A stretch of DNA of 64,000 bases from Candidatus Magasanikiibacteriota bacterium (GTDB taxonomy: Bacteria; Patescibacteriota; Patescibacteriia; Magasanikbacterales; GWA2-37-8). Below are positions 1 to 64,000 of this stretch, piece after piece (positions within the stretch are counted from its first letter, which is position 1; each line of letters begins with the position of its first letter). The notes beneath the pieces are model-generated. The model saw nothing but the letters and a program-made list of their open reading frames with translations. It ran no database searches and was not told where the DNA came from. The stretch lies in assembly GCA_036744835.1 (NCBI GenBank), contig DAIOHD010000001.1, positions 736,064 to 800,063 on the forward strand, written 5' to 3'. A program made the position numbers and the translations under genes.

Positions 1-392
1 CCACAGATCAATCCTTCGTGATATTGACGCAATAGTTCTTTGTCCATCCTGGGTTTATAATAAAACCCTTCCAAGTGAGCAAGCGATGAAAGTTTCATCA
101 AGTTTTTATAACCTGTATAATTTTCCGCTAACAATAGAATATGAAAATATTTATCCTGAGGATTTTTTTCAAAACGTGATCCACTGGCAATATACCCTTC
201 CATCCCAATGATTGGTTTGATTTCTTCTTTGAGACAAGCTTCATAAAATTCAATTGCGCCATACATATTGCCGTGATCAGTCAGAGCCAACGCCGAAAAA
301 CCGCGTTTCTTCGCGGTCTTTACCAATTCTTTGATTTTTGGCAGTCCGTCCAAAAGCGAGTAGTGGCTATGGACGTGGAGGTGGGTAAACAC
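1..392 (-). CDS. dnaE: DNA polymerase III alpha subunit, N-terminal PHP domain; 5' end only, gene continues upstream of window
   Basis: Reverse-strand translation begins (GTG at 390-392) VFTHLHVHSHYSLLDGLPKIKELVKTAKKRGFSALALTDHGNMYGAIEFYEACLKEEIKPIIGMEGY..., the classic DnaE PHP-domain start (HLHVHS..YSLLDG..ALTDHGN). Confidence 0.8.
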   Translation of the reverse strand, partial: MFTHLHVHSHYSLLDGLPKIKELVKTAKKRGFSALALTDHGNMYGAIEFYEACLKEEIKPIIGMEGYIASGSRFEKNPQDKYFHILLLAENYTGYKNLMKLSSLAHLEGFYYKPRMDKELLRQYHEGLIC

Positions 393-436
393 AAAAATTA
401 TTTAAAATTCAAAATTTAATATTTAAAATTATAAAC

Positions 437-546
437 GAATGTCATTGCGAGACCCGAAGGGACGCTAAGCGTTCCGAAGGGTCGTGGCAATCCCACTACT
501 TTCTGAACTTCATGAGATTGCTTCGTCATTACATTCCTCGCAATGA
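437..546. repeat. GTCATT-family element copy 1: 11-bp terminal inverted repeat GTCATTGCGAG ... CTCGCAATGAC enclosing ~88 nt with CCGAAGGG direct repeats
   Basis: Perfect IR gtcattgcgag (437-447) / ctcgcaatgac (536-546). Reverse complement aligns with the copy at 2163-2253 (gtcattgcGaggaatgTaatgacgaagcaat...ttcagaaagTagtgggatt). Confidence 0.5.
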
Positions 547-920
547 CAGTAGTGTTCGGTTTATTTTTTTTAAAAAAATAAACCAAAAAGACCCTCCCTT
601 TGGTTGCCTTTATAATAACTTAAAAAACTGTCTTTGGCAACTGGATAAATTTCGTTTAATTTATTTAAAATCCGCCTTTTCCACAAACACTTCAACCTAT
701 AGGTTGAAGTGTTTGTTTTGGCTAAAATAAAGGGATTATTCCCTCCTCTTCCTCAAGAGGAGGGCTAGGGTGGAATTTTTTAAAAAGACTCTCCCCTAAC
801 CTCCGCCTTCATCCAAGCTCCGTTAAAGCTACGCTGGACTACGGACGGACAAGCTCTCTCTTACATAAAAGAGGGGAATAAAAAACCCGCGCAGATATGC
901 ACGGGGTATGAAAGAACTTT

Positions 921-1451
921 TTAAGATATACGACGGAGAAGTAGACCAAGATGATTCCAAAAATCATTCTCCAGCGGCCTATAGTTTTTGGTCCATTCGT
1001 ATTCTTCCTTCCTCACATCATAATAACAATCGTCAATATAATAAAGCATTTCAGAATCATGGCCTTCGCTATTATTCCAGTTTGTAAAAATAAAATAATA
1101 ACGATAAAAACCACCAGGAATATCTCGTTGATGTTCCAAGATATAATCAGCATCATCAGCACCAAGACAAGCATTCAACGCCCTTGCTCTCTTGATAACT
1201 TCGTAACCAGTGATGGGCTTTTCTTTATCCTTTAGATATGGGATAACTTCATAGACCCTGTCGCCAATTTTCATTTCAACTGGCAAGGTTTCATACTTTT
1301 TTTCAGCAAAAGTAAGCTTTTTGCAAAACTGTAAAACCTTTTCTCTGTTTTCTCTCTCGATCAGTTTTTGGGAATTTTTTTCTCCCAAATCATTAAAAAA
1401 AACATCAACCTCTTGTTTAGATAATTTTACTTCATCCATCAGTCTCTCCAA
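921..1451 (-). CDS. hypothetical protein (no recognisable domain)
   Basis: 176-aa ORF from track; ordinary codon composition; no motif recognised. Confidence 0.4.
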   Translation of the reverse strand: MERLMDEVKLSKQEVDVFFNDLGEKNSQKLIERENREKVLQFCKKLTFAEKKYETLPVEMKIGDRVYEVIPYLKDKEKPITGYEVIKRARALNACLGADDADYILEHQRDIPGGFYRYYFIFTNWNNSEGHDSEMLYYIDDCYYDVRKEEYEWTKNYRPLENDFWNHLGLLLRRIS

Positions 1452-1551
1452 ATCTTTTCAGAATTTATAAATAAAAGGAACAAATTTGTTGATTGCTTAT
1501 ATTATTACAATATAAAGGTTTTGTCAATATAACTTTAACGCTTTATAAAAA

Positions 1552-1585
1552 CCAAAACTCGCCATTTTCAGGCGAGCTTTTTATA
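1552..1585 (-). terminator. rho-independent terminator (ctcgcc-attttca-ggcgag flanked by A-run/T-run), downstream of the 1643-2029 gene
   Basis: 6-bp GC stem plus flanking A/T tracts read directly. Confidence 0.45.
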
Positions 1586-1642
1586 ATTTGGATATTTTTT
1601 TATTCGGAGTATTCGGATATAATTTGTAGATTCGGATTATAT

Positions 1643-2029
1643 TTATTTTTTCATCTTCTTCGCCACTTTCTTCACTTTCTTTTGCGCTACAGCCATAGCT
1701 CTATCCACCGCATCTTTGGCAACATCGCCAAAATCCTCCACTTTATCATCCATAAAATCTCTAGCTTTTTTGGTGATGAAATTTTTCACCATTCCACCGG
1801 TAGTTTCTCTAGCCATCCCAAGCAAACTAACTATCCCCTCTACTTTATCTTGGATGGAATTTATAGTGTCCGTAATTCTCTGAAGACGTAAACGAAATTC
1901 TTCTACAATTGTATTTACATTTTTCAAAATCCTGGCGGCGTAATAAAACATGTAACAAATAAACGCCGTAACCCAGATGATACAAAACGAAATGACGATA
2001 TATAAAATATCTTTTGAATTTTCTAACAT
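1643..2029 (-). CDS. membrane-anchored coiled-coil protein, DUF948-like architecture (single N-terminal TM, helical body, Lys-rich tail)
   Basis: N-terminal hydrophobic segment ILYIVISFCIIWVTAFICYMFYY followed by helical region. Resembles DUF948 proteins only by architecture. Confidence 0.45.
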   Translation of the reverse strand: MLENSKDILYIVISFCIIWVTAFICYMFYYAARILKNVNTIVEEFRLRLQRITDTINSIQDKVEGIVSLLGMARETTGGMVKNFITKKARDFMDDKVEDFGDVAKDAVDRAMAVAQKKVKKVAKKMKK

Positions 2030-2107
2030 AGATCCTCCTTATTAAATTTTAATTATATTTAGATTATAACATTTTTTAAAATATTCGACAAGTAATTTGT
2101 TTAAAAT

Positions 2108-2300
2108 AACTCAAAACTCAAATGTCAAATCTCAAAACTACAATTTAAAACCTTAAAACCCTGTCATTGCAAGGAATGAAATGACGAAGCAATACCACAA
2201 AATTCAGAAAGCAGTGGGATTACTTCATCCGCTTTGCGGATTCGTAATGACACTTATCGTTAGTTTTGACATTTAAGGTTGTGGTTTTAACTTTTGAGAT
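2108..2300. repeat. MITE-like element copy A (composite): arms homologous to copies at 7847-7962 and 20487-20584, with a GTCATT-family element (2163-2253) nested in the core
   Basis: Left arm aactcaaaactcaaatgtcaaatctcaaaac matches copy B left arm. Right arm tagttttgacatttaagg..ttttgagatt is its inverted counterpart. Core replaced by gtcattgcaagg...cgtaatgacac. Confidence 0.55.
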
Positions 2301-2304
2301 TAAT

Positions 2305-4767
2305 CTAATTTCTAATCTCTGCCCCAAACTTATCTTTCAATATTTTCACTATCTCCCCCATCACATCATCCACCTCTTCGTTCTTCAAAGTACGAGTGGA
2401 ATCGGAAAAAACAAAATGATACGCCATACTTTTAAATCCCTCTTTGACATGTTCGCCTTCATAAACATCAAACAATTCCACGAATTTCAAAATCGGTGAA
2501 ATATTTTGCAAAGATTTTAAAATTTCTTGATGTGTAACTTTTTTTTCTGCCACAAAAGCCAAATCACGAGTAGGTTCTGGAAATTGAGATAATGTTTGAT
2601 AAATAAAATCTTTTTTGGTTTTCAAAATATCTCGCAGATCGCTGAGATTTATTTCTACCACTCCAACTCTATCATTCAAATCCCATTTTTTGGCAGTGAG
2701 TGGATTGAGCTCATATACAAAACCTATTTTTTGCTCTTGCACCATCATCTCCCCGGCTCTGCCTGGATGCATATAACCTTTGATTTCTTTAATTTCTCTT
2801 AAATCAAAATTGAGTTGCAAATTTTCCATCACTTTTTCCAAAACCAAACGCGCTTTGATAAAACCGTTGTCACTTTTTTTCTCATAATTTATCGCGGTCA
2901 AGAAAACATCCTGACGTGGTAAAAGCTCATCTTCATTAGAAATTTCTCTTGGCCCCGGTAATTCAGATAAATATGTTTTTCCAATTTCAAAAATATCCAC
3001 CCGATCAAAATTTTCCATATTCTTTTGGACATTTTCCAATAAGTTTGGTAACAATTCTCGACGTAAATAAGGTTTTTCACTAGACAAAGGATTATCTAGT
3101 TCCAAATATTTATTTTTATCTTCACCCAAACGATCTATTTGCAAACCACTAACAAAAGAATAATTATCAACTTCATCGTAAACCAATTCTTTGGTCAAAA
3201 TATTTCGCAAATTGTGTTCCAAATCGCGTAAAATATTTTTTTCTGGAGGAGTAATTTCAAACTCCGGCATAGTGCTTTCGATTTTATCATAACCATAAAT
3301 CCTACCAACTTCTTCAATCAAATCTTCAGAAAGAGATATGTCTTTGGTAGCGCGCCAAGTCGGTATTTTGACACTCAATCCGTCTTTGCCTTTTTCTTTA
3401 ACTTCAAAACCCAGTCTTTGCAAGATACTGATGATTTCTTTTTTCTCAATTTGCACTCCAAGTTTTTTACAAATATCGCTCATGCTAGTTTGTAGCGGTC
3501 CAGTAGCTAGGTGGAAGTTCTTTTTATCTTCTACATTACTTATCACTTTGGCCTCAGAACAAAGCTCCAGCACCATCTCCACCGCTTTTTTCAAAGCTAT
3601 TTCCGCCATATTGGGGTCCAGGCTTTTTTCAAAACGAGCAGAGGAATCCGTGCGACTATCATAATGTAACGCGGTTTTACGCACACAAACTGGATCAAAA
3701 TTCGCAGCTTCAAAAATAATCTCTGTGGTATTGTCATTTATCCCACTATAAAATCCGCCCATCACCCCAGCAAGCGCGATAGGTTTTTCATCATCTGCAA
3801 TAACCAAATCGTTTTCCGTCAAAGATAATTCTTTTTCATCCAACAATTTGAATTTTTCTTTGTCAGTTGCTGTGCGAACAATGATGTGTTTTTGATTTTT
3901 GTTTTTTGTTTGGAGAGTTTGAGCGTCAAATGCATGAAGTGGTTGTCCCAAATCAAACATTATATAGTTAGTAATATCAACAATATTATTGATACTGCGC
4001 AAACCGATAGATGACAGCGCTCTTTGTAACCAGAGAGGCGACGGGCCAACTTGCACTCCGCTTATCGCTACAGCCATATAGCGCGGACAAAGCGGTTCAT
4101 CCTCCACTGTAACTTTCAATTTTATTTCTTTGCCCGGAGTTATTTCTTTTGTTTCGTAAGCACCAAATTCACGAGGAAAAAGCACAGCCACTTCGCGAGC
4201 GATACCATAATGTCCCCAGAGATCAGGACGATTGGAAAGAGATTTGTTGTCAATTTCCAAAATCACATCGTCTAATCCAAGAGCTTTTTTCAAATCCACC
4301 CCAACTTTCAAATTTAGCATGGTCAAATCCAAAATTTCTTTTTCATCTTTGAGCGGAAACATTTCAGTCAATCCGATTTCGCTCCCCGCACAAATCATGC
4401 CATAGGAATCTATGTCTCTGATTTTGGTCGGTACGATTTCCACCAACTCCCCCTCGCCGTGCCAACGAACTTTAGCACCTACTTTGGCCACTGCTACGAG
4501 CATGTCAGTAGTAACGTTACTGCCACCACAAACAATCTGAACTTTCTCTTTTCCCAAATCTACTTGGCAAAGTTTCAATTTATCAGCGTTGGGATGTTTA
4601 TCGGCTTTAAGCACCTTACCCACTACAATATTTTCTAAATTATCACCTTGTTTTATAATATTTTCCACTTCTACTGTACTCAATTTCAATTTCTCCGCCA
4701 CTATTTCGGGGGTGATGGAGTCAGGGATGGTAACGTATTTTTTCAGCCAATTGTATGAAATTAACAT
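2305..4767 (-). CDS. pheT: phenylalanine--tRNA ligase beta subunit
   Basis: 820 aa; MLISYNWLKKYV start, B3/4 and tRNA-binding regions, C-terminal FDVYEG..SMAY motif typical of PheT. Confidence 0.95.
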   Translation of the reverse strand: MLISYNWLKKYVTIPDSITPEIVAEKLKLSTVEVENIIKQGDNLENIVVGKVLKADKHPNADKLKLCQVDLGKEKVQIVCGGSNVTTDMLVAVAKVGAKVRWHGEGELVEIVPTKIRDIDSYGMICAGSEIGLTEMFPLKDEKEILDLTMLNLKVGVDLKKALGLDDVILEIDNKSLSNRPDLWGHYGIAREVAVLFPREFGAYETKEITPGKEIKLKVTVEDEPLCPRYMAVAISGVQVGPSPLWLQRALSSIGLRSINNIVDITNYIMFDLGQPLHAFDAQTLQTKNKNQKHIIVRTATDKEKFKLLDEKELSLTENDLVIADDEKPIALAGVMGGFYSGINDNTTEIIFEAANFDPVCVRKTALHYDSRTDSSARFEKSLDPNMAEIALKKAVEMVLELCSEAKVISNVEDKKNFHLATGPLQTSMSDICKKLGVQIEKKEIISILQRLGFEVKEKGKDGLSVKIPTWRATKDISLSEDLIEEVGRIYGYDKIESTMPEFEITPPEKNILRDLEHNLRNILTKELVYDEVDNYSFVSGLQIDRLGEDKNKYLELDNPLSSEKPYLRRELLPNLLENVQKNMENFDRVDIFEIGKTYLSELPGPREISNEDELLPRQDVFLTAINYEKKSDNGFIKARLVLEKVMENLQLNFDLREIKEIKGYMHPGRAGEMMVQEQKIGFVYELNPLTAKKWDLNDRVGVVEINLSDLRDILKTKKDFIYQTLSQFPEPTRDLAFVAEKKVTHQEILKSLQNISPILKFVELFDVYEGEHVKEGFKSMAYHFVFSDSTRTLKNEEVDDVMGEIVKILKDKFGAEIRN

Positions 4768-4901
4768 ATTTTATTAAATTTTTAATTTTTAATTTTACAA
4801 TTTTTAATTAATTTTCAATTTCGTAATTTCGCCCGCCTGCCATTCGCCTTATGGCTCTAGGCCTTTGGCGGGCAGGTATTCTTTCATACGTTCGTAAGTA
4901 A

Positions 4902-5933
4902 CTAAAATTGTTTTATAAAACTAAGATTGCCACTTTGTAACAATCTCACATCATCTATCCCATATTTGAGCATCACCATACGAGTCAAGCCAAAACCAAA
5001 AGCAAAACCACTATAAACTTGTGGATCAAGACCGCCAGCTCGCATCACATTGGGGTGGATCATCCCGGCGCCAAAAATTTCCATCCAACCAGTATGTTTA
5101 CAAACACCACATCCTTTTCCACCACAAAGCAAACAAGTCACTTCTCCGTTTACTCCCGGTTCAACAAACGGATAAAATTTCGGACGCAAACGAACTTTAG
5201 TTTCCGGACCAAACAAATATTGTGCTACATTTTCCAAAACCGCTTTCATGTGACCAAAGTTAATATTTTTATCCACCACCACACCTTCCAATTGATAAAA
5301 AGTATGTTCGTGTCTAGCATCTGTAGCTTCATTGCGAAAACAACGACCCGGGGTAATCATTCTCAAAGGTGCACCGTATTTTTCCATCGCCCGAACTTGG
5401 TTGGAAGAAGTATGAGTGCGCACCAACCAATTTTCATGATTTTTAATATAAAAAGTATCCTGACTTTCTCTGGCCGGATGGGTGGGTGGAATATTTATCG
5501 CTTCAAAATTGTAGTAATCACTTTCTAATTCCGGGCCATCCAACACCATAAAACCCATGGATGTAAACAAATCTTCCAAATCTTTTTGTACAATAGAATT
5601 GGGGTGTATATGTCCGCTTTCTTTTTTAGGTAAATAAGGTTGACTCAAATCAGCTTTTTCCTGGGCGATTATTTGCGCAAATCCAGCACTACTGAGTTCT
5701 TCTCTTTTACTATTTATCGCCTCTTCCAGTTCTTTTTTGATTTCATTAAGCATTTGTCCGATATTTTTCCTTTCTTCTGCGTTTAAATCTTTCATGCCTT
5801 TCATGAGCTCGGTCAATTCCCCATTTTTACGACCTAAATATTTATTTTCTAAATCATTTAACTCTGCTTCATTTTTACTTTCCAAAATTATAGGCAAAGC
5901 TTTTGTTTTTAATTGTTGCAATTTTTCTTGCAT
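4902..5933 (-). CDS. pheS: phenylalanine--tRNA ligase alpha subunit
   Basis: 343 aa; class II aaRS motifs (FRNEATDARHEHTFYQLEGVVVD, GFAFGFGLTRMVM). Confidence 0.95.
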   Translation of the reverse strand: MQEKLQQLKTKALPIILESKNEAELNDLENKYLGRKNGELTELMKGMKDLNAEERKNIGQMLNEIKKELEEAINSKREELSSAGFAQIIAQEKADLSQPYLPKKESGHIHPNSIVQKDLEDLFTSMGFMVLDGPELESDYYNFEAINIPPTHPARESQDTFYIKNHENWLVRTHTSSNQVRAMEKYGAPLRMITPGRCFRNEATDARHEHTFYQLEGVVVDKNINFGHMKAVLENVAQYLFGPETKVRLRPKFYPFVEPGVNGEVTCLLCGGKGCGVCKHTGWMEIFGAGMIHPNVMRAGGLDPQVYSGFAFGFGLTRMVMLKYGIDDVRLLQSGNLSFIKQF

Positions 5934-5939
5934 AGATTT

Positions 5940-7100
5940 TTAAAATATTTTATTTACCAAATTTATAAATATACCTCTAAATACTGATAAATCTTTTATC
6001 GTCACTACTAAAATCAAAAGCATCAACAACATGAAACCGACCGAGTGTGCAATTTGTTCAAATTTTGCTGGAGCTAATTTTTTATTTATTTTATTTAAAA
6101 TCAAAAATAATAATCTACCGCCGTCCAGTGCTGGAATCGGCAAAATATTTATGAAAGCTAAATTGAGAGACAATATAGCGGTAAATTGTAATAGATATAT
6201 AAAACCAAGTTTAGCAATTTTCCCGGTCATCACCGCAATACCTATCGGTCCGGCCATATCGCCAGCCATACTGGTTCCAACAAAAAGACCCTTAATAAAA
6301 TCCCAAAATGCGATAGCAATAGCGCCAAACATCAGAAAAGCGTTTTTAAATCCATAATAAAAAGATAAATACCAAGGATAGCTTACTGTGCCCAATTCTG
6401 CGATAGCCACACCGATACCAGCTCGACCGGTTTCCTCATACACAAAAGGTTTAATTTCTTTGGTAATTATTTCCTCGCCTCTTTTTATTGCAATGACTAT
6501 GTCTTCATCCCGATGGTTGTTAATATAATCCTGCATTTCTTTGAGTCGTGGATAATCTATAGAACCGACTTGGATAACCGCATCTCCTTCTTGTAAACCA
6601 GCGGTAGCGGCCGGTTTATTGGCAATTACTTGTAAAATTTCCACGCGACGATTTTCTACTTTAGCGCTATCTGGTAATTGCTCGGTCACTTGTGGTAAGC
6701 CAAACATATAACCAACAGAAAATAAAGCTCCGGCCAAAACTATGTTCATCACCACACCAGCTACAATAGTTACGGCTTTGGGCCAAAAACTTTTGGTTTG
6801 AAAACTATCCGGAGCCAAATCCTGTTCGTTTTCTCCGCGAATACTGACAAACCCGCCCAAAGGCAACCAATTTACACTATATAATGTATCGGCCGGACAA
6901 TCTTTGGCTTCATATTTTTTCCCGACAAATTTTATTTTTTTGGTAATAGGGTCTTTGTACCAACCAAAAGCACGAGGTGGAAAACCAAAACCAAATTCAT
7001 AAACTTTTATTCCACTTTTACGCGCGGAAACAAAATGTCCAAATTCGTGAGAAAGGACGAGAACGGCGAGAACGGCGATGAAGATAACTAATGTGAGCAT
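5940..7100 (-). CDS. rseP: RIP metalloprotease RseP (site-2 protease, M50 family with PDZ domain)
   Basis: HEFGHFVSAR zinc motif, PDZ region, C-terminal LDGG motif; multiple TM segments. Confidence 0.9.
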   Translation of the reverse strand: MLTLVIFIAVLAVLVLSHEFGHFVSARKSGIKVYEFGFGFPPRAFGWYKDPITKKIKFVGKKYEAKDCPADTLYSVNWLPLGGFVSIRGENEQDLAPDSFQTKSFWPKAVTIVAGVVMNIVLAGALFSVGYMFGLPQVTEQLPDSAKVENRRVEILQVIANKPAATAGLQEGDAVIQVGSIDYPRLKEMQDYINNHRDEDIVIAIKRGEEIITKEIKPFVYEETGRAGIGVAIAELGTVSYPWYLSFYYGFKNAFLMFGAIAIAFWDFIKGLFVGTSMAGDMAGPIGIAVMTGKIAKLGFIYLLQFTAILSLNLAFINILPIPALDGGRLLFLILNKINKKLAPAKFEQIAHSVGFMLLMLLILVVTIKDLSVFRGIFINLVNKIF

Positions 7101-7265
7101 AATAATTTAAGAAATTTAAAAAATTCAAAAGATTTAAGAAATTAAAAAACAATCTTTTAAATCTATTAAATCTTTTTAATCTTTTGAATATTGTTTCTTG
7201 CCTATTTCAGACAATACGGTATAATAAAACAACTTAACAAAAGTTAATTTATTATTTTAACCTAT

Positions 7266-7832
7266 ATGAGTATACTTTACATCGTTTTGGGGGTTTTGGC
7301 AATAGTCATTTTTTGGCTGATTGCTACGTATAACGGCTTAATTACCACAAAAAATCGCGTGGATGAAGCCACTTCCGATATTGACGTTCAACTCAAACGT
7401 CGCTATGATTTAATCCCAAATTTGGTAGAAACAGTCAAAGGTTATATGACTCACGAACGTGAAACTTTGGTCAAATTGACCGAAGCTCGCACCGCAGCCA
7501 TGACTACTCATGACAAAAAAGACGCTACTTTAGCGGAAAAAGAACAAGCAGAAAATGAATTGTCCTCTACTCTCAAAACTATTTTTGCAGTATCTGAAAA
7601 TTATCCTGATCTCAAAGCTAGTCAAAATTTCTTACAACTTCAAGATGAAATTTCCGATACGGAAAATAAAATTCAAGCTTCTCGCCGATTTTATAATGGC
7701 AATGTTCGTGATTTCAACACCAAAATTCAAGTCTTCCCTACCAATCTTATCGCTGGAATGTTGAAATTTGTTAAATACGAATTTTTTCAAGCAGCAGAGG
7801 GTGAAAGACAGAATGTACAAGTTAAATTTTAA
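7266..7832 (+). CDS. lemA: LemA family protein
   Basis: N-terminal TM then conserved LemA core (ATYNGLITTKNRVDEA...QLKRRYDLIPNLVETVKGY). Confidence 0.9.
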   Translation: MSILYIVLGVLAIVIFWLIATYNGLITTKNRVDEATSDIDVQLKRRYDLIPNLVETVKGYMTHERETLVKLTEARTAAMTTHDKKDATLAEKEQAENELSSTLKTIFAVSENYPDLKASQNFLQLQDEISDTENKIQASRRFYNGNVRDFNTKIQVFPTNLIAGMLKFVKYEFFQAAEGERQNVQVKF

Positions 7833-7846
7833 AATATAACTTGACC

Positions 7847-7962
7847 AAACTCAAAACTCAAATGTCAAAAGTCAAAACTTTGGTGTCCCTGCGGGACAAT
7901 TTAATTAGACATCGCGAAGCGATACTTTAGTTTTGAGATTTGCATTTTGAGATTTGAGATTT
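7847..7962. repeat. MITE-like element copy B (~116 bp) with imperfect terminal inverted repeats and internal gtccc..gggac hairpin
   Basis: Aligns along its length with 20487-20584: ...aaaagtcaaaactt(t/c)ggtgtccc[hairpin]gcgaagcgatacNNtagttttgagatttgagattt. Confidence 0.6.
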
Positions 7963-7969
7963 AATTTTT

Positions 7970-8866
7970 ATGTATAACGAAATTTCTTCCAACAAACGTA
8001 AATCCGTCTTTTTGATGATGATATTTATCGCATTTATTATTTTAATTGGCTATGTTTTTGATCTTGCTTATGGCAATCAAAACGGAATTTCCGGAATATT
8101 TATTGCAATTGTTTTTTCTTTGGGGATGACGGCTGTTTCTTATTTTTCTGGTGATAAAATTGCGCTCAGTACTACCGGAGCAAAACTCGTGGCTCATGAT
8201 GACAATAAATATTATTATCATTTAGTAGAAAATCTTTGCATTGCCAGTGGTACCCCGATGCCAAAACTTTATATTATAGAAGATCAAGCGATAAACGCTT
8301 TTGCTACTGGTCGCAAACCCGAAACCGCTTCTATCGCTGTGACTCGCGGAGCATTAGAAAAACTCACCAACGAAGAATTGGAAGGCGTGTTGGCTCACGA
8401 ACTGTCTCATATCAAAAATTACGACATTCGTTTTATGATGTTAGTAGCAGTATTAGTCGGCACTATCGCGATTTTTTCAGATATGATGATACGCTCCACT
8501 TTTTTTCGTAGAGGTAATAATGATAGAAATGGCGGGAGCAATCAATTGGCCGCTGTATTTATGCTTGTCGGAATTATTTTGGCCATACTTTCTCCAATAA
8601 TCGCCGAGCTTATCAAACTAGCAATCTCTCGCCAACGCGAATATCTCGCTGACGCTTCCGGCTCACTTCTAACTCGTTATCCTGAAGGATTGGCTTCTGC
8701 TTTAGAAAAAATATCAAGAGAAAATCGCCCCATGCAAAAAGCATCTTCGGCTACTGCCCATCTTTTCATTGCATCACCGTTTAGCGGTAAAAAAATTTCC
8801 TCTATGTTTTCCACTCACCCGCCGGTAGAAGAGAGAGTAAAAAGATTAAGAATGATGGGAAGTTAA
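7970..8866 (+). CDS. htpX: zinc metalloprotease HtpX (M48)
   Basis: HELSHIKNYD zinc motif, four TM segments, C-terminal HPP..ERV motif. Confidence 0.9.
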   Translation: MYNEISSNKRKSVFLMMIFIAFIILIGYVFDLAYGNQNGISGIFIAIVFSLGMTAVSYFSGDKIALSTTGAKLVAHDDNKYYYHLVENLCIASGTPMPKLYIIEDQAINAFATGRKPETASIAVTRGALEKLTNEELEGVLAHELSHIKNYDIRFMMLVAVLVGTIAIFSDMMIRSTFFRRGNNDRNGGSNQLAAVFMLVGIILAILSPIIAELIKLAISRQREYLADASGSLLTRYPEGLASALEKISRENRPMQKASSATAHLFIASPFSGKKISSMFSTHPPVEERVKRLRMMGS

Positions 8867-8884
8867 AAATTAATTTTAAATAAA

Positions 8885-8920
8885 AAGAAGCAGGTCGATA
8901 AACGACCTGCTTTTATTTTT
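8885..8920. terminator. bidirectional rho-independent terminator (gcaggtcg-ataaa-cgacctgc with A-run and T-run) between htpX and the convergent ankyrin gene
   Basis: 8-bp perfect stem read directly. Confidence 0.6.
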
Positions 8921-9545
8921 TATGAGCTAACTCAACAAGGTAATTAGCGAGTTTCTTACGACCATTGATAAGGTCGAGCGAAAACTCGTAAACTTTTTTC
9001 TTGTCGATTTCGGGGAATTCTCCTTTGAGCCATTTGATGTTACGCTCCAGGAGCTTTTCCACGAAAACTTTATCTCCTCTTAAGGTTGTGTGTCTGGCGG
9101 CATAACACACCAAACCCACGTCCTCTGACGTAATAATTTTCGGATCCACCGCATCTTTGAGAAGCTGATTATACATCCGAACATCGCGATTGATAATTGC
9201 AGCTTCAAACAAAGTTTCACCACCACGATCTTTGAGATTGATATCCAGACCATAACGAAGTAGCAGGCAAAGACCGTAGAAAGTGCCTGTTTTTGAAAAA
9301 ATGTCACAAACCCCAAGGCGTTCATGATAAAAAATTGCATTGGCGCTGACACCCTTAAGCAATAAATCCTCTGCTTTGAAAAGTTCGCCTGCTTTGATGA
9401 GTTCTGCCAACACTGTTTCCTCCTTCGTGCATGGAGTTTTCTTTCTCTCTGAATTTTTCCCGGGGAAAAGACATTGCCAAAGTTTTTTCAACATAGTTGG
9501 CTCCCGTTTGTTGTTTTTCAAAGATCTAACATCTAATTTAAACAT
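8913..9545 (-). CDS. ankyrin-repeat protein
   Basis: Repeats of the form G.T.L..A......LL..G.D.N..D (e.g. GETLFEAAIINRDVRMYNQLLKDAVDP). Local GC visibly higher than flanking genes. Confidence 0.55.
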   Translation of the reverse strand: MFKLDVRSLKNNKREPTMLKKLWQCLFPGKNSERKKTPCTKEETVLAELIKAGELFKAEDLLLKGVSANAIFYHERLGVCDIFSKTGTFYGLCLLLRYGLDINLKDRGGETLFEAAIINRDVRMYNQLLKDAVDPKIITSEDVGLVCYAARHTTLRGDKVFVEKLLERNIKWLKGEFPEIDKKKVYEFSLDLINGRKKLANYLVELAHKK

Positions 9546-9636
9546 AAAATGAGAAGAAAGTCAAGATTTACCCCTGTGAAATAATTTTTACCTTGAGGTA
9601 AAAATTGGCGAGAAGCGCCATTTCACGGGGTTTACC

Positions 9637-9668
9637 CCATAAAAAAGAGCCCCACGTTGGGGGGCTCT
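9637..9668 (-). terminator. rho-independent terminator for the 9684-10208 gene (agagcccc-acgttgg-ggggctct, T-run on minus strand)
   Basis: 8-bp GC-rich stem followed on the minus strand by TTTTTTAT. Confidence 0.6.
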
Positions 9669-9683
9669 ATTAAAAGAAAAGTT

Positions 9684-10208
9684 CTATTTGAAAAAAACTG
9701 CTCTCTTGACGAGGAATGAAGCGAACTTGGAAAAGTTTTCTCTGTATTCCATTGCTTCGATCTCGTCTATGGCGAAACACTTATCCTGTCTCCAGTCAGC
9801 ACCGGCCTGCAAGAGATCAATGACAAAAGATTTGTCACATGTCCCCTGTTTGAAAAGCTTGATAGCCAGACAAAGAGGGCTCATTCCAAAAGAAGTTACG
9901 ATATTAACATCGGCTTTCTTCTCTTTGAGAAGGTAACCCAACAGGTTCTTATCACATTTATAAATAGCAACCTCTAGAATGGTGTGGTCGTATTTATCCT
10001 TGCGATTGATGTTGAGACCACCTTTTTCCGACAGAAGCTTCACCATTTTGTGGGCACTCCCATAAGAAAAGTAATCTTCCAAAGAGTGCTTTTTGTCTGA
10101 AAAAACTGTGTCCGCTCTGGTACCTCCCTGTAAAAGGTCTCTTACTTCGTTGAAATGACGGCTTTTCACCGCAAACCTGAGCTGTTCGCTCTTTTTTCTT
10201 TCTTTCAT
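9684..10208 (-). CDS. ankyrin-repeat protein
   Basis: HTILEVAIYKCDKNLLGYLLKEKKADVNIVTSFGMSPLCLAI and a second ANK-like unit; elevated GC. Confidence 0.55.
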   Translation of the reverse strand: MKERKKSEQLRFAVKSRHFNEVRDLLQGGTRADTVFSDKKHSLEDYFSYGSAHKMVKLLSEKGGLNINRKDKYDHTILEVAIYKCDKNLLGYLLKEKKADVNIVTSFGMSPLCLAIKLFKQGTCDKSFVIDLLQAGADWRQDKCFAIDEIEAMEYRENFSKFASFLVKRAVFFK

Positions 10209-10288
10209 CTCATCTCCTCCTGATTAAAGTTTTAGGGAACGAATAGATTATTTAAGCACAAAATAAGAAATATGTCAATATTTACCCC

Positions 10289-10318
10289 GTAAAAAACCAA
10301 GGCTTTGTGAGCCTTGGT
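10289..10318 (-). terminator. rho-independent terminator (ccaaggc-tttgtga-gccttgg, T-run on minus strand)
   Basis: 7-bp stem plus A6 tract on plus strand. Confidence 0.5.
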
Positions 10319-10324
10319 AAATAA

Positions 10325-10582
10325 CTATCTTACCGGTCTGAAAGATGGAATTTTTCTCTCCCATCTTTCCGTGATTTTACCGAATTTCAATACGCAAATG
10401 AAAATAACCTGAAACAGAAAACCCAGACAAAAACCTAAGAAAGCTTCAAACCGTTTTTTCATAAAAATCTCCCTGTTTTGGTTAAAAGGACCGGCAATAT
10501 TATAGCATAAAAAAGCCAATTTGTCAACCCGGCTTCGTCCGCCAGCTGGCGGACTACGCCGGACAAGGTCTTTATTTATCAA
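10325..10582 (-). CDS. possible small membrane protein (likely starting at internal MKKRFEAF...; ~45 aa)
   Basis: Short hydrophobic ORF with its own downstream terminator; weak. Confidence 0.2.
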   Translation of the reverse strand: MINKDLVRRSPPAGGRSRVDKLAFLCYNIAGPFNQNREIFMKKRFEAFLGFCLGFLFQVIFICVLKFGKITERWERKIPSFRPVR

Positions 10583-10612
10583 AAAAACACCTGTTATAAA
10601 CAGGTGTTTTTG
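10580..10612. terminator. bidirectional terminator (acacctgtt-ataa-aacaggtgt, A7 upstream and T5 downstream) after the phosphohexomutase gene
   Basis: 9-bp perfect stem read directly. Confidence 0.6.
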
Positions 10613-10624
10613 TCTAAAATTAGA

Positions 10625-11986
10625 TTATTTTTCTATTATTTCTGTAATCTCAGCGATTTTTTCTTTAACAATTTTTTCCCCTACCCCCTCCAAATTCAAC
10701 CGCAACAACGATTCTGTATTGCTCGCCCGGACATTAAACCAAAAATCAGGATATTCAAAAGTCAAACCGTCCAAATCAGAAATCTCAGCGTCCGCAAATT
10801 TTTCTTTGAGTTTTTGCATTACCACATTTTTGTCCTCAACTTTGAAATTTATTTCTCCAGAGTGAAAATATTTTTTCAGCGGTTTTACATAATCTGCCAA
10901 AGTGATATTTTTTTCTGAAAGTTCTTGCAATAATTTCAAAGTCACCACCATTGGGGCTTCAAAAACACCATAAGGAAATTTGACGAAAAAATGTCCGGAT
11001 GATTCACCGCCAAAAACCGCTCCGGTATCAAGCATCTGTTTTTTGATAAGTGAATGTCCTACCCTAGTCACACTTGGCACTCCCCCGTTTTGTAAAATCA
11101 TATCGCGAGTAATTTTTCCCGGACGGATATCATAACAAATTGTTGCGCCCGGATTATCACGCAAGAATAATTCTGCCATAATTCCGCGCAAAATAGCGGG
11201 TTCCACCAATTCACCGGCATTATCAATAAAAAATATTCTATCACCATCACCGTCAGTTGCTATACCCAAATCTGCTTTTTCTGCCAAAACACGTTTTTTC
11301 AAATCCGCAATGTTTTCTTCTTTATATGGGTCCGCTTCGTGAGCTGGAAATGTACCATCCAAATCAAAGTTCATTTTGATAAGTTCTATTTGTGGCAAAT
11401 CAGCAAATAACTCTGTCAAATATTGCGCCCCCATGGCATTGGCTGCGTCAGCCACGATTTTCATGGGTTTAATTTTTTTCAAATCTGCAAATTTTTCTTC
11501 TTCTTTAGCCTGGGTAAATAGAATTTCTTCTTTTGAAATTACATTTCCCTTGTTTTCTGAGACAAAAAACTCGTTCTGTTCAACTATTTTTTGTAACTCT
11601 TCCATACCATTGCCTTGACCAAAAGGTTTAGCACTTTCGCGCACTAGTTTTATCCCATTATACTGAGCCGGATTGTGAGAAGCAGAAACCATCAAACCGC
11701 CATCATAACCAAAATAAGAAACGGCAAAATAAAAAGTTGGGGTGGAAACCAAACCAACATCAATTATCCTAACTCCGCTTTCAACCAAACCTTCAATCAC
11801 TTGTTTTTTTAAGCTTGGCGAGGACATCCTCATGTCAGTGCCTACCACAATAGTAAGTTGCTCTTTATCTAGCTCTTTTTTACGCATCAAAGCAAAGGCT
11901 TGAACGATTTTTTTGGCTAATTCTTCGTTTAATTCATCCGGGTAAATACCACGAATATCGTAAGCTTTGTAAATTGACATAAACAT
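10625..11986 (-). CDS. phosphoglucomutase/phosphomannomutase family protein (alpha-D-phosphohexomutase)
   Basis: Active-site SASHNPAQYNGIK, metal-binding DGDGDR, 453 aa four-domain layout. Confidence 0.85.
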   Translation of the reverse strand: MFMSIYKAYDIRGIYPDELNEELAKKIVQAFALMRKKELDKEQLTIVVGTDMRMSSPSLKKQVIEGLVESGVRIIDVGLVSTPTFYFAVSYFGYDGGLMVSASHNPAQYNGIKLVRESAKPFGQGNGMEELQKIVEQNEFFVSENKGNVISKEEILFTQAKEEEKFADLKKIKPMKIVADAANAMGAQYLTELFADLPQIELIKMNFDLDGTFPAHEADPYKEENIADLKKRVLAEKADLGIATDGDGDRIFFIDNAGELVEPAILRGIMAELFLRDNPGATICYDIRPGKITRDMILQNGGVPSVTRVGHSLIKKQMLDTGAVFGGESSGHFFVKFPYGVFEAPMVVTLKLLQELSEKNITLADYVKPLKKYFHSGEINFKVEDKNVVMQKLKEKFADAEISDLDGLTFEYPDFWFNVRASNTESLLRLNLEGVGEKIVKEKIAEITEIIEK

Positions 11987-12066
11987 TAATAATTAAAACT
12001 TGTTTTTTATATAAAAAAATTATATAATAACCCCAAGAATTAAGCAAATTTCTTATTTTTGATATT

Positions 12067-12528
12067 ATGCAAAAAATTTTAACTCTTTGTGTTGTTCATG
12101 ACGAAGGAAGGGTACTTTTGGGTATGAAAAAAAGAGGGTTTGGTATGGACCGTTGGAACGGTTTTGGCGGTAAAGTTCAACTAGGTGAAACTATAGAACA
12201 AGCAGCTATTCGTGAAACACAAGAGGAAGCCGGCATAACTCCGACCAAAATGGAATTGGTCGGTAAACTAAATTTCAAATTTCAAGATGGCGTAAGCGAA
12301 GAGATGGAAGTTTCAGTTTTTTCCGTGACCGATTTTGATGGTATCCCGAGCGAAACCGAGGAAATGCGTCCTCATTGGTTTAATAAAAGTGAAATACCTT
12401 ATGACAAAATGTGGGCTGATGATAAATATTGGCTACCACTGCTTTTCGCCGGTAAAAAATTTAAAGGCTTTTGTGAATATACAGACTACAACATTATGCT
12501 CAGCCATGAAATTGAGGAAATTATTTAA
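12067..12528 (+). CDS. NUDIX hydrolase (MutT / 8-oxo-dGTP diphosphatase-like)
   Basis: Nudix box GGKVQLGETIEQAAIRETQEEAGI. Confidence 0.85.
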   Translation: MQKILTLCVVHDEGRVLLGMKKRGFGMDRWNGFGGKVQLGETIEQAAIRETQEEAGITPTKMELVGKLNFKFQDGVSEEMEVSVFSVTDFDGIPSETEEMRPHWFNKSEIPYDKMWADDKYWLPLLFAGKKFKGFCEYTDYNIMLSHEIEEII

Positions 12529-12545
12529 AATTTTTAGTTCCTATT

Positions 12546-12639
12546 GTCATGCTGAATTTATTTCAGCATCTCCCCGTACCGCATAAAGGGGGATCCCGAA
12601 ATCCTCCAGAGGCGGACAGACAAAAGTTCGGGATGACAC
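12546..12639. repeat. possible GTCATT-family-related structured element (gtcatgc...cgggatgacac) in the clpC leader
   Basis: Ends tgtcatgctgaa...ttcgggatgacac resemble the termini of the 30539-30618 element (..gcggggatgacac). Internal cccgaa..ttcggg stem. Confidence 0.3.
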
Positions 12640-12652
12640 TTTCAAACTTTAC

Positions 12653-12685
12653 ATACTTAATACTAAATACTTGATACTTAATACT
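12653..12685 (+). promoter_or_regulatory. direct repeat ATACTTAATACT x2 spaced 21 bp, immediately upstream of the clpC start; candidate operator
   Basis: atacttaatact at 12653-12664 and 12674-12685; not a CtsR box. Confidence 0.3.
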
Positions 12686-12690
12686 CATTT

Positions 12691-15219
12691 ATGCATTTGT
12701 CCGAACGTTTTAGCAACCATCTCAAAAATGTTTTGGTCAAAGCCATACAGTTGGCTACAGAATTAAAACAAAAAGAGGTATCCCCGCTTCATCTTTTGTT
12801 TGCCCTTTTGAAAGAAAAAGGTTCTTTGGCTCATGAAATTTTAACTCGTAATAAAATAAAAGAGTCAGTTTTAGAAAATGCCATTTTAAACATCCCAGGA
12901 ATTGATGGGCAGATTTCCGAACAAATACCAGTTACCAATATCACTTCCCAAGCTCAATTAGCTCCGCTTTCACCCATAGCCAAAGGTATTTTAGAAAAAG
13001 CTTTTCTAATCGCTTCCGAAAATAATCATAATTTTTTGGGCACCGAACATTTACTTTTGTCCATTTTACAAACAAACGATTCCACTGTTACAGAAATATT
13101 GCAACAAAGCAGTGTTCTAAAAAATGATTTGGAAGATCAATTAAAAAATATTTTGATGGGCACTTCTCAGTTTCCAAAAATAAATGAAATATCAGATACT
13201 CTCAATAAACTTTCAGAAAGTTTTGAAGGCGAAGCACCGCTGTCTGAATTTGCCGCAAAAAAAATAAAAAATGGTATAGGACAAAAAAAAGAATCCGCTT
13301 TAGAATTTTTTGCCACTGATTTAACTAATCTTGAAATTCAAAAAAATATTGACCCTGTTATTGGTCGAGAAAAAGAAATTGAACGTTTAGTTCAAATCAT
13401 TTGTCGACGTACCAAAAATAATCCGATTTTACTCGGTGATCCCGGGGTTGGAAAAACAGCCATCATAGAAGGTTTGGCCAAAAAAATAACCGAGGGTTCT
13501 GTGCCGGACTTATTAAAACATAAAAAAATATATGCACTGGATATGGGGCTACTTATCGCCGGCACTATGTATCGAGGTGAATTTGAAGCTAGACTACGTC
13601 AGGTTATAGAGGAAACTCTACAAGATTCCAACATTATTTTATTTATTGATGAATTACATAATATCGTCGGAGTCGGTAGTTCACAAGGCAGTATGGACGC
13701 AGCCAACATTTTGAAACCAGCTTTGGCGCGTGGACAAATTCGTTGTATCGGGTCAACCACTCCAGGAGAATTTAAAAAATTTATTGAAAGTGATGCGGCA
13801 TTAGAAAGACGTTTCCAGCCTATCATTGTCAAAGAACCAAGCGTAGAAGAAACCGTGCAAATACTTTCCGGACTTAAAAATAACTATGAGAAATACCATC
13901 AAGTAAAGATAAGCGAGAGTGCTATAACAGCAGCGGTAAAACTTTCTAATCGTTATATCAATGACAAGTTTCTACCGGATAAAGCTATCGATCTTATTGA
14001 TGAAACCGCTTCAGCCAAAAGACTAAGTTTTGGTATTGATCCAAAAAAAAATCGTTTATGGCAACTAAATCGTAAACTAAATAAAATAATTTTTGACAAA
14101 GAAAAGGCGGCATTGGATAACAATTTTGGTTTGGCCATGACTATGAAAGAAGATGAAATTAAATTGGCACACGAAATAAAATCATTGGAAAAAGAGATTT
14201 CTCAACAAAAAGATAAATATCTTGGAACAGTCACGGAAAAAGATATTTTAAATACTATCGCCAAAATAATCAACACTGAACCGAACGAATTGATTTTGGA
14301 CAATCGCGACCGTTTTGAAAAAATAAAAATCAATTTAAAAAAACAACTAATAGGGCAAGATGAAGTTGTGGATGAAGTGATCAAAACAATAGAAAAAGCA
14401 CAATTGGGTTTAACTGACCCGCAGAAACCGCTAGGATCATTTATGTTTATTGGAATTTCCGGCACCGGTAAAACCGAATTGAGCAAACTCTTGGCCAAAG
14501 AACTTTACCAAAATACCGATTCTCTCATCAAACTTGATATGAGTGAATTTAATGAAAGTTTTGGTGTATCCAAACTACTTGGCTCACCAGCCGGTTATAT
14601 CGGATATAAAGAAACTAACCCATTTACCGATAAGCTAAAAATGAATCCTTATAGCGTAATTTTGTTTGATGAAATAGATAAAGCCCATCGCGATGTTACT
14701 AAACTACTTTTACAATGTTTGGAAAGCGGCTCTATCGCCGACTCGACCGGCAAGAAAATTTCTCTAAAACATGCTATAATAATATTAACTACTTCGATAT
14801 TTACTGCAGAGCTATACAAAGGTGTGGTCGGTTTTGGTGAAAAAAATAAAAATAACGAAGAAGTTAAAACAAAAATAACGGAAAAACTCAAGGAATATTT
14901 TTCTCCAGAACTCATCAACCGCTTAGACAAAATCTGTCTTTTTGGAGAACTGAATCAAAAACAACTGGAAAAAATAGCTCGATTACAAATAGATATTTTT
15001 AATGAACGCTTAAAAAATTATAAAACTAAAGTCACTGCTTCGGAAAAAATAATTAATTTTATTGTAAACCAACTTAAACCAGAAAAATATAATGCTCGCG
15101 AATTACGCGCCTTACTGGAAAATAAGATAGAAAATTTAATGACTGAAATAATATTGAAGGGAAAAATAAAAAAACAATACACTTTAAGATTGCAAAAAGA
15201 AAAATTGGTTATAATCTAA
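12691..15219 (+). CDS. clpC: ATP-dependent Clp chaperone, ClpC/ClpB-family AAA+ ATPase (Clp_N repeats plus two nucleotide-binding domains)
   Basis: Clp_N repeats at N-terminus. D1 Walker A GDPGVGKTAIIEGLA, Walker B ILFIDELH. D2 GISGTGKTEL, ILFDEIDKAH; sensor NARELRA. Confidence 0.85.
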   Translation: MHLSERFSNHLKNVLVKAIQLATELKQKEVSPLHLLFALLKEKGSLAHEILTRNKIKESVLENAILNIPGIDGQISEQIPVTNITSQAQLAPLSPIAKGILEKAFLIASENNHNFLGTEHLLLSILQTNDSTVTEILQQSSVLKNDLEDQLKNILMGTSQFPKINEISDTLNKLSESFEGEAPLSEFAAKKIKNGIGQKKESALEFFATDLTNLEIQKNIDPVIGREKEIERLVQIICRRTKNNPILLGDPGVGKTAIIEGLAKKITEGSVPDLLKHKKIYALDMGLLIAGTMYRGEFEARLRQVIEETLQDSNIILFIDELHNIVGVGSSQGSMDAANILKPALARGQIRCIGSTTPGEFKKFIESDAALERRFQPIIVKEPSVEETVQILSGLKNNYEKYHQVKISESAITAAVKLSNRYINDKFLPDKAIDLIDETASAKRLSFGIDPKKNRLWQLNRKLNKIIFDKEKAALDNNFGLAMTMKEDEIKLAHEIKSLEKEISQQKDKYLGTVTEKDILNTIAKIINTEPNELILDNRDRFEKIKINLKKQLIGQDEVVDEVIKTIEKAQLGLTDPQKPLGSFMFIGISGTGKTELSKLLAKELYQNTDSLIKLDMSEFNESFGVSKLLGSPAGYIGYKETNPFTDKLKMNPYSVILFDEIDKAHRDVTKLLLQCLESGSIADSTGKKISLKHAIIILTTSIFTAELYKGVVGFGEKNKNNEEVKTKITEKLKEYFSPELINRLDKICLFGELNQKQLEKIARLQIDIFNERLKNYKTKVTASEKIINFIVNQLKPEKYNARELRALLENKIENLMTEIILKGKIKKQYTLRLQKEKLVII

Positions 15220-15254
15220 TTTTTTAATTTTAAAGTTCAATATTTTAAAAAGAT

Positions 15255-15851
15255 ATGGCCGGAGAAAATAAAATGCAACCACTAATCGGAGAAGAATTCC
15301 AGCCAGGTTCTCAAACCGGCACAATTTCTGATTTTGAAAAAAGTCCGGCAACAGCCTACGAGCAAATGTCTGGTACCAGATCAGCTAGCGCTAATAAAAG
15401 ATCTTTGAGAAAAGAATTGGGGTCTGAAAATGAACCTCCAAGAGAAACTCGAAGTATTGATGAAGAAAAACAAAAAGCTGTCGCGGCAAATCTCGCAACT
15501 CGTAAAGCTGAAGCAACCCAAAACAAAAAAGAATCTGGTTCTACAGACCAAATTATGAAACAAGCAGCAACAGCAGCGACTAAAATTCCCGGTGTTGGTT
15601 GGTATATAAAAGTAATAGCCATTATTATTCGTATCTTGAAAATTTTTACTGGGGAACAAATAGCCGGTTTTTTGGCAATCTGGTTCTTGGTGGGCACGGC
15701 TCTGGCTTTTTTAAATATTTTACCGATAGTCGGCACAATACTATTTTTAATAATTCCGCCTTGTGCAGCTCTGCCGCTTACCGCTTTGCTCTGGCCGAAA
15801 ATAAAACCATTTTTGGAAGAAGCCGGAAAAATAACACCTATAAAAAAATAA
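15255..15851 (+). CDS. hypothetical membrane protein (disordered Ser/Thr/Lys-rich N-terminus, C-terminal TM hairpins)
   Basis: C-terminal hydrophobic segments VIAIIIRILKIF..FLAIWFLVGTALAFLNILPIVGTILFLIIPP. Confidence 0.45.
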   Translation: MAGENKMQPLIGEEFQPGSQTGTISDFEKSPATAYEQMSGTRSASANKRSLRKELGSENEPPRETRSIDEEKQKAVAANLATRKAEATQNKKESGSTDQIMKQAATAATKIPGVGWYIKVIAIIIRILKIFTGEQIAGFLAIWFLVGTALAFLNILPIVGTILFLIIPPCAALPLTALLWPKIKPFLEEAGKITPIKK

Positions 15852-15876
15852 TCTTAAAAAAAATTAATAAATTTTT

Positions 15877-17115
15877 ATGTCTGATTCAACTAAAAAAATT
15901 CTCATGATTATCGGCTTGATTTTAATCGCCGCACTTTTGGGTTTTGGTCTTTATTATATGTTTAGCAAAACTCTACCAAAACCGACTATTCCCCCTCCCG
16001 GAGAAACATCTACCACAACCGGGGCAGGTTTTACTCCTTCCGGAGTAAGAATCGTCACTACCACCGGCCCGAATGGGCAAATTATAACAACAACTTTACC
16101 GGTAGCCGGAGTAATTCCTACCACCGGACCTGGTTATTATCAGAGTACAGCGGTCACAAAAATAGTCGACCAAGCAGTCTCTTTTCCAGCTATCAATAAC
16201 ACAAGTGGTGAACTACGTTTTTATAATGAAAATGACGGAAAATTTTATCAAGTTAAAAGTGATGGCACGATGGAACCGCTGTCTGAAAAAGTTTTTTATA
16301 ATGTTTCAGAAACCACCTGGGCCAACAACACAGATAAAGCTGTTTTGGAATTTCCAGACCAAAGTAAAATTATTTATAATTTTGAGAAAGATAAACAATA
16401 TACTATTCCATCTCATTGGGAAGAATTTTCTTTTTCACCAGAAGATGATAAAATTGCCGCTAAAAGTATAGGATATTCTCCTGATAATCGCTGGCTTATA
16501 ACAACCGGCGATGATGGCACCGGAACAACTTTGATTGAACCTATGGGAGAAAATGCTGACAAGGTGACTGTTTCTTGGTCACCTAACCGTCAAGTGGTGG
16601 CTTTTAGTAAAACTGGTGCTGATGATTTGGGCGCTTATAGAAAAGAGATTTTATTAGTTGGACAAAATCAAGAAAATTTTAAATCCATTACTGTTGAAGG
16701 TTTAGGTTTTGATTCACAATGGTCTCCAAACGGGAATAAACTCCTTTATAATATCTATAGTCCAAACAGTGATTTTAAACCGGAACTTTGGATAGTAAAT
16801 TCTTCGGGAGATTATATAGGATCAGGAAGAGAATTTTTAAAAATTAATACTTGGGCTGATAAGTGCACTTTTACCAACGAAAATATACTTTATTGTGCTG
16901 TACCTCAAACATTACCCCAGGGTGCCGGAATCTCTCCGAGTATTGCCAATGGCACTCCGGATGAACTTTACAGAATAGATTTGACTACTGGATTTAAAAC
17001 ACCTATAGACCTAGGCGGGTCTTATTCTATAAAAAATATTTATTATGATAACAATAGCAACAAAGTTATCTTTTCCGATTATAACCAAACCGGTATTTTT
17101 GAAGTTAATCAATAA
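15877..17115 (+). CDS. membrane-anchored TolB-like beta-propeller protein (PD40/WD40-like repeats) with Thr/Pro-rich linker
   Basis: N-terminal TM, TTTG/PTTGP linker, repeated ..WSPN(R/G)..(V/L).. blades (VSWSPNRQVVAFS, QWSPNGNKLLYN). Confidence 0.55.
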   Translation: MSDSTKKILMIIGLILIAALLGFGLYYMFSKTLPKPTIPPPGETSTTTGAGFTPSGVRIVTTTGPNGQIITTTLPVAGVIPTTGPGYYQSTAVTKIVDQAVSFPAINNTSGELRFYNENDGKFYQVKSDGTMEPLSEKVFYNVSETTWANNTDKAVLEFPDQSKIIYNFEKDKQYTIPSHWEEFSFSPEDDKIAAKSIGYSPDNRWLITTGDDGTGTTLIEPMGENADKVTVSWSPNRQVVAFSKTGADDLGAYRKEILLVGQNQENFKSITVEGLGFDSQWSPNGNKLLYNIYSPNSDFKPELWIVNSSGDYIGSGREFLKINTWADKCTFTNENILYCAVPQTLPQGAGISPSIANGTPDELYRIDLTTGFKTPIDLGGSYSIKNIYYDNNSNKVIFSDYNQTGIFEVNQ

Positions 17116-17141
17116 ATTTTAAATAAAAATCGTTTTTTTGT

Positions 17142-17786
17142 ATGAAAAAAATTTTTATAAGTTTAATTATTGTTTTAGTTGGTTTATTTTTGATAACTTT
17201 ATCCATAGTTAAACAAAGTTCTCAAATTACCATAAAACCGATTTCCAAACCTTTGGTTGAAAACAATGCTGTACGATTACCAGTAGATGATAGTGGCCCT
17301 ATTTTTGGCAATCCCGGGTCTCCCATAACGGTCACTGAATTTTTTTCTTTTAATTGTAATGATTGCATCAAAATTCATACAGAATTAGTCAATTTTATAA
17401 ATCAAAACCCCAGTCATGTTCGTCTGATTTCTCAAGGTGTTGCAATAGAAAACTGGTTGGGAAACAAAAATAACTATCCTCTTTTGGCTCTTTATTGCGC
17501 TGAACAACAAAATAAATATTGGGATTTTTTGAATAAATCTATTCAACTAAAAAAAATAGATGAAATAAATATAAAAAATCTGGTTTCTGAAATTAAATTG
17601 AACTCGGATGTTTTTGAAAATTGTCTTAAAGAAAATACCAATATTGCTAAAATTGAAAATCTACAAGATAAATTAAAATCTTTCGGAATTATAGAGACAC
17701 CACTTATTTTTGTTGATAATAAAAAAATTAATTTAACCGATGGTGTTACAATAAGTACTATTTTGAATAGTCTTATCGAAAAATAA
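17142..17786 (+). CDS. DsbA-like thiol:disulfide oxidoreductase (thioredoxin fold, CxxC)
   Basis: Signal/TM anchor then FFSFNCNDCIKIH (CNDC active site) in a thioredoxin-like context. Confidence 0.65.
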   Translation: MKKIFISLIIVLVGLFLITLSIVKQSSQITIKPISKPLVENNAVRLPVDDSGPIFGNPGSPITVTEFFSFNCNDCIKIHTELVNFINQNPSHVRLISQGVAIENWLGNKNNYPLLALYCAEQQNKYWDFLNKSIQLKKIDEINIKNLVSEIKLNSDVFENCLKENTNIAKIENLQDKLKSFGIIETPLIFVDNKKINLTDGVTISTILNSLIEK

Positions 17787-17787
17787 T

Positions 17788-19131
17788 ATGAAAAAAATAA
17801 TTTTATTTTTATTTTTTATAATTTTATTATCCAAACCAACTATAGTTTCTGGTGCTGGCGGAGCTATTTATCAATGTCGCTGTAACGCAAAAGAAGTTGT
17901 TGTAAATTCTGCTGGAATAAGTCAAATGATAAATCTACTAGGTATAACTTTCAAAATGGATGACATAGAAAACCAAAGTATTCTGGGTTGTACTAAAAAA
18001 TTTGTAGAAGAACACCCAAAGGCAATGGACATATCATGTGTTTATGAACCGCTTTTGGAAATGACCGAACTTTCAGATGAATTTAAATTACAAGCGCCTG
18101 ACCTAAAAGTAAGAATACCTGGATTTGACAAATTTAGCGATCCCCCTACCCAATGGGACAAAGAAGGAAACGTTTATCTGCCTTGGATTGGAGAATATAT
18201 TCAAGCTATTTATAATTTTGGTTTAGTTGCTATCAGTATTTTAGCAGTTTTGATGATTATTGTTTCCGGTATCAAAGTGATGATGTCCGGTCTCGGAGGA
18301 GAGAAAAAAGAAGCTTACAAACGTATTGCTCAAGCGGTTATCGGTTTGGCTTTAGCCTGGAGCTCTTATACGATTCTTTTTATTATCAATCCTAATTTAT
18401 TAAAATTAAAAAGTTTGCAAATTCAATTGGTGCAACCGATAGATATCCCCGACGATTATATGCCGGAAATTCCAGACTCTCCCGCCGATGTGCCACCACA
18501 TGATTTAGTTTCTCTTGATGGTTATAATAAATTTCTTGTAACTAATGCTACTAATGAAGCTTTTAAAAAAGTAAAAGAAGAACTCAAAAAAATAGGCGAA
18601 ATCGGCGTTAATAGTGCTTATCGCGGGCCGGGAGAACAATATTCTTTAATGGTTAAACTTTGTGGTTGTCCTAATCCCCCACCACAAAATGCAGTAAAAT
18701 CTGACTGGGAAAAACTTTGTACAAATTATAAAGGGTGCAATGTAGCAATGGTGGTAGAAATAAAAAACGGAATTATGCAAGCGCCGAAAGTATCTCATTT
18801 TTCCGGCCAAGCCCTAGATGCACAAATGTCAAATAAACCCACTACTATACCTTGTAGCGATAGTAGCGACCCCAATATTGTTCTAAGTGATGGGGTGGCT
18901 AAATTTACAAGAGATGGCAATACGTGGAATGTGGGGTATTGCATTTCAAAAGAACAACAACTACTGATAAAAGCCATGTTAAACAACGGTTTCTGTGTTT
19001 TACTTGGAAATTCTAAAAATCTTCGTGAATCTTGGCATTTTCAATATCAAATCTTTAATGATAATTGTGTAGGTAAAGATCATGCTAATATTAAAAAACT
19101 TTATTACGTTCAAAATGACGAAGAAAAATAA
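17788..19131 (+). CDS. secreted fusion protein: Cys-rich T4SS-pilin-like domain (VirB2/TrbC-like hydrophobic hairpin) plus C-terminal M15 (VanY-type) zinc D,D-carboxypeptidase / peptidoglycan hydrolase domain
   Basis: Signal peptide MKKIILFLFFIILLSKPTIVSG. Hairpin AIYNFGLVAISILAVLMIIVSGIKVMMSGLGG..AVIGLALAWSSYTILFIINP. LAS-peptidase motifs SAYRGPGEQ, VSHFSGQALD (SxHxxGxAxD) and ESWH (ExxH). Confidence 0.7.
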   Translation: MKKIILFLFFIILLSKPTIVSGAGGAIYQCRCNAKEVVVNSAGISQMINLLGITFKMDDIENQSILGCTKKFVEEHPKAMDISCVYEPLLEMTELSDEFKLQAPDLKVRIPGFDKFSDPPTQWDKEGNVYLPWIGEYIQAIYNFGLVAISILAVLMIIVSGIKVMMSGLGGEKKEAYKRIAQAVIGLALAWSSYTILFIINPNLLKLKSLQIQLVQPIDIPDDYMPEIPDSPADVPPHDLVSLDGYNKFLVTNATNEAFKKVKEELKKIGEIGVNSAYRGPGEQYSLMVKLCGCPNPPPQNAVKSDWEKLCTNYKGCNVAMVVEIKNGIMQAPKVSHFSGQALDAQMSNKPTTIPCSDSSDPNIVLSDGVAKFTRDGNTWNVGYCISKEQQLLIKAMLNNGFCVLLGNSKNLRESWHFQYQIFNDNCVGKDHANIKKLYYVQNDEEK

Positions 19132-20458
19132 TATTTTTATTTGCTCCAACTGTGGCGCGCAATTCCAAAAATGGGTTGGGCGTTGTTTGGAGTGTGGAAA
19201 GTGGGGTACATTAGTTGAAAGTGAAAAGTTGAAAGTTGAAAGTACGGAAAAAGAAATAAAATATCCAACGATTAAAACTTACTCCTTAAACGAAATAAAA
19301 GGACAAGAAACTCAGAGATTACAAACTGGGATTGGTGAGATGAATAGAGTACTTGGTGGCGGATTGGTACCAGGAAGTTTTATTTTACTTGGTGGAGAAC
19401 CTGGAATTGGTAAAAGTACTATCGCCTTGCAACTAGCTAATGCAATAAAAAATACTATTTATGTTTCTGGCGAAGAATCTATTCAACAAATCAAAATGCG
19501 CGCCGAAAGATTGGGAATAAAAAACAATGACTTGATGTTAGCCAATGAAACTCACGTGGAAAAAATCATTGCCACGCTCAAAGAAAAAAAACCAACCCTT
19601 GCAATCATTGATTCCGCCCAAACTGTTTACTCAGCCGAGTCCGATGGTGAAGCTGGTGGTTTATCCCAAATTCGTGTATGTGCCACCAAAATCATGGAAG
19701 TGGCCAAAACTACTAATACAGCTATTGTTTTGGTTGGTCATGTCACCAAAGATGGTGAAGTGGCTGGGCCAAAAACCCTAGAACACTTAGTTGATACAGT
19801 GCTCTATCTTGAAGGAGACCGCCACCATTTTTATCGTATTTTACGCACAGTAAAAAATCGTTTTGGCAGCACAGACGAAGTCGGAGTTTTCAATATGGCA
19901 CAAAACGGATTAGAAGAAGTCAAAAATCCATCCGCTTCTTTTCTTTCCGAAAGACAAGAAAATTTATCCGGCAATGTTATTACATGTCTCATGGAAGGCA
20001 CTCGTCCAATACTAGTAGAAATTCAAGCTCTTGTCAGTAAAACAGCTTTTGGTTTTCCCGTACGTAAAGCTAGTGGGTTTGAATTAAACAGATTACATGT
20101 GCTAGTAGCAGTATTACAAAAACGTGCAGGCTTAAATCTAGAACAATACGATATTCATCTCAATGTAGTTGGTGGATTAAAAGCTGATGAACCAGCTGCT
20201 GATCTCGCTGCCGCCCTAGCTATTGCCTCTGCATATAAGGATAAACCTCTGGATTTTCGTCTAGCTTCGTTTGGAGAAGTCGGTCTCAACGGCGAAATTC
20301 GACCGGTCCCATTCATAGAAAAAAGAATTAAAGAATGCGAACAGCTCGGGATGAAAATGGTAATAACAAATTTAGGTGCAAAAGATAAAATAAAAACTTC
20401 GGAAAAAATAAAATTGTTTGAAATAAAAAATATTAAAGAGATAATAAAACACACTTAA
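19115..20458 (+). CDS. radA: DNA repair protein RadA (Sms)
   Basis: N-terminal C4 zinc finger CSNCGAQFQKWVGRCLECGKW, RecA-like Walker A GEPGIGKST, KNRFG motif, Lon-like C-terminus. Start placed at MTKKNN (ORF track begins 19082). Confidence 0.9.
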   Translation: MTKKNNIFICSNCGAQFQKWVGRCLECGKWGTLVESEKLKVESTEKEIKYPTIKTYSLNEIKGQETQRLQTGIGEMNRVLGGGLVPGSFILLGGEPGIGKSTIALQLANAIKNTIYVSGEESIQQIKMRAERLGIKNNDLMLANETHVEKIIATLKEKKPTLAIIDSAQTVYSAESDGEAGGLSQIRVCATKIMEVAKTTNTAIVLVGHVTKDGEVAGPKTLEHLVDTVLYLEGDRHHFYRILRTVKNRFGSTDEVGVFNMAQNGLEEVKNPSASFLSERQENLSGNVITCLMEGTRPILVEIQALVSKTAFGFPVRKASGFELNRLHVLVAVLQKRAGLNLEQYDIHLNVVGGLKADEPAADLAAALAIASAYKDKPLDFRLASFGEVGLNGEIRPVPFIEKRIKECEQLGMKMVITNLGAKDKIKTSEKIKLFEIKNIKEIIKHT

Positions 20459-20488
20459 AAAAATCCGCCAAAAGCGGATTTTTTTTAA
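20458..20488. terminator. bidirectional terminator between convergent radA and recG (aaatccgc-caaaa-gcggattt + T8)
   Basis: 8-bp stem, T-run on plus strand, A-run on minus-strand side. Confidence 0.6.
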
Positions 20489-20584
20489 ACTCAAAAGTCA
20501 AAACTTCGGTGTCCCGATTAAATCGGGACGATTTTTATTATAAATATTGCGAAGCGATACAATAGTTTTGAGATTTGAGATTTA
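20487..20584. repeat. MITE-like element copy C
   Basis: aaactcaaaagtcaaaacttcggtgtcccgattaaatcgggacg...gcgaagcgatacaatagttttgagatttgagattta; homologous to 7847-7962. Confidence 0.6.
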
Positions 20585-22705
20585 TTCTAGATGTACACTC
20601 TTCTCCCAAGCCCCAAACTTCGCTTTTATCGTAGGATATTTCTCAAATTCAACAGCTATTTCTTTCGCCGCTTCACGAGCTTTTTTTATCAAAACTTGAT
20701 CAGTCAATTTTGCTAATCTCAAATTTTCTTCTCCACTTTGCACCGTGCCATAAACATCGCCTGGTCCCCTAATTTCTAAATCCTTTTCCGCCAATTTGAA
20801 GCCGTCATTTTCTTTTTCAAAATATTTCAAACGCTCAGATGATTTTTGTGCTTGTTTTTGTGGAAACAAAAAACAATATGACTGATATTCGCTTCTACCT
20901 ACCCGACCACGAAATTGATGCAATTGTGCCAACCCAAACCTTTCAGCGCCTTCAATCATCATCACACTGGCATTTGGGATGTCCACCCCGACTTCAACTA
21001 CGGACGTAGAAACCAAAATATCAATTTCTTTATCTTTAAATTTTTTCATTACTAAATCTTTTTCTTCACTTTTCATTTTTCCATGTAAATATCCGACTTT
21101 CAGATTAGGGAAAATATTTTTACTAAGTTTTTCATATTCACTCATCACACTTTTCTTTTCCAAAGACACATTCCAACTCGGCTGATAGCCGTTTATTTCA
21201 ATACCATTTTCTTCTTCTGCGCCTTTGGCAGACTTTTCTTCTATCAATGGACAAATCACAAAAACTTGTCTCCCCTGCTTTACTTGGGAACCAATAAACT
21301 CATACGCTTTTTGACGATTATGTTCTTCTACCAAACGAGTCATTATTTTTTTTCTCCCCAACGGCATTTGTGAAATAATAGAGATGTCCAAATCACCATA
21401 GATCATCAAAGCATATGACCGGGGAATTGGTGTAGCCGTCATACTCAAAAAATGTGTGTGCTCGCCTTTTTCTTTTATCAATTTTCTCTGATTTACACCG
21501 AAACGATGTTGTTCATCCACTACTACCATGCCAAGTTTGGAAAAATTTACTTTATCACCAAGCAGGGCGTGAGTACCGATGATTATATCTACTTCTCCAT
21601 TTTTAATTTTATCCAAAACTTCTTTTTTTTGTTTAGCTTTTACATCACTAGAATATTCAGTATTCAATATCCAATATTTATTATTAGTCAAAATAGCTAT
21701 TCTAACTTTATTTCCTAGTAAGCCACACAATGTATTATAGTGCTGTAGAGCAAGTATCTCCGTTGGTGCCATCAAAACACCCTGGAAGCCGTTTAAAACA
21801 ACATTTAACAGGCAAATACCGGCCACTATAGTCTTGCCCGAACCTACATCACCAGAAAGTAACCTGTTCATCGGTATTCCCTTTTGTAAATCCTGCAAAA
21901 TCTCCCAAGCTGATCTTTTTTGTGTGTCGGTTAATTTATATGGCAAACTTGCAACAAAATTTTTTATTTCTGACTCAAAAAATTTCATGGCTGGAGCAAT
22001 TTCTCTGATACGATTGGCACGAGTGATTTCTGATTTTAGTTGCAATAATAATAATTCGTTGAATTTCAAACGATCCGTACTTTGTTTGAGATCAATGTCG
22101 TCTTTGGGAAAATGGATTCCACGCAAAGAATCTTTCAGTGGCGCTAAATCAAAACTATCCAAAATTTTTTCTGGTAACCAATCTTTCATTTTTTCTGTGA
22201 CAGGTAATGCTTGCTCTATCAAAAATCGCATCTGTTTTTGCGTTATCCCGTGAGTTAACGGATACATCGGCACCATCCGCGCGGTGTGTGTTTGAATATT
22301 TTTATTTTTTTCATAATAGGGGCTGTTCATTTTCACCCCAAACATATCATCGCTAATTTTTCCGGAAAGATAAATCTGATCACCGGTTTGTAAATTTTTG
22401 GCAATGAAGGGCTGATTAAACCAAATGGACCGAAACGATCCACTGTCGTCACTCAGCATCGCTTCGGTAATATTTTTTCCACGCCGTCTACTTCTTTTGC
22501 TATTGATAAATTCCACTCGAGCCAAAACCGTAGCTGTCATTCCAGGCTTCAATTCGGATATTTTGTACACTTGGCGATAATCTTCATAGCGGAAAGGAAA
22601 GTATGACAACAACTCCCCGATATTTTTGATATTGAGACGTTTGAGATGGCTGGCGGTCTTTTTCCCGACTTTATTAAGTTGTGAAACAGGGGTGGATAAA
22701 AACAT
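20582..22705 (-). CDS. recG: ATP-dependent DNA helicase RecG
   Basis: Wedge/OB N-terminus, helicase motifs GDVGSGKT, DEQHRFG, TATPIPR, QLHQFRGRVGR. Start placed at internal MFLSTPV (ORF track extends to 22774). Confidence 0.9.
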   Translation of the reverse strand: MFLSTPVSQLNKVGKKTASHLKRLNIKNIGELLSYFPFRYEDYRQVYKISELKPGMTATVLARVEFINSKRSRRRGKNITEAMLSDDSGSFRSIWFNQPFIAKNLQTGDQIYLSGKISDDMFGVKMNSPYYEKNKNIQTHTARMVPMYPLTHGITQKQMRFLIEQALPVTEKMKDWLPEKILDSFDLAPLKDSLRGIHFPKDDIDLKQSTDRLKFNELLLLQLKSEITRANRIREIAPAMKFFESEIKNFVASLPYKLTDTQKRSAWEILQDLQKGIPMNRLLSGDVGSGKTIVAGICLLNVVLNGFQGVLMAPTEILALQHYNTLCGLLGNKVRIAILTNNKYWILNTEYSSDVKAKQKKEVLDKIKNGEVDIIIGTHALLGDKVNFSKLGMVVVDEQHRFGVNQRKLIKEKGEHTHFLSMTATPIPRSYALMIYGDLDISIISQMPLGRKKIMTRLVEEHNRQKAYEFIGSQVKQGRQVFVICPLIEEKSAKGAEEENGIEINGYQPSWNVSLEKKSVMSEYEKLSKNIFPNLKVGYLHGKMKSEEKDLVMKKFKDKEIDILVSTSVVEVGVDIPNASVMMIEGAERFGLAQLHQFRGRVGRSEYQSYCFLFPQKQAQKSSERLKYFEKENDGFKLAEKDLEIRGPGDVYGTVQSGEENLRLAKLTDQVLIKKAREAAKEIAVEFEKYPTIKAKFGAWEKSVHLE

Positions 22706-22813
22706 AATTAATGCTAATATTATAGCATAAAAAACTGAAATAAAAAGTTCGATTCCTACCGATACAATACACATAATTAAAATACTGCCCTTGTGGGCAG
22801 TATTTTAATTATG

Positions 22814-22885
22814 TGATCTCGCTAGGAATCGAACCTAGATTGCAAGCTCCGCAAGCTTGCGTCCTATCCGTTGAACGACGAGACC
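22814..22885 (-). tRNA. tRNA-Arg, anticodon GCG as read (72 nt, 4-nt variable loop, no encoded CCA)
   Basis: Manual cloverleaf on reverse complement: acceptor ggtctcg/cgagatc, D gttc-aacggata-ggac, anticodon arm caagc-ttGCGga-gcttg, T ctagg-ttcgatt-cctag. Anticodon call depends on this fold. Confidence 0.6.
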
Positions 22886-22894
22886 GATATTATT

Positions 22895-22935
22895 TTAAAA
22901 ATTGACGCTTTAAAGCATCAATTTTTTAAAGCTGG
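22895..22935. terminator. weak/imperfect hairpin (attgacgcttt/aaagcatcaat) with flanking A and T runs between tRNA-Arg and the 22953-23459 gene
   Basis: One mismatch in 11-bp stem. Confidence 0.3.
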
Positions 22936-22952
22936 TATACTGTAGCACATTT

Positions 22953-23459
22953 TTAATGTAATTTCAAGAGGCGACCCATTTTATCAGAAAACGGTTCGTC
23001 TTCTTCTTCTAAATTTTCTGTTACAAATTGACTAAGATATTCATGAACAGGTCGAGGATCAATATCTCCAAGCGGCACACTAACACGATGTTTGATAACA
23101 TTTTTTAATCCAAAGTACAAAACTTTTACTTCAGGCGGATTATAAATAATCCAAAAATCATTTAATTCACTAAAACGATAGTATTTATCGCCAATGATAA
23201 TACCTGTTTGCACGATAGCAAAAGGCATTTCAATCGGTTCATTTTTATCCTGCAAAAAAATAATAATTGAAAACAAAACTAAAATTATAGCAAATAAATA
23301 ATTTTGCGATAAAATCGCATAAACCAACATGGTCAAACCAACAATACTCATTATCCAATACCAGCGCAAAGTTCTCTCATGTTTTTCATATTCTTTAAAA
23401 GACCATGAAAAAATAATTTCTCCAAAATTAACTTGTTCTTTTGTTAAATCTTGTGGCAT
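22953..23459 (-). CDS. hypothetical membrane protein (two TM segments near N-terminus)
   Basis: WYWIMSIVGLTMLVYAILSQNYLFAIILVLFSIIIFL hydrophobic hairpin; no recognised domain. Confidence 0.45.
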   Translation of the reverse strand: MPQDLTKEQVNFGEIIFSWSFKEYEKHERTLRWYWIMSIVGLTMLVYAILSQNYLFAIILVLFSIIIFLQDKNEPIEMPFAIVQTGIIIGDKYYRFSELNDFWIIYNPPEVKVLYFGLKNVIKHRVSVPLGDIDPRPVHEYLSQFVTENLEEEDEPFSDKMGRLLKLH

Positions 23460-23471
23460 ATTAATATATTA

Positions 23472-23548
23472 TGGTGGACTCAAGAGGGCTCGAACCTCTG
23501 ACCTTACGGATGTGAACCGTACGCTCTAACCAACTGAGCTATGAATCC
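23472..23548 (-). tRNA. tRNA-Val, anticodon CAC as read (CCA encoded)
   Basis: Reverse complement ggattcatagctcagttggttagagcgtacggttCACatccgtaaggtcagaggttcgagccctcttgagtccacca folds as canonical cloverleaf. Confidence 0.7.
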
Positions 23549-23652
23549 TATTTTGCTCCTCTGGTTATATAAACAAAAACTTCCCTCTTGCTCTAATTTT
23601 AACACACCACTAAAAAGTTATCAATAGACTATTTGGTCTAATCTTATAGAGA

Positions 23653-23681
23653 TTGAATTTTAAAAATTACTATGTTATAAT
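23653..23681 (+). promoter_or_regulatory. sigma70-type promoter for the LCP gene: TTGAAT-17 bp-TATAAT
   Basis: -35 at 23653-23658, -10 at 23676-23681, 9 nt before the ATG at 23691. Confidence 0.5.
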
Positions 23682-23690
23682 CTTTTTCGT

Positions 23691-25289
23691 ATGGAAAGTA
23701 AAGAAAAAAAGCCAATTTTAGAGGATAAATACCCAGCTGAAAAAAGTTCTGATGATGAAAAAAGAATCAATGATTTTGATTTAAAAAAACCTCTAAAACA
23801 TAAGTGGTTTTGGTATGTTTTATCCGGACTATTGTTAATATTCCTGTCTTTTTTGACTTACCAAAATATTCAGGCTGCCAAAAATGGCAGTTTACAAATA
23901 CTGGAACCTAAAAAATTCGGTATTTTTAATACTGTTAAAAATTTTCTTTTTCATTCTGACAACATGCTAGAGGGGCAAAGAGATGACAGAATAAATATTT
24001 TATTACTTGGAATCGGTGGCCCTGGACACGATGGCCCCTATCTCTCCGACACCAACATTATTGCTAGTATAAAACCTAGTACCAAAGAAGTAGCAATGAT
24101 TTCTATCCCCCGTGATTTAGGAGTAAAGATAGGTGACAAAGGAGTAAATAAAATAAACTTTGCCAGTGCCTGGGGGGAAATAGAAAATCCCGGTCAAGGA
24201 GGTGAATATGCTCGTCAAATTTTTGAAAAAACTTTCAATTTAGACATTCCTTATTATGTAAGGTTGGATTTTAAAGCTTTTGAAGAAATCATAAATCTAG
24301 TTGGCGGAATAGAAGTTGAAATAAAAAATTCATTCATAGACCAAGCTTATCCCGGTCCAAATTACTCCTATCAAACAGTACAATTTGAAAAAGGTCTAGA
24401 ATTGATGGGTGGTTCACGTGCTTTAATTTACGCTCGTTCTCGTCATGGCACCAACGGAGAAAACTCTGATTTTGCTCGTTCTCGTAGACAGCAACAAATT
24501 ATGTCCTTGCTAAAAGATAAATTACTTTCTTTTGAAACTTATAGTAATCCTATAAAAATAAAAGAAATTTTAGAATCATTGTCTAAAAATATCAGCACCA
24601 ATCTCAATATCAGCCAAATTATTTATTTGGGCAATTTGGTACGCAACACTAAACAAGAAGAGATTAAAAATTTAGTTTTGGATAGTGGAGAAAATGGTTT
24701 TACCGTTCCTTATATTGGAAACGGGGGCGCTTTTATGCTTGCTCCTCGCGGAGGAAAACTAGATTATATCAACTATGCAATCACTAAAATTTTTGACAAT
24801 ATTACTACAACACCAAACTGGACTATGGTAATAAACGATGAATCTGTTTATCAATTTACTACGGAAAAAAACAGCGTTTCTTCAACAGATAAAAAACAAA
24901 CAATTCCTATCTGGCCAAATGTAAGAATAGAAATATTTAATGGAACCTGGCGTGGAGGTCTGGCTTCCCGCTATCAAAGCAAACTAAGCGATAATGGTTT
25001 TAATATTATATCTATCGGCAACGCAGAGGATAGACCTACAGAAAAAACTACAATTTATCTTATTAATAAAAACATTCAAGAAGAAATTATTCTTGCTTTA
25101 AACAAAGAAGTGCCGGGAAAAATTATTTCTTCTACTCCAGATTGGTATTTATCTAAATTTTCTCTTACTACCAATACCCTACCCAACAACTACGCCGGTC
25201 TAGAAGATGAAGAAATCGAACAAGAAATATTGACAAATCCGCTCATTTCTGATATAATTATCGTTCTTGGCACGGATGCAAAAGAATAA
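23691..25289 (+). CDS. LytR-CpsA-Psr (LCP) family cell-envelope phosphotransferase with C-terminal LytR_C-like domain
   Basis: N-terminal TM, LCP core LLLGIGGPGHDGPYLSDTNIIASIKP...MISIPRDL...INFASAWG. Confidence 0.85.
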   Translation: MESKEKKPILEDKYPAEKSSDDEKRINDFDLKKPLKHKWFWYVLSGLLLIFLSFLTYQNIQAAKNGSLQILEPKKFGIFNTVKNFLFHSDNMLEGQRDDRINILLLGIGGPGHDGPYLSDTNIIASIKPSTKEVAMISIPRDLGVKIGDKGVNKINFASAWGEIENPGQGGEYARQIFEKTFNLDIPYYVRLDFKAFEEIINLVGGIEVEIKNSFIDQAYPGPNYSYQTVQFEKGLELMGGSRALIYARSRHGTNGENSDFARSRRQQQIMSLLKDKLLSFETYSNPIKIKEILESLSKNISTNLNISQIIYLGNLVRNTKQEEIKNLVLDSGENGFTVPYIGNGGAFMLAPRGGKLDYINYAITKIFDNITTTPNWTMVINDESVYQFTTEKNSVSSTDKKQTIPIWPNVRIEIFNGTWRGGLASRYQSKLSDNGFNIISIGNAEDRPTEKTTIYLINKNIQEEIILALNKEVPGKIISSTPDWYLSKFSLTTNTLPNNYAGLEDEEIEQEILTNPLISDIIIVLGTDAKE

Positions 25290-25339
25290 ACTAGACTTCG
25301 GTCTTCAGACTACGGTCGCGCGAAATTAAAAATTAAAAA

Positions 25340-26725
25340 TTGAAAATTGGTCATATGTCTACTCCCGCAAAAATTGTTGAAACAAAATTACCTACCGTAG
25401 CTCTGGTTGGGAGAGTTAATGTTGGCAAATCGACTCTTTTTAACCGCCTTACCGAAAGTGCCCATGCTTTGGTTTCAGACATCCCCGGTACAACTCGCAC
25501 TCGTAATATCGGCCTGGTAACTTGGCGAGGAAAAAATTTTAGACTTATCGATACCGGAGGTTTAACATTTGATGAAAGCGTTCCTTTGGAAAAAGAAATT
25601 ATTGCCCAAACCGAAATAGCTTTAACAGAAGCTGATTTGGTAATTTTTGTTACCGATATTCAAGATGAACTCCTTCCACAAGAAAAAGAATTGGCCAAAT
25701 ATTTACGTCAACAACAAAAAAACAAAAAAGTTTTACTCCTTGCTAACAAAGCCGATACATCTTCTTTGAGAACACGTGTTTATGAAAAAGATTGGCTTAA
25801 ACTCGGACTTGGCGAACCAATTCCGGTATCCGCTAGTAACGGCAGTAATTTGGGTGATTTTTTAGATATTGTTTATAAAAATTTAAATACATCTAAACTT
25901 AGACCAAAAAAAGAAAAGGAGATTATACCTATCAAAGTAGCTCTCATTGGTAAACCCAATGTCGGTAAGTCTTCCCTTTTCAACAAACTAATAGGTGAAG
26001 ACAGAGTTATTGTTTCTCCAATGCCCCACACCACTCGCGAACCACACGACACATTGGTTGAATACGAAAAAACAAATTATTTATTTATTGATACCGCCGG
26101 TATTCGTCGTAAAACAAAGGTTACTGGTCAACTTGAAAAAATAGGTATTGGCAAAAGTTTAAGTACTGTCAACAAAGCTGATATTGTTTTATTTTTACTT
26201 GATGCCAGTCAGCCAATAACCGATCAGGATCAACAACTTGGTGGTTTCTTGAAAGAGCACACCAAAAGCGTGGTAATTGTAGTCAACAAATGGGATACAG
26301 CCGAAGCCAACGACGATGAATTTCGCAATCAAATAAAACAGGATATTTATCATAGTTTTCCACATTTAGACTACGCACCAATAATTTTTGTTTCCGCTTT
26401 AACTGGTTACCGAGCTCACCAAATATTCCCTCTTTTACAAGAAGTTTGGGCTGGAAGACAAATAATGGTGGACGAAAAAACTCTAAGTGTATTTTTGAAA
26501 AAAATAACTCGCAAACATCTACCTTCCAAAGGTAAGGGCGTTCGCCATCCAAAGATATTAAGCCTTAAACAAATCAACGCTAATCCACCAGTTTTTGAAC
26601 TAATGATAAAACAAAAAACTTCTCTACATATTTCTTACGTAAAATTTTTGAAAAACAGATTACGTGAAGAATATGGCTTTTTTGCCACTCCGATTATTAT
26701 CAAGTTGTCTAAATTCAAACAATAA
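25340..26725 (+). CDS. der: ribosome biogenesis GTPase Der (EngA), tandem GTPase domains plus KH-like domain
   Basis: Two G1 motifs GRVNVGKSTLFNRL and GKPNVGKSSLFNKL, DTGG/DTAG, NKAD/NKWD. Confidence 0.9.
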   Translation: MKIGHMSTPAKIVETKLPTVALVGRVNVGKSTLFNRLTESAHALVSDIPGTTRTRNIGLVTWRGKNFRLIDTGGLTFDESVPLEKEIIAQTEIALTEADLVIFVTDIQDELLPQEKELAKYLRQQQKNKKVLLLANKADTSSLRTRVYEKDWLKLGLGEPIPVSASNGSNLGDFLDIVYKNLNTSKLRPKKEKEIIPIKVALIGKPNVGKSSLFNKLIGEDRVIVSPMPHTTREPHDTLVEYEKTNYLFIDTAGIRRKTKVTGQLEKIGIGKSLSTVNKADIVLFLLDASQPITDQDQQLGGFLKEHTKSVVIVVNKWDTAEANDDEFRNQIKQDIYHSFPHLDYAPIIFVSALTGYRAHQIFPLLQEVWAGRQIMVDEKTLSVFLKKITRKHLPSKGKGVRHPKILSLKQINANPPVFELMIKQKTSLHISYVKFLKNRLREEYGFFATPIIIKLSKFKQ

Positions 26726-26762
26726 TTGCGTATATCGTATAAAGTATTTCGTATGTCGTATT

Positions 26763-26790
26763 TAAACCGCCAAAACTATGGTGGTTTTTA
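26763..26790 (+). terminator. terminator-like hairpin after der (aaccgcca-aaactat-ggtggtt with one G-U pair, then T5)
   Basis: Read directly; moderate stem. Confidence 0.35.
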
Positions 26791-26857
26791 TATATAAACT
26801 TGCTAATTTACATCCAGATACGATATACTATATACGCTATACTATATACAAATTTGT

Positions 26858-27385
26858 ATGAAATTAATTATCGGTCTAGGTAATCCAGGAAAAGAATACA
26901 CCAAAACCCGCCATAACGTTGGTTTTATGGTTATTGATGCACTCGCAAAAAATTTGGGGGCTGATTTTAAATTAAACAAAAAATTTCAAGCTGAGGTTGC
27001 GGTAATAAAAAATGGAAAAGAAGAAATTGTCTTGGCTAAACCACAAACTTTCATGAATCTGTCAGGAATTAGCACTCGCGCAATATTGGATTTTTATAAA
27101 ATTAAACCCAAAGATATTATTGTTATCCACGATGACAAAGATATATTATTTGGGCAAGTAAAATACCAAACCGACCGTAGTGCCGCTGGACACAATGGCA
27201 TCAAATCTATTATCGAACACCTAAAAACACAAGATTTTTCTCGTGTACGCATCGGCGTAGCTTGGAAAGATAGGGAGAAGATGGGAGACACTGCAAATTT
27301 TGTGCTGATGAACTTTACCAAAACTGAGCTGGAAGCGTTGGACGGAATAATCAAGGAAATAGTGAAAAAAATGGCACAAAATTAA
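26858..27385 (+). CDS. pth: peptidyl-tRNA hydrolase
   Basis: MKLIIGLGNPGKEYTKTRHNVGFMVID; HDD motif. Confidence 0.9.
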   Translation: MKLIIGLGNPGKEYTKTRHNVGFMVIDALAKNLGADFKLNKKFQAEVAVIKNGKEEIVLAKPQTFMNLSGISTRAILDFYKIKPKDIIVIHDDKDILFGQVKYQTDRSAAGHNGIKSIIEHLKTQDFSRVRIGVAWKDREKMGDTANFVLMNFTKTELEALDGIIKEIVKKMAQN

Positions 27386-27415
27386 ATTTTCAATTAAAAA
27401 TTAAAAATTGTCACT

Positions 27416-28495
27416 GTGTATTTACTATTATCATTTTTCCCCAAAATCACCTATTCCCGCTTTAAAAAGGCGGTGAATTATTTTATTACTCCGGAAAATA
27501 TTTGGGAATCTGAAGTGTCTGACTTTATGAGTGCAGGTTGGGAAGAAAATGTATCCGCAGAATTTATTGCTTGGAAAGATAATCAAACAAAAGAAAAACT
27601 TCAAGAAATTTTGGACAAAGAAAATGTCCGAATTATAAATATAAATGACGAAGAATATCCGGAGTTACTCAAAAAAATTCCGGACCCACCTTTTACTCTT
27701 TTTGTACGTGGAAAAATACCACCCCTGACACCCAGAAGTTTGAGCGTGGTTGGTACACGCAAACATAGTGTTTATGCTAAAATAGCCACGGAAAAAATTG
27801 TTAGCGATTTGGCAAGACGCGGTTTTGTAATAGTTTCCGGACTGGCTCTCGGGATAGATGCCCTGGCTCACGAATACGCTCTAAAAGCTGGTGGAAAAAC
27901 TGTAGCTTTTTTGGGTAGCAGTGTAGCATCGCGCGAAATTTATCCGGTAAATAATCAAAAATTGGCTAATGAAATAGTAGCTTCTGGCGGAGCGGTAATT
28001 TCCGAATATCCACCTGGGTTTTTACCTACACTCTACTCTTTTCCCATGAGAAATCGCTTGATTGCCGGTTCTACTCCTGGAACACTAGTTATTGAGGCCC
28101 CAATGGGCTCAGGATCGCTAATTACAGCAGAAAATGCTAAAGAATACAGCCGAGTAATAATGTGCATTCCACACCCCATAAATTCAATTTTTGGCACTGG
28201 TGGTAATTTATTATTACAAAATGATGCGAAATTAATACTGAAAGCAGAAGATATTTTGGAAATTCTCAATCTAAATTTGGCTATAAAACAAACCACAGAA
28301 CAAACAGTAATGAATTTCAGCCCTGATGAAGAAAAAATATTGAATATTATGTCAACTGAGCCAAAAAATATTGATTTTATCATCCGCGAGTCCGGTCTTC
28401 CCGGTCCTCAGATTAGTGCTATAATGGTATTTTTGGAAATGAGAGGAATTATCAAAAATGCTGGGAATATGAATTTTTACAAAAATATCGTTTAA
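27416..28495 (+). CDS. dprA: DNA-processing protein DprA (Smf)
   Basis: Rossmann core SLSVVGTRKHSVYA...VIVSGLALGIDALAHEYALKAGGKTVAFLGSSV and C-terminal winged-helix-like region. Confidence 0.85.
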   Translation: MYLLLSFFPKITYSRFKKAVNYFITPENIWESEVSDFMSAGWEENVSAEFIAWKDNQTKEKLQEILDKENVRIININDEEYPELLKKIPDPPFTLFVRGKIPPLTPRSLSVVGTRKHSVYAKIATEKIVSDLARRGFVIVSGLALGIDALAHEYALKAGGKTVAFLGSSVASREIYPVNNQKLANEIVASGGAVISEYPPGFLPTLYSFPMRNRLIAGSTPGTLVIEAPMGSGSLITAENAKEYSRVIMCIPHPINSIFGTGGNLLLQNDAKLILKAEDILEILNLNLAIKQTTEQTVMNFSPDEEKILNIMSTEPKNIDFIIRESGLPGPQISAIMVFLEMRGIIKNAGNMNFYKNIV

Positions 28496-28505
28496 AATTT
28501 GAGAC

Positions 28506-28541
28506 TAAAAAATGACAGAAATTATTCTGTCATTTTTTTAT
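28506..28541. terminator. bidirectional terminator (atgacagaa-atta-ttctgtcat, A5 upstream and T7 downstream) between convergent dprA and the 28592-30487 gene
   Basis: 9-bp perfect stem. Confidence 0.6.
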
Positions 28542-28591
28542 TTATTTTATAAATATCAAAGTGTCGAAAAAGTGATTAAGAAAATCAAAAA

Positions 28592-30487
28592 TCACTTGCG
28601 GAGACGAAACACAAACCCGCTGCAGTCATTCCACCTGACGTCGGACTCAGCATAGTCGCGGTTGAGCCACAGACCGCCATCAATACTGCTCAGGTAGAAC
28701 ACGTTCGGGTAGTCATCACGGTCGGAAATTTGTTTCATTCCAATAAAAATTGTTCTTTGAGTTGGGTTTTGCAACCTAAATTGAGGTCCGGTTTCGGGAG
28801 GACAGAGTTCCAAACCAAGTTCTTTGACTTTGGCAAATATTTCATTAGTGGTTCTATTTTCTGTTTTAAGATCTCTTACTTTTAAATGAATCAGGGTTTC
28901 ATTTTCTGCGGTTTTGGAAGTGATAAAATCCGGGGAATTTAGCATGTCTTGTGCATAATCACAAGGGGTAATATTTTGTTTTCTCATTTCTTTTATTAGT
29001 TCGTCTTTGGTTTTTCCGCCGACTTCAATGTTATATCTTCTGATTTTACCTTCGGGAAATTCGGTGTAAATATGTTCGGTTTGAAGAGTTTGAAAAATAT
29101 TGGGAAATAATTCACCAACATAGGCTTTAGTGTTTTCATTTGCTTCATCTTGATTGTGAGCGATTTGATTTGGATCGCAATCAAAAATTATTGACATGTC
29201 TTTTTCTTGGTTTCTACCATCTCTGATTTCTTTTACTCTTGGATCATCTTTATATCCAAAACCATGAATAGGTTGATCTATTTCGTAAAGGAAAGTTAAT
29301 TCGTCTTTATTTAGTTCTTCGTTATTTTGAGTTTTTTTATCTATTTGGGTTAAGAATTTCATGTCCGCAGATTTTTTTACATATTTTTCCGCTCCGGGAA
29401 ATTCACTCATTTTCTTTTGCGCAATGTCAACCATATTACCTTCAAGATTTTGATCATTATCAGCCACTCCTCTAACTTCACCAATATCCTTTCCTTGCAT
29501 CCTGATAGCTATGCGCGGAATGGTCGGTTTACCTTGTTTATCCAAAGTGTAATAAACATAAAAATCACCGCCTTTGAGCTGGGTTTGCGCAGTGCCAAAA
29601 CCTTTGGTACACCAAGCTGTGCCTTTGTTTTGTAGAGATGACCAAAGCGCAGTTGGGTCTGTGTCTTTTTGATATTTTTTCCATTCACCTCTTGTTTCTT
29701 GTCGCATTTCCGGAGTAATCTCTCCGGATTGTTTTATCCCTTCAGCATATTGTTTGGCAAAAGAAAGTTTGGCAAAATTGGCAACTTTTTCTTTAGTAAT
29801 CAGTTGGTCTTCAGGGATATTTTGGAGTGCATTTGCTTTTTGTATTTTTCTAAGCTTTTCAAACATTTCCGGATCTTTTTCCGCCTCAATCATCTGCTCT
29901 ACATAAGCCAAAGCCCCTCTGTCAATATCTGGAAAAAGACGCACTGTACCCGGAGATCGTTTGGTAAATTCTCCTTTATCTTTGTCATAATCTCCCAAAT
30001 CAAGAACATTGCGAAAAGCGTAATATCTAAACCAAGTAGGATATGGTTCATTGGCATCTGAAAGATATGAAATCCAGCCATCCAAACTTTTTTCTACATC
30101 TGTAACGGCAATCTCTCCGCGCTCTGCAAGTTCCTCTTGCCCGTATTGAGCATCAATACCCAAAGTTCTAGCTGCGCGCTCTTCAACTCTGGCCGCATTT
30201 TCAGCCATTTTTTCTTTATTGGGACGAACATATTTTTCCATCACCATTTCTCGAAGTAATGACATGGCTCTGGGGCGGGATTCTCCGTCAACTGTTTTTT
30301 TCTTCTGTTTTTTCTCAGGATCAAGAACTAGGCTTTCCAAACGGTCAAGATAATTTTGAATTGTAGATTCCGGGTCGCCTTTTACTTTTTCGCCAGTTTT
30401 GCTTTCGGTGCGTTTTTTGGCATTCAAAACTTCTTCACTAGTGTGAAGATTGTATTTGTTTTTGAGGAAGTTTGGATTTTCGGACAT
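28592..30487 (-). CDS. large hypothetical protein (~630 aa from MSENPNFLK), compositionally atypical (GC-rich), no recognisable domain
   Basis: Long clean ORF with distinctly higher GC and different codon flavour than neighbours. Start placed at internal M (ORF track 30571). Confidence 0.55.
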   Translation of the reverse strand: MSENPNFLKNKYNLHTSEEVLNAKKRTESKTGEKVKGDPESTIQNYLDRLESLVLDPEKKQKKKTVDGESRPRAMSLLREMVMEKYVRPNKEKMAENAARVEERAARTLGIDAQYGQEELAERGEIAVTDVEKSLDGWISYLSDANEPYPTWFRYYAFRNVLDLGDYDKDKGEFTKRSPGTVRLFPDIDRGALAYVEQMIEAEKDPEMFEKLRKIQKANALQNIPEDQLITKEKVANFAKLSFAKQYAEGIKQSGEITPEMRQETRGEWKKYQKDTDPTALWSSLQNKGTAWCTKGFGTAQTQLKGGDFYVYYTLDKQGKPTIPRIAIRMQGKDIGEVRGVADNDQNLEGNMVDIAQKKMSEFPGAEKYVKKSADMKFLTQIDKKTQNNEELNKDELTFLYEIDQPIHGFGYKDDPRVKEIRDGRNQEKDMSIIFDCDPNQIAHNQDEANENTKAYVGELFPNIFQTLQTEHIYTEFPEGKIRRYNIEVGGKTKDELIKEMRKQNITPCDYAQDMLNSPDFITSKTAENETLIHLKVRDLKTENRTTNEIFAKVKELGLELCPPETGPQFRLQNPTQRTIFIGMKQISDRDDYPNVFYLSSIDGGLWLNRDYAESDVRWNDCSGFVFRLRK

Positions 30488-30538
30488 AGAAAACACTAAT
30501 TTAAAAACACGAATTAACGCAAATAAAAAGTAGAGAAT

Positions 30539-30618
30539 GTCATTCCCGCATAAACAAAAATCCAGTGGCAATTACTAACTTTAACTTTCCTGGATCCCCG
30601 CCTTCGCGGGGATGACAC
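30539..30618. repeat. GTCATT-family element copy 3 (gtcattcccgc ... gcggggatgacac terminal inverted repeat)
   Basis: 11-bp IR; internal ccagtggcaatt resembles cagtgggatt of copies 1 and 2. Confidence 0.45.
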
Positions 30619-30708
30619 GCTGTAAAAAGCAAGTTCTTTTTTACTTATTCCATAATAGCTAATATTTTAACTTTTGTCCAATAAAATAATCAATAAATAC
30701 CTTATAAA

Positions 30709-30737
30709 TTGACTATTTTATACATATATAGTAGAAT
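30709..30737 (+). promoter_or_regulatory. sigma70-type promoter for topA: TTGACT-17 bp-TAGAAT
   Basis: -35 at 30709-30714, -10 at 30732-30737, ATG at 30755. Confidence 0.45.
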
Positions 30738-30754
30738 AGGGTCTAAAATACATT

Positions 30755-32959
30755 ATGAAAACACTTGTAATCGTAGAATCTCCTACAAAAGCCAAGACAA
30801 TTTCTCGTTTTTTGGGCTCTAATTACACAATTAAGTCCTCTTTTGGTCATATAAGAGATTTGCCAAAAAGCAAAATCGGGATTGATATTGAACATGATTT
30901 TAAACCTCAGTATGTAGTTTCCAAAGACAAAACCAAAATTGTCAAAGAATTGCAAGCCGCAGCTAAAAAAGCGGACGAAGTAATACTCGCAAGCGATGAG
31001 GACCGTGAAGGAGAGGCTATTTCTTGGCATTTGGCAGAAATTTTGGATTTGAAAAACAAAGAAATCAAACGTATTACTTTCCACGAAATTACCAAACATG
31101 CGATTGAAGAAGCCATAAAACACCCTCGTAAATTGGATATGAATTTGGTTGATGCCCAACAAGCTCGTCGTGTGCTTGATAGATTAGTAGGTTATGAATT
31201 ATCCCCATTTCTGTGGCGTAAAGTAGCCAAAGGATTGTCCGCCGGCCGTGTTCAATCTGTAGCTGTGCGTTTGGTTGTTGAACGTGAACGCGAAATCAAA
31301 GCTTTTAATATTGAAGAATATTGGAGTTTGAGCGGTTTATTTGCCAAAGACAAAAGTGAATCATTTGAAGCTAAGCTTCATTCTATTGCGGACAAAAAAT
31401 TGGATAAGATGGATCTCAAAGATACTTCCGCTGTAGAAAAAATAGTGAAAGATTTGGAAAAACAAAAATATACCATACAAAATTTAGAGAAAAAACAAAC
31501 AAAACGCAATCCTCTACCTCCCTTTACAACTTCTACTTTACAACAAGAAGCCAACAATACTCTAGGCTTTTCTGCCAAACAAACAATGATGTTGGCACAA
31601 AAATTATATGAAGGTGTAGAAATGGGCACACAAGGACACGTCGGTCTCATCACTTATATGAGAACCGATGCGGTAAATTTATCAGAAAAATTTTTAAAAG
31701 AAGCCAAAGAAGTGGTTGAAAAAGAGTTTGGTAAAAAATATTCTTTGTCTGAACCAAGATTTTATAAAAATAAAAATAAAAATGCTCAAGAAGCTCATGA
31801 GGCTATCCGTCCGACCGATGCTTTTCTTACTCCAAAATCAGTAGAACCTTATTTGGATAGAAATCAATATCGACTTTATGATTTGATTTGGCGTCGAGCC
31901 GTGGCCACTCAAATGGCTGAAGCAGAGATGAACTCTGTAAGTTTGGATATCGTATCTGATAATAATTATTTATTTCGTGCCACAGGACAAACTATTCTTT
32001 TTGAAGGTTTCTTGAAACTTTTTCCAGAAAAATCCAAAGAAAATGCTTTGCCTGAATTAAAAATAAAAGACATTGTAAACTGTTTGGAATTAAAACCAGA
32101 ACAACATTTCACTGAACCTCCAGCCAGATATTCTGACGCCACTCTCGTCAAAGCTATGGAAGAGTTTGGTATTGGTCGTCCTAGTACTTATGCTCCGACC
32201 ATCGCCACAATTGAAAGTCGTGGTTATGTGGATCGTGATGAAAAAAAACGTCTTGCTCCAACTGATATCGCCTTTTTGGTTAACGATGTTTTAGTAGAAC
32301 ATTTTGCTCAAATTGTAGATTATAAATTTACCGCGGAAATGGAAAGTACGCTTGACGATATCGCTGAAGGTACAAAAAAATGGGCTCCGGTAATTTCTGC
32401 TTTTTATACTCCTTTCAAAGAAAATCTGGTTATCAAAGATAAAGAATTGGTTAAAAAAGATATTGTAGAAGAAGAAACAAATGAAGTTTGTGAAAAATGC
32501 GGTAAACCAATGGTAATAAAAACTTCTCGTTATGGAAAATTTTTGGCTTGTACCGGATATCCAGAATGTAAAAACACCAAAAATATCGGTCGCGACGGTC
32601 AAGTCGAAGAAAAACCAACCAACGAACCAACGGGGGAAAAATGTGAAAAATGCGGAGGAGATATGGTCAAGAAAGTCGGACGTTTCGGACCATTTTTAGC
32701 TTGTGACAATTATCCTAAATGTAAGAATATAAAAAATATTGAGGTTAAAATAGATATGAAGTGTCCTAAATGTGAGAATGGTGATATCGTCCAAAAGCGC
32801 AGTAAACGAGGAAAAATATTTTTTGGCTGTAGTAAATATCCAGATTGTGATTTTGCACTTTGGGAAAAACCAACCGGAAAATTTTGCGAAAAATGTAAAG
32901 CCCCGATGATAATTGATAGAAAGGGGTTAGAAAAATGTAGTAATAAAGAATGCAACTAA
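30755..32959 (+). CDS. topA: DNA topoisomerase I with C-terminal tandem zinc ribbons
   Basis: Toprim MKTLVIVESPTKAK, active-site region, multiple C4 ribbons (CEKCGKPMV..CTGYPEC etc.). Confidence 0.95.
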   Translation: MKTLVIVESPTKAKTISRFLGSNYTIKSSFGHIRDLPKSKIGIDIEHDFKPQYVVSKDKTKIVKELQAAAKKADEVILASDEDREGEAISWHLAEILDLKNKEIKRITFHEITKHAIEEAIKHPRKLDMNLVDAQQARRVLDRLVGYELSPFLWRKVAKGLSAGRVQSVAVRLVVEREREIKAFNIEEYWSLSGLFAKDKSESFEAKLHSIADKKLDKMDLKDTSAVEKIVKDLEKQKYTIQNLEKKQTKRNPLPPFTTSTLQQEANNTLGFSAKQTMMLAQKLYEGVEMGTQGHVGLITYMRTDAVNLSEKFLKEAKEVVEKEFGKKYSLSEPRFYKNKNKNAQEAHEAIRPTDAFLTPKSVEPYLDRNQYRLYDLIWRRAVATQMAEAEMNSVSLDIVSDNNYLFRATGQTILFEGFLKLFPEKSKENALPELKIKDIVNCLELKPEQHFTEPPARYSDATLVKAMEEFGIGRPSTYAPTIATIESRGYVDRDEKKRLAPTDIAFLVNDVLVEHFAQIVDYKFTAEMESTLDDIAEGTKKWAPVISAFYTPFKENLVIKDKELVKKDIVEEETNEVCEKCGKPMVIKTSRYGKFLACTGYPECKNTKNIGRDGQVEEKPTNEPTGEKCEKCGGDMVKKVGRFGPFLACDNYPKCKNIKNIEVKIDMKCPKCENGDIVQKRSKRGKIFFGCSKYPDCDFALWEKPTGKFCEKCKAPMIIDRKGLEKCSNKECN

Positions 32960-32962
32960 ACT

Positions 32963-32987
32963 AAAACCTCCCCATGGGAGGTTTTTA
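32963..32987 (+). terminator. rho-independent terminator of topA (aaacctccc-cat-gggaggttt + T-run)
   Basis: 9-bp stem read directly; a second similar hairpin (gaaacacctcccc..ggggaagtgtttc) follows at ~32992-33022. Confidence 0.6.
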
Positions 32988-33275
32988 AATAGCGAAACAC
33001 CTCCCCATGGGGGAAGTGTTTCTAAAGTGCGAAACGCCTAGACGCCTTAATGCCTTTGGTAATGCCAAGGTTCTGGCGCAACGCAAAATTATAATAACAA
33101 AAATCAATAAAAAAAGCAATGTTTTAAAAATAATCTATATATTCGTGTTGATTCGTATAAAAAATTATTATTATTTAAAAGCAAAATCCCGTGTCCAACT
33201 AGTGTACACGGGATTTGCTGGCGCTAAAGGCGCTTTTTGACATTACCAATATTAATATAGCATAAATTTACCATC

Positions 33276-33304
33276 TTGTCAAGAGTTGAATTTGAGGATA
33301 TGAT
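33276..33304 (+). promoter_or_regulatory. sigma70-type promoter for rel: TTGTCA-17 bp-TATGAT
   Basis: -35 at 33276-33281, -10 at 33299-33304, ATG at 33322. Confidence 0.4.
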
Positions 33305-33321
33305 ATATAGTAGATAAAAAT

Positions 33322-34827
33322 ATGCATAGAGGCTGGTTTTTCGAAATTCCAAAAGATTTAGATTCTAATACTTTATTTAAAGTATTAAAAACTTATTGCT
33401 CTGCCAATGATGTGGAAAGGGCTATTTTTGCTTATACTTATGCAGCCGATGCTCATAAAGATAAAAAACGATATTCCGGAGAATCTTATATCACCCATCC
33501 GTTAACTGCCGCCTATTTTTTGGCCAAAATGCACATCGACGTTAATATTGTTATCGCCGCTTTGCTTCACGATGTACCAGAAGATGCCGGGGTACCGATA
33601 GAAGAAATAGAAAAAATCTTCGGCGAAGATATCGCTAACATGGTAAAAGGTATCACCAAGTTAGGAAAACTAAAATATCGCGGTCTTGAAAGATATATAG
33701 AAAACCTGCGTAAAATGTTCTTGGCAATGGCTGAAGATATGCGCGTGATGATCATCAAATTTGCCGACAGGATACACAATCTCAAAACCTTGGAATTTCA
33801 TACTCCAGCCAAACAATATCGTATCGCTAAAGAAAGCTTAGAAATTTATGCACCTATCGCCAATCGTCTCGGGATGGGCGAATTCAAAGGAGCGCTCGAA
33901 GACCTATCTTTTCCCTATGTTTATCCGGAAGATTATGAAAAAGTAAAAACTATTCGTAATAATTTTATTGAAGAATCTGAAGAATATTTGGAAAAAATGA
34001 TGGAAGTCACAAAAAAAGAATTACAAAAAAATGACATTGAGGTTACGGATATTCATGGTCGAAAAAAACAATTGTACAGTTTATATCAAAAATGTTTAGC
34101 TAAAAATTGGATGATTGATAAAATTTATGATATCGTTGCTCTGCGAGTTTTAGTAAAAGATCTAGGAGATTGTTACGCTGCTTTGGGTATTATACATAAA
34201 CTTTGGAGACCACTTAAAGGAAGAATAAAAGATTATATAGCACAACCAAAACCCAATGGCTATCAATCATTACACACAACTGTTTTTTGCGATGATGGTA
34301 AAATAGTAGAATTTCAAATTCGCACTCCAGAAATGCACGATGAAGCCGAGTATGGTATCGCTGCTCATTGGCACTATGATGAAAAAGGTAAATCAAAAAT
34401 ACCCAATCGCGACATACCTTGGGCCAAAGAATTAGCCAAAATTCAGAAAGAGCTTTTAAACAACATGTCTGATCTGGAAAATTTAAAATTGGATTTTTTT
34501 CAAAATAGAATTTTCATTTTTACCCCGGTCGGTGATGTTATTGATTTACCAGAAAATGCAACACCCGTAGATTTTGCCTATCAAATTCATACCGAAGTTG
34601 GTAATAAGTGTACTGGAGCCAAAGTAAACGACCAGATGGTTAGTTTAGATACAGCGCTTAAAAACGGAGACGTGGTGGAAATAATTATTGATAGAACTCG
34701 TAAAACCCCTAATGCCGATTGGTTGGAATTTGTAAAAACAAATAGCGCCAAAGCAAAAATCAAAGAAGCCATCAATAATAATAAAAGTGGGTGGTTGAAA
34801 ATGCTCATCCCGCCATTAAAAAAATAA
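33322..34827 (+). CDS. rel: (p)ppGpp synthetase/hydrolase Rel/SpoT family, short form (HD + synthetase + TGS; no long C-terminal ACT region)
   Basis: HD motif HPLTAAYFLAKMHIDVNIVIAALLHDVPED; synthetase RVLVKD..YIAQPKPNGYQSLHTTV; TGS FTPVGDVIDLPENATPVDFAY; only 501 aa. Confidence 0.85.
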   Translation: MHRGWFFEIPKDLDSNTLFKVLKTYCSANDVERAIFAYTYAADAHKDKKRYSGESYITHPLTAAYFLAKMHIDVNIVIAALLHDVPEDAGVPIEEIEKIFGEDIANMVKGITKLGKLKYRGLERYIENLRKMFLAMAEDMRVMIIKFADRIHNLKTLEFHTPAKQYRIAKESLEIYAPIANRLGMGEFKGALEDLSFPYVYPEDYEKVKTIRNNFIEESEEYLEKMMEVTKKELQKNDIEVTDIHGRKKQLYSLYQKCLAKNWMIDKIYDIVALRVLVKDLGDCYAALGIIHKLWRPLKGRIKDYIAQPKPNGYQSLHTTVFCDDGKIVEFQIRTPEMHDEAEYGIAAHWHYDEKGKSKIPNRDIPWAKELAKIQKELLNNMSDLENLKLDFFQNRIFIFTPVGDVIDLPENATPVDFAYQIHTEVGNKCTGAKVNDQMVSLDTALKNGDVVEIIIDRTRKTPNADWLEFVKTNSAKAKIKEAINNNKSGWLKMLIPPLKK

Positions 34828-34857
34828 TCCCGGTTAAATCGGGATTATTTTTTTATT
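34824..34857 (+). terminator. rho-independent terminator of rel (aatcccg-gttaaat-cgggatt + T-run)
   Basis: 7-bp stem followed by TTTTTTTATT. Confidence 0.6.
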
Positions 34858-34891
34858 AAAAAGATTGCAAAAATTACAAAGATTTAAAAGA

Positions 34892-35809
34892 TTATTCCAA
34901 TCCAGTGATTTTGCGAATAAGTTGAACAAGTTCTTCTTTGGAATAATATGAGATATTGATACTTCCGGACTCCCCGCGAGCGGAAATGGAAACTTTGGTG
35001 CCAAGTGCTTCTCTTAATTTTTCTTCTAAAAACAAAAGATTGGCATCTCGTTTGATAGGAATTTTCTTAATTCTTATTTTTTGAGCCTCACGTTCCAATT
35101 CACGAACGGTTATTTTTTGTCCAAGCATCGATGAAAGCATTTCTAAGCGCTCTTTATCAGATGGTAGTGCTAACAAAGCTCTCGCTTGTCCAGTGTTTAT
35201 TTTACTATCTATCAATGCTTCTTTTACTTTTTCCGGCAAATCCAATAAACGAACGATATTTGCCACAAAAGATCGGCTCTTGCCAACTCTAACGGCTACT
35301 TCTTCTTGGGTTAAATTAAATTCTTCCATTAGTCTTTTGTAAGCAAAGCCTTCTTCAATCGGATTTAAATCAGCACGCTGTACATTTTCTATTAAAGATA
35401 CTTCTAACTTTTCTTGATCTTTAAATTCTTTTACCAAAGCTGGTACAGTAGCCAAACCAGCCAATTTACTGGCTCGCCAACGACGCTCTCCGGCAATAAT
35501 CTCATAATTACCATCTGATTTTTCTGATAAAACAAGAGGTTGTAAAACACCGTGTTTTTTAATACTTTCAGAAAGCTCGTCTAAAAGTTCCGGTTTAAAA
35601 TTTTTACGCGGTTGTTTTGGATTGCTAAAAATTTTACTTACTGGTATAAACCATAGATTATTTTCTAAATTTTTTTCTTCTTTTTTAACAATCGATTTTT
35701 CTGAAACAACCAAATTGCCCGCTTTTGAGACAACAGGTGTCACAATCGGTTCTTTTTTAATATTATTGTTAGACGAAATTAATGCGCCTAAACCTCGGCC
35801 TAGAGACAT
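34892..35809 (-). CDS. parB: chromosome partitioning protein ParB (Spo0J)
   Basis: ParB box PKQPRKNFKPELLDELSESIKKHGVLQPLVL, GERRWRA, HTH region. Confidence 0.9.
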   Translation of the reverse strand: MSLGRGLGALISSNNNIKKEPIVTPVVSKAGNLVVSEKSIVKKEEKNLENNLWFIPVSKIFSNPKQPRKNFKPELLDELSESIKKHGVLQPLVLSEKSDGNYEIIAGERRWRASKLAGLATVPALVKEFKDQEKLEVSLIENVQRADLNPIEEGFAYKRLMEEFNLTQEEVAVRVGKSRSFVANIVRLLDLPEKVKEALIDSKINTGQARALLALPSDKERLEMLSSMLGQKITVRELEREAQKIRIKKIPIKRDANLLFLEEKLREALGTKVSISARGESGSINISYYSKEELVQLIRKITGLE

Positions 35810-35852
35810 AAGGTTAAGTTACAAGTTGCAAGTAAAAAGTTGCAAGTAAAAA

Positions 35853-36638
35853 TTAAATAGTATTAGAATTATTATTTTCAAACCTCTCCACAAACTCTTT
35901 TGCTAAACGTTCGTATGCTTTTGCACCCTTACCACTGGGTTCATAATGAAAAATACTTTTACCGTATGATGGAGCTTCGGCTAAACGAACAGTTCGTGGA
36001 ATAACTGAACGGAAAATATTGTTAGGAAAATATTTATACAATTCATGCAAAACTTCCTCAGACAAACGATTGCGACTATCAAACATAGTCAAAACCGCTC
36101 CTAAAACACTCAATTCAGCTTTGACATTTTCTTTTACCAAAGCTATAGTTTTGAGCAATTGACCCAAACCCTCCAAAGCATAGTACTCGGCTTGCACAGG
36201 GATAAGAATATGATCAGCGGCAACTAAGCCATTGAGAGTTAAAATACCAAGTGACGGCGGACAATCAATGATAATATAATCATAAGCGTGTTTGGCCTGT
36301 GCTAAAAGATCGTCAAGCTTAAATTCACGTCTATCCAAATTTACCAATTCTACATTAGCTCCAGCTAAATCTTGCGTGGCCGGTAAGATTCGCAAACCAA
36401 CATGTTTAGAATCAACTATCACATCGTGAACTGGATGGTCGTTTACCAAAGCATGATATAAACCTTTTTCAAGCTCATTATGATTGATACCTAAACCAGA
36501 AGTTGCATTAGCTTGCGGGTCTAAATCTACAAGCAAAACAAACTTGCCCAAATCAGCAAGCCCAGCAGCTAAATTCACTGCTGTGGTGGTTTTACCCACA
36601 CCACCTTTTTGATTAACTACGGAAATTACTTTTGACAT
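35853..36638 (-). CDS. parA: chromosome partitioning ATPase ParA (Soj)
   Basis: Deviant Walker A NQKGGVGKTTTAVNLAAGLA. Start at MSKVISV (track ORF from 36650). Confidence 0.9.
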   Translation of the reverse strand: MSKVISVVNQKGGVGKTTTAVNLAAGLADLGKFVLLVDLDPQANATSGLGINHNELEKGLYHALVNDHPVHDVIVDSKHVGLRILPATQDLAGANVELVNLDRREFKLDDLLAQAKHAYDYIIIDCPPSLGILTLNGLVAADHILIPVQAEYYALEGLGQLLKTIALVKENVKAELSVLGAVLTMFDSRNRLSEEVLHELYKYFPNNIFRSVIPRTVRLAEAPSYGKSIFHYEPSGKGAKAYERLAKEFVERFENNNSNTI

Positions 36639-36733
36639 AAAAATACCCAAAAATTGACCGAATTACGGTTAATGTTATTTTATCATAAGCTTGACAAAAA
36701 ATCAAAATTTGGTACAATTGTACACATAAAAAT

Positions 36734-36815
36734 GCCCTGGTGGCGGAATTGGTAGACGCGCACGACTCAAAATCGTGTACCGCAAGGTGTGAGAGTTCGA
36801 TTCTCTCCTAGGGCA
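36734..36815 (+). tRNA. tRNA-Leu, anticodon CAA as read (class II, long variable arm)
   Basis: gccctggtggcggaattggtagacgcgcacgactCAAaatcgtgtaccgcaaggtgtgagagttcgattctctcctagggca; cloverleaf with variable stem taccgcaaggtg. Confidence 0.75.
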
Positions 36816-36817
36816 CT

Positions 36818-36856
36818 AAAACAAAATACAGACTTTATGTCTGTATTTTGTTTTAT
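36818..36856 (+). terminator. strong terminator after tRNA-Leu (aaacaaaatacagac-tttatg-gtctgtattttgttt + T)
   Basis: 15-bp perfect stem. Confidence 0.65.
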
Positions 36857-36861
36857 AGGGT

Positions 36862-36985
36862 TCCCCGGGAGAGAATCGAACTAGGAAAGGGAGAAAACGT
36901 GAGTTTTCTCTTGCTGAGGAAAGGTATTGGAAAACCCGAAGGTTTTCCAAGGAGGAAGCCGAAGGCTGACGACGTGAGTCTTCTC
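36862..36985 (-). ncRNA. candidate structured RNA (~125 nt): closing helix ggagagaa/ttctctcc, three internal hairpins, minus-strand cUUCGg tetraloop. 3' end carries an inverted 15-nt copy of the tRNA-Leu T-arm/acceptor (agttcgattctctcc)
   Basis: Hairpins ttggaaaacc-ttcg-ggttttccaa, gagaaaac-tcac-gttttctc and agcc..ggct on the minus strand. GC-rich island in AT-rich spacer. Overlapped only by an implausible ORF (36848-37156). Confidence 0.4.
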
Positions 36986-36987
36986 TC

Positions 36988-37395
36988 CTATATCAAATCT
37001 TTATACTCTTTAACTTCATCCTCAAACTTCACTTCCTCTTTCGTAATCTCCCTAACCTCTTTTGGTAATTTTGAAATATCAAAAAATCTAATTGGCTTAC
37101 CTAAACTCTTAAACATTTGGATTTCAGCCAAAACACCATCACTAACCTCGCCATAAACCCACAATTCATCGCTTCTTTTCATTAAATTATTATTACCATT
37201 CCGCACCAAATCTCTTTCTACCAATTCATATAAATAATAACCAAACGTGTTAAATGGATTTACCGGTACAACTCCTTGTTCAAAAGCGTGTTTGCAAATC
37301 AACATTCTTTGATGAAAATTTTTACAAGACTGAGCAGTAAAAATCACCTTCTTTTCTTCTTGCAACCCTTCTGCAATATGTTCAAAATTATTCAT
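36988..37395 (-). CDS. hypothetical protein, possibly nucleoside 2-deoxyribosyltransferase-like / DUF4406-like fold
   Basis: VFTAQSC...ELWVYGEVSDGVLAEIQMFKSLGKPIRFF pattern reminiscent of that superfamily; weak. Confidence 0.4.
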   Translation of the reverse strand: MNNFEHIAEGLQEEKKVIFTAQSCKNFHQRMLICKHAFEQGVVPVNPFNTFGYYLYELVERDLVRNGNNNLMKRSDELWVYGEVSDGVLAEIQMFKSLGKPIRFFDISKLPKEVREITKEEVKFEDEVKEYKDLI

Positions 37396-37405
37396 AATAT
37401 TTGTT

Positions 37406-37783
37406 TTACTTCTTTTCTTTCATTAAATTACCAATTTTATCCAAAAATTCTTTTATCGCCTCAACATCTTTTTCTTCTTTTATTCTATCCAAATTACTGT
37501 TAAAATTGACAACTAGACTATTTAGGCTTTCTATCGCTTTAGCGTCACTTAATTTTAAAACATACGGAAGAATGTTTGGATTTTTTTCTTCCCCTGAAAA
37601 ATACTCTTCATAAGTTTGTATCGGCTTCATTTCTTCAAATCTTGATAATTGTCTACAAAAGTCTATCATCAAATAAGCATTTACATAATCCATGCTCAAC
37701 TTTACACCACCACCAAATTGCATATCTACTTGCCTTTTTTCTTCAAGAGGTAAGCTGATTTCTTCGGGTTTAAATTTTTCCAT
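37406..37783 (-). CDS. hypothetical protein
   Basis: 125-aa ORF co-oriented with the neighbouring gene, 10 bp upstream of it. Confidence 0.4.
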   Translation of the reverse strand: MEKFKPEEISLPLEEKRQVDMQFGGGVKLSMDYVNAYLMIDFCRQLSRFEEMKPIQTYEEYFSGEEKNPNILPYVLKLSDAKAIESLNSLVVNFNSNLDRIKEEKDVEAIKEFLDKIGNLMKEKK

Positions 37784-37895
37784 ACTTTTAATTATTTTTA
37801 ATTTTATTAACTAAATCGTACCAAAAATAACCAGCTGTGTCCAGTTTGTACATATTATTGCCACAACCCAAATTTTCCGCTAAAATATAGTCAAT

Positions 37896-38864
37896 ATGAA
37901 TCCTGTCTCTGTTATAATTTATAGTTATATTTTAACTGCTTTATTGCTGGTTTATTTTATAGTTCGCGATTTACGACAAAAAGACCTATTTTTCAACCTT
38001 CATAAAAAAATTGCCTATTTGTGCGTTATTGTACTGTGTTTTGGAATTATCTGCGCTTTTTACGCACATTTGATAGAACCATTTATTTTAATCACCAAAC
38101 AAGTAGAAATAGAAAACACATCTTTTAAAAATCCTATCAAAATTGCTTTTGTTGCCGATATTCAAGCTGGTAGACATAAAAAAATTGATTGGATAGAAAA
38201 AATCACGGATAAAATAATAGCGACTGAACCAGATTTAGTAATTTTTGGCGGAGATTTGATAGATAATGAGGGGGTTTTTGAAGACGAAAGTATTTATTTA
38301 GAACCGTTAAAAAAGGTTGCAAAAAAATATCCAAGTTTCTATGTGTTTGGAAATCACGAGTATGGTTTAGGGCAAATGGATTTATCCAAAAGACATCTAG
38401 GCACGGGTGACAAAACAAAAGAATTAACAAATCAAATGGAAAAACTCAACATAACTTTATTAAAAAATAATTTATATTGTTTAGAAGTAAAAAATCAAAA
38501 TCTTTGTCTTTTTGGCATTGATGATATTTATGCTGGAAAAAAAGATTATGCAGAATTAAAAAATTTACCTGAAAACTACCCCTTGATTTTTATTACTCAC
38601 AATCCAGATGGTATACTTGATTACCCGGAAATATTTAAAAAACCCAATTTAGTTTTAGCTGGACATACTCACGGCGGACAAGTTTATTTACCTGTTTTAG
38701 GGCCAGTTGGTAGCGTTGATTTGATATTACCTAAAAAATTCTATCGTGGATTAAATTATTGGGAAAATATCCCTATTTTTACTTCTGTAGGAGTTGGTGA
38801 ATCAGGAGGGCAAATACGTTTTATGTCTATTCCAGAAATTGTCTTGATTACTTTAACCCCTTGA
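37896..38864 (+). CDS. membrane-anchored metallophosphoesterase (calcineurin-like)
   Basis: N-terminal TMs then IAFVADIQAG...IFGGDLID...YVFGNHEY...GHTHGGQ metal-binding motifs. Confidence 0.8.
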   Translation: MNPVSVIIYSYILTALLLVYFIVRDLRQKDLFFNLHKKIAYLCVIVLCFGIICAFYAHLIEPFILITKQVEIENTSFKNPIKIAFVADIQAGRHKKIDWIEKITDKIIATEPDLVIFGGDLIDNEGVFEDESIYLEPLKKVAKKYPSFYVFGNHEYGLGQMDLSKRHLGTGDKTKELTNQMEKLNITLLKNNLYCLEVKNQNLCLFGIDDIYAGKKDYAELKNLPENYPLIFITHNPDGILDYPEIFKKPNLVLAGHTHGGQVYLPVLGPVGSVDLILPKKFYRGLNYWENIPIFTSVGVGESGGQIRFMSIPEIVLITLTP

Positions 38865-38907
38865 TTTTTTGGCTAATTTGTGCTAAAATAAACCAAATAC
38901 AAAGCAT

Positions 38908-39915
38908 ATGTTATACCCTAAAAAAATCACTAAATTTAGCCAAATTAATCTGGTCAATACCTCTTCTCCAGTCGGCAAAAACGACTGGTCTGTTTTCGAA
39001 AAATCTCTAAGTAAACTCCAAACACAATATCCGTTAACCAAATATTTTGAAGTGGAAAGAAATTATCTTGACCCACGCTATCTTTCTGCGTCCGGTTTAG
39101 AGCGTTTACGTAAACTTCGCAAAGCTCTCAAAAAAGTAAATTGGCTTTTACCGGTTTACGGTGGCACCGGATGTGCTGACATTGTTCGTCGTTTTTCCCC
39201 CGAAGATTTAGCAAGGCTAAAAAAACAAAAACCGATTGTGAACGGATTTTCTGATACGACTTTTTTAATAAACTTTTTATATTTTAAGATTAAACTTCTC
39301 ACTTTTCATTACAGTAATGCTTGCGGACTTTTTGTCCAAAATAATTATAAATTATTTTTTGATGTTATCTCCGGAGAAAAAACTAAATTTTCTTTTCAAG
39401 AAAAAAATTATAAATGGATAGGTAGCGCCGGAGCACCAAACAACCCACTTGAGGGTATTTGCATCGGCGGCAATTTCAGCACTTTTCGCGATTTGCTAGA
39501 CATCGGCGATATTAATCCACGTTCTTGGGAAGATTATATTTTATTTATTGAGGAACTGGATATGGATTTGGAAGATTTACATCGGATAGTTATCGCTTTG
39601 GATGCGCGAGGTGTTTTCAGGAAAATAAAGGCTTTGGTCATCGGCAAAATGAATGAAAAAAAACTCGGCAGTGAATATAGACGTTTCAATGATATCTTTA
39701 ATCGTGAAAATGAAATGAAATTTACTAATGTTTTTGAATATTTGATTTCCGATGTTTTACAAAAACGCATACAGGAAAATGACCCTCTTTATATTTTAAA
39801 AGTTGAAAACTTTGGACATGGTGTTTATAAAAATACCATGATTTTACCAATTGGAGGAAAAACAATTATTTATCCAGACAAAAAGATAGAATTTATCGGG
39901 CCGTTTGTAGAATAA
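38908..39915 (+). CDS. LD-carboxypeptidase-like protein (peptidase S66 family)
   Basis: Nucleophile motif PIVNGFSDTTFL (cf. GYSDITAL) and overall ~330 aa two-domain layout. Confidence 0.6.
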   Translation: MLYPKKITKFSQINLVNTSSPVGKNDWSVFEKSLSKLQTQYPLTKYFEVERNYLDPRYLSASGLERLRKLRKALKKVNWLLPVYGGTGCADIVRRFSPEDLARLKKQKPIVNGFSDTTFLINFLYFKIKLLTFHYSNACGLFVQNNYKLFFDVISGEKTKFSFQEKNYKWIGSAGAPNNPLEGICIGGNFSTFRDLLDIGDINPRSWEDYILFIEELDMDLEDLHRIVIALDARGVFRKIKALVIGKMNEKKLGSEYRRFNDIFNRENEMKFTNVFEYLISDVLQKRIQENDPLYILKVENFGHGVYKNTMILPIGGKTIIYPDKKIEFIGPFVE

Positions 39916-39969
39916 AATTACAAAGATTACAAAAATTAAAATTCGTCCAATCAATTGGACGAATTTTTT

Positions 39970-40002
39970 ATAAAAAAATAGCGTGGCTTGCAGGCCACGC
40001 TA
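39970..40002 (-). terminator. strong rho-independent terminator on minus strand (tagcgtggc-ctgcaa-gccacgcta + T7), ~210 bp downstream of recO
   Basis: 9-bp perfect GC-rich stem, A7 on plus strand. Confidence 0.6.
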
Positions 40003-40212
40003 TAAAGTACGAAAAACATGAAGTTTTAAAGGGACACAAGGAGGTTTTTAACCGCGCGAGATGAAATTTCTTGAGGCGTGGCTCTAGCGTTCTTCTCTGC
40101 AAAGAAGAACAAGCCGATAAAACTCTCCTCCATCAGGAGTTTCGTATGATCAAGGGATCAAACGGAACATTTAATATGTTACCAATAAACAGTATTTCTG
40201 TCAATAACTTTT

Positions 40213-40932
40213 TTAATTTATCAAAAAAATTAAAGTAGGTACTTTTTTTTCACTATAATACGTACAAAAATCATTTAATATTTGTTCTTGTTTTTGTGTT
40301 TCTTCTTTATTTGTTTTAATTTCCGCCCAATCATTTCTAATTAACATTTTCAAATTTTCTTTGTCTTTATCTTTGAGAAAAATAGCTTTTTGTAAATATG
40401 TATTTTTATCTCTACAATTATCACAGAGCAGTCCCCCGTTTAATGACGAAAAGAAATTTAAATTATTTTCTTGGTTACAAACTACGCAAGTATCCAAATT
40501 TGGCGAATAACCCTGCATTACAAAAACTTTCCAAACAAAAGTTAAAGCTAAAATTCTATCTACTTCTTTTGTTTGGGTTAAAAATTTTAAATAAGAAAAA
40601 AATAATTTAAAAATTTTATTTTCCGGTTGGTTATTTGGTAACAAGCGCGCCAAAACTTCACAGGCATATCTAGCCAATAGACTTTTTTGCCAATCGGTGC
40701 GTATTTCTTTAAAACTTTCAATCGAAGTTGCAGTAGTTAAACGAAAAAATTCTTTACCCTCAATAATTTCAACTTCAGACAAAAAAAACGGCTCTAAAAA
40801 AGCCGAGTTTTTCGATGTAATTTTTTTTATACCTTTACTCAAAATCTCTATTTTTCCTTTTTCCGCCGTAAACAAAGTTATGATTTGATCAGTTTCTCTA
40901 AAATCTCGACGGAATAGAACAAAAGCAAGCAT
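40213..40932 (-). CDS. recO: DNA repair protein RecO
   Basis: OB-fold N-terminus and C-terminal zinc finger CVVCNQ...CDNC typical of RecO. Confidence 0.8.
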   Translation of the reverse strand: MLAFVLFRRDFRETDQIITLFTAEKGKIEILSKGIKKITSKNSAFLEPFFLSEVEIIEGKEFFRLTTATSIESFKEIRTDWQKSLLARYACEVLARLLPNNQPENKIFKLFFSYLKFLTQTKEVDRILALTFVWKVFVMQGYSPNLDTCVVCNQENNLNFFSSLNGGLLCDNCRDKNTYLQKAIFLKDKDKENLKMLIRNDWAEIKTNKEETQKQEQILNDFCTYYSEKKVPTLIFLIN

Positions 40933-40934
40933 AA

Positions 40935-41321
40935 TTATATCTTATTAGCCTCCAAATAATCTTGTAGAATAATCATGGCTGCTTTTTCATCGCGACTAGC
41001 ATCCCCTTCCATCTGATCTGCAGCGAATGAACTAAAACGTTCATCGTAAAAATCAACTGGAATGTTTATATTTTTTTTTAATTCTTCTACAAAACTGCGT
41101 ACTCTTCTACTATTAGAACTTTCTTGCCCCTCAAGCGTCAAAGGTAAACCAAAAACAACTTTATCAGCTCTTTCTTCTTTGATTATTTTGGCTAATTTCA
41201 GCATCATTTCTTCTTTATTTTTCTCTTGAACCTTACCAAAAGGTAACACAACTCCAAGTTCTTTTTGAACCCAAGCAAGACCTATTCTTTTTGTTCCGTA
41301 ATCAACACCGAGTATGTTCAT
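40935..41321 (-). CDS. ruvX: Holliday junction resolvase-like protein RuvX (YqgF)
   Basis: MNILGVDYGTKRIGLA start, LPLTLEGQESSNSRRVRSF. ATG at 41319-41321 (track ORF extends to 41360). Confidence 0.85.
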   Translation of the reverse strand: MNILGVDYGTKRIGLAWVQKELGVVLPFGKVQEKNKEEMMLKLAKIIKEERADKVVFGLPLTLEGQESSNSRRVRSFVEELKKNINIPVDFYDERFSSFAADQMEGDASRDEKAAMIILQDYLEANKI

Positions 41322-41329
41322 AATATTTA

Positions 41330-41450
41330 AAAATCCCAATGTCCAAATCCCAATTTCCAATCAATGCCCAATGCCTAAATGTCCAAATGTAATTGGGGTT
41401 TAGAATTTGGGATTTGATTGGTCATTGGGGTTTGGTCATTAAAAAGTATT
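41330..41450. repeat. CCAAT/CCAAA-rich palindromic spacer between map and ruvX (arms ...aatcccaatgtccaaatcccaatttccaat... / ...attggtcattggggtttggtcatt...)
   Basis: Imperfect long inverted repeat of short degenerate units read directly. Confidence 0.4.
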
Positions 41451-41453
41451 TAA

Positions 41454-42248
41454 TCAAATTATTTCTTGATTTTCATTGGGTCTTCTCGTAATCACCTCAC
41501 ACCCATCTTCTGTAACAACAACAGTGTGTTCATAATGTGCACACAGCGAACCGTCGGCCGTATCAATTGAAAAACCATTCGAGCCATCTTTTACCCTCCA
41601 ATCACCCAACGTTATCATCGGTTCAATCGCCAAAACCATTCCTGGTTTTAAAATAAAATTTTCCATTTTTCTATCATAATAATTAGGAATCATCGGATCT
41701 TCATGAACCGCATGACCAACTCCATGACCTACCAATTCACGGACAATACTATATTTACCTTGGCTTTTCACATAAATTTCAATGGCTTTACCAATATCTG
41801 CTACACTATTTCCCGACTTAACAGCTTTTATCCCTTCTTCTAACGATTGTTTGGTCACCCTCATCAATTCTTTTATTTTTGGGCTTACCTCTCCTATTGC
41901 CACTGTAATAGCTGTATCTGTAAACATTCTATTCTTTTGCATCCCAATATCAATAGTAAAAATATCTCCTTTTTTTAAAATAACTTTTTTTGAAGCAGCC
42001 GCATGAACTATTTGTTCATTTACACAAGCACAGATAGTGCTAGGAAATGGTTTATCGTAAGGACTGCTTCTATAATTTTTAAAAGCTGGCTTTCCGCCTG
42101 CTTTTAAAATTAATTTTTCAGCCATTTCGTCTATTTCCCACGTACTTTTTCCGACAACACAAATTTGGCTTAATTTAGACAAAATTTCACCTATTATTTT
42201 CCCTCCCTTTTTTAATTCTTTTATTTCTTTTTGGTTCTTAATCAACAT
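41454..42248 (-). CDS. map: type I methionine aminopeptidase
   Basis: Metal ligands in FTIDIGMQKN..HGVGHAVHE..IEPMI..CAHYEHTVVVT context. Confidence 0.95.
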   Translation of the reverse strand: MLIKNQKEIKELKKGGKIIGEILSKLSQICVVGKSTWEIDEMAEKLILKAGGKPAFKNYRSSPYDKPFPSTICACVNEQIVHAAASKKVILKKGDIFTIDIGMQKNRMFTDTAITVAIGEVSPKIKELMRVTKQSLEEGIKAVKSGNSVADIGKAIEIYVKSQGKYSIVRELVGHGVGHAVHEDPMIPNYYDRKMENFILKPGMVLAIEPMITLGDWRVKDGSNGFSIDTADGSLCAHYEHTVVVTEDGCEVITRRPNENQEII

Positions 42249-42250
42249 AA

Positions 42251-42919
42251 TTACGTATTTATAATTTCATTTTCCACTAAAAGAGTAACCTCGTCAATAC
42301 TTTTCATTCCATCGATAATTTTTAACATTTTATGCTTTCTATAAAAATCCAAAATAGGTTTTTGTGCTACGGAACCCTGAACTTTAATCCTTTTTTTAAT
42401 AACTACCAAATTATCATCTTTACGTAATTTCAACTTCCCGCCACACTTAGGACAAATCTTCAATTTTGCAGTGAGAGATGTCCAGGGAATTATTTCTTCG
42501 CATTTACTGCAAATACGTCTTTTGGTTAACCTGTCAAAAGCTTCTTTGTTTGAAATTTTGATATCCAAAGCTAATATTTCTCCATCTAAATCAAGACTTT
42601 GAAAATGTTTTTGAAAAGCTTTTGCTTGTTTCAGGTTACGTATAGCTCCATCAAAAATAATACCTTGATTTTTTTTCAATAATAATTTGTCAGCTTCTGG
42701 AAAAACAACTTTATAAACTAACCAATCAGGGACTAGATGCCCTTTTTTCATAAATTCTAAAGCCTTTTTAATCCTTGTAGGTAATTTTTCCTGTCTACTT
42801 AGGCGACGCAACAAATCACCTGTACTGATATGTATATAACCGAATTTTTCAACCATTCTCTTTGCCTGAGTACCTTTCCCCGAACCCGGGCTACCTATAA
42901 AAATAATTATTTTTTTCAT
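42251..42919 (-). CDS. adk: adenylate kinase with zinc-binding lid
   Basis: P-loop GSPGSGKGTQA, lid CSKCEEI...CPKCGGKL. Confidence 0.95.
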   Translation of the reverse strand: MKKIIIFIGSPGSGKGTQAKRMVEKFGYIHISTGDLLRRLSRQEKLPTRIKKALEFMKKGHLVPDWLVYKVVFPEADKLLLKKNQGIIFDGAIRNLKQAKAFQKHFQSLDLDGEILALDIKISNKEAFDRLTKRRICSKCEEIIPWTSLTAKLKICPKCGGKLKLRKDDNLVVIKKRIKVQGSVAQKPILDFYRKHKMLKIIDGMKSIDEVTLLVENEIINT

Positions 42920-43019
42920 ATATATTTTTCTTCCTTATTATATCAAAATCAACCTCTTTATACAATTAACCCCGCATTTTTTTAGCGGGGCTAATTTAAA
43001 CTTTTGATTTGAGTGTAAC

Positions 43020-44300
43020 TTATAAATGATCGTACTGGTGCATGGTAACCTGAGAATCTATTTGTTTATAAGTTTCTATTGCCACCGCAACTACGATTAA
43101 CAAAGATGTACCACCAATAGTTAAACTGCGAGAGCCTATAATGGCCTGAAGTAAAAGAGGTAAAATGGCAATCATCCCAAGAAAAGAAGCGCCTACCAAA
43201 TTAATACGATTAACTGTTTTTTGAAGATAACCTTCTGTTTCTTTACCCGGCCTGATACCCGGTACAAATCCACCTTGTTTCTGTAAATTCTCGGCAATCT
43301 TTTGAGGATTGAAAACTACCGAAGTATAGAAAAAAGTAAAACCAAATACTAACAGAAAATAGAAAAGCCCGTAAAAAGTTTGATTTTGAAACAAACCAAT
43401 AATAAAATAAGCAAATTCTTTTAACCATATAGCTTTGGCATTCACAAAAAACTGTGCAATCATCGGAGGCATCATGACAAGTGAAATGGCAAAGATAATA
43501 GGTATAACTCCGGCCATATTTACACGTAATGGCAGATGGGTAGATGAACCACCATATGTTTTATTACCATGCATTTGTTTAGCATAATTAACCGGAATTT
43601 GACGTTGTCCTTCGTTTATAAAAACTACGCCAACAACGGTCAAAATTGTTAAAACAGCAAACATCAATAGAGTATAAAAACTTCCAGTATTATAATTAAC
43701 AACAACCTGTCCCAAAGATGTCGGCAAAGCGGAAACGATACCGGCAAATATAAGTAAAGAAATACCATTGCCAACTTTACGTTCAGAAATCAATTCTCCA
43801 AGCCATACTAAAAACATCGTCCCGGCAGTAATACTAACCATTATAATCAACATGTCAAAATTACTAAAATTTGTAGGCAAAATAGAACGAGCGGAAGTGC
43901 TGAGTAATTTAATCATGGCATAAGATTGAATAAAAGCCAGCGGTACAGTCAACCAACGAGTATACATGTTAATTTTTTGACGACCACCTTCTCCTTCTTT
44001 ACTCATTTCTTCAAGCTTTGGTACAATCATAGTCAAAAGTTGAAAAATGATAGACGAAGTAATATACGGAGCTACCCCAAGCATTATCAAAGAAAAGTTT
44101 TTTACAGTACCGCCTGAAAAAATATCAAGCAATTGAAACATTTGTTGTCCTCCGGATAAAAAATCACGCAATGCCACCACATCTACTCCCGGCACCGGGA
44201 TATGAGCGACAATACGGAAAATAACCAACAAACCAACGACAATTAGGATATTTTGTCTAACATCTTTTATTTTCCAAATTTTTTGAAATGTCTCCCACAT
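43020..44300 (-). CDS. secY: protein translocase subunit SecY
   Basis: 10-TM profile, 426 aa, position downstream of rplO. Confidence 0.95.
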   Translation of the reverse strand: MWETFQKIWKIKDVRQNILIVVGLLVIFRIVAHIPVPGVDVVALRDFLSGGQQMFQLLDIFSGGTVKNFSLIMLGVAPYITSSIIFQLLTMIVPKLEEMSKEGEGGRQKINMYTRWLTVPLAFIQSYAMIKLLSTSARSILPTNFSNFDMLIIMVSITAGTMFLVWLGELISERKVGNGISLLIFAGIVSALPTSLGQVVVNYNTGSFYTLLMFAVLTILTVVGVVFINEGQRQIPVNYAKQMHGNKTYGGSSTHLPLRVNMAGVIPIIFAISLVMMPPMIAQFFVNAKAIWLKEFAYFIIGLFQNQTFYGLFYFLLVFGFTFFYTSVVFNPQKIAENLQKQGGFVPGIRPGKETEGYLQKTVNRINLVGASFLGMIAILPLLLQAIIGSRSLTIGGTSLLIVVAVAIETYKQIDSQVTMHQYDHL

Positions 44301-44321
44301 AGGATTTTAAAGTTAGGTCCT

Positions 44322-44762
44322 TTATTTAATTTCGCCGCCCAATTCTTTAACAATTTCTGCGGCTTTAGTTGTAAATTTTATCCCTTCAAAAGATAATTTC
44401 TTTGTTAATTTTCCGGTATTAACTACTTTAACAGTTTTAATATTTGACCCGATAACTTTTTTTTCTACTAAAGATTTCAAATTAATTTTATCGCCAGAAG
44501 AAAATTTCTTATCCAAAATATCCAAATTCAAAGTTAGCGGTCTAACTTCTAAAGAATTAAACCCGCGTAATTTAGGAGTTGATTGCATCAAACGGCGAAA
44601 AGCTTTTTGTTTCAAACGATGAGCCCCGCCAGATCTAGCTGTTTGTCCTTTACCACCACGAGTAGAGGAAGTTCCGTGACCGGAAGCATTACCCCGACCA
44701 ACTAATTTCTTTTTTTTATGAGAACCATGAGCTGGTTTTAGGGTATGAATCTTTAATTTCAT
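44322..44762 (-). CDS. rplO: 50S ribosomal protein L15
   Basis: GRGNASGHGTSSTRGGKGQTARSGG. Confidence 0.9.
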   Translation of the reverse strand: MKLKIHTLKPAHGSHKKKKLVGRGNASGHGTSSTRGGKGQTARSGGAHRLKQKAFRRLMQSTPKLRGFNSLEVRPLTLNLDILDKKFSSGDKINLKSLVEKKVIGSNIKTVKVVNTGKLTKKLSFEGIKFTTKAAEIVKELGGEIK

Positions 44763-44801
44763 AAACTATTTATTATTAAGTAATTTTGCTAACAATTTCT
44801 T

Positions 44802-45431
44802 TTATTTCTTTTTAATAGTTTCTTTTTTGACCGGTTTCTTATCTTCTTCTTTTTTTATTTCCTTTGTTTTAGAAATTTCTACAAAATTATTTTCCGGTTT
44901 TTTGTTTTGTTCAATTTCTTTTCTTTTATTCATTACTTCATAACGACCATTCTTAGTTTTAAAAGATTGTAAAGCTTCCAAAGTAGCTTTGGCAATAGAA
45001 ATTTTATTTTTGGTTCTACCTAAAATTTTAGACGACACATTCGGAACGCCGGCCAGTTCTAGAACTACACGAACTGGACCTCCGGCGATAATACCAGAAC
45101 CTTTTGGAGCCGGTTTAAGCATCACTACGGCAGCATTAGCCTTACTGATAACAGGGTGTGGAATTGTTTCGTTAATAATCGGAACGTTGATAATGTGCTT
45201 TTTAGCTTGTCTTACGGCTTTTTCCACGCCAAACTGAACATCTTTGCCTTTGGACAAACCCAGACCAACTCTACCTTTGTGATCACCTAAAATAACACAG
45301 GCACGAAAACTCAACTGTTTACCGCCTTGAGTCACACGAGTAACACGGGCCAAATCCAAAATATGTTGGTCGAATTCTTTTTTTTCTTCACGAGGACGTC
45401 CGTCTTTTTTTCGAAATGATTTTTCTTTCAT
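44802..45431 (-). CDS. rpsE: 30S ribosomal protein S5 with Lys-rich C-terminal extension. Followed directly by L15; no L30 gene is present
   Basis: dsRBD and S5 core (GRVGLGLSKGKDV...GSGIIAGGPVRVVLELAGV); 209 aa. Confidence 0.9.
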   Translation of the reverse strand: MKEKSFRKKDGRPREEKKEFDQHILDLARVTRVTQGGKQLSFRACVILGDHKGRVGLGLSKGKDVQFGVEKAVRQAKKHIINVPIINETIPHPVISKANAAVVMLKPAPKGSGIIAGGPVRVVLELAGVPNVSSKILGRTKNKISIAKATLEALQSFKTKNGRYEVMNKRKEIEQNKKPENNFVEISKTKEIKKEEDKKPVKKETIKKK

Positions 45432-45448
45432 AAATAAAAAATTACTTA

Positions 45449-45823
45449 TTAAAATTGTAATCCCCCGTCACGGGCACCTTGTGCTACTGCTGCTATCCGA
45501 CCATGATAACGATAACCTCCGCGATCAAAAACTACCTGTTGTATACCTTTGGTTTTTGCCAATTCGGCCAATTTTTTACCAGCCACATAAGCAATTGCCA
45601 CTTTTGCTTCTTTACCTTCAATTTTTTCCGGCTTTATATCAATAGAATTAACGAAACACAATGTCGTACCTTTTACGTCATCGATGATTTGTAAGGTAAC
45701 ATTTTTTAAACTACGAAAAACGGATAAACGAGGAACTTGCGCTGTACCTTTTATCACAGCGCGGATACGTTTATGGCGAATTTCTCTAGCTTTATTTTTG
45801 GCTTTTGAAAATTTTCTTTTCAT
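45449..45823 (-). CDS. rplR: 50S ribosomal protein L18
   Basis: RLSVFRSLKN...DRGGYRYHGRIAAVAQGARDGGLQF. Confidence 0.9.
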   Translation of the reverse strand: MKRKFSKAKNKAREIRHKRIRAVIKGTAQVPRLSVFRSLKNVTLQIIDDVKGTTLCFVNSIDIKPEKIEGKEAKVAIAYVAGKKLAELAKTKGIQQVVFDRGGYRYHGRIAAVAQGARDGGLQF

Positions 45824-45847
45824 AACGGTAATTATTAACTAAAAAAT

Positions 45848-46396
45848 TTATTTAGCGGATTTCGCTGCAGTCTTTCCAGCCTTGCGTCGAATAACTTCAT
45901 CCATATATTTAATACCTTTTCCTTTATAAGGTTCTGGTTTGCGAATTTTACGAATCTGGGCGGATATTTCACCGACCAATTGTTTATCTATGCCTTCAAC
46001 GGCAATAACATTCTTTTCTACAGCGAAGCTAATACCTTCCGGAGCTTTAAAAATAACCGGATGAGAAAAACCGACTTCCAAAGATAAGTCTTTTCCTTTT
46101 AAAGCAACTTTAAAACCAACTCCGTTGATTTCAAGTTCTTTTTTAAATCCTTTGGTAACACCTTCAAATAAATTTTCAATCAAACTGCTAAAAGTACCCC
46201 AGAGAGCACAGTCTTTTTTATTATTTTCATCAACTACGTTTACAGTTAAAGTTCCGTCGTTTTGAACTACTGTTACACGAGGATGCAAAGAAAGAGATAA
46301 TTTACCTTTTGGCCCGGTAACCAACAACTCTCCGTTTTTTATTTCCACGGTTACTCCGGAAGGAATTTTTCTAATAATTTTACCTACACGAGACAT
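45848..46396 (-). CDS. rplF: 50S ribosomal protein L6
   Basis: MSRVGKIIRKIPSGVTVEIKNGELLVTGPKGKLS; two-domain L6. Confidence 0.9.
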   Translation of the reverse strand: MSRVGKIIRKIPSGVTVEIKNGELLVTGPKGKLSLSLHPRVTVVQNDGTLTVNVVDENNKKDCALWGTFSSLIENLFEGVTKGFKKELEINGVGFKVALKGKDLSLEVGFSHPVIFKAPEGISFAVEKNVIAVEGIDKQLVGEISAQIRKIRKPEPYKGKGIKYMDEVIRRKAGKTAAKSAK

Positions 46397-46422
46397 ATGA
46401 TTTTAAAATTAAATTCCGTAAT

Positions 46423-46812
46423 TTAGTAAACTTCACAAATGATTTCTCCTCCGATTTTATCACGAGAAGCTTCCCATCCTGTCATAACACCTCTTGGAGT
46501 AGAAATAATTGCAATTCCAAAACCATTCAAAACTTTATCAATTTCACTACTCTTTGCATAACGTCTTTGACCAGGTTTACTAATACGTTTTAATGAATGA
46601 ATTACTGGTTTTCTATCTTCGTATTTCAAAGTTATTACCAGTTGCGGAATTTTGTCTTTGCTTTTTTCCGCTTTATCTAAATAACCTTCTTTTACCAAGG
46701 TTAAGGCAATAGCCATTTTAATTTTTGAAAAAGGCACCGTTACTTCGGCTTTTTTTACCGCTGAAGCATTACGTATTCTTGTAAGCATGTCGGCGATAGG
46801 ATCAGTCATCAT
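46423..46812 (-). CDS. rpsH: 30S ribosomal protein S8
   Basis: MMTDPIADMLTRIRNA. Confidence 0.9.
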   Translation of the reverse strand: MMTDPIADMLTRIRNASAVKKAEVTVPFSKIKMAIALTLVKEGYLDKAEKSKDKIPQLVITLKYEDRKPVIHSLKRISKPGQRRYAKSSEIDKVLNGFGIAIISTPRGVMTGWEASRDKIGGEIICEVY

Positions 46813-46854
46813 AGCTTTTTTATTATAATATTTAAATAAATCGCAAATTAAAAT

Positions 46855-47040
46855 TTACCAGCTTGATTTGCGAACACCAGGAATTTTACCGTCATTGGCC
46901 AATTCGCGAAAACAAATACGGCACAAGCCGAATTTGCGAAAAAAGCCGTGCTGACGACCGCATTTCCAGCAACGACGCACTATTCTAGTGCTAAATTTTG
47001 GTTTACGATTTGATTTTGCTATTTGATTTTGTGTAGCCAT
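46855..47040 (-). CDS. rpsZ: 30S ribosomal protein S14 type Z (zinc-binding, 61 aa)
   Basis: [48 protein letters not shown]; C4 motif. Track ORF is 5'-extended. Confidence 0.85.
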
Positions 47041-47050
47041 AAAATTATAA

Positions 47051-47593
47051 TTATTTTGTAAATGGAAAGCCCAATAAAGATAATAGCGCTTTGCCTTCCT
47101 CTTTACTTTTGGCTGTAGTGGAAACAGTGATTTCCAAACCATGATTTTTTTCAATATCAGTTTGTTTAATTTCCGCAAAAGCTGTCATGTCCTTTAAACC
47201 AAAATTATAGTTACCTTGACGATCAAAAGATTTATCAGAAATACCTCTGAAGTCACGAACACGAGGAAAGGTAATGTTTAATAGTTTTTCCAAAAATTGA
47301 TACATTTTTGTACCGCGTAAAGTAACCATCGCTCCGATTTCCATACCTTCTCTTATTTTGAAGTTAGAAATTGATTGTTTGGCTTTGGTACGTACTGCTT
47401 TTTGACCGGAAATTTTAACCAGGTTTTTTTCCACCAATTCGGCAAAATTAGGTTCTTTTAAAAATCTGCCATAACCGACATTCAAAGTAACCTTGGTAAT
47501 TTTGGGAGATTGCATTATGCTTTTAAACCCAAATTCTTTTACCATGGCCGGAACTACTTCTTTTTTATATTTTTGATACAAAGTTGGAGTCAT
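47051..47593 (-). CDS. rplE: 50S ribosomal protein L5
   Basis: [23 protein letters not shown]... start placed at 47591-47593 (track ORF to 47632 overlaps rplX). Confidence 0.9.
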
Positions 47594-47597
47594 ATTT

Positions 47598-47906
47598 TTA
47601 ATCAATAAACTGTTGACATTTTTTACAAACACGTTTTTTTTGTTCAGCTTCCTCTTTACAAGCTGATCTAACGGCTAAGCCGCATTTTGGACATATAATC
47701 TTAACATTGCTGGCATTAAACGGGGCCGGTAATTCAATAACTTGACCTTTTTCACCTTGTTTTCTGGCTCTCATATGTTTTTTTAACAAATTTACGCCTT
47801 CTACAACAATTTTATTTTCTTTTTTAAAAATTTGAATTACTTTGCCTTCTTTGCCTTTATCTTTTCCGGCAATTATTTTTACTCTGTCGTTGTTTTTAAT
47901 TTTCAT
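47598..47906 (-). CDS. rplX: 50S ribosomal protein L24 (KOW) with C-terminal C4 zinc-ribbon-like tail
   Basis: MKIKNNDRVKIIAGKDKGKEGKV KOW motif; C-terminus ICPKCGLAVRSACKEEAEQKKRVCKKCQ. Confidence 0.85.
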   Translation of the reverse strand: MKIKNNDRVKIIAGKDKGKEGKVIQIFKKENKIVVEGVNLLKKHMRARKQGEKGQVIELPAPFNASNVKIICPKCGLAVRSACKEEAEQKKRVCKKCQQFID

Positions 47907-47933
47907 AAGATATTTTTTAATTGCATTATTTGT

Positions 47934-48305
47934 TTACAAAACTTCCGGTGCCAAAGAAATAATCTTTTGAAAACCTTTGGTACGTAATTCACGAGCAACA
48001 GGACCAAAAATACGTGTTCCTTTCGGTTCTTTATTTTTTCTATCTACTACCACAGCCGCATTTTCATCAAAACGAATATAAGTACCGTCAGGACGACGAG
48101 TTTCTTTACGTATACGAACCAAAACAGCGTGTACCACTTCTCCTTTTTTAACCATACCGCGAGGAGCAGCTTGTTTTACAGAACAGGTAATAATCTCTCC
48201 TAAATGAGCATATCTTTTTTTATAACCTCCCAAAACACGAATACATTGTAATTTTTTGGCTCCGGAATTATCGGCCACCTCTAACATGGAACGATGTTGA
48301 ATCAT
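47934..48305 (-). CDS. rplN: 50S ribosomal protein L14
   Basis: [18 protein letters not shown]. Confidence 0.9.
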
Positions 48306-48317
48306 ATATTTCAAAAA

Positions 48318-48584
48318 TTATTTGTTTTCTTTAATCACAGCCACCAAACGCCACTTTTTGGTTTTGGATAACGGACGACATTCTACAAACTTTACCGTAT
48401 CACCTATTTTAGCGACTTTTTTCTCATCATGAACATGAAATTTTTTAGAAACACGATAAGACTTTTTATATTTTGGATGCATTTTCATCGTATCAATATT
48501 TACTACCAAAGTTTGCTTCATCGTATTAGAAACAACTTGACCGATAAAACTGCGCTTAATTTTATTTATAATTTTCTTTTCCAT
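48318..48584 (-). CDS. rpsQ: 30S ribosomal protein S17
   Basis: OB fold, GQVVSNTMKQTLVV...KFHVHDEKK. Confidence 0.9.
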   Translation of the reverse strand: MEKKIINKIKRSFIGQVVSNTMKQTLVVNIDTMKMHPKYKKSYRVSKKFHVHDEKKVAKIGDTVKFVECRPLSKTKKWRLVAVIKENK

Positions 48585-48594
48585 ACATCTTTAA

Positions 48595-48789
48595 TTATTT
48601 ATTTAAAAAGCGTAACTTTAGCTCGGTCTTAATCTGAGCGATAGTTTTTCTATTTTTAGAAATTTTATTATTTTGTTTCAAACTTTGAGCTCCGGCTTTA
48701 AAGCGCAAAACTCGCAATTCTTCTTTTAATTCCTCGACCAAAGCCAAAAGTTCTTCGGTGGCTTTAGTTTTAATTTCTTTAAAATCCAT
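48595..48789 (-). CDS. rpmC: 50S ribosomal protein L29
   Basis: 64 aa helical; TEELLALVEELKEELRVLRFK. Confidence 0.85.
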   Translation of the reverse strand: MDFKEIKTKATEELLALVEELKEELRVLRFKAGAQSLKQNNKISKNRKTIAQIKTELKLRFLNK

Positions 48790-48809
48790 ACGCTTCTTAA
48801 TAAATTATA

Positions 48810-49220
48810 TTATTTTGAAATTAATCTTGTTTTGACTCCCAATTTATGACCGGCTAATTTCATTGCTTCAGCAACTAAATCTTTTTCTACTCCACCCATT
48901 TCAAAAATTACAGTCCCGGGCTTAATCACAGCTACATAATGATCCGGAGAACCCTTCCCTCCGCCCATAGGAGTTTCGTTACCTTTTTGAGTCACCGGTT
49001 TATCCGGAAAAATACGAATCCAAATTTTTCCACCACGACGAACATAGCGAGTCAAAACACGTCTGGCGGCTTCAATTTGACGAGAAGTAATCCAGCCAAA
49101 ATCTTCCGATTTTAAACCAAATTCACCAAAAGCCAAATTATTGGCACGAGTAGCAATGCCTTTTTGGCGACTGCGTCCTTTTTGCCATTTACGATGTAAA
49201 ACTTTTTTAGGTAACAACAT
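48810..49220 (-). CDS. rplP: 50S ribosomal protein L16
   Basis: [16 protein letters not shown]... Confidence 0.9.
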
Positions 49221-49232
49221 ATATTTAAAAAA

Positions 49233-49907
49233 TTATTTCTTTTCTTCTCTTTTTTCAAATTTATCGCGACGACCAAAAGATTCTCCGTAATAAATCCAAA
49301 CTTTAACTCCTATTTTTCCGTAAATCGTGTGTGCTTCTTCAAAAGCATAGTCGACATCTGAACGTAAAGTAATAAGTGACATTTTTCCGGCAGAAAGATT
49401 TTCGCGACGGGCAATTTCCACTCCGTTCAAACGACCGGCCATATTTATTTTTACTCCTTTGGCACCGGCTGCCATCACTTTTTCCAAAACTTGTTTCATA
49501 ACACGACGAAAAGGCATACGCTTTTCAATTTCCGCTACAGCATTCAAAGCTACCACTTTAGCCGACAAAGCCGGTTGTTTAACAGGCAAAACATTAATTT
49601 TAACTTTTAATTTTAAACCCAAATATTTCTTTTCAATTTCTTTACGAAGATCTTCCAATCCCTGACCGCTACGACCAATAATCACACCTGGTTTGGCTGC
49701 TAAAATAGTTATAACCATTTCTTTTTCAGTACGTTCAAAACAAATAGAATCCATGCCAGCTTCTTTTAATTTCTTTTCCAAAAAAGATCTAATACCTACT
49801 TCTTGTTTCAAAAAAAGTGATAATTGTTCTTTTTTACCAAACCATCTAGAATCCCAAGTATAAATATTGGGAATGCGATAAATTTTCGGGTGTACTTTGT
49901 GTCCCAT
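49233..49907 (-). CDS. rpsC: 30S ribosomal protein S3
   Basis: MGHKVHPKIYRIP..., KH domain. Start at 49905-49907 (track ORF to 49949 overlaps rplV). Confidence 0.9.
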   Translation of the reverse strand: MGHKVHPKIYRIPNIYTWDSRWFGKKEQLSLFLKQEVGIRSFLEKKLKEAGMDSICFERTEKEMVITILAAKPGVIIGRSGQGLEDLRKEIEKKYLGLKLKVKINVLPVKQPALSAKVVALNAVAEIEKRMPFRRVMKQVLEKVMAAGAKGVKINMAGRLNGVEIARRENLSAGKMSLITLRSDVDYAFEEAHTIYGKIGVKVWIYYGESFGRRDKFEKREEKK

Positions 49908-49917
49908 AGTTTTAAAA

Positions 49918-50292
49918 TTATTTTTTAACTTTTTTCTCTTTTTTAACAATCTTTTCTACAGATATTAAAAATATCGTAACATGAGAAGTTCTCTCTCGAA
50001 TTGGAGTGGCACGACCATGGGCTTTCGGCATCCAGCGTTTTAACATTGGTCCACCATCTACAGTAATATTTTTTATTTTTAAACTATCTTCTTCCAATTT
50101 AAAATTATTTTTAGCATTGGCTATGGCTGAATTAAGCAATTTTAAAATTGGTCTAGCCGCTCTTTTGTTTGTAAGAGAAAGGATGTCTTGGGCTTTTTTG
50201 ACAGAACGTCCTTTTACTAAGTCCGTAACTAAACGCACTTTTCTAGGTCCCATTCTCAAAAATCTCAATTTTGCTATAATTTCCTGATTCAT
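49918..50292 (-). CDS. rplV: 50S ribosomal protein L22
   Basis: AKLRFLRMGPRKVRLVTDLVKGRSV. Confidence 0.9.
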   Translation of the reverse strand: MNQEIIAKLRFLRMGPRKVRLVTDLVKGRSVKKAQDILSLTNKRAARPILKLLNSAIANAKNNFKLEEDSLKIKNITVDGGPMLKRWMPKAHGRATPIRERTSHVTIFLISVEKIVKKEKKVKK

Positions 50293-50300
50293 ATATTTTT

Positions 50301-50621
50301 TTATTTTTTAGCCGCTGGTGCAGCAGCAGTGGCAGTAGCACCGGTTGCCTGATCTTTGGCCATTTTACCACCATGACGAATAAATTTCTTGGTTGGCGCA
50401 AATTCTCCCAAACGATGTCCGACCATATTTTCCTCAACAAAAACAGTCAAAAAATCTTTTCCATTATGTACTGAAAAAGTTGTACCTACCATTTCCGGAG
50501 AAATAACACAAGCACGAGACCAGGTTTTAATCGGCTGATGTTTACCACTTTCTTTCATGGTCATTACTTTTTTTAGGACACGCGGATCAATGTAAGGTCC
50601 TTTTTTTAAACTTCTAGACAT
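50301..50621 (-). CDS. rpsS: 30S ribosomal protein S19 (Ala-rich C-terminal tail)
   Basis: [18 protein letters not shown]...[13 protein letters not shown]. Confidence 0.9.
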
Positions 50622-50632
50622 ATTTTAAATTA

Positions 50633-51478
50633 TTAAGCTGTTTTTTTAACACGTTTTTTAACAATAAATTTATCGCTCCATTTTCCAGGCTGACGAGTAC
50701 GCACACCCAAAGCGGCTTTACCATACACAGTACGTGGACCTCTTTTTTGACCAATAGGAGAATGTCCTTCACCACCACCATGTGGGTGATCAACCGGATT
50801 CATGTTTTTGCCTTTTACCCTAGGTTTAATTCCACGATGATACATACGCCCAGCCTTTCCCCAACGGATAAGACGACGATCAGCGTTACTCAAAGCACCA
50901 ATTGAAGCAAAACATTCTTTACGAATTTTTCTAATTTCCCCGGAAGGTAATTTAACAAGTGCATAATTTCCTTCAATTCCCATGAATTGAGAAGAAAGTC
51001 CGGCGCCACGAGCTAATTGCCCTCCTTTGCCAGGAGTAATTTCGATATTATAAATGAAAAGACCTACCGGAATTTGAGAAAAAGGCATACGATTGCCTAC
51101 TTTAGATTCTATCAATTTTGTTGAAGCCATAACTTTATCCCCTACTTTGAGTCCTTCCGGAGCCAAAATATAAGATTTGGTTTTATCGGCATATTCTATC
51201 AAAGCGATTCTCGGGCCACGATTAGGATCATATTCAATAGCCAAAACTTCAGCTGGAATATCAAATTTTTGTTGTTTAAAATCAACCAAACGATAAAGTT
51301 TTTTAGCTCCCCCTCTTTTGTGTCGCACCGTAATTATACCTTGATTATTACGACCAGATTTTGGACGCAAAATAGTAACCAAAGATTTTTCTGGATTTTT
51401 TTTCGTAATATCAGAAAAAGAATCAACGCTACTAATACGACGACCGGCGGTAGTTGGTTTGTAAACTTTAATAGGCAT
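50633..51478 (-). CDS. rplB: 50S ribosomal protein L2
   Basis: 281 aa; GRNNQGIITVRHKRGG...HPHGGGEG. Confidence 0.95.
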   Translation of the reverse strand: MPIKVYKPTTAGRRISSVDSFSDITKKNPEKSLVTILRPKSGRNNQGIITVRHKRGGAKKLYRLVDFKQQKFDIPAEVLAIEYDPNRGPRIALIEYADKTKSYILAPEGLKVGDKVMASTKLIESKVGNRMPFSQIPVGLFIYNIEITPGKGGQLARGAGLSSQFMGIEGNYALVKLPSGEIRKIRKECFASIGALSNADRRLIRWGKAGRMYHRGIKPRVKGKNMNPVDHPHGGGEGHSPIGQKRGPRTVYGKAALGVRTRQPGKWSDKFIVKKRVKKTA

Positions 51479-51523
51479 ACTTTTTATTATTTATTTCGTA
51501 TATTTTCGTACTTTTGTGAGTAA

Positions 51524-51838
51524 TTAAACACCTTCGTGAGTTATGGTCTGTCCGGAAGCCAAAGTTACAATGGCTTTTTTTGTATCAACCCTTTTTCCAA
51601 CAGTTCGTCCACGATAAACCTTTTTGCCTTCCAAATTAAGAATATTTACATTTACCGGCTTAACTTTATAAATTTCTTCTATCGCTTTTTTAATTTGTCC
51701 TTTGGTGGCATTGCGACTAACAAAAAAACCATATTTATTTTTTGATGCCTCAATCGCCATCTTTTCAGTTATTACCGGACGTAAGATAACTTTTGGTGCA
51801 ATTTTGGTTTTTATCTCTTTTTTATTTTCATTTGTCAT
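51524..51838 (-). CDS. rplW: 50S ribosomal protein L23
   Basis: VILRPVITEKMAIEASKNKYGFFVSRNATKGQIKKAIEEIYKVKP. Confidence 0.9.
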   Translation of the reverse strand: MTNENKKEIKTKIAPKVILRPVITEKMAIEASKNKYGFFVSRNATKGQIKKAIEEIYKVKPVNVNILNLEGKKVYRGRTVGKRVDTKKAIVTLASGQTITHEGV

Positions 51839-51860
51839 ATGCTTTACAAAATCTTAAAAA

Positions 51861-52490
51861 TTATTTAACCAAAATTTCCGTCAACTGTTCTAATCCTTTT
51901 TTACTAACAATCACAGCTTCTCTATTTAAAAGAGATAAAACATTTACGTCTTTGGCACGAATAGTATTTACTTTTTTAATGTTTTGACTCATTTTTACCA
52001 AATTTTTATTACTTTCATCATTTAATAATAGAAAGTTTTTGTTTTTGGCAGGGAGATTTTTCAAAAATTCTGCAACTGTTTTTGTTTTAGGCTTTTCAAA
52101 AGAGAAATCTTCCACCACATACAAAGCACCGTTTTGAGCCTTATCGGTCAAACACATTTTTAAAGCCAAACGTCTGGTATCTTTGTTAATTTTGGTTTTC
52201 CAATTTCTTTCACTGGTTGGACCAAAAATAACAGCTCCACCTCGCCAAATAGGTGAACGTATAGAACCGTGACGAGCTCGGCCAGTACCTTTTTGAGCCC
52301 ATGGTTTTTTACCACCACCACGCACTTCGCTACGATTTTTGGTGTGAGCTATTGATTCTCGTTGATTTCCGGACTGAGAAACAAAAACTTGATGAACAAC
52401 TTCCGGTTTAATTTTAACGGCAAAAATAGCGTCGTTTAATTCGACTTCGCCGATTTCTTTACCTAGAATATTATAAACTACTGTTTTCAT
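51861..52490 (-). CDS. rplD: 50S ribosomal protein L4
   Basis: VRGGGKKPWAQKGTGRARHGSIRSPIWRGGAVIFGP. Confidence 0.9.
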   Translation of the reverse strand: MKTVVYNILGKEIGEVELNDAIFAVKIKPEVVHQVFVSQSGNQRESIAHTKNRSEVRGGGKKPWAQKGTGRARHGSIRSPIWRGGAVIFGPTSERNWKTKINKDTRRLALKMCLTDKAQNGALYVVEDFSFEKPKTKTVAEFLKNLPAKNKNFLLLNDESNKNLVKMSQNIKKVNTIRAKDVNVLSLLNREAVIVSKKGLEQLTEILVK

Positions 52491-52503
52491 ATAATTTCAA
52501 ATA

Positions 52504-53229
52504 TTAAGCGTTATTTTCTGCCGACACTTCCGAAACATTGTTTTCCGTAACTTGAACTTCGACCTCTTTATTTTCCACTTTTTCTTCAATTGCCGATTTT
52601 TTATTAATTTTCAAATCGCCTTGGCCTTTGATAATTATCAAACCATTGCGACCGCCCGGCACCGCTCCTTTTATATATAAAATATTGTCCTGTGGATTAA
52701 CTTCCACAATTTCTAAATTTTTTATGGTTACTTGCTCTCCTCCCATACGCCCACCCATACGCATACCTTTAAAAACTCTCTGTACGCCACCAGCACCGAT
52801 AGAACCAGGCATTCTCAAATTATCTTTATGACCATGAGAAGCCGGACCACCGCGAAAATGATGTCTCTTAACCACACCAGCAAAACCACGTCCTTTGGAA
52901 AAACCAACAACATCCACAACATCGCCGGAAACAAAAGTATCAACAGCGATAAAATCTCCTTTTTCTATATTTTCTACTTTATCCAAAGCAAAATCCTTCA
53001 AAAAACGAACCGGCGATAAACCTTTTAAATGTCCGGCTTGCGGTTTTTTTAAACGAAACTCTTTCTTTTCTCCAAAGCCAATTTGGATCGCTTTTTGATT
53101 GTCTTTTTCTCCATCTTTTACTTGTACAACAACACAAGGACCAGCTTTAATTTTAGTTACCGGCACTACTTCACCATTTGGTAAAAATACCTGTGTCATT
53201 TCTAATTTTTGTCCTAAAATAAATTTCAT
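52504..53229 (-). CDS. rplC: 50S ribosomal protein L3 (with extended C-terminus)
   Basis: MKFILGQKLEMTQVF...FKGMRMGGRMGGEQVTIKNLEIV. Confidence 0.9.
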   Translation of the reverse strand: MKFILGQKLEMTQVFLPNGEVVPVTKIKAGPCVVVQVKDGEKDNQKAIQIGFGEKKEFRLKKPQAGHLKGLSPVRFLKDFALDKVENIEKGDFIAVDTFVSGDVVDVVGFSKGRGFAGVVKRHHFRGGPASHGHKDNLRMPGSIGAGGVQRVFKGMRMGGRMGGEQVTIKNLEIVEVNPQDNILYIKGAVPGGRNGLIIIKGQGDLKINKKSAIEEKVENKEVEVQVTENNVSEVSAENNA

Positions 53230-53533
53230 AAATATTTAACGTCATTGGCCTCTTATTTTTTTGGGAAAAACAAGGTGCTTAACAAAAAAACTAGAAGCGC
53301 TAACATCGATTAATATCAATGATACTGCTTCTAGCCCTTTTCTGCCAAAAATTTAATCTAAAACAAAATGGCAGAAACTCTAAACTTTAGAGTTTTGGCT
53401 TGTAACAATACATTTATATCTGTTAGCGATTTCCTTTCTTTTGATATTATCTTTGATCTTTCGTCTAAAGGTTTTTATCCGCCAAAACGGACAATCTTAT
53501 TTAGCTAAAGATTTGATAACAAAATTTTGCCCT

Positions 53534-53562
53534 ATCTTAAACATATTTTTCGTTTTTGTCAA
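53534..53562 (-). promoter_or_regulatory. candidate internal sigma70-type promoter on minus strand (TTGACA-17 bp-TAAGAT) heading a ~300-nt structured leader before rplC
   Basis: Reverse complement of 53557-53562 is TTGACA; of 53534-53539 is TAAGAT; 17-nt spacer. Confidence 0.35.
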
Positions 53563-53603
53563 GGGCCCTTCTTTACTTCTTTGTAAATAACTTTTTATTT
53601 AAA

Positions 53604-53945
53604 CTACATTTTTATTTCCACATCCACACCTGACGGCAAATTGAGACTCATCAGAGCATCAATGCATTTGGCCGAAGCATCCATGATATCAATCAATCTT
53701 TTATGCACACGCATTTCATATTGTTCGCGAGCGTCTTTATGCACAAAAGTCGAACGATTTACGGTAAATTTATTTACTTCGGTTGGTAGCGGTACTGGGC
53801 CAATAACTTTGGCATCGTTACGCTGAGCCGTTTCAATGATGGTTTTGGTTGCTTGATCGATAATTTTATTATCGTAAGCGCGGATCTTGATTCTGATTCG
53901 ACTAACCTCAACACTTTTCTTGATTGTCGGTTTTTTTTCTGTCAT
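53604..53945 (-). CDS. rpsJ: 30S ribosomal protein S10
   Basis: Start at MTEKKPTIKK... (IRIKIRAYDNKIIDQ...) (track ORF 5'-extended to 53996). Confidence 0.9.
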   Translation of the reverse strand: MTEKKPTIKKSVEVSRIRIKIRAYDNKIIDQATKTIIETAQRNDAKVIGPVPLPTEVNKFTVNRSTFVHKDAREQYEMRVHKRLIDIMDASAKCIDALMSLNLPSGVDVEIKM

Positions 53946-54009
53946 GTGATTAACATTAAAGAACTTTATAGTCCAAGGGGGCGCAATTTCTTGCACCCCC
54001 TCGTCTATA

Positions 54010-55200
54010 TTATTTAATAATTTTTGTTACTACTCCAGCACCTACAGTACGACCACCTTCACGAATAGCGAAGTTCATCTTATCTTCCATAGCTACCGGT
54101 TTAATAAGCTTCACAACTAGATTAACGGTATCACCAGGCATAACCATTTCAGTGCCGGCAGGTAAAGTAACTTCACCTGTTACATCAGTAGTACGAATAT
54201 AAAATTGAGGTTTATATCCGTTAAAGAATGGTTTATGACGACCGCCTTCTTCTTGTTTCAAAACGTAAATTTGAGCTTCGTATTCGGTATGAGGAGTAAT
54301 AGAACCAGGTTTGGCTAAAACCATACCTCTTTCTACATCTTCTTTTTTAGTACCGCGAAGAAGTAATCCGGCGTTATCTCCAGCTTGACCTTCTTTAAGT
54401 TGTTTATTAAACATTTCAATACCGGTTATTACGGTTTTGGAAGTTTCTTCTTTCAAACCAACAATCTCAATTTCATCATTAACATGGATAATACCACGTT
54501 CAATACGACCAGTAACTACAGTACCACGGCCTTCAATAGAAAATACATCTTCAACTGGCATCAAGAAAGGTTTTTCAACATCACGTTGAGGAGTTGGAAT
54601 GTATTCATCAACCGCTTTCATCAAATCCATAATAGGTTTGATGGCAGTTTCATCAGTTGGATTTTCCAAAGCTTTCAAAGCGGAACCACGAATAATAGGA
54701 GTGGTGTCACCAGGAAATTTATATTTTTTGAGCAAATCACGAACTTCTGCTTCTACCAAATCAATCAATTCCGGATCAGAAACTTGATCAACTTTGTTTA
54801 AGAAAACAATAATATAAGGCACACCTACTTGACGAGCAAGCACAATGTGTTCGCGAGTTTGAGGCATCGGACCGTCAGTAGCGGAAACTACAAGAATAGC
54901 ACCGTCCATTTGAGCAGCACCTGTAATCATGTTTTTCACATAATCAGCATGTCCAGGACAATCAACATGAGCGTAGTGACGAGCTTCTGATTCATATTCT
55001 ACATGGGCAGTAGAAATAGTAATACCACGAGCTTTTGATTCTGGAGCTTTGTCCAAATCATCAACGCCCTTATTTTGAGCGGCCAAACCTTTTGCAGCTA
55101 AAGTCTGCAAAATAGCGGCGGTAAGAGTTGTTTTGCCATGGTCAACGTGGCCGATAGTGCCGATGTTGACGTGTGGCTTACTTCTAACAAACTCAGCCAT
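54010..55200 (-). CDS. tuf: elongation factor Tu
   Basis: [30 protein letters not shown]...; start at 55198-55200. Confidence 0.95.
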
Positions 55201-55475
55201 ATTGGTTAACATAAATATTGCGGTACTCTGCCCGAGTGGTCGAGCTTAAGTTTTGTAATCCAACCGCGAAAAAATATTTTTAAATTAAAAAATGTTATCA
55301 AACAACAGCTCCTAATCTATAATTTAGATTAATAGCTTTTTTTTAATAGCTTTTGCATTATAACAGATTATTTATTTTTTGGCAAGAGGGCAGATGTGGA
55401 CATTTTGTGCACCGTTTAGCCACCCTCTATTTTGCTTATTGCTTATGACTTATCGTTTTATATATGCTATATGCT

Positions 55476-56057
55476 TTATTCAACTGGTTCTAAATAAAAT
55501 CTTTCTTCTTCCTCCGGAATGCCAGCTAGGTCTTCTTCTTGAAAAAAAGCATTGTTAAAAAACTCTTGATCGGGATCATTCTTTTTACGTAATTTTTGTT
55601 CAATTTCCTCTTTTTTTATATCACGACGGCGAAATAAATCTTGAGTGTCAAGAACATCTTTTAAAGAAGATAGACCGGGGCCAAGTGGTTTTTTTCTCTC
55701 AATACGGGCAAAATTTTCAAAATCAACATTTTTTCTATCTTCTTTGATAAATTGTTCTACGGCTTTTTCAATGCTATTTTTTTCTCTATTTTTACGTAAA
55801 ATTTCCTCGAATTCTTCATATTTTTGCTTTTCTTCCTGTAAGGAGTGCCAAAAAGCAATTTCTTTATTAACCTTTTCTAACATCTCTGTTTCATTAAGAT
55901 TAGCCACAATTTGACGATGCGTGCCTGCAGTTAAACGTTCGTATTCAAAAGCCGGTAAAATAACGTATAAATCACCATTTTCGCTATCAGCCAAAACCCC
56001 CCTACCTTCTGTTTGGCGTAATAATTTAAACAATTCTTTTAAAATTTTATTAAGCAT
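55476..56057 (-). CDS. hypothetical protein (charged, helical; no recognisable domain), co-oriented with and upstream of tuf
   Basis: 193-aa ORF; part of the island separating fusA from tuf. Confidence 0.45.
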   Translation of the reverse strand: MLNKILKELFKLLRQTEGRGVLADSENGDLYVILPAFEYERLTAGTHRQIVANLNETEMLEKVNKEIAFWHSLQEEKQKYEEFEEILRKNREKNSIEKAVEQFIKEDRKNVDFENFARIERKKPLGPGLSSLKDVLDTQDLFRRRDIKKEEIEQKLRKKNDPDQEFFNNAFFQEEDLAGIPEEEERFYLEPVE

Positions 56058-56246
56058 ACAAATAATTATTTAAAAAGTTTTTTAATTGTAGCATTGATTA
56101 GCAAAAAGTCAAGCCGGACTTCGGAATATAGACTACGATGATACGAAATATTGGCTATTTTGCTTTTTTTTGATTTTGTGATAAAATATTTATAGAATTA
56201 AAAAATCTATTTTGGCTAATTTTAGCTAAAATACAACAAAAAGGCC

Positions 56247-56275
56247 TTGACAAAAATGCTAAAATGTGCTATAAT
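56247..56275 (+). promoter_or_regulatory. perfect-consensus sigma70 promoter TTGACA-17 bp-TATAAT driving the plus-strand island genes
   Basis: -35 at 56247-56252, -10 at 56270-56275. The track ORF ATG at 56247 lies inside this promoter, so the CDS start is more likely the downstream MEFLKK. Confidence 0.5.
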
Positions 56276-56309
56276 TAAACGTTATATAGCTAAGATTAAA
56301 CAAAAAAAT

Positions 56310-57167
56310 ATGGAATTTTTAAAAAAATCATTTGAAACAATAAAAAATAAAATCAATTCTCAAGAAAAAAAATCCAAAACTTGGGAATCCAAAATCGGCA
56401 ACTTAAGTAAAGAATATTTAAGCAATCTTGAAAACGACTTTACTCAACTAAACGCCGAGGTTTTAAAAACAAAAATAAAATTTCTCGGCAAAACAGAAAG
56501 TGGCGAATCAATATTAACTTCAGGATTTTCCAGAAAAGAATTGGTCTCACCAAAAGAAATCGGGGAAACCGAAGGTGGTGGTGTAATTTATGAACATTCA
56601 CCTCTTTATAATTTTATAAAAGAAGCGGTTGAACTAACAAAAAACTGGCAAGAAAAAATAACTTCTGAAAAATTAACCGACGAAGAAAAAAAGATTTTAA
56701 ACAATACCTTAAAAATAAAAATTCAAAGTTTAAAAAACAGCTTATTTGACATTCGCCATCAAGCAGATCCCGATAAAGCCAAAAAAGATGTTTTAAAGAA
56801 AGCAAAACTATATTTTCACGAAGAAGGTTTAAAAACAAACGAACTAAGTAATATTGATGAATGTATTGCTAAAATTCAAAACTTAGCCGAAACTTATAGT
56901 CCAGAAGAAAGCAGTGATGATTCTATTCGCCAAGCCGTAATTTTGATAGGCAGAATTTCCACTGAAGAAAAAACCGAACCCAAAAAACTGATCTTTGATT
57001 TAAAAAGTATTTTTTCCAATCCAGACAAAAAAGATATTGAAACTTTTTATGAAAAATTGCTTGGTTTTTTTGATACTGTGGAAAATATTCAAAAAAATCA
57101 AACTAGCTCGATTTTAAAAGATGATGAAACTCAAATCATGGGACCACCGCCAGCTTTTAATGCTTAA
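56310..57167 (+). CDS. hypothetical protein (285 aa from MEFLKKSF...), helical, no recognisable domain
   Basis: Long ORF downstream of consensus promoter. Confidence 0.5.
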   Translation: MEFLKKSFETIKNKINSQEKKSKTWESKIGNLSKEYLSNLENDFTQLNAEVLKTKIKFLGKTESGESILTSGFSRKELVSPKEIGETEGGGVIYEHSPLYNFIKEAVELTKNWQEKITSEKLTDEEKKILNNTLKIKIQSLKNSLFDIRHQADPDKAKKDVLKKAKLYFHEEGLKTNELSNIDECIAKIQNLAETYSPEESSDDSIRQAVILIGRISTEEKTEPKKLIFDLKSIFSNPDKKDIETFYEKLLGFFDTVENIQKNQTSSILKDDETQIMGPPPAFNA

Positions 57168-57197
57168 AATTATAAATAATTTAACCTAACAAATTAT

Positions 57198-57740
57198 ATG
57201 GGACTAGAAACCACGGGTTATATCCCGCCGGACTATAAACATTTTAAGACACCGGAAACATCTAAAAAATCTTTAACAAAAAATTCTATGGAAAAAAAAG
57301 TAACTCGCGAAGAAATGAGTGATATTTTGATGGAACGCCCAAAAATTGGAACTGATGAACTCTACAAAATATTAACGGAAGATTTAGACAGAGAAAAAGA
57401 GGAGGAATTAAGAAAAAAAGCAAAAAAAGAAGAGATGGTTGATCAAATTATATTAAACATGAAAGAATATTTAAATTCTCCCGAGCATGCCAAAAAAACC
57501 CAAGAAAATCTGTTTAAAGCCATAAGAGAAGCTATTAAAACCATAGAAGAACAGGGTGAAGAAATAATTAAACTAAAAATTGCCGGCCATAATACAGGAG
57601 CAAAAAAAGCACAGCCTATTCCACGAGAATTTAAAGGTAAAATTTTAGAAGGTACGGATGATGAAGAAGAAACAAAAATAGGAATTAATCCTTTACTTGA
57701 AGAAAATTATAATGAAACTGGAAAAGAAGCTAATTCTTAA
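57198..57740 (+). CDS. hypothetical Lys/Glu-rich coiled-coil protein
   Basis: 180-aa ORF, 30 bp after preceding gene. Confidence 0.45.
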   Translation: MGLETTGYIPPDYKHFKTPETSKKSLTKNSMEKKVTREEMSDILMERPKIGTDELYKILTEDLDREKEEELRKKAKKEEMVDQIILNMKEYLNSPEHAKKTQENLFKAIREAIKTIEEQGEEIIKLKIAGHNTGAKKAQPIPREFKGKILEGTDDEEETKIGINPLLEENYNETGKEANS

Positions 57741-57775
57741 AAAAATTGTAAATTAAAATAAATAATTTTAACTTT

Positions 57776-58180
57776 ATGTTTGAAGGAATGAAAAATTTTT
57801 TTAGTTCACCTCCCGATAAAAAAATCTCTGGTAAAAAAGTAGAGACTATCAGTTCAACTACACGAAAAAGTCAAGAAAAACCGTCTTACAAAAATACCGT
57901 CGGTTATGATGAAAACCTGGATAAAGGAGGAGTAATAATAGATTGGGGAAAAAATACTGATAATAGCAATAGTGGAACCAAAGAAGCCTACAAAGTAATT
58001 CTTGATGAACAAATGAAAGGAACTAACTTCCAAAACCGTCCTGATGCTATTCCTTTCAAAAAAGCTGACCCTAATTTTGTCGGAATGTCCGGAGATACAA
58101 AAACTTATGAAATTAATCCCGATGAAATTGATCTTAAAAAAACAAGAGATAAAATAGACAAGATGCGTCCTGCGGCTTAA
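57776..58180 (+). CDS. hypothetical protein
   Basis: 134-aa ORF, followed by bidirectional terminator. Confidence 0.45.
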   Translation: MFEGMKNFFSSPPDKKISGKKVETISSTTRKSQEKPSYKNTVGYDENLDKGGVIIDWGKNTDNSNSGTKEAYKVILDEQMKGTNFQNRPDAIPFKKADPNFVGMSGDTKTYEINPDEIDLKKTRDKIDKMRPAA

Positions 58181-58189
58181 AAAATAAAA

Positions 58190-58226
58190 ATAAAAACGAC
58201 CCAAAATCAAAGGGTCGTTTTTATTT
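58190..58226. terminator. bidirectional rho-independent terminator shared by fusA (minus) and the plus-strand island (aaaacgaccc-aaaatcaaa-gggtcgtttt)
   Basis: 10-bp stem with A-run and T-run on both sides. Confidence 0.65.
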
Positions 58227-58236
58227 TATTTTATTT

Positions 58237-60312
58237 TTATTTCTTTTTTCCGGTAATAATATTTTGTGCAACATTACCAGGCACCTCAGCATAATGAGAA
58301 AATTCCATAGTAGAACTGGCACGACCCTGAGTAATATTACGTAAGTTGGTGGTATAACCAAACATAGATGCCAACGGTACGATGGCACGTACGGCTTTGA
58401 GCTGACCACGATCAGTCATTTCTTGAATTTGACCGCGTTTGGAATTAAGATCACCAATCACATCTCCCATGAATTGTTCTGGAGTCAAAACTTCCACTTT
58501 CATAATAGGTTCTAAAATTATCGGGTTAGCTTTACGACAAGCATCTTGAAAAGCCATGGAGCCGGCCATTTTGAAAGCAGCTTCAGAAGAATCAACTTCG
58601 TGATAAGAGCCATCATAACAAGTAACTTTAACGTCCACTACCGGATACCCAGCTTGGATACCACGAGTAATAGCTTCTTTAACACCTTTTTCAATCGCCG
58701 GTAAATATTCACGAGGAACAACGCCACCTTTAACAGCATCAATAAATTCAAAACCTTTATTTTCTTCTTGTGGTTCCACGCGCAACCAACAGTGACCGTA
58801 TTGACCTCGACCACCGGATTGTTTGACATATTTACCCTCGGCTTCAGCGGAATTTTTAATAGTTTCTTTATAAGCAACCTGTGGCGCCCCGACATTGGCT
58901 TCAACTTTAAATTCACGCTTCATACGATCCACGATAATTTCCAAGTGAAGCTCACCCATACCTTCAATAATAGTTTGCAAAGTTTCTTCATCGGTGTGAA
59001 CCTTGAAAGTCGGATCTTCTTCAGTAAGTTTTTGTAAAGCCATGCCGATTTTTTCTTGATCAACTTTGGTCTTTGGCTCAATAGCAACGGAAATAACCGG
59101 TTCCGGAAAAGTAATCTTTTCCAAAACAATCGGTTTATTTTCATCACAAAGAGTGTCTCCGGTAACAGTATCTTTGAGCCCAATAGCAGCCGCAATTTCT
59201 CCGGCAAAAACCTCGTTAACATCCTCACGGTGATTAGAATGCATACGCACAATACGAGAAATTCTTTCTTTTTCACCTTTGGTGGAATTAAGCATATAGG
59301 AACCGGCTGAAATTTTTCCTGAATAAACACGGAAAAAAATAAGACGACCAACAAATGGATCAGTAGCCACTTTAAAAGCAAGCGCAGAAAAAGGCTCGTC
59401 GTCATTGGCTTTGCGAGTCATCGGTTCGTCGGTATCCGGATTAAGACCTTTGATCTCTGGTAAATCGGTTGGAGCAGGTAAATAATAATTTACAGCATCA
59501 AGTCCTAATTGAACACCGATATTTCCTAAAGCACTACCACACATCACTGGAAAAACTCTACTGGCAATTACCATTTCACGAATAGCTTTTTTAATTTCTT
59601 CGACAGTTAGTGTTTCACCATTTAAAAATTTGCCCATAGTTTCATCGTTGGCTTCAGAAATTTTTTCAATCATTTCCGCACGATATTTAACAACGTTTTC
59701 TTTCATGTCTTCCGGAATAGGAATTTCCACAATATTTTCACCATTTTTCCCTTCAAATTTATAAGCTTTTTCTTCTATCAAATCAACGATACCTGAAAAA
59801 GTGCTTTCAGCACCAATTGGTAATTGAATAGCTACTGCATCTTTACTCAAACGTTCTTTAATAGAAGCCAAGGTCATATAAAAATCCGCACCCATCTTAT
59901 CCATTTTATTGGCGAAAGCGATACGAGGTACATTATATTTAGTAGCTTGATGCCAAACGGTTTCTGATTGAGGTTCTACACCTTGAGATCCGTCAAACAA
60001 AGCAACAGCTCCATCAAGTACACGCAAAGAACGCTCTACCTCTACGGTAAAGTCTACGTGTCCGGGAGTATCAATCAAATTGATACGATGGTTTTTCCAA
60101 AAACAAGTGGTGGCAGCAGAAGTGATAGTAATACCACGCTCTTTTTCTTGTTCCATCCAATCCATTTCTGCGGCCCCTTCGTGCACTTCACCAATTTTAT
60201 GTTTGCGTCCGGTATAAAACAAAACGCGTTCGGAAAAAGTGGTTTTACCGGCATCAATGTGAGCCATGATCCCGATATTTCTAGTTTTATCCAAAGGATA
60301 TTCACGAGGCAT
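58237..60312 (-). CDS. fusA: elongation factor G
   Basis: [25 protein letters not shown]..., 691 aa five-domain EF-G. Confidence 0.95.
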
Positions 60313-60319
60313 AAATAAA

Positions 60320-60420
60320 TTTATTTAAGAAATTTAAGAGATTTAAGAAATTTAAGAGATTGAAAGATTTTTATAAAAACAAATAATTTTTTAAATCTTT
60401 TTAATCTTTAAATCTTTTAA
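60320..60420. repeat. AT-only palindromic spacer: tandem aagaaatttaagagattt x2 mirrored by tttaaatctttttaatctttaaatctttt
   Basis: Read directly; related word set (aaagatttaa / ttaaatcttt) also at 7101-7180 and 34860-34892. Confidence 0.4.
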
Positions 60421-60423
60421 ATA

Positions 60424-60900
60424 TTATTTGGCGAATCTGGCAAAATGAGCAAAAGCTTTATTAGCTTCGGCCATTCTGTGGACATCATCGCGTTTTTTGA
60501 TAGCATCACCCAATCCTTGAGAGGCTTCAAATAAAACAGTAGCTAATTTTTGAGCCATTGGCTGTCCTTTTTTTGCTTGAGCCGCTCCGATAATCCATCT
60601 GAAAGCTAAAGAATTTTGGCGTTCGCCACGAACTGGAAGTGGAACTTGATAATTGGCACCACCGACTCTTTTGGAACGTACTTCAACTTGAGGAGATACA
60701 GTACGAACAGCTTCTTCAAAAACACCCATGGCGTCTTTTTTGGCCAATAAAGCTATTTTTTCCAAAGCTTCATAAACTACTCTTTGAGCGGTATTTTTTT
60801 TGCCGTCTTGCATCACATAATTGATAAATTTAGCCAATAATACACTACCGTATTTTGGATCGGCAACAATACTTCTTTTTATTGCTTTTTTTCCACGCAT
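60424..60900 (-). CDS. rpsG: 30S ribosomal protein S7
   Basis: MRGKKAIKRSIVADPKYGS... Confidence 0.95.
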   Translation of the reverse strand: MRGKKAIKRSIVADPKYGSVLLAKFINYVMQDGKKNTAQRVVYEALEKIALLAKKDAMGVFEEAVRTVSPQVEVRSKRVGGANYQVPLPVRGERQNSLAFRWIIGAAQAKKGQPMAQKLATVLFEASQGLGDAIKKRDDVHRMAEANKAFAHFARFAK

Positions 60901-60920
60901 ATTAAAATATTTTATTTGAG

Positions 60921-61349
60921 TTATGCTTTCTTGGCTTTCGGTCTCTTTGTACCGTAAACACTTCGACCACGACGACGACTTTCAATACCTTGAGTATCAA
61001 AAACACCACGTACAATATGATAACGAACACCTGGTAAATCTTTTACTCTACCACCGCGAATCAAAACTATAGAGTGTTCTTGAAGATTATGTCCTTCTCC
61101 AGGAATATAAGCGATAACCTCTACACCATTACTTAAACGAACTTTGGCGACTTTACGCAAAGCGGAGTTTGGTTTTTTTGGAGTAGTGGTATAAACTTTG
61201 GTGCAAACACCTCGTTTAAAAGCGCATCCTTTGGCAAATACGGTTTTACGACGATGTAAATTATCAATCGTAAATTGTAAAGCTGGATTTTTGCTTTTAA
61301 CCACCTTACTTTTGCGCCCTTTTCTGATAACTTGGTTAATTGTCGGCAT
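60921..61349 (-). CDS. rpsL: 30S ribosomal protein S12
   Basis: [24 protein letters not shown]...[11 protein letters not shown]. Confidence 0.95.
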
Positions 61350-61509
61350 AAAAATGCTTTAATTTTAAACTCAAAAATGAGCTTTTTGTAAATTAAGTAA
61401 TAAAAAAACAACGTTTCAAAATCAGCCACGATTTCTTAACGTTTTTTAGACGTTTACGTTCGAATAAAATAATATCAAAATCAGATGACCTTGTCAAGGT
61501 GTTTGGATC

Positions 61510-61600
61510 TATAGTTTTTATCCCCGTGAACTTTCATGGGGTTTACCCTGTGAACTCCTGCCTTCGGCAGGGTCACCCGCTAAGGCGGGTGAAAGTTCAC
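61510..61600. ncRNA. structured element upstream of rpsL: 15-bp helix tttaccctgtgaact/agttcacagggtaaa enclosing two short hairpins (cctgcc-ttc-ggcagg and cacccgc-taag-gcgggtg), preceded by ccccgtgaactttcatgggg
   Basis: Perfect 15-bp inverted repeat at 61532-61546 / 61584-61598. Shares the GGGGTTTACCC(t/c)GTGAA motif with 9568-9640 and 10275-10290. Confidence 0.4.
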
Positions 61601-61624
61601 AGGGTAAATAAAAAAAGCGCCACC

Positions 61625-61960
61625 TTATTTACGGTCGCGCTGTGAGATTAAGACTGTAAGCCAGTCTCTTAGATATCTATTAAAACTCTCATCTTCGGTC
61701 AAAATGATATTTTGAGGAAAACAGTAGATTGTATTTCTCTCAAAATTTTTTATCTTCTGGCCGTCTTTCACCTCTACCATTTTTTTGTTGTTTTGATGAT
61801 TTTCCGAGCTTACTATTATATTTTGAGGAAAATAATAAACAGTGCCCATCTCAAGTTTTTCTAACTTATCACCTTTTTCCACTTTTACAAACCTAGTCAG
61901 ACTCTTTTTATCACCTTCACAGCCCTTTGAATCTTGGGTAACCATGATAACCTCCGACAA
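61625..61960 (-). CDS. hypothetical protein with internal tandem repeat (TVYYFPQNIIVSSENHQ / TIYCFPQNIILTEDESF)
   Basis: 111-aa ORF; duplicated ~35-aa unit visible in translation. Confidence 0.4.
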   Translation of the reverse strand: MSEVIMVTQDSKGCEGDKKSLTRFVKVEKGDKLEKLEMGTVYYFPQNIIVSSENHQNNKKMVEVKDGQKIKNFERNTIYCFPQNIILTEDESFNRYLRDWLTVLISQRDRK

Positions 61961-62362
61961 AAAAATAATAAAAAATAAAACAAAGAACGAGTTACATTAC
62001 CTTATTTTGACGTTTTTGTCAATACCCTCATCCCCACCCCGCCCGGACCTTCTTTTTTTATAAAAAACAACTGGTAAGGCGAGCATTTGTAATCGCGAAG
62101 ATAAAATTTATAGACGAGCTGAGCGTTAAAAAATTCCACTTGTTTGAGCCCGAAGGGTGAGTTTGGAATTTTAGTGAAGCGACGTCATAAATTTACGTAG
62201 CGATTATAACAGCGAGCGATTTTCTTTCAGTCCACTTTCTTTTCTAAAAAGAAAGTGGACAAAACTGCGAAGCAAAATAAAAATATTTAGAAAGAAGGAT
62301 GTTGGAATAACAAGGGAGACAAAAACTCTCCCTTAATCCCTCTCTTGAGGAAGAGAGGGAAA

Positions 62363-63661
62363 CTACAGCAAAGGTACCTGTCTGAATTTATTTATCTCTT
62401 TCTCCCCCACCAACCCTATCTTCCCATACACCCCATCATATCCCGGAGACAGATCTACCCTGCCAGTACGCATATTATTGATAGCTAACCACAGCTCCGG
62501 ATATTTTGTATGTTGCAAAATTTCCTTTTCACCAGCTTTTGTCAAAATATAAAATTCCGAACCGATATTTTTGATCAGATGTTCGTATTCGGCTACAACT
62601 TTTTTGGATTTGGGGCCAACTTCCAAAATTTGCGATAAAATTTCCAGGAGCGGGACAATATATTTGTGCGGAATAAATTTTTCCCACGGAATTTCGCTCA
62701 CTTCCCTACTGGCCAAATCATCCACCCTGTGTTCCACCCCTATGACCAGAGGTTTTTTGCATTTCGGGCAAATATTTTTTTCTTTCTTGCTTTGTTTGGG
62801 AGATAAACAAACACCGCAAACCGCATGACCGTCGTATTGGTACATTCCTTCTTCTGGATAAAATTCAATTGTATATAAAAACTTTTTTCTATCTCCAGTA
62901 AAAATTATTTTTTTGATTTCATCATAAGTAATTTTGTTTTCGTCGGCAAAAGAAAAAACATTTGCTTCACGTCCTAGTTTATCCAAACTATGGGCATCAG
63001 AATTTGATACCAAAGTTATTTTATCTAGTTTTTCCAAGCGATGGTTCATGTTTGGGTCACTACTTAACCCTGTTTCTATCGCACAAATTTGGGGAGTGAG
63101 CTCTTCAAAACATTCTTCCAAACTGTCATAACCGGATTTGGAACCGAAAATAGCATACCAAGGAGTCCAGGCGTGCGCCGGAATCATAAAACATCTTTTG
63201 TCGGCTTTCAAAATCAGCTGTAAAAGTTTTTTTGCCGACATGCCGATAATCGGCCGGCCATCGGATCGGCGATTCAAACCCAGTTTATCAAAATCATCAT
63301 TGATTTTTTCCACCGCCTGCAAACTCGGCGCGAAAATGAGCAAGTGTACCCGACGGGTTTTATCTTTGTCTTTATAAATACAAGAAATTTCCGTACCAAG
63401 TATGAAGCGTGTCGGATTTTTCCCCTCCTTTTGTGAAGAGGAGGGCGAGGGTGGAGTCTTTAATTCAAAAAGTCCGCTATTACCAATTTCTTTCAATTCT
63501 TTTTGAATATGTTCAAACCATTTCGGGTGGGTAAAATCACCGGTGGCCACAATATCAATCCCTTTTTTGAGACACATGGCGGCAATTTTTGGCAATTCCA
63601 AATCCGGGCTACAAGCCCGTGAATATTTGGAGTGGATATGTAAATCAAGAATTTTTTCCAT
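62363..63661 (-). CDS. PHP-domain phosphoesterase with internal C4 zinc finger (endonuclease Q-like family)
   Basis: LDLHIHSKYSRACSP PHP N-terminus, ...GDFTHPKW..., later AHAWTPW, NSDAHS, and CGVC...CPKC finger. Contains low-complexity insert TPPSPSSSQKEG (see findings). Confidence 0.6.
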   Translation of the reverse strand: MEKILDLHIHSKYSRACSPDLELPKIAAMCLKKGIDIVATGDFTHPKWFEHIQKELKEIGNSGLFELKTPPSPSSSQKEGKNPTRFILGTEISCIYKDKDKTRRVHLLIFAPSLQAVEKINDDFDKLGLNRRSDGRPIIGMSAKKLLQLILKADKRCFMIPAHAWTPWYAIFGSKSGYDSLEECFEELTPQICAIETGLSSDPNMNHRLEKLDKITLVSNSDAHSLDKLGREANVFSFADENKITYDEIKKIIFTGDRKKFLYTIEFYPEEGMYQYDGHAVCGVCLSPKQSKKEKNICPKCKKPLVIGVEHRVDDLASREVSEIPWEKFIPHKYIVPLLEILSQILEVGPKSKKVVAEYEHLIKNIGSEFYILTKAGEKEILQHTKYPELWLAINNMRTGRVDLSPGYDGVYGKIGLVGEKEINKFRQVPLL

Positions 63662-64000
63662 AATCAAAATCATTGTATTCCAACACCATTTCCTTATCCC
63701 CAGTCGCTGTTTTGAAAGTCAGTTTATCTGCAAATAATGCAATGCTTTTATCAGAAAGTGGTTTTTCAGCTCCATATTTAATATCACCAATCAATGGATG
63801 GCCAAGATGTGCAAATTGCACACGGATTTGATGATGGCGTCCGGTTTTGAGATTTATTTTTACCAAAGTATTTCCTTTTATTTCTTTTACCACTTCATAA
63901 TCCAATTCCGCGCGTTGACTGCCAGCAACTTCTCTATCAAAAATTTCCGCTTTATTATTTTTTTCATTATGTTTGAGAAAATTTATCAGCGTGCCTTTTT
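63645..64000 (-). CDS. RluA-family pseudouridine synthase, C-terminal part (gene continues beyond window end)
   Basis: TGRHHQIRVQFAHLGHPLIGDIKYG motif; ORF open to window edge. Confidence 0.75.
   Translation of the reverse strand, partial: KGTLINFLKHNEKNNKAEIFDREVAGSQRAELDYEVVKEIKGNTLVKINLKTGRHHQIRVQFAHLGHPLIGDIKYGAEKPLSDKSIALFADKLTFKTATGDKEMVLEYNDFDYGKNS

What the first reader, a model, noticed from the sequence alone, without database searches (positions are those of the whole stretch)
437..546. GTCATT...AATGAC-bounded structured element family (about four copies)
Elements of about 80-110 nt are bounded by 10-11-bp inverted repeats starting GTCATT and ending AATGAC(AC): 437-546 (gtcattgcgag/ctcgcaatgac, perfect 11 bp), 2163-2253, 30539-30618 (gtcattcccgc/gcggggatgac) and possibly 12546-12639. 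Copies 1 and 2 are about 85% identical over their first ~55 nt when one is reverse-complemented (..gaatg(t/a)aatgacgaagcaat..ttcagaaag(t/c)agtgggatt). All copies are intergenic, often in 5' leader positions. The family could be a small RNA or regulatory RNA, or a mobile hairpin element.
Basis: seen in the sequence. Interest (0 to 1): 0.6.

Follow-up and report, generated by a model that had tools for sequence, protein, structure and literature searches.

The report
Paired GTCAT hairpin DNA repeats
The GTCAT...ATGAC-bounded elements are real, but they are most likely small mobile palindromic DNA repeats rather than RNA genes: each is two back-to-back hairpin units of the kind recently tied to Ssn single-strand DNA nucleases, here in a variant form in a probable CPR bacterium.

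Summary
Copies 1 and 2 are true homologues (87% identity over 61 nt). Copies 3 and 4 share only the architecture.

Each element is a tail-to-tail pair of hairpin units built as (T)GTC | AT-stem | variable inner hairpin | stem-AT | C-tail. This is the build of the NTS/SRM repeats that GIY-YIG Ssn ssDNA nucleases bind and cut (Chenal 2025). Compensatory changes support the hairpin within each arm, not pairing across the two arms.

Related metagenome contigs (82-95% identical, syntenic) show presence/absence at every site that could be compared. In four of them a copy sits in frame inside a phosphoglucomutase-family gene. This argues for a mobile DNA element and against an sRNA or leader RNA.

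All five Ssn-like small GIY-YIG genes I looked up elsewhere, including one from CPR WWE3, have GTCAT units of the same build within about 150 nt.

No Ssn-like gene was found in the window or in about 218 kb of relatives. The only GIY-YIG gene nearby is tied to a different hairpin type (GCTNAGC). The enzyme link for this genome is therefore inferred.

Verdict: a new variant of a known kind, of moderate interest.

The parts
440..548 (.). Copy 1: class I composite of 107 nt plus flanking T/A, made of two tail-to-tail GTCAT units. It lies 49 nt upstream of the dnaE-like start codon (392, minus strand).
   Evidence: Perfect 11-bp inverted repeat. Folding z = -5.3 on the plus strand and -4.2 on the minus strand. 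Orthologous copies are in L127, L128, L134 and L154.
441..496 (+). Copy 1, arm B unit: GTC-ATTGC-[GAG + inner hairpin + GTG]-GCAAT-CCCAC.
   Evidence: Structural scan. The same arm with a shorter inner hairpin is seen in at least 10 relatives.
459..475 (.). Nested GCTNAGC-type hairpin (GGGACGCTAAGCGTTCC) inside arm B. It is part of 20 extra nt that make copy 1 longer than the 87-nt form.
   Evidence: Comparison of the 107-nt and 87-nt forms. The same hairpin type forms an array in front of a tRNA-linked GIY-YIG gene in relatives.
512..547 (-). Copy 1, arm A unit: GTC-ATTGC-GAGGAATGTAATGACGA-AGCAAT-CTCAT.
   Evidence: The loop GAATGTAATGA is the A/T-shifted, pair-preserving version of GAGCGNAGCGA, the commonest loop type in viral contigs.
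2162..2252 (.). Copy 2: class I composite of 89 nt, located between pheT (2305-4767, minus strand) and the gene at 1643-2029 (minus strand).
   Evidence: 87% identical to copy 1 over 61 nt. Absent from the orthologous spacer of the closest relative, L127. Nested in the AT-rich palindrome 2108-2157/2261-2301.
2163..2198 (+). Copy 2, arm A unit: GTC-ATTGC-AAGGAATGAAATGACGA-AGCAAT-ACCAC. The base after the stem is A, not C.
2214..2251 (-). Copy 2, arm B unit: GTC-ATTAC-GAATCCGCAAAGCGGATGAA-GTAAT-CCCAC. Its stem is a compensated variant, ATTAC/GTAAT.
12546..12637 (.). Copy 4: class II-like composite between the NUDIX gene (12067-12528) and the ClpB-like gene (12691-15219).
   Evidence: Absent at the orthologous site in L126, L132 and L139.
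12546..12575 (+). Copy 4, left unit: GTC-ATGCTGAA-TTTAT-TTCAGCAT-CTCCCC.
   Evidence: 8-bp perfect stem.
12588..12637 (-). Copy 4, right unit: GTC-ATCCCGAA-(26-nt loop)-TTCGGGAT-CCCCC.
   Evidence: 8-bp perfect stem.
30539..30616 (.). Copy 3: class II composite between the divergent genes 28592-30487 (minus strand) and topA (30755-32959, plus strand).
   Evidence: The whole 2.2-kb segment 28494-30725 is missing in relative L125.
30539..30568 (+). Copy 3, left unit, decayed: GTCATTCCCGC-ATAA-ACAAAAATCCAG. The expected 3' half-stem GCGGGAAT reads ACAAAAAT, which is four G-to-A changes. The tail ATCCAG is kept.
   Evidence: Read directly from the sequence. Compared with intact units such as GTCATTCCCGCctccgaGCGGGAATCCAG in L125.
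30589..30616 (-). Copy 3, right unit: canonical NTS-like SRM, TGTC-ATCCCCGC-GAAG-GCGGGGAT-CCAGG.
   Evidence: The only match in the window to the published SRM pattern, against 0.07 expected. Also found by the structural scan.

Best explanation
Each element is a tail-to-tail pair of short DNA hairpin repeats of the Ssn-related-motif (SRM/NTS) type.

**Unit anatomy.** A unit reads 5'-(T/C)GTC, then a stem that begins with AT, then a freely variable inner part, then the complementary stem ending in AT, then C and a short C-rich tail. The inner part is usually a small hairpin, often closed by a G-N-A triloop. Two units in opposite orientation, joined through their tails, give the GTCAT...ATGAC-bounded element of 70-110 nt.

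**What they are.** They are dispersed, recently mobile, non-coding DNA repeats, comparable to REP/BIME, Neisseria dRS3/NTS and Rickettsia palindromic elements. They are not RNA genes.

**Inferred mechanism.** When the DNA is single-stranded (during replication, repair or uptake), each unit folds on its own strand. A small single-domain GIY-YIG nuclease of the Ssn type then recognises it through the stem and the C after it, and cuts next to the GTC. That enzyme would be encoded elsewhere in the genome and act in trans. The repeats would owe their spread and turnover to it.

**Shown here:**
- the unit architecture;
- covariation supporting the within-arm hairpins;
- the wide distribution of the motif;
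- presence/absence polymorphism among relatives;
- an in-frame insertion into a coding sequence in relatives;
- the physical association of same-build units with Ssn-like genes in other lineages.

**Inferred:** that an Ssn-type enzyme acts on the copies in this genome, and that it drives their mobility.
For: **1. Unit invariants mirror what SsnA needs.** GTC before the palindrome, C right after it, and a free loop are the constraints reported for SsnA (PMC11893778). Cleavage depends on the 3 nt upstream of the palindrome, binding depends most on the C after it, and loop identity is dispensable. All 7 intact window units have GTC followed by an AT-started stem, and 6 of 7 have the C.

**2. One unit matches the published pattern.** Unit 30590-30617 matches the SRM pattern, against 0.07 expected.

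**3. The stems covary.** Stem pairs seen are ATTGC/GCAAT, ATTAC/GTAAT, ATCGC/GCGAT, ATTCCCGC/GCGGGAAT, ATCCCTGC/GCAGGGAT, ATGCTGAA/TTCAGCAT and ATCCCGAA/TTCGGGAT.
- On 18 distinct composites, the within-arm pairing is 100% paired and has 2 pairs with double changes. None of 500 shuffles reached the observed paired percentage, number of double-changed cells or covariation score (44 of 500 reached 2 double-changed pairs).
- The cross-arm pairing has no double changes and 5 broken cells.

**4. The inner hairpins change sequence but stay hairpins.** The loop GCGNAGC occurs with all four N. Its A/T version ATGWAAT keeps both pairs.

**5. Mobility.**
- Copy 2 is absent in L127, which is 93-95% identical.
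- Copy 4 is absent in L126, L132 and L139.
- Relatives carry copies where the window has none: L125 between the pth gene and the next gene, L125 at window 34826-34888, and L151 at window 60320-60419.
- L126, L132, L139 and L148 carry a 93-nt copy in frame in the phosphoglucomutase-family gene, in the linker between domains I and II, and the ORF stays intact.

**6. Breadth.**
- 34 metagenome loci carry the lineage-specific form.

**7. Enzyme link.** 5 of 5 Ssn-like 90-127-aa GIY-YIG genes (P0145 from CPR WWE3, P0228, P0154, P0121, P0179) have GTCAT units within about 150 nt. These often lie on both sides, often as tail-to-tail pairs, and carry the same loops GAGCGNAGCGA and GAGGAGCGNAGCGACGA.
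Against: - No Ssn-like gene is present in the 64-kb window (motif scan; Pfam on 18 ORFs). None was found in about 218 kb of relatives' loci either.
- The only GIY-YIG gene near the window lies about 5.6 kb beyond its left end in relatives. It belongs to another subfamily (36% identity to P0145; closest solved structures are UPF0213 proteins). In 4 contexts it is flanked by GCTNAGC hairpins and a tRNA gene, not by GTCAT units.
- The class I units (ATTGC stem, long interrupted loop) do not match the published SRM pattern. I did not see an ATTGC-stem unit directly next to an Ssn-like gene.
- I could not run CDD, so assigning P0145 and P0228 to cd10448 rests on size, single-domain build and flanking repeats.
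- No cleavage or transcription data exist for this lineage.
- The way the pairs move is unknown. The filled/empty site comparisons are not clean.
Confidence: 0.65

Rival explanations
1. It is a structured small RNA or cis-regulatory leader RNA family. The terminal GTCAT/ATGAC repeat would form the closing stem of a folded transcript that regulates the downstream gene.
For: - The sequences fold significantly better than shuffles on either strand (z from -2.9 to -5.3).
- All four window copies are intergenic. Copy 1 lies 49 nt upstream of the dnaE start codon.
- In viral contigs, single units sit right before the ribosome-binding site and ATG of structural genes.
Against: - No Rfam match was found, even at E <= 10, over copies 1 and 2.
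- Both orientations occur relative to the flanking genes.
- Copies are present or absent at orthologous sites of relatives 82-95% identical.
- One copy is translated in frame inside a phosphoglucomutase-family gene.
- The flanking genes are unrelated: dnaE, pheT, clpB and topA.
- The covariation supports two separate arm hairpins rather than the closing stem.
- G-N-A triloops closed by C-G are a hallmark of stable DNA minihairpins (my own knowledge: Hirao, Yoshizawa and co-workers).
Confidence: 0.07
2. It is a classical MITE: a deletion derivative of an insertion sequence. Its terminal inverted repeats (TGTCATTGCGAG) would be bound by a DDE transposase encoded elsewhere.
For: - It has terminal inverted repeats of 11-12 bp, a small size (70-110 nt), no coding capacity, a dispersed distribution and presence/absence polymorphism.
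- In-frame insertions into genes are known for MITE-like elements such as RPEs (PMC10969869).
Against: - No target-site duplication is visible in 12 different flanks. Only T...A adjoins the ends.
- No transposase is present in the window.
- No transposase or nuclease ORF lay between nearby units in the loci fetched up to that point.
- The same GTCAT-hairpin units also occur singly and in same-orientation tandem arrays. That is REP-like, not MITE-like.
- The 'terminal repeat' is simply the 5' part of each unit. Its stem partner lies within the same arm.
Confidence: 0.1
3. It is a REP/BIME-type repeat served by a RAYT (an IS200/IS605-like Y1 transposase) rather than by a GIY-YIG nuclease.
For: - The architecture is the same: an oriented hairpin with a conserved 5' tetranucleotide.
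- Inverted pairs form composite elements.
- There is no target duplication.
- The likely substrate is single-stranded DNA hairpins. The parallel is drawn in PMC11893778.
Against: - The conserved 5' motif is GTCA(T), not the GTAG/GTGG of REPs (my own knowledge: Nunvar 2010, Ton-Hoang 2012).
- No Y1 transposase was found in the window ORFs tested.
- The genes seen flanked by same-build units are GIY-YIG genes.
Confidence: 0.05

Closest known systems
NTS / Ssn-related motifs (SRM) and the Ssn GIY-YIG ssDNA nucleases (Chenal et al., Nat Commun 2025, PMC11893778)
   Same: - The unit is oriented: (C/T)GTC, an AT-started palindrome, then C and a CYRG-like tail. The NTS reads CGTCATTCCCGCGMAVGCGGGAATCYRG.
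- The loop is dispensable.
- The repeats are dispersed and mostly intergenic.
- Window unit 30590-30617 matches the published pattern.
- Same-build units flank Ssn-like genes.
   Different: - Class I units have a short 5-bp stem (ATTGC/GCAAT), then an internal loop and a second, variable hairpin. They fail the published pattern.
- Here the units are fixed as tail-to-tail pairs that behave as one mobile 87-107-nt element.
- A copy is found in frame in a coding sequence. NTS lie inside genes only 2% of the time.
- The host is a probable CPR bacterium.
- No ssn gene has been seen in this lineage so far.
Neisseria dRS3 / NIME and Correia-type intergenic mosaics
   Same: - Short inverted-repeat elements cluster in intergenic DNA, and the dRS3 core lies inside the NTS (PMC11893778).
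- The element end ATGACA can supply a -35-like hexamer, as in the weak match at 445-418 on the minus strand.
   Different: There is no sequence homology apart from the GTCAT..ATC frame. The organisation is also different, with no RS blocks.
REP/BIME with RAYT transposases
   Same: Both have an oriented hairpin with a conserved 5' motif, inverted pairs forming composites, no target duplication, and a presumed ssDNA substrate.
   Different: The 5' motif is GTCA rather than GTAG. The associated gene family seen here is GIY-YIG, not an HUH/Y1 transposase.
Rickettsia palindromic elements (RPE)
   Same: Both are palindromic repeats that can sit in frame inside housekeeping genes without breaking the ORF (PMC10969869; here). 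Rickettsia is listed among the SRM-rich genera.
   Different: RPEs are about 150 bp and specific to Rickettsia. Sequence relatedness was not tested here.

Membership tests
Ssn-related motif (SRM/NTS) hairpin repeats | A conserved GTC (HGTCWY) immediately 5' of the palindrome, which gives the unit an orientation. | tested here: met
   All 7 intact window units and the decayed unit at 30539 start with (T)GTCAT. All 37 related instances whose 5' end is in the fetched sequence also do, although the search pattern did not include that end.
Ssn-related motif (SRM/NTS) hairpin repeats | A palindromic stem able to form a hairpin on one strand. | tested here: met
   Perfect stems of 5-8 bp. Within-arm pairs are 100% paired, with 2 compensated pairs. 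There are at least 11 different stem sequences.
Ssn-related motif (SRM/NTS) hairpin repeats | A cytosine immediately after the palindrome, the most critical base for SsnA binding. | tested here: met
   6 of 7 intact window units have the C. The exception is 2163-2198, which has A. C20 is at least 90% conserved in the 18-sequence alignment.
Ssn-related motif (SRM/NTS) hairpin repeats | A match to the published degenerate pattern HGTCWYN(0-2)YYVSBRHN(0-5)WNVSBRGN(0-2)RNCYNB. | tested here: inconclusive
   There is 1 match (30590-30617, minus strand) against 0.07 expected. The class I units (ATTGC stem, long loop) and the copy 4 units do not match.
Ssn-related motif (SRM/NTS) hairpin repeats | An Ssn (cd10448) GIY-YIG gene in the same genome, typically flanked by the repeats. 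| tested here: inconclusive
   None was found in the window or in about 218 kb of relatives. The complete genome was not available. In other lineages, 5 of 5 Ssn-like genes are flanked by same-build units.
Ssn-related motif (SRM/NTS) hairpin repeats | Binding and cleavage by Ssn as ssDNA only, and on one strand only. | not testable with these tools
   This needs biochemistry.
MITE (DDE-transposase derived) | Terminal inverted repeats plus fixed-length target-site duplications, with a parent IS that has the same ends. | tested here: not met
   Inverted repeats are present. No duplication is visible in 12 distinct flanks. No transposase or nuclease ORF lay between units in the loci fetched up to that point.
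REP/BIME-RAYT | A GTAG-type 5' tetranucleotide and an associated Y1 (HUH) transposase gene. | tested here: not met
   The motif is GTCA, not GTAG. No such gene is among the window ORFs tested.
Known RNA families (Rfam 15) | A covariance-model match at the gathering score. | tested here: not met
   Only 3 tRNAs matched in the window. Over 1-3000 at E <= 10, nothing covers 441-547. One hit overlaps 2163-2251 (Plastid-psbA-3, 2179-2229, 21.9 bits against a gathering score of 48.4), far below threshold.
Intrinsic terminators | A G+C-rich hairpin followed by a T run. | tested here: not met
   The terminator scan of 1-2400 lists 4 sites, and none overlaps copy 1 or copy 2.

The most novel reading that the evidence does not exclude
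The tail-to-tail GTCAT pairs may be non-autonomous mobile elements whose 'transposase' is a 90-aa single-domain GIY-YIG ssDNA nuclease. If so, Ssn plus SRM would be a previously unrecognised ssDNA cut-and-insert mobility system. It would be analogous to IS200/IS605 with REP but built on a different nuclease fold. It would be active in streamlined CPR genomes and able to place translatable 31-codon modules into essential genes.
Probability: 0.2. Interest if true: 0.75.

Novelty: new variant of a known kind. Interest (0 to 1): 0.45.

Why it matters
- **Annotation.** These sequences give rise to spurious small ORFs, for example 512-730 in the window, 'MRLLRHYIPRNDS...'. Similar peptides such as '...LAMT' and '...RNDG' recur in many genomes in my experience. 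The finding gives these sequences a concrete identity as paired Ssn-type hairpin repeats.
- **Scope of the SRM class.** The published SRM pattern misses a large class: units with ATTGC-type stems and interrupted loops. That class is very common.
- **Genome turnover.** The repeats turn over quickly even in small, gene-dense, probably CPR genomes, and they can enter coding sequences in frame.
- **If the enzyme link holds.** Each stem variant would predict a new Ssn specificity, which is of practical interest for ssDNA tools.

Tried and rejected
- **Rfam.** Searches at the gathering score and at E <= 10 found nothing relevant.
GTCATTSSSRR finds only the two ends of copy 1, so it is too narrow. 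A gapped version found nothing.
- **GIY-YIG motif scan.** The window gave no hit, and neither did the viral loci. The relatives gave one gene. I first took that gene for the partner enzyme and then rejected it. It is a different subfamily and is tied to tRNA genes and GCTNAGC hairpins, not to GTCAT units.
- **Genes bracketed by units.** Searching about 157 loci for recurring genes between units found only phage structural genes and housekeeping genes.
- **Genome-contig scan.** It gave only 3 loci, and the source genome is not among the species representatives.
- **Exact-protein look-up of PheT.** It returned only a 2.5-kb contig with DNA, so the window could not be extended.
- **Literature string searches.** GTCATTGCGAG and related strings returned only primer coincidences. 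The string GTCATTCCCGC led to the Ssn paper.
- **MAFFT alignment of full composites (A2).** It misaligned the 107-nt forms. I replaced it with an anchored 49-column alignment.
- **Target-site duplications.** None were found.
- **Covariance model.** I did not build one, because BLAST and the structural scan already separated the classes.

Full report
**1. Checking the observation**

The four elements exist, but the coordinates need small corrections.
- Copy 1 runs 441-547. It has a perfect 11-bp inverted repeat GTCATTGCGAG/CTCGCAATGAC, or 12 bp counting T440/A548.
- Copy 2 runs 2163-2251. It has 6 perfect bp, then wobble pairs and mismatches.
- Copy 3 runs 30539-30616. It has 11 bp with one G.T.
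- Copy 4 runs 12546-12637. It has 9 of 11 positions complementary.

Copy 1 (reverse complement) and copy 2 are 87% identical over 61 nt, E = 1e-11. Copies 3 and 4 show no sequence similarity to them beyond the ends.

The signal is far above chance.
- Five strictly defined units are present, against 0.22 +/- 0.44 in 200 dinucleotide shuffles.
- There are 15 G/C-containing perfect 11-mer inverted repeats, against 1.1.
- All copies fold better than shuffles on both strands, with z from -2.9 to -5.3.
- All four are intergenic in the window.

**2. Anatomy**

Each element is two oppositely oriented units joined by their tails. A unit reads (T)GTC, then a stem starting with AT, then a variable middle, then the complementary stem ending in AT, then C and a C-rich tail.

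Window units:

| Copy | Coordinates (strand) | Unit |
|---|---|---|
| 1 | 441-496 (+) | GTC-ATTGC-...-GCAAT-CCCAC |
| 1 | 512-547 (-) | GTC-ATTGC-GAGGAATGTAATGACGA-AGCAAT-C |
| 2 | 2163-2198 (+) | as the 512-547 unit, but the base after the stem is A |
| 2 | 2214-2251 (-) | stem ATTAC/GTAAT |
| 4 | 12546-12575 (+) | stem ATGCTGAA/TTCAGCAT |
| 4 | 12588-12637 (-) | stem ATCCCGAA/TTCGGGAT |
| 3 | 30589-30616 (-) | stem ATCCCCGC/GCGGGGAT, tail CCAGG |
| 3 | 30539-30568 (+) | decayed: 3' half-stem reads ACAAAAAT instead of GCGGGAAT (four G-to-A changes) |

So the GTCAT...ATGAC boundary is simply the 5' end of one unit on each strand.

**3. The lead from the literature**

A full-text search for the end sequences found Chenal et al. 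2025 (PMC11893778).
- They define the Neisseria NTS, CGTCATTCCCGCGMAVGCGGGAATCYRG, and a degenerate 'Ssn-related motif' (SRM).
- They show that SsnA, a 94-aa single-domain GIY-YIG protein (cd10448), binds the hairpin only as ssDNA and cuts just upstream.
- Cleavage depends on the three bases before the palindrome. Binding depends most on the C after it. The loop can be changed or extended.

These are exactly the invariant and the free positions of the window units. The published pattern hits 30590-30617 (minus strand) and nothing else, against 0.07 expected. The ATTGC-stem units ('class I') fall outside it.

**4. Related sequences**

Many hits have the same composite build in high-GC DNA: GTCATTGCGAG..CGAAGCAATCCAG-variable-CTGGATTGCTTCG..CTCGCAATGAC.
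- The commonest loop is GAGCGNAGCGA, with all four N. The window's GAATGWAATGA is the A/T version that keeps both pairs of the GCGNAGC mini-hairpin. From my own knowledge, C-G-closed G-N-A triloops are the classic very stable DNA minihairpins.
- A lineage-specific pattern found 34 metagenome loci. These are 72-96% identical to the window in aligned blocks (mostly 82-95%) and syntenic with it.
- Thirty distinct class I composites share the constant parts but carry different inner hairpins, including swaps at one and the same locus (L146 and L156 against L125).
- The source genome itself is not among the GTDB representatives.

**5. Which structure is selected**

I built an anchored 49-column alignment of 18 distinct composites and counted pairs for two alternative structures.
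- The within-arm pairing is 100% paired. It has two pairs with double changes: ATTGC/GCAAT to ATTAC/GTAAT and to ATCGC/GCGAT. None of 500 shuffles reached the observed paired percentage, number of double-changed cells or covariation score.
- The cross-arm pairing, with the terminal repeat as a closing stem, has no double changes and five broken cells.

There are only two underlying events. Both favour independent unit hairpins, as an Ssn-type recognition would need.

**6. Mobility**

- Copy 2 and its AT-rich flanks are missing from the orthologous spacer of the closest relative, L127 (93-95% identical).
- Copy 4 is missing in L126, L132 and L139.
- Relatives carry copies where the window has none: L125 between the pth gene and the next gene, L125 at window 34826-34888, and L151 at window 60320-60419.
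- L126, L132, L139 and L148 carry a 93-nt copy inside the orthologue of the phosphoglucomutase-family gene (window 10625-11986). It lies in frame and replaces QNEFFVS with NMSLRDEGEAILRSSESSGIATSLSGLAMTI. The position is in the linker between Pfam domains I and II, and the 479-codon ORF stays intact.
- No target-site duplication is visible.

This behaviour fits a mobile DNA repeat and resembles Rickettsia palindromic elements (PMC10969869). It is hard to reconcile with an sRNA or leader.

**7. The enzyme question**

The window encodes no GIY-YIG protein or transposase.

Relatives have an 89-aa GIY-YIG gene about 5.6 kb beyond the window's left end. This gene is not the expected partner.
- Its family has 1152 hits, one named from Patescibacteria.
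- In four different contexts it is found next to a tRNA gene and behind arrays of GCTNAGC hairpins, without GTCAT units.
- It is only 36% identical to the Ssn-like type.
- Its nearest solved structures are UPF0213 proteins.

It recovered more than 8000 proteins. All five I looked up are flanked within about 150 nt by GTCAT units. The five are P0145 'endonuclease [candidate division WWE3]', P0228, P0154, P0121 and P0179.
- The units often lie on both sides of the gene, and often as tail-to-tail pairs.
- There are up to more than 25 units in 5.3 kb.
- They carry the same loops GAGCGNAGCGA and GAGGAGCGNAGCGACGA.
- The window's relatives also contain this exact ATTCT/ATCCT unit type (L129).

The unit type is therefore tied to Ssn-like genes by evidence gathered here. 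Whether this genome has such a gene remains open.

**8. Conclusion and comparison**

The elements are paired SRM-type hairpin DNA repeats. At the unit level they meet the defining features of SRMs: GTC, a palindrome and a following C. One unit also meets the published pattern.

They differ in several ways:
- the class I stem and interrupted-loop design;
- fixation as a composite of about 87 nt;
- modular nested hairpins;
- entry into a coding sequence.

They are not MITEs in the DDE sense, because there is no duplication and no parent IS. They are not REPs, because the motif is GTCA rather than GTAG and no Y1 transposase was found. They are not a known RNA family, and they are not terminators.

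I rate them a new variant of a known kind. Confidence is high that they are DNA-level mobile repeats. It is moderate that an Ssn-type nuclease is their partner in this genome.

Noticed in passing
L134 6945-7217 (minus strand), plus L128 and L154; about 5.6 kb beyond the window's left end. Also L159, L164 and L170.: An 89-aa GIY-YIG gene family lies next to a tRNA gene and is preceded by 2-5 hairpins with a GCTNAGC core. Examples are GGGACGCTTAGCGTCCC, AACGCTGAGCGTT and GTCCGCTAAGCGGAC. The family has 1152 hits, and this arrangement is seen in four unrelated neighbourhoods. It looks like a second, separate nuclease-plus-hairpin pairing.
   Followed up: partly
window 456-483: Copy 1 is 20 nt longer than the 87-nt form of relatives. 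The extra piece reads as a 12-nt palindrome AACGCTTAGCGT plus an 8-nt direct repeat CCCTTCGG, inside the inner hairpin of arm B. It is the same GCTNAGC hairpin type as above, so one hairpin repeat may have been inserted into another.
   Followed up: partly
window 2108-2157 / 2261-2301; 7847-7961; 20487-20581: An AT-rich palindromic repeat family (AACTCAAAACTCAAATGTCAAA... / ...TTTGAGATTTGAGATT) encloses copy 2. At the other two sites it encloses a different core (GGTGTCCC..GGGAC and CGCGAAGCGATAC). In L125 the whole block, including a GTCAT pair, sits at a locus that is empty in the window.
   Followed up: partly
window 7104-7192 and 60313-60422: A second AT-rich palindromic repeat family (ATTTAAGAAATTTAAGAGATT...). 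In relative L151 the 60320-60419 copy is replaced by a GTCAT pair of almost the same length.
   Followed up: partly
window 683-716, 741-764, 62337-62359; L126 5500-5700: More small hairpin repeat families lie in the spacer right of copy 1: CACTTCAACCTATAGGTTGAAGTG and CCCTCCTCTTCCTCAAGAGGAGGG followed by CTAGGGTGG. Relatives of these occur near 62340 and in an insertion of about 250 nt in L126 that the window lacks at 8866-8880.
   Followed up: no
window 835-860 and 10531-10566: A shared motif GGACTACG(C/G)(C/A)GGACAAG sits inside hairpin-like sequence in two spacers. This may be another dispersed repeat.
   Followed up: no
window 36794-36816 vs 36860-36882; 22747-22834: Inverted partial copies of tRNA 3' ends lie next to tRNA-Leu (36734-36816) and tRNA-Arg (22813-22885). 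The first has 23 nt at 87% complementarity. They could be remnants of integration sites.
   Followed up: no
window 28494-30725: A 2.2-kb segment holding a gene of about 630 aa with no Pfam match (28592-30487, minus strand), plus copy 3, is absent from relative L125. There the flanking genes are only about 19 nt apart.
   Followed up: partly
window 445-418 (minus strand): The end of copy 1 (ATGACA) gives a -35-like hexamer, with AATATT 16 nt downstream, pointing at the dnaE-like gene. The match is weak (9 of 12).
   Followed up: no
window 44762-44802: Only 39 nt separate the S5-like and L15-like ribosomal protein genes, so there is no room for an L30 gene. Other clues are 35% GC and the Patescibacteria name on a homologue of the nearby GIY-YIG gene (P0055). 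From my own knowledge, CPR genomes lack L30, so this suggests a CPR/Patescibacteria genome. L122, a close match, is labelled Gammaproteobacteria in its MAG record, which is probably a binning error.
   Followed up: no
L002 7062, L004 2245, L009 4710 (viral contigs): Single GTCATTGCGAGGAGCGCAGCGACGAAGCAATC units sit directly in front of AAGGAGG-ATG of phage structural genes, in the gene's orientation.
   Followed up: no
window 512-730 (plus strand): An ORF of 72 codons (MRLLRHYIPRNDS...) is produced by translating copy 1 and the spacer. It is a likely false gene call of a kind seen in many genomes.
   Followed up: no

What the first reader, a model, noticed from the sequence alone, without database searches (positions are those of the whole stretch)
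2108..2300. Nested repeat: GTCATT-family element inserted inside a MITE-like copy
Copy A of the MITE-like family retains both terminal arms (aactcaaaactcaaatgtcaaatctcaaaac ... tagttttgacatttaagg..ttttgagatt). Its gtccc-hairpin/gcgaagcgatac core is replaced by a 91-bp element bounded by GTCATTGC...GTAATGACAC (2163-2253). The same GTCATT element occurs on its own elsewhere (437-546 in opposite orientation, 30539-30618). One repeat family nested inside another suggests that at least one of the two is, or was, mobile.
Basis: seen in the sequence. Interest (0 to 1): 0.6.

Follow-up and report, generated by a model that had tools for sequence, protein, structure and literature searches.

The report
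Composite hairpin repeat with nuclease-motif core
The flagged 193-bp stretch is one copy of a multi-copy hairpin-forming repeat in a tiny uncultured (CPR) bacterium. Its AT-rich arms carry at their tip a gene-less pair of the hairpin motifs that small GIY-YIG "Ssn" single-strand DNA nucleases recognise, so it extends a recently described repeat/nuclease system rather than being a new kind of thing.

Summary
Window 2108-2300 has AT-rich heptamer-repeat arms shared with copies at 7848-7965 and 20487-20584. It also has a sharply bounded 91-nt TGTCAT...ATGACA core (2162-2252), 81-87% identical to the free-standing copy at 440-548. The cited copy at 30539-30618 is a different subfamily.

The nesting did not happen at this locus. 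A metagenome scan found the same arms-plus-core composite, with the same junctions, in about seven to nine other flanking contexts. The composite is therefore itself the repeated unit.

It is present or absent between relatives. L086/L087 are filled where the window has 30 nt. At the pheT-downstream site, relatives 93-97% identical in the flanks carry other hairpins, and a more distant relative (L004) carries none.

The core is an inverted pair of hairpin modules with the grammar GTC-palindrome-C, as in NTS/SRM repeats cut by Ssn GIY-YIG ssDNA nucleases (Chenal 2025). In relatives, identical termini tightly flank a 98-aa GIY-YIG gene. The core's own ATTGC-type modules surround an ssn homolog in another contig. 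The GTCATT elements therefore look like miniature, gene-less SRM-ssn-SRM units.

How the elements move, and whether they also act as terminators, is inferred rather than shown. Verdict: a new variant of a known kind, of moderate interest.

The parts
2108..2161 (.). Left arm of the composite. The outer part (2108-2139) is a degenerate heptamer array, AACTCAA x4.6. The inner part (2140-2161) is specific to the composite family.
   Evidence: TRF period 7. Exact 22-mer shared with 7848. Sharp left boundary in the alignment of 10 copies.
2162..2252 (+). Core: a 91-nt TGTCAT...ATGACA element, an inverted pair of SRM-like hairpin modules around a central stem-loop (CCAC-15 nt-GTGG, 2195-2217).
   Evidence: 81-87% identical to 440-548. 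16 unique family members collected. Module grammar GTC + AT..palindrome..AT + C.
2162..2194 (+). Left module, TGTCATTGCAAGGAATGAAATGACGAAGCAAT-A. This copy differs from the family consensus at 4 positions. One of them is A instead of the C that follows the palindrome.
   Evidence: Comparison with the family consensus. A near-identical module lies directly upstream of an ssn homolog in L164.
2218..2252 (-). Right module, TGTCATTAC-GAATCCGCAAAGCGGATGAA-GTAAT-C. This subtype is found only in arm-embedded copies.
   Evidence: A both-sided stem change, ATTGC/GCAAT to ATTAC/GTAAT, with the L091 intermediate.
2253..2300 (.). Right arm, T-rich and complementary to the left arm. The number and type of heptamer units vary between copies.
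2096..2321 (.). Segment with no counterpart in close relatives. It comprises the composite, short flanks and the last 5 codons of pheT (C-terminus ...GAEIRN* instead of ...GVEVRG*).
   Evidence: BLAST breakpoints against L001, L003, L006 and L089. Sequences.
2063..2091 (-). Promoter-like site (TTGTCG-17-TGnTATAAT) of the 128-aa gene, 17 nt beyond the left arm. The composite therefore sits between the pheT stop (2305) and the next promoter.
   Evidence: Conserved in relatives.
440..548 (-). Free-standing core-type element (no arms) upstream of dnaE. The loop of its right module carries an extra nested 20-nt hairpin (ACGCTTAGCGT).
   Evidence: Orthologous copies in L089, L090, L094 and L104.
7848..7965 (.). 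Arm-bearing copy B, with the alternative core (GTCCC-TGC-GGGAC and ATCGC-GAA-GCGAT mini-hairpins), between the LemA and M48 peptidase genes.
   Evidence: 127/129 identical in L006 although the flanks are about 85% identical.
20487..20584 (.). Arm-bearing copy C, with shorter arms and the same two-hairpin core as B, between convergent genes.
30538..30617 (.). TGTCAT...ATGACA element of the canonical NTS-like subfamily. 30590-30617 (-) matches the published SRM search motif. The left module is degenerate.
   Evidence: The right 28 nt are identical to the SRM abutting the ssn gene in L107.
12545..12638 (.). Fourth TGTCAT...ATGACA pair element, followed by a heptamer array (ATACTTA x4.7) at 12653-12685.
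27386..27415 (.). Empty site. The relatives L086/L087 carry a composite copy here, between the pth and dprA orthologs; the window has only 30 nt.

Best explanation
Window 2108-2300 is one copy of a multi-copy, non-coding, hairpin-forming intergenic repeat of Magasanikbacteria-like CPR bacteria. The repeated unit is itself a mosaic. AT-rich arms built of degenerate heptamers form a stem of about 50 bp. At its tip the stem presents a 91-nt core made of two inverted hairpin modules.

The modules follow the grammar of NTS/SRM repeats: GTC, then a palindrome beginning AT and ending AT, then C. These repeats are the ssDNA substrates of the small GIY-YIG nuclease Ssn. TGTCAT...ATGACA elements such as this core are gene-less miniatures of compact SRM-ssn-SRM units found in related genomes.

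Shown:
- the modular architecture and sharp junctions;
- spread of the composite as a unit;
- presence/absence and replacement between relatives;
- apparent inversion of the inner part between the outer arms at one locus;
- adjacency of both module types to ssn homologs elsewhere.

Inferred: when the DNA is single-stranded (replication, transformation or cruciform extrusion) the modules fold and are bound or nicked by an Ssn-type nuclease. Repair by recombination or template switching with other copies would then copy, flip or replace the element.

The position between the pheT stop and the next promoter, and the A-rich / GC-hairpin / U-rich layout on both strands, make a secondary role as a portable bidirectional terminator or insulator plausible but untested.
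For: Family and unit:
- A pattern scan returned 21 metagenome loci. 12 of them carry the arm-embedded core with the same inner arms and junctions, in about 7-9 distinct flanking contexts (several loci are duplicates or share a flank).
- Free-standing cores lie in 5 other contexts.
- The composites are 88-93% identical to the window copy, while the syntenic genes of L086 are only 72-83% identical.

Polymorphism:
- L086/L087 are filled where window 27386-27415 is empty.
- At the pheT site, L003/L089 (flanks 93-97% identical) carry a TTACGAA-type hairpin. L001 and L006 carry other types. L004 carries none.
- The inner arms and core are inverted relative to the same flanks in L099 versus L095/L103.
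- Short-read contigs identical to the window break at 2136 and 2266, on either side of the inner arms and core.

Link to Ssn:
- The grammar is met by the modules at 441(+), 516(-), 2218(-), 12546(+), 12592(-) and 30593(-).
- Window 30590-30617 matches the published SRM regex (PMC11893778).
- L107 and L123 (Magasanikbacteria) carry TGTCAT-SRM / 98-100-aa GIY-YIG gene / SRM-ATGACA units.
- 17 of 28 viral contigs with ssn homologs have such modules within 600 nt.
- In L164 an ssn homolog sits in an array of ATTGC-type pair elements whose left module is nearly that of this core. In L163 the right-module type of the 440-548 copy lies upstream of an ssn homolog.
- The stem covariation ATTGC/GCAAT to ATTAC/GTAAT supports module-own hairpins.
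Against: - The core's ATTGC-type modules fail the published SRM search motif. This copy's left module has A where the binding-critical C should be.
- No ssn-type gene lies in the 64-kb window.
- The GIY-YIG gene found about 5.5 kb beyond the window start in 85-92% identical relatives belongs to another subfamily. That subfamily is associated with tRNA genes and GCTAAGC hairpins, not with TGTCAT modules.
- No target-site duplication or consistent insertion target was seen.
- No nuclease activity, transposition or termination has been demonstrated for these elements.
- Ssn has been shown to restrict transforming ssDNA, not to mobilise repeats.
- Some context differences and the inversion come from short-read metagenome contigs and could be assembly chimeras at repeats.
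Confidence: 0.65

Rival explanations
1. In-place nesting. A B-type arm hairpin sat downstream of pheT and a GTCATT element transposed into its core at this locus.
For: Arms and core each exist separately in the window. Insertions at hairpin tips recur. One TGTCAT element is nested in another in L007 7014-7149. A 20-nt hairpin is nested in the loop of the right module of the 440-548 copy.
Against: The same composite, with identical junctions, inner arms and a private right module, occurs in about 7-9 other contexts. No relative carries a B-type hairpin at the pheT site; they carry unrelated hairpins or none. The whole 2096-2321 segment is replaced, including pheT codons.
Confidence: 0.07
2. Repeated site-specific insertion. 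Arm hairpins are the mobile or pre-existing family, and the core inserts independently but always at the same apex position, so each composite is a separate nesting event.
For: Tip-of-hairpin nesting is seen at three levels. An ssDNA-specific nuclease would see hairpin loops.
Against: Arm-embedded cores share a right module (ATTAC/GTAAT, TCCGCTTTGCGGA hairpin) never seen in free cores. They also share inner-arm sequences absent from the B and C copies. No arm hairpin with these inner arms but without the core was found.
Confidence: 0.13
3. A purely functional RNA or DNA structure: a long bidirectional intrinsic terminator, insulator or mRNA-stabilising stem-loop kept by selection at intergenic sites. 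Similarity between copies would then come from recombination rather than from a dedicated mobility mechanism.
For: - It lies between the pheT stop and the next promoter.
- Both strands read as an A-rich arm, then GC hairpins, then a U-rich arm.
- Many intergenic sites in the window hold such periodic-arm hairpins, some with terminator-like tips.
- Hairpin occupancy of a site is conserved while the sequence changes.
Against: - The consensus terminator scan finds none at the element.
- L004 has no hairpin at the site.
- Copy B abuts a start codon inside an apparent operon.
- Orientation relative to transcription is not fixed.
- The core modules are conserved at sequence level across phyla and flank nuclease genes. 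A terminator role does not explain this.
Confidence: 0.12
4. A structured small-RNA gene or riboregulator family.
For: Strong folding z-scores. A 15-nt central loop is conserved between core subtypes.
Against: No Rfam match even at E<=10. No own promoter or terminator signature. Both orientations occur relative to the neighbouring genes. G-T versus C-A asymmetries point to opposite strands in the two window copies. SsnA does not act on RNA.
Confidence: 0.03

Closest known systems
NTS / Ssn-related motifs (SRM) and the Ssn GIY-YIG ssDNA endonuclease family (Chenal et al. 2025, PMC11893778)
   Same: - Hairpin repeats with a conserved GTC(A/T)(C/T) leader, a palindrome and a trailing C.
- Hundreds of intergenic copies, often flanking a single-domain GIY-YIG gene of about 95 aa on both sides.
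- Window 30590-30617 matches the SRM motif and nearly matches the Neisseria NTS.
- L107 and L123 show SRM-ssn-SRM units in this CPR lineage.
- ATTGC-type modules like this core surround an ssn homolog in L164.
   Different: - The core's ATTGC...GCAAT modules have a 5-bp stem and an 18-38-nt loop, and fail the published search motif.
- Here the modules occur as fixed gene-less inverted pairs (TGTCAT...ATGACA, 72-110 nt) and, in this copy, at the tip of 50-bp heptamer-repeat arms.
- The host is a CPR bacterium, whereas the paper reports mainly Pseudomonadati.
- No ssn gene lies in the window.
Neisserial intergenic mosaic elements (NIMEs: dRS3 + RS elements; PMC1797815)
   Same: - Mosaics of GC-richer 20-bp hairpin repeats and AT-richer repeat families.
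- The chromosomal positions of the arrays are conserved while their content is dynamic.
- A GC 'wave' is present: arms 20-27% GC and core 40-47% GC.
- NIMEs have been proposed as recombination substrates.
   Different: NIMEs are tandem arrays of dRS3-RS-dRS3 and were described as Neisseria-specific. Here a single palindromic unit has the hairpin motifs inside and the AT-rich repeats outside as a long stem.
REP/BIME elements and RAYT (IS200/IS605-like) transposases
   Same: - Short imperfect palindromes paired in inverted orientation.
- Multi-copy and intergenic.
- The cognate enzyme acts on ssDNA hairpins, and its gene is flanked by the repeats.
   Different: The enzyme class differs (HUH Y1 transposase versus GIY-YIG). 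The conserved tetranucleotide and architecture also differ. No RAYT was seen.
MITEs such as Correia elements (CREE)
   Same: Elements of about 100-200 bp with terminal inverted repeats. They are multi-copy, show presence/absence polymorphism, are intergenic and can carry regulatory signals.
   Different: No target-site duplication, no matching IS and no transposase-type TIRs. The arms are variable arrays of heptamers, and their unit number differs between copies.
Rho-independent (bidirectional) terminators
   Same: GC-rich hairpins flanked by A-rich and T-rich tracts, located at gene ends.
   Different: The total length (193 nt), the multi-hairpin core, the sequence-level family membership and occurrence inside operons all differ.

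Membership tests
Ssn-related motif (SRM/NTS) repeats | Match to the published degenerate motif HGTCWYN(0-2)YYVSBRHN(0-5)WNVSBRGN(0-2)RNCYNB | tested here: not met
   The core at 2162-2252 and the copy at 440-548 do not match. In the window only 30590-30617(-) matches, against 0.08 expected in shuffles.
Ssn-related motif (SRM/NTS) repeats | Oriented hairpin: GTC immediately 5' of the palindrome (needed for cleavage) and C immediately 3' of it (needed for binding) | tested here: met
   Met by 3 of the 4 modules of the two ATTGC-type elements, and by the elements at 12546 and 30593. The left module of this copy has A instead of C.
Ssn-related motif (SRM/NTS) repeats | Repeats flank a single-domain ssn (GIY-YIG) gene in genomes that carry them | tested here: inconclusive
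   - Met in relatives and elsewhere: L107 and L123; 17/28 viral contigs, including ATTGC-type flanks in L163 and L164.
- No ssn gene lies in this window.
- The nearby GIY-YIG gene in L089, L090, L094 and L104 belongs to another subfamily.
- The rest of the genome could not be read.
Ssn-related motif (SRM/NTS) repeats | The associated protein belongs to CDD family cd10448 | not testable with these tools
   Only Pfam PF01541 could be assigned. The SRM-flanked, 95-100-aa, single-domain criteria of the paper are met by the ssn98 type.
Ssn-related motif (SRM/NTS) repeats | Strand-specific binding and cleavage by Ssn on ssDNA | not testable with these tools
   This needs biochemistry.
MITE | Terminal inverted repeats, small size and no coding capacity | tested here: met
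   Arms 2108-2161 and 2253-2300 are complementary. The element is 193 nt.
MITE | Multiple copies in unrelated genomic contexts, with filled and empty orthologous sites | tested here: met
MITE | Target-site duplication of fixed length | tested here: not met
   There is no consistent duplication at the boundaries of 10 aligned copies. The flanks are AT-rich, so a 2-nt TSD cannot be excluded.
MITE | Parent insertion sequence with the same termini | tested here: inconclusive
   No IS with heptamer arms was seen. For the core, the SRM-ssn-SRM unit (L107, L123) has the same TGTCAT/ATGACA termini, but Ssn is not a known transposase.
NIME (dRS3 + RS) | dRS3 (ATTCCC-N8-GGGAAT) repeats flanking RS elements in tandem arrays | tested here: not met
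   The dRS3-like palindrome is present only in the 30538-30617 type. There are no tandem dRS3-RS-dRS3 arrays in the window.
REP/BIME-RAYT | Associated RAYT (Y1 HUH) gene and REP consensus | not tested
   No systematic search was made. None was noticed among the ORFs inspected.
Intrinsic terminator | GC-rich stem directly followed by a U-run | tested here: not met
   The consensus scan of 1500-2600 finds terminator-like sites only at 1554-1580. The U-rich arm does follow the last core hairpin on both strands.
Rfam RNA families | Match to a curated covariance model | tested here: not met
   No family matched at gathering score, and no meaningful hit appeared at E<=10 over 380-2350.

The most novel reading that the evidence does not exclude
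CPR intergenic regions may run on a modular, ssDNA-hairpin-based exchange system. In this reading, gene-less SRM pairs and other GC mini-hairpins are copied into the tips of existing hairpins by an Ssn-type GIY-YIG nuclease plus template-switch repair. That would give recursively nested hairpins: a hairpin inside a module loop, a pair inside a pair, a pair inside heptamer arms. It would also allow wholesale swapping of hairpin 'cassettes' at fixed intergenic sites between strains. This would be a mobility mechanism distinct from known transposases.
Probability: 0.15. Interest if true: 0.75.

Novelty: new variant of a known kind. Interest (0 to 1): 0.5.

Why it matters
Ssn nucleases and their hairpin motifs were described only in 2025, mainly in Neisseria and other Pseudomonadati. 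How the motifs multiply is an open question.

This locus and its relatives show four things:
- the system exists in streamlined CPR genomes;
- the motifs occur as discrete gene-less pairs with the same termini as compact SRM-ssn-SRM units, an autonomous/miniature relationship like IS/MITE or RAYT/REP;
- a motif subtype missed by the published search pattern (ATTGC...GCAAT) also flanks ssn homologs;
- such pairs can be captured at the tip of AT-rich heptamer-arm hairpins and then spread, flip and replace other hairpins between strains that are 93-97% identical.

This gives concrete substrates and natural filled/empty pairs for testing whether Ssn drives repeat proliferation. In practice, these elements break short-read assemblies of CPR genomes and spawn spurious small ORFs.

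Tried and rejected
- Rfam at gathering score and at E<=10 gave nothing relevant.
- Literature searches for the exact termini mostly returned primers. Only GTCATTCCCGC led to the Ssn paper. No paper on MITE or REP elements in CPR was found.
- The published SRM regex was applied to the core and does not match.
- A crude GIY-YIG tblastn from a remembered sequence found nothing. It was replaced by an ORF motif scan and real sequences.
- Exact look-up of pheT and the 128-aa protein, to find an empty copy in the same strain, returned only contigs that break at the arms.
- Scans of viral contigs for the arms, the B-type core and the central loop gave zero hits.
- A search for both flanks adjacent without the element among all loci found only the L086/window pair.
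- No target-site duplication was found.
- The extra 115 nt in L099 versus L103 turned out to be a local duplication, not an element.
- The MAFFT alignment A1 misaligned the long right modules, so stem pairs were counted explicitly instead.
- Chance or low complexity as an explanation is rejected by shuffles.

Full report
**Setting**

The window comes from a Candidatus Magasanikbacteria-like CPR/Patescibacteria genome. The best relatives of its pheT are Magasanikbacteria and Patescibacteria MAGs. The flagged region lies on the + strand between two minus-strand genes. These are pheT (2305-4767; Pfam B3_4, tRNA_synthFbeta and others) and a 128-aa ORF (1643-2029). The 128-aa ORF has a promoter-like site, TTGTCG-17-TGnTATAAT, at 2063-2091.

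**Check of the observation**

The left arm's 22-mer recurs at 7848, against zero expected in shuffles. The arms 2108-2140 and 2261-2293 are inverted repeats. A third arm-bearing copy at 20487-20584 shares the two-mini-hairpin core of 7848-7965.

The central 91 nt (2162-2252, TGTCAT...ATGACA) match 440-548 in opposite orientation, at 81% over 74 nt and 87% over 61 nt. The whole region folds with z about -4 as RNA on either strand and -3.2 as DNA.

Two corrections are needed:
- The copy cited at 30539-30618 shares only the termini and the architecture. It has no detectable sequence similarity to the other two.
- Between the B-homologous outer arm and the core lie composite-specific inner-arm sequences, 2140-2161 and about 2253-2293.

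A fourth TGTCAT...ATGACA element lies at 12545-12638.

**The composite is itself a repeat family**

A scan of metagenome contigs for AATGACGAAGCAAT-N15-23-AGTGGGATT returned 21 loci. Twelve of them carry the core embedded in the same arms, with the same inner-arm sequences and junctions. Counting duplicate and flank-sharing loci together, they fall in about 7-9 distinct flanking contexts: L086/87, L091, L092, L095/103, L096, L099, L101, L102 and L106.

Free-standing cores lie in five other contexts: L088, L093/105, L097, L098, L100, plus the dnaE-upstream orthologs.

Arm-embedded cores share a right-hand module (ATTAC...GTAAT stem with a TCCGCTTTGCGGA hairpin) that free cores never have. The left 60 nt, by contrast, are about 97% identical between the two kinds. 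The nesting therefore happened once, and the mosaic then spread. It did not happen at the pheT locus.

The alignment gives a sharp left boundary at A[AT]CTCAAA. The right end is ragged, because the number and type of heptamer units vary. No consistent target-site duplication is visible.

**Evidence for mobility or exchange**

- L086/L087 are syntenic with window 24.6-40.1 kb at 72-83% nucleotide identity. They carry a composite that is 91% identical to the window copy, between the pth and dprA orthologs. The window has only 30 nt there (27386-27415).
- At the pheT-downstream site the window's segment 2096-2321 has no counterpart in relatives.
  - L003 and L089 have flanks 93-97% identical and carry a TTACGAA-type hairpin.
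  - L001 carries an ATTNCAA-type hairpin and L006 a CTAA-type hairpin.
  - L004 carries nothing.
  - The replaced segment includes the last five pheT codons.
- L099 and L095/L103 share both flanks. Their inner arms plus core are in opposite orientation between the same outer arms.
- Short-read contigs identical to the window end at 2136 and 2266, which bracket exactly the invertible, repeated part.

Some context joins are mutually inconsistent (L091, L092 and L099 share one flank but not the other). These could be assembly chimeras, so the count of contexts is approximate.

**What the core is**

Each TGTCAT...ATGACA element is an inverted pair of hairpin modules. For this family the module reads TGTC-ATTGC-(variable insert, often itself a hairpin)-GCAAT-C.

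The arm-embedded right module carries a both-sided stem change, ATTAC/GTAAT, with L091 as a G-T intermediate. This change preserves the module's own hairpin but would break a whole-element pairing.

The grammar is that of the Neisseria NTS (CGTCATTCCCGCGMAVGCGGGAATCYRG) and of Ssn-related motifs. For those, the three bases 5' of the palindrome govern cleavage, and the C just 3' of it is the base most important for binding by the GIY-YIG ssDNA endonuclease SsnA (PMC11893778).

Window 30590-30617 matches the published SRM search motif. So do elements in the Magasanikbacteria loci L013 and L021. The ATTGC-type modules do not match it.

At the orthologous dnaE-upstream site, relatives carry TGTCAT...ATGACA elements of different subtypes.

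**Link to nuclease genes**

No GIY-YIG gene lies in the window. In relatives, two single-domain subfamilies appear.

1. *89-aa type.* This protein (PF01541, E 2.8e-15; nearest solved structures are UPF0213 proteins) lies about 5.5 kb beyond the window's left end in L089, L090, L094 and L104.
   - In all five gene contexts read from CPR metagenomes (L104, L107, L108, L111, L117/L119) it follows a tRNA gene and an array of NNN-GCTAAGC-NNN hairpins.
   - The same hairpin (ACGCTTAGCGT) is nested in the loop of the right module of the 440-548 copy.
2. *98-100-aa type.* This protein is tightly bracketed by inverted SRMs in L107 and in the Magasanikbacteria locus L123: TGTCATTCCCGCGAAGGCGGGAATCCAC, gene, CTGGATCCCCGCCTTCGCGGGGATGACA.
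   - The unit is about 360-385 bp.
   - Its right SRM is 28/28 identical to window 30590-30617.
   - The family is very large: at least 8000 hits, 65-78% identical across phyla, mostly on very short contigs.
   - Among 28 viral contigs encoding homologs, 17 have GTC-palindrome-C modules within 600 nt and 8 have them on both sides.

Two further contigs tie the ATTGC type to these genes. In L164 the ssn homolog sits inside an array of ATTGC-type pair elements. Their left module, GTCATTGCGAGGAAGAATGACGAAGCAATC, is nearly that of the window core. In L163 the right-module type of the 440-548 copy lies just upstream of the gene.

The GTCATT elements therefore have the architecture of gene-less miniatures of SRM-ssn-SRM units. 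The ATTGC type is an SRM variant that the published pattern misses.

**The arms**

The window holds many intergenic hairpins whose arms are degenerate 7- or 9-nt arrays. They include 7104-7189, 26729-26849, 41331-41440, 60323-60422 and 4777-4828, as well as copies B and C.

Their sites are conserved, but the sequence family at a site often differs between relatives. Copy B is 127/129 identical in L006 but is replaced by a CTAA-type hairpin in L005. That CTAA-type hairpin resembles L006's pheT-downstream hairpin.

Heptamer arrays also abut free TGTCAT elements (400-435, 12653-12685, L100) and the SRM array of L164.

The pattern has three features:
- GC-richer hairpin motifs combined with AT-rich repeat families;
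- conserved positions;
- dynamic content.

It parallels neisserial NIMEs, which were thought to be Neisseria-specific (PMC1797815). The GC profile here runs from 20-27% in the arms to 40-47% in the core.

**How it most likely works**

Shown: modular architecture, spread as a unit, presence/absence, replacement and apparent inversion, and adjacency of the module types to ssn homologs.

Inferred: the modules fold in ssDNA and are recognised by an Ssn-type nuclease. Nick repair by recombination or template switching between copies then propagates, flips or replaces elements. Nesting at hairpin tips is seen at three scales, which fits an enzyme that sees single-stranded loops.

A terminator or insulator role is plausible from the position and from the A-rich / GC-hairpin / U-rich layout. 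It is not supported by the consensus scan and is not required, since L004 lacks any hairpin at the site.

**Verdict**

The feature is real and well bounded.

It is a new variant of a known kind: Ssn-related hairpin repeats in a MITE/BIME/NIME-like mosaic, in a CPR host, with a composite arm-plus-pair unit.

Interest is moderate (0.5). It offers natural substrates and polymorphisms for testing how Ssn-associated repeats proliferate, but the mechanism remains inferred.

Noticed in passing
window 7104-7189, 26729-26849, 41331-41440, 60323-60422, 4777-4828; L001 2790-2930; L003 3595-3690; L006 6470-6585: This is a class of intergenic hairpins whose arms are degenerate 7- or 9-nt tandem arrays. Each sequence family is multi-copy. 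The site is conserved, but the family occupying it differs between strains with 85-97% identical flanking genes.
   Followed up: partly
window 7848-7965 vs L006 328-456: Copy B is 127/129 identical between the window and L006, while the flanking LemA and M48 peptidase genes are about 85% identical. That indicates either strong constraint or recent homogenisation. L005 carries a CTAA-type hairpin at the same site.
   Followed up: partly
window 2301-2324: The last five codons of pheT (...AEIRN*) are read from a sequence resembling an arm of the CTAA-type hairpin that L006 carries downstream of pheT. Hairpin turnover has apparently rewritten the gene's 3' end.
   Followed up: partly
L104 5943-6440; L107 2150-2779; L108, L111, L117, L119: An 89-90-aa single-domain GIY-YIG gene follows a tRNA gene and an array of NNN-GCTAAGC-NNN hairpins in all five gene contexts read from CPR metagenomes. 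In L117 a second hairpin array and another tRNA lie downstream. In relatives the gene lies about 5.5 kb beyond the left end of the window.
   Followed up: partly
L107 4881-5237; L123 ~1160-1545: These are minimal SRM-ssn-SRM units of about 360-385 bp, with inverted 28-nt motifs abutting the start and stop of a 98-100-aa GIY-YIG gene. In L123 the unit is inserted between an efflux adaptor gene and its ABC transporter gene.
   Followed up: partly
L007 7014-7149: One TGTCAT...ATGACA pair element (NTS-like) is nested inside the central loop of another (TTCTGAGC type).
   Followed up: partly
L099 364-559 vs L103 2823-2999 / L095: The flanks and outer arms are the same, but the inner arms plus core are in opposite orientation. 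This is either inversion between the inverted arms or an assembly artefact.
   Followed up: partly
window 572-642: A promoter-like TTGCCA-17-TATAAA is followed by a short hairpin and a T-run (ggcaaccaaagggagggtctttttggtttattttttt). It is conserved in L004, L005, L006, L089, L090 and L104, directly next to the variable TGTCAT element upstream of dnaE. It could be a tiny transcript or a leader.
   Followed up: no
window 643-1636: About 1 kb, including a 176-aa ORF (921-1451, no Pfam hit), is absent from L006 at the orthologous position.
   Followed up: no
window 733-780, 62321-62362, 63414-63461; L092 836-902; L099 1857-1923: This is another multi-copy GC-rich hairpin family (TTCCCTCCTC..GAGGAGGG..GGTGGA), which also occurs in related metagenome contigs.
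   Followed up: no
window 36794-36816 / 36860-36882: An inverted partial copy of the 3' end of tRNA-Leu lies 43 nt downstream of the tRNA gene. It may be a remnant of an integration event.
   Followed up: no
L086 10858-11054 / window 27416-28495: The composite copy in L086/L087 sits immediately upstream of the dprA ortholog (DNA processing protein A, involved in natural transformation). This is notable because SsnA modulates transformation in Neisseria, but it may be coincidence.
   Followed up: no
L164 1097-1135: A heptamer array (ATCTNNN x5) abuts the last ATTGC-type pair element next to an ssn homolog in an unrelated viral-collection contig. This echoes the heptamer arrays found next to TGTCAT elements in the window.
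   Followed up: no
L085 7540-8040: A phage-like contig carries a cluster of ATTGC-type modules between structural genes. The cluster gives rise to spurious ORFs such as ...DCFVALLLAMT... and ...RFAPRNDG...
   Followed up: no

What the first reader, a model, noticed from the sequence alone, without database searches (positions are those of the whole stretch)
7847..7962. MITE-like interspersed element family (three copies) with terminal inverted repeats
Copies at 7847-7962 and 20487-20584 align over their whole length: aaactcaaaa(g)tcaaaactt(t/c)ggtgtccc - a gtccc..gggac hairpin - gcgaagcgatacNNtagttttgagatttgagattt. The ends are imperfect inverted repeats built from (g/c)tcaaaa units. A third copy at 2108-2300 keeps both arms but has a different core. 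All copies are intergenic and flank gene ends. This looks like a small non-autonomous mobile or REP-type element specific to this lineage.
Basis: seen in the sequence. Interest (0 to 1): 0.6.

Follow-up and report, generated by a model that had tools for sequence, protein, structure and literature searches.

The report
Exchangeable intergenic hairpin repeat in Magasanikbacteria
A roughly 100-120 base non-coding hairpin element is scattered between genes in one narrow group of tiny-genome (CPR) bacteria and is gained, lost or swapped for other hairpins at the same gene junctions, so it behaves like a small mobile repeat, though it lacks the standard hallmarks of the known classes.

Summary
Copies at 7847-7962 and 20487-20584 are true paralogues. 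Each has AT-rich arms built from 7-nt units (STCAAAW, inverted on the other side) around a mixed-composition core. The core is CTTYGGTGTCCC, a GC hairpin (P2), a variable AT linker, and a second hairpin ATCGC-GAA-GCGAT (P3). The third copy (2108-2300) shares mainly the left arm, and its core is a different nested repeat. There is no Rfam match.

The host is a Candidatus Magasanikbacteria genome. Further copies lie at other stop-start gene junctions in relatives, but none in viral contigs. Only 1-2 copies are seen per stretch of genome examined.

Occupancy at orthologous sites does not follow phylogeny. The LemA-HtpX junction carries this element in two lineages, where it is 98% identical against 53-78% at fourfold sites of four nearby genes. 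Other relatives carry two unrelated tandem-unit hairpins there, and one has nothing.

No target-site duplication, partner transposase or high copy number was found. My best reading is a new family of non-autonomous, hairpin-forming interspersed elements, MITE-like in a broad sense and not REP-like. It belongs to a wider class of tandem-unit hairpins in these genomes. Interest is moderate.

The parts
7847..7879 (+). c1 left arm: AAACTCAAAACTCAAATGTCAAAAGTCAAAACT, four to five 7-nt units (STCAAAW)
   Evidence: (D3)
7880..7884 (+). c1 junction TTGGT, part of the conserved AACTTYGGTGTCC block
7885..7897 (+). c1 hairpin P2: GTCCC-TGC-GGGAC. A T-rich run follows on this strand, so it is terminator-like.
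   Evidence: compensatory variants in other copies
7898..7910 (+). c1 AT-rich linker, variable in length and sequence among copies
7911..7925 (+). c1 hairpin P3: ATCGC-GAA-GCGAT followed by AC. It contains the GCGAAGC mini-hairpin word. In the 8 aligned copies the only variation is one C-to-T change in c2.
   Evidence: PMC13037366
7928..7962 (+). c1 right arm: TAGTTTTGAGATTTGCATTTTGAGATTTGAGATTT, inverted 7-nt units. It ends 7 nt before the HtpX ATG at 7970.
   Evidence: (I4, I18)
20487..20505 (+). c2 left arm: AAACTCAAAAGTCAAAACT (two to three units)
20511..20529 (+). c2 hairpin P2: GTCCCGAT-TAA-ATCGGGAC, followed by GATTTTTATTAT
20546..20560 (+). c2 hairpin P3: ATTGC-GAA-GCGAT followed by AC (one T.G wobble)
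20563..20583 (+). c2 right arm: TAGTTTTGAGATTTGAGATTT
2108..2140 (+). c3 left arm, 94% identical to c1's left arm over 32 nt
   Evidence: (D3)
2162..2252 (+). c3 core: two GC-rich 'gtcattgc..cgaagcaat' modules of a different repeat family (inverted copy at 489-562). It replaces the P2/P3 core.
   Evidence: (I1)
2260..2301 (+). c3 right arm, degenerate: TTAGTTTTGACATTTAAGGTTGTGGTTTTAACTTTTGAGATT

Best explanation
c1 and c2 are copies of a 100-120 bp non-coding interspersed element, here called type A, of a narrow, roughly genus-level clade of Candidatus Magasanikbacteria (Patescibacteria/CPR).

SHOWN. The single strand folds into a long AT-rich imperfect stem made of 7-nt tandem units. The stem closes a three-way junction with two small GC hairpins. 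P2 is GTCCC(GA)..(TC)GGGAC, with a free loop and compensatory changes. P3 is the near-invariant ATCGC-GAA-GCGAT. Copies sit at unrelated stop-start gene junctions in several genomes. They fill the spacer to within about 0-30 nt of both neighbouring genes. Orthologous junctions in close relatives are empty or hold unrelated hairpins.

INFERRED. The element spreads, or is exchanged, as a DNA unit independently of its flanks. It is non-autonomous and acted on by an unidentified enzyme or by short-patch recombination in naturally competent populations. It persists mainly where it does not disrupt genes.

Once in place it is co-transcribed with the operon around it. It adds a long hairpin to the RNA and, in one orientation only, two terminator-like hairpins. 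That could explain why 5 of 6 copies between co-directional genes, counting c3, are antisense to those genes. Its likely effect on the host is incidental: transcript processing, stability or insulation. This is the same kind of effect documented for Correia, ERIC, BOX and RUP elements.
For: Family and structure:
- Two window copies plus 6 more in relatives score 83-111 bits with one covariance model, with nothing else below E = 1 in about 283 kb.
- Fold z-scores are -5.3 to -6.3.
- Compensatory changes keep P2 paired: GTCCC/GGGAC becomes GTCCT/AGGAC in L003, and the stem extensions GAT/ATC, GAC/GTC and GATG/CATC all pair. In L006 the arms change from TCAAAA/TTTTGA to GTAAAA/TTTTAC and still pair.

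Dispersal:
- Distinct sites are LemA-HtpX, radA/recG, PBP-MurF, a FemAB-like gene next to a MurC-like gene, map-ruvX, trx-MBL, and upstream of the M50 protease gene.

Polymorphism:
- The LemA-HtpX junction holds type A in the window and L008. It holds a CTCTAAG-armed hairpin in L011-13, L016 and L023, a GTAAGC-armed hairpin in L020, and only 2 nt in L014.
- The radA-recG site holds A only in the window.
- The pheT site is empty in L014.

Uncoupling from flanks:
- L008, L016 and L020 share 97.5-100% identical LemA 5' parts yet carry three different hairpins.
- HtpX 5' ends group the window with L016, and L008 with L020, while type A groups the window with L008.

Recent common ancestry of the copy:
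- The window and L008 copies differ at 2 of 116 positions, including the otherwise free linker. Fourfold-site identity is 77.5% in LemA and 53-63% in M50, pheS and PGM. Mismatch density jumps at the HtpX start codon.

Other:
- Short-read contigs of SRR6007447 end inside the left arms of c1 and c3, as expected for a repeat.
- P2 and P3 are flagged terminator-like on the element's + strand only.
Against: - No target-site duplication or conserved flanking target could be defined.
- No transposase lies in the window and no autonomous element with the same arms was found.
- Copy number appears low: one right-half-pattern hit per genome in the species-genome scan, and only 4 metagenome contigs.
- The termini vary more than the core, unlike a transposase-recognised TIR. 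However, my search patterns required the core, so core conservation outside the window is partly by construction.
- Arm mismatches are regular transversions (46 of 51, A.A and G.G every 7 nt). This suggests each arm is constrained in its own right and not merely kept complementary.
- 98% identity across lineages could also reflect strong selection.
- The orientation bias (5 of 6) is not statistically significant.
Confidence: 0.55

Rival explanations
1. A host-selected cis-acting RNA module. In this reading the element is kept because its hairpins act in the transcript as a terminator or insulator between neighbouring genes, or as a processing or stability signal. It is not a selfish mobile element.
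For: - P2 and P3 followed by T-rich runs are picked up as terminator-like.
- P2 resembles this genome's own terminators, for example ATCCCGGTTAAATCGGGAT followed by a T-run after relA/spoT at 34827-34850 (weak model hit).
- Compensatory changes occur in P2 and the arms.
- The element is the best-conserved 116-nt window of a 4-kb syntenic alignment.
Against: - Copies occur in both orientations relative to transcription, and most are antisense, where the terminator-like features are lost.
- Very close relatives lack it or carry unrelated hairpins at the same junction.
- The flanking genes have no common theme.
- There is no Rfam family.
- The linker, which is free among paralogues, is nearly identical between the two lineages. 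That points to recent shared origin, not constraint.
Confidence: 0.2
2. A two-layer composite. The AT-rich tandem-unit arms would be locally evolving palindromic arrays common to these genomes. Only the GC-hairpin core (P2-linker-P3, about 75-85 nt including the innermost AAAACT/AGTTTT pairs) would be the dispersing unit, landing in the loops of such hairpins.
For: - L006 has the same core inside different arms built from GGTAAAA units.
- c3 has the same left arm around a different GC module.
- L016 carries a 31-33-nt GC module, CCGTCCGAAGCTTTAGCGAAGGCGG, inside a type-B hairpin that lacks it in L011 and L023.
- L016 has a WTCAAAA-armed hairpin with a purely AT core between pheS and pheT.
- Intergenic DNA in general shows 7-8-nt periodicity even without c1-c3.
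Against: Seven of eight core copies carry the same STCAAAW arms at unrelated sites in several genomes, so arms and core usually travel together. The L006 and L016 cases are single examples.
Confidence: 0.15
3. An array of protein-binding sites. The 5-bp block TCAAA/TTTGA, repeated every 7 bp in inverted arrays, would be bound by a regulator or nucleoid protein, so the arms would be operators and not a folded structure.
For: - Arm mismatches are regular. The 5-bp block is conserved and the 2 spacer positions are conserved transversions in nearly all copies.
- A direct heptamer array ATACTNA x5 sits just upstream of clpB and is conserved in a relative.
Against: - Orthologous sites hold arrays with entirely different units, or none.
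- Flanking genes are unrelated.
- c2 lies between two gene ends, with no promoter to control.
- A 7-bp spacing puts successive sites on different faces of the helix (inference).
Confidence: 0.05
4. Chance resemblance of low-complexity AT-rich intergenic DNA.
For: The window is 29-40% G+C, and AT-rich heptamer words are common in its spacers.
Against: - Exact 12-14-nt GC-containing blocks are shared only by the two copies.
- Model scores are 87-99 bits.
- The same composite sequence occurs in other genomes.
Confidence: 0.01

Closest known systems
Correia / CREE (nemis) elements of Neisseria, a bacterial MITE
   Same: Both are about 100-150 bp, non-coding and intergenic, often just upstream of genes, and flanked by inverted repeats that fold into a long hairpin in transcripts. 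Both show presence/absence polymorphism between strains. Correia elements have documented side-effects on expression: promoters, terminators and RNase III cleavage at the inverted repeats (PMC10969869).
   Different: Correia elements have well-conserved 26-bp TIRs, a TA target duplication and an IHF site, and number in the hundreds (my knowledge plus PMC10969869). Here the arms are variable tandem 7-nt units with periodic mismatches. No duplication is seen, copy number looks low, and the conserved part is an internal pair of GC hairpins.
REP / BIME / REPIN elements mobilised by RAYT (Y1 transposase)
   Same: Both are extragenic hairpin-forming repeats at gene ends. Both have inverted doublets forming a longer hairpin and no target duplication. 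A Y1_Tnp gene exists near the syntenic region in one relative (L011-13).
   Different: REPs are 20-40-nt imperfect palindromes with a conserved 5' tetranucleotide, present in tens to hundreds of copies and tied to a single RAYT gene (my knowledge). Here the arm units are not palindromic, no such motif exists, no RAYT is in the window, and copies are few.
BOX, RUP and SPRITE repeats of Streptococcus pneumoniae
   Same: All are modular small repeats with a variable number of internal or tandem modules and ends that pair into a stable stem-loop. Elements insert into one another, and one class is terminator-like (PMC3049150; PMC10969869).
   Different: There is no sequence relationship. BOX modules are about 45-60 nt, not 7 nt. 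The pneumococcal families are high-copy. The host phylum is different.
IS200/IS605-derived palindrome-associated elements (PATEs)
   Same: Both have internal or subterminal hairpins as the most conserved feature, not the termini, and no target duplication. Strand-specific single-strand DNA hairpins are plausible here: GCGAAGC forms an exceptionally stable DNA mini-hairpin on one strand only (PMC13037366). All three window copies are on the same strand.
   Different: In IS200/IS605 the left-end and right-end hairpins resemble each other and there are no long inverted arms (my knowledge). Here P2 and P3 are unrelated to each other and the element has long arms. No TnpA link has been shown.

Membership tests
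MITE (miniature inverted-repeat transposable element) | Small (under about 500 bp), non-coding, with inverted repeats at the ends | tested here: met
   The element is 98-125 bp with no conserved ORF. The arms are 20-35 nt and pair at about 75-80% with regular mismatches.
MITE (miniature inverted-repeat transposable element) | Target-site duplication flanking each copy | tested here: inconclusive
   No shared direct repeat flanks the 8 copies. The only empty allele (L014, TAA-tt-ATG) comes from a species too diverged to define exact junctions.
MITE (miniature inverted-repeat transposable element) | Multiple dispersed copies and insertion polymorphism | tested here: met
   There are at least 7 distinct sites with the full core, plus a third window site (c3) that shares only the arms. 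Occupancy is polymorphic at all three window sites. Density is low, however.
MITE (miniature inverted-repeat transposable element) | Ends shared with an autonomous IS that supplies the transposase | not testable with these tools
   No transposase lies in the window and no longer element with these arms occurs in about 283 kb examined.
REP / REPIN with RAYT | Short palindromic unit with a conserved 5' tetranucleotide, tens to hundreds of copies, and a cognate RAYT gene | tested here: not met
   Arm units are tandem heptamers, not palindromes. There was one pattern hit per genome in the species-genome scan. No Y1 transposase is in the window. A Y1_Tnp gene in L011-13 sits in a lineage that has no type-A copy in the DNA examined.
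Any described RNA family (Rfam 15) | Match to a curated covariance model | tested here: not met
   The only matches at gathering score are three tRNAs. At E up to 5 over bases 1-22000 there are only sub-threshold terminator-type hits overlapping c2.
Intrinsic (Rho-independent) terminator | GC-rich stem-loop directly followed by a U-run, oriented with the upstream gene | tested here: inconclusive
   P2 and P3 pass a simple terminator scan on the element's + strand. Their T-runs are interrupted by A, and most copies are antisense to the flanking genes.

The most novel reading that the evidence does not exclude
These Magasanikbacteria may carry a previously undescribed system of exchangeable intergenic hairpin cassettes. 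Many families would share one architecture: arms made of inverted arrays of 7-9-nt tandem units with regular mismatches, and optional small GC mini-hairpin modules such as GCGAAGC or CCGAAGG in the loop. The cassettes would occupy the exact stop-start junctions of housekeeping operons and be replaced independently of the flanking genes, even among genomes whose neighbouring genes are 95-100% identical. The finding's element would then be one family in this system. Its movement would use a single-strand DNA, hairpin-dependent mechanism not covered by the MITE or REP models.
Probability: 0.25. Interest if true: 0.7.

Novelty: new variant of a known kind. Interest (0 to 1): 0.42.

Why it matters
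CPR/Patescibacteria genomes are among the smallest and most compact known, and their repeat content is barely described. Three full-text searches for MITE, REP or inverted-repeat elements in this group found nothing on the subject.

This is a dispersed hairpin family that turns over at fixed gene junctions faster than the flanking genes diverge. It gives a marker for strain-level recombination in uncultivated populations. It also warns that operon spacers here are not neutral or stable. If the wider cassette pattern is real, it offers a tractable case for asking how small hairpin DNA moves without a recognisable transposase.

If the element is simply another MITE-like family, the value is mainly descriptive.

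Tried and rejected
- **Rfam.** Gathering and permissive thresholds gave no family.
- **Viral contigs.** Three patterns gave nothing, or only chance hits inside GC-rich coding DNA.
- **Small peptide.** c1 has a 22-codon frame, but it is not conserved in c2 (read). Rejected.
- **Outward promoter from the arms.** The RC of the left arm contains TTGACA and TTGACT words, but only weak 9/12 matches were found and no consistent -10 before the downstream starts. Not supported.
- **Replacement of a missing Shine-Dalgarno site.** Most genes in the window lack an SD anyway. Rejected.
- **CtsR-like operator.** CtsR uses GTCAAA heptads, but with 10-bp spacing, and it belongs to Firmicutes (my knowledge). 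The spacing here is 7 bp and sites turn over. Rejected.
- **Target-site duplication.** Comparison of filled and empty alleles was inconclusive.
- **G.U versus A.C asymmetry in the arms, to pick the transcribed strand.** Mismatches are almost all transversions, so the test is uninformative.
- **Walking out of the window.** Four look-ups failed because my ORF starts, or the stored protein, were not on record.
- **Mini-hairpin word counts.** SCGAAGS is not enriched overall (22 against 15.5 +/- 4). There is only a weak strand bias.

Full report
**What is there**

Reading the three loci and aligning them confirms two full paralogues, c1 at 7847-7962 and c2 at 20487-20583. Each has five parts in order:
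- a left arm of 7-nt units (CTCAAAA, CTCAAAT, GTCAAAA; four to five units in c1, two to three in c2);
- the block AACTTYGGTGTCCC, which runs into a GC hairpin P2 (GTCCC-TGC-GGGAC in c1, GTCCCGAT-TAA-ATCGGGAC in c2);
- an AT-rich linker that differs in length and sequence;
- a second hairpin P3, ATCGC-GAA-GCGAT, followed by AC;
- two free bases and a right arm, TAGTTTTGAG ATTTGAG ATTT, which is the imperfect inverse of the left arm.

The GC-containing blocks GCGAAGCGATAC and AACTTYGGTGTCCC occur exactly only at these two places in the window. The arm word is about 14-fold over-represented, with 10 matches against 0.71 expected. Each copy folds far better than shuffled controls on either strand, as RNA or DNA (z -5.4 to -6.3).

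The third locus (2108-2300) is a relative and not a third full copy. Its left arm is 94% identical to c1's (D3), but its right arm is degenerate. Its interior consists of two GC-rich 'gtcattgc...cgaagcaat' modules that belong to another repeat family, with an inverted copy at 489-562 (I1).

**Host and context**

Names attached to close homologues of the window's phosphoglucomutase place the window in Candidatus Magasanikbacteria (Patescibacteria/CPR). The identical protein is on record from a 906-kb contig.

The window is housekeeping DNA: pheST, rseP-like M50, lemA, htpX, clpB, radA, recG, topA, parAB, the ribosomal protein operons and fusA. It contains no transposase.
- c1 lies between the LemA stop and the HtpX start, ending 7 nt before the ATG.
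- c2 follows the radA terminator and abuts the recG stop.
- c3 lies between the pheT stop and the next gene's start.

No Rfam family matches.

**Other copies**

An exact right-half pattern found two of 185,579 species genomes, with one hit each. L002 is the orthologous LemA-HtpX spacer of a related MAG. L003 is a PBP-MurF spacer in a MAG mislabelled Gammaproteobacteria, whose MurF is 84% identical to a protein of the source genome.

A gapped core pattern found four metagenome contigs. Their sites are a FemAB-like gene next to a MurC-like gene, map-ruvX, trx-MBL, and the spacer upstream of the M50 protease gene. Viral contigs gave nothing real.

A covariance model of the core plus inner arms scores all eight copies at 83-111 bits. 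It finds no further copy in about 283 kb of window plus relatives' DNA. The family is therefore real and dispersed, confined to a narrow clade, and sparse.

One caveat applies. Both collection patterns demanded the core, so the apparent invariance of GGTGTCC and GCGAAGCGATAC outside the window is partly by construction.

**Structure**

The parts not fixed by the search do carry information.
- P2 keeps pairing through a double change, GTCCC/GGGAC to GTCCT/AGGAC in L003. Its stem extensions GAT/ATC, GAC/GTC and GATG/CATC also pair.
- In L006 the arms have switched from TCAAAA/TTTTGA to GTAAAA/TTTTAC and still pair.
- The formal count gives 96.5% of cells paired, against 27-44% when partners are slid. 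Three pairs have changes on both sides, reached by 2 of 500 shuffles. With eight related sequences this is suggestive, not proof.

The arms are not drifting towards perfect complementarity. Of 51 arm mismatches, 46 are transversions, placed regularly. Five paired positions (TCAAA/TTTGA) are followed by two mismatched ones (A.A, G.G) in every 7-nt unit.

On the element's + strand, both P2 and P3 are followed by T-rich runs and pass a simple terminator scan. On the other strand they do not. P3 contains GCGAAGC, which as single-stranded DNA forms an exceptionally stable mini-hairpin (PMC13037366). This is a lead only.

**Turnover at orthologous sites**

This is the most informative result. I fetched syntenic loci from relatives through their PGM proteins and through a shared 128-aa protein.

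| Junction | State | Genomes |
|---|---|---|
| LemA-HtpX | type A | window, L008 (= L002) |
| LemA-HtpX | hairpin with CTCTAAG / TTTAGGA arms and an AT-rich core | L011-13, L016, L023 |
| LemA-HtpX | hairpin with 8-nt GTAAGC units | L020 |
| LemA-HtpX | two bases only (TAA tt ATG) | L014 |
| radA-recG | type A | window only |
| radA-recG | AGTCTWC-armed hairpin | L020, L022 |
| radA-recG | a 127-132-aa ORF | L008, L011, L014, L024 |
| pheT downstream | empty | L014 |
| pheT downstream | another hairpin | L016 |

The states do not follow phylogeny. L008, L016 and L020 are sisters, with the LemA 5' 400 nt 97.5-100% identical, yet they carry three different hairpins. The first 300 nt of HtpX groups the window with L016 (91-95%) and L008 with L020 (93-99%), while type A groups the window with L008.

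The two type-A copies at this junction differ at 2 of 116 positions. That makes the element the best-conserved 116-nt window of a 4-kb alignment that is 83% identical overall. Fourfold-degenerate sites are 77.5% identical in LemA and 53-63% in M50, pheS and PGM. Mismatches resume densely from the second codon of HtpX.

The linker is free to vary among paralogues, yet it is almost identical between these two lineages. I therefore read the near-identity as recent common origin of this copy, by transfer or replacement after the lineages split. Selection on every base seems less likely.

**Interpretation**

The simplest account is a non-autonomous, hairpin-forming interspersed DNA element that moves or is exchanged independently of its flanks and survives only in the few non-disruptive positions of a compact genome. 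Those positions are the stop-start junctions, where copies reach to within about 0-30 nt of both genes.

However, the strict hallmarks of a MITE are not demonstrated: target duplication, conserved termini matching an IS, and high copy number. The REP model fails its defining features.

Orientation gives a hint of how the host experiences the element. Five of six copies between co-directional genes, counting c3, are antisense to those genes. That is the orientation in which the terminator-like hairpins are inactive. This is what purifying selection against polar insertions would produce, but the numbers are too small to be significant.

Effects on transcripts are inferred from the documented behaviour of Correia, ERIC, BOX and RUP elements (PMC10969869; PMC3049150). 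They might include a long stem as a processing or stability signal, or insulation against antisense transcription.

**Rivals**

- **Host-selected RNA or terminator module.** This would explain the conservation and covariation. It would not explain the two orientations, the absence or replacement in close relatives, or the unrelated gene contexts.
- **Two-layer model.** Here only the GC core is the travelling unit and it lands in pre-existing tandem-unit hairpins. Three things support it: L006 (same core, other arms), c3 (same arm, other core), and a 31-33-nt GC module present in L016's type-B hairpin but absent from L011 and L023. Against it, seven of eight cores carry the same arms at unrelated sites.
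- **Operator-array model.** This fits the regular 5+2 pattern of the arms, but not the turnover.
- **Chance similarity.** Excluded.

**Wider pattern seen on the way**

Type A is one case of a general habit of these genomes.
- Many spacers hold hairpins whose arms are inverted arrays of 7-9-nt tandem units, each family with its own unit. Examples are ATTTAAGAA 9-mers at 7105-7195, 34855-34902 and in the rpsG-fusA spacer at 60314-60421, CGTATNT units at 26726-26857, and others at 41361-41453.
- Intergenic DNA shows an autocorrelation peak at lag 7-8 even after removing c1-c3.
- The spacer upstream of the M50 gene holds a hairpin in every genome examined, each with different units. In L007 it holds a type-A copy.

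This is the basis for the more novel reading, which I hold at about one in four.

**Limits**

- The source genome outside the window could not be read.
- No expression data are available.

Noticed in passing
window 7105-7195, 34855-34902, 60314-60421: A second hairpin family has arms that are inverted arrays of 9-nt units (ATTTAAGAA / TTTTAAATC). One copy fills the rpsG-fusA spacer of the str operon. Another sits between the M50 start codon and the LemA promoter.
   Followed up: partly
M50-LemA divergent spacer: window 7101-7265; L008 16145-16218; L011 14444-14516; L014 14438-14464; L016 2431-2504; L020 16190-16263; L007 1468-1590: Every genome examined has a tandem-unit repeat array at this orthologous spot, though an inverted partner arm was not confirmed in L014. 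The units differ: 9-mers in the window, ATATTGA heptamers in L008, L011, L016 and L020, TCTAAAA in L014, and a type-A copy in L007.
   Followed up: partly
window 26726-26857 and 41361-41453: Two further heptamer-armed hairpins. One has CGTATNT units around a GC terminator-like hairpin, between der (engA) and pth. The other has CAATGCC/CAAATGT-type units and lies inside the ribosomal protein gene cluster.
   Followed up: no
window intergenic regions 1-47000: Intergenic DNA shows a base autocorrelation peak at lag 7-8 (0.335 and 0.315 against about 0.285 at neighbouring lags). The peak persists without c1-c3. Coding DNA shows only the 3-nt period.
   Followed up: partly
window 12656-12690; L020 9349-9377: A direct (not inverted) array of five ATACTNA heptamers sits immediately upstream of the clpB start codon, with the unit conserved in a relative. 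It is a possible operator of a heat-shock regulator.
   Followed up: no
window 437-562 and 2162-2252: GC-rich 'gtcattgcgag ... ccgaagg ... cgaagcaat' modules form another interspersed family. In c3 they are nested inside the heptamer arms. CCGAAGG and GCGAAGC are DNA mini-hairpin words.
   Followed up: partly
window 733-780, 62321-62362 (inverted), 63414-63461: A third small repeat family, TTCCCTCCTCTTCCTCAAGAGGAGGGCTAGGGTGGA-like, is itself a GC-rich palindrome (74-77% identity between copies).
   Followed up: no
L016 1580-1783 compared with L011 13683-13806 and L023 7107-7230: The CTCTAAG-armed hairpin is 89-91% identical among three lineages. L016 carries an extra 31-33-nt GC module (CCGTCCGAAGCTTTAGCGAAGGCGG) in its core, an apparent insertion of a small GC hairpin into an AT-rich hairpin loop.
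   Followed up: partly
LemA / HtpX in window, L008, L016, L020: The genes around the junction are mosaic. The LemA 5' 400 nt is 97.5-100% identical among L008, L016 and L020, but its last third is 87-92%. HtpX 5' ends fall into two allele groups that cut across the LemA grouping. Recombination breakpoints therefore cluster at the hairpin.
   Followed up: partly
radA-recG spacer: L008 1082-1480, L011 1088-1471, L014 1140-1538, L024 1196-1594: Four relatives have a 127-132-aa ORF of unknown function between recG and radA. It is missing in the window, L020 and L022, where a hairpin element sits instead.
   Followed up: no
L011/L012/L013 from 21328; L008 18587-18958: One relative has a Y1_Tnp (IS200/IS605-type or RAYT-type) gene just beyond the region syntenic to the window's left end. 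In the window only small repeats lie there. Another relative has a 23S_rRNA_IVP gene between pheS and pheT that the window lacks.
   Followed up: no
whole window: GCGAAGC occurs 5 times on the + strand and never on the - strand. CCGAAGG occurs 6 times on + and 2 on -. Many of these are in intergenic repeats. The + strand has negative GC skew throughout the window.
   Followed up: partly
whole window, gene starts: Only about 10 of 59 predicted starts have a Shine-Dalgarno-like word upstream. Several starts are preceded by short direct ATTAAAA repeats (for example 4772-4799, 25321-25350, 27393-27406).
   Followed up: partly
L003 (CAYRYH010000001.1): This MAG is titled 'uncultured Gammaproteobacteria bacterium', but its MurF is 84-85% identical to Magasanikbacteria proteins, including one from the window's 906-kb source contig. 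The label is probably wrong.
   Followed up: yes
L001 1-30 and L017 1-35 (Logan contigs of SRR6007447): Two short-read contigs of the same organism end inside the left arms of c1 and c3. That is the kind of assembly break a repeat produces, and it hints at more copies sharing these arms in that sample.
   Followed up: no
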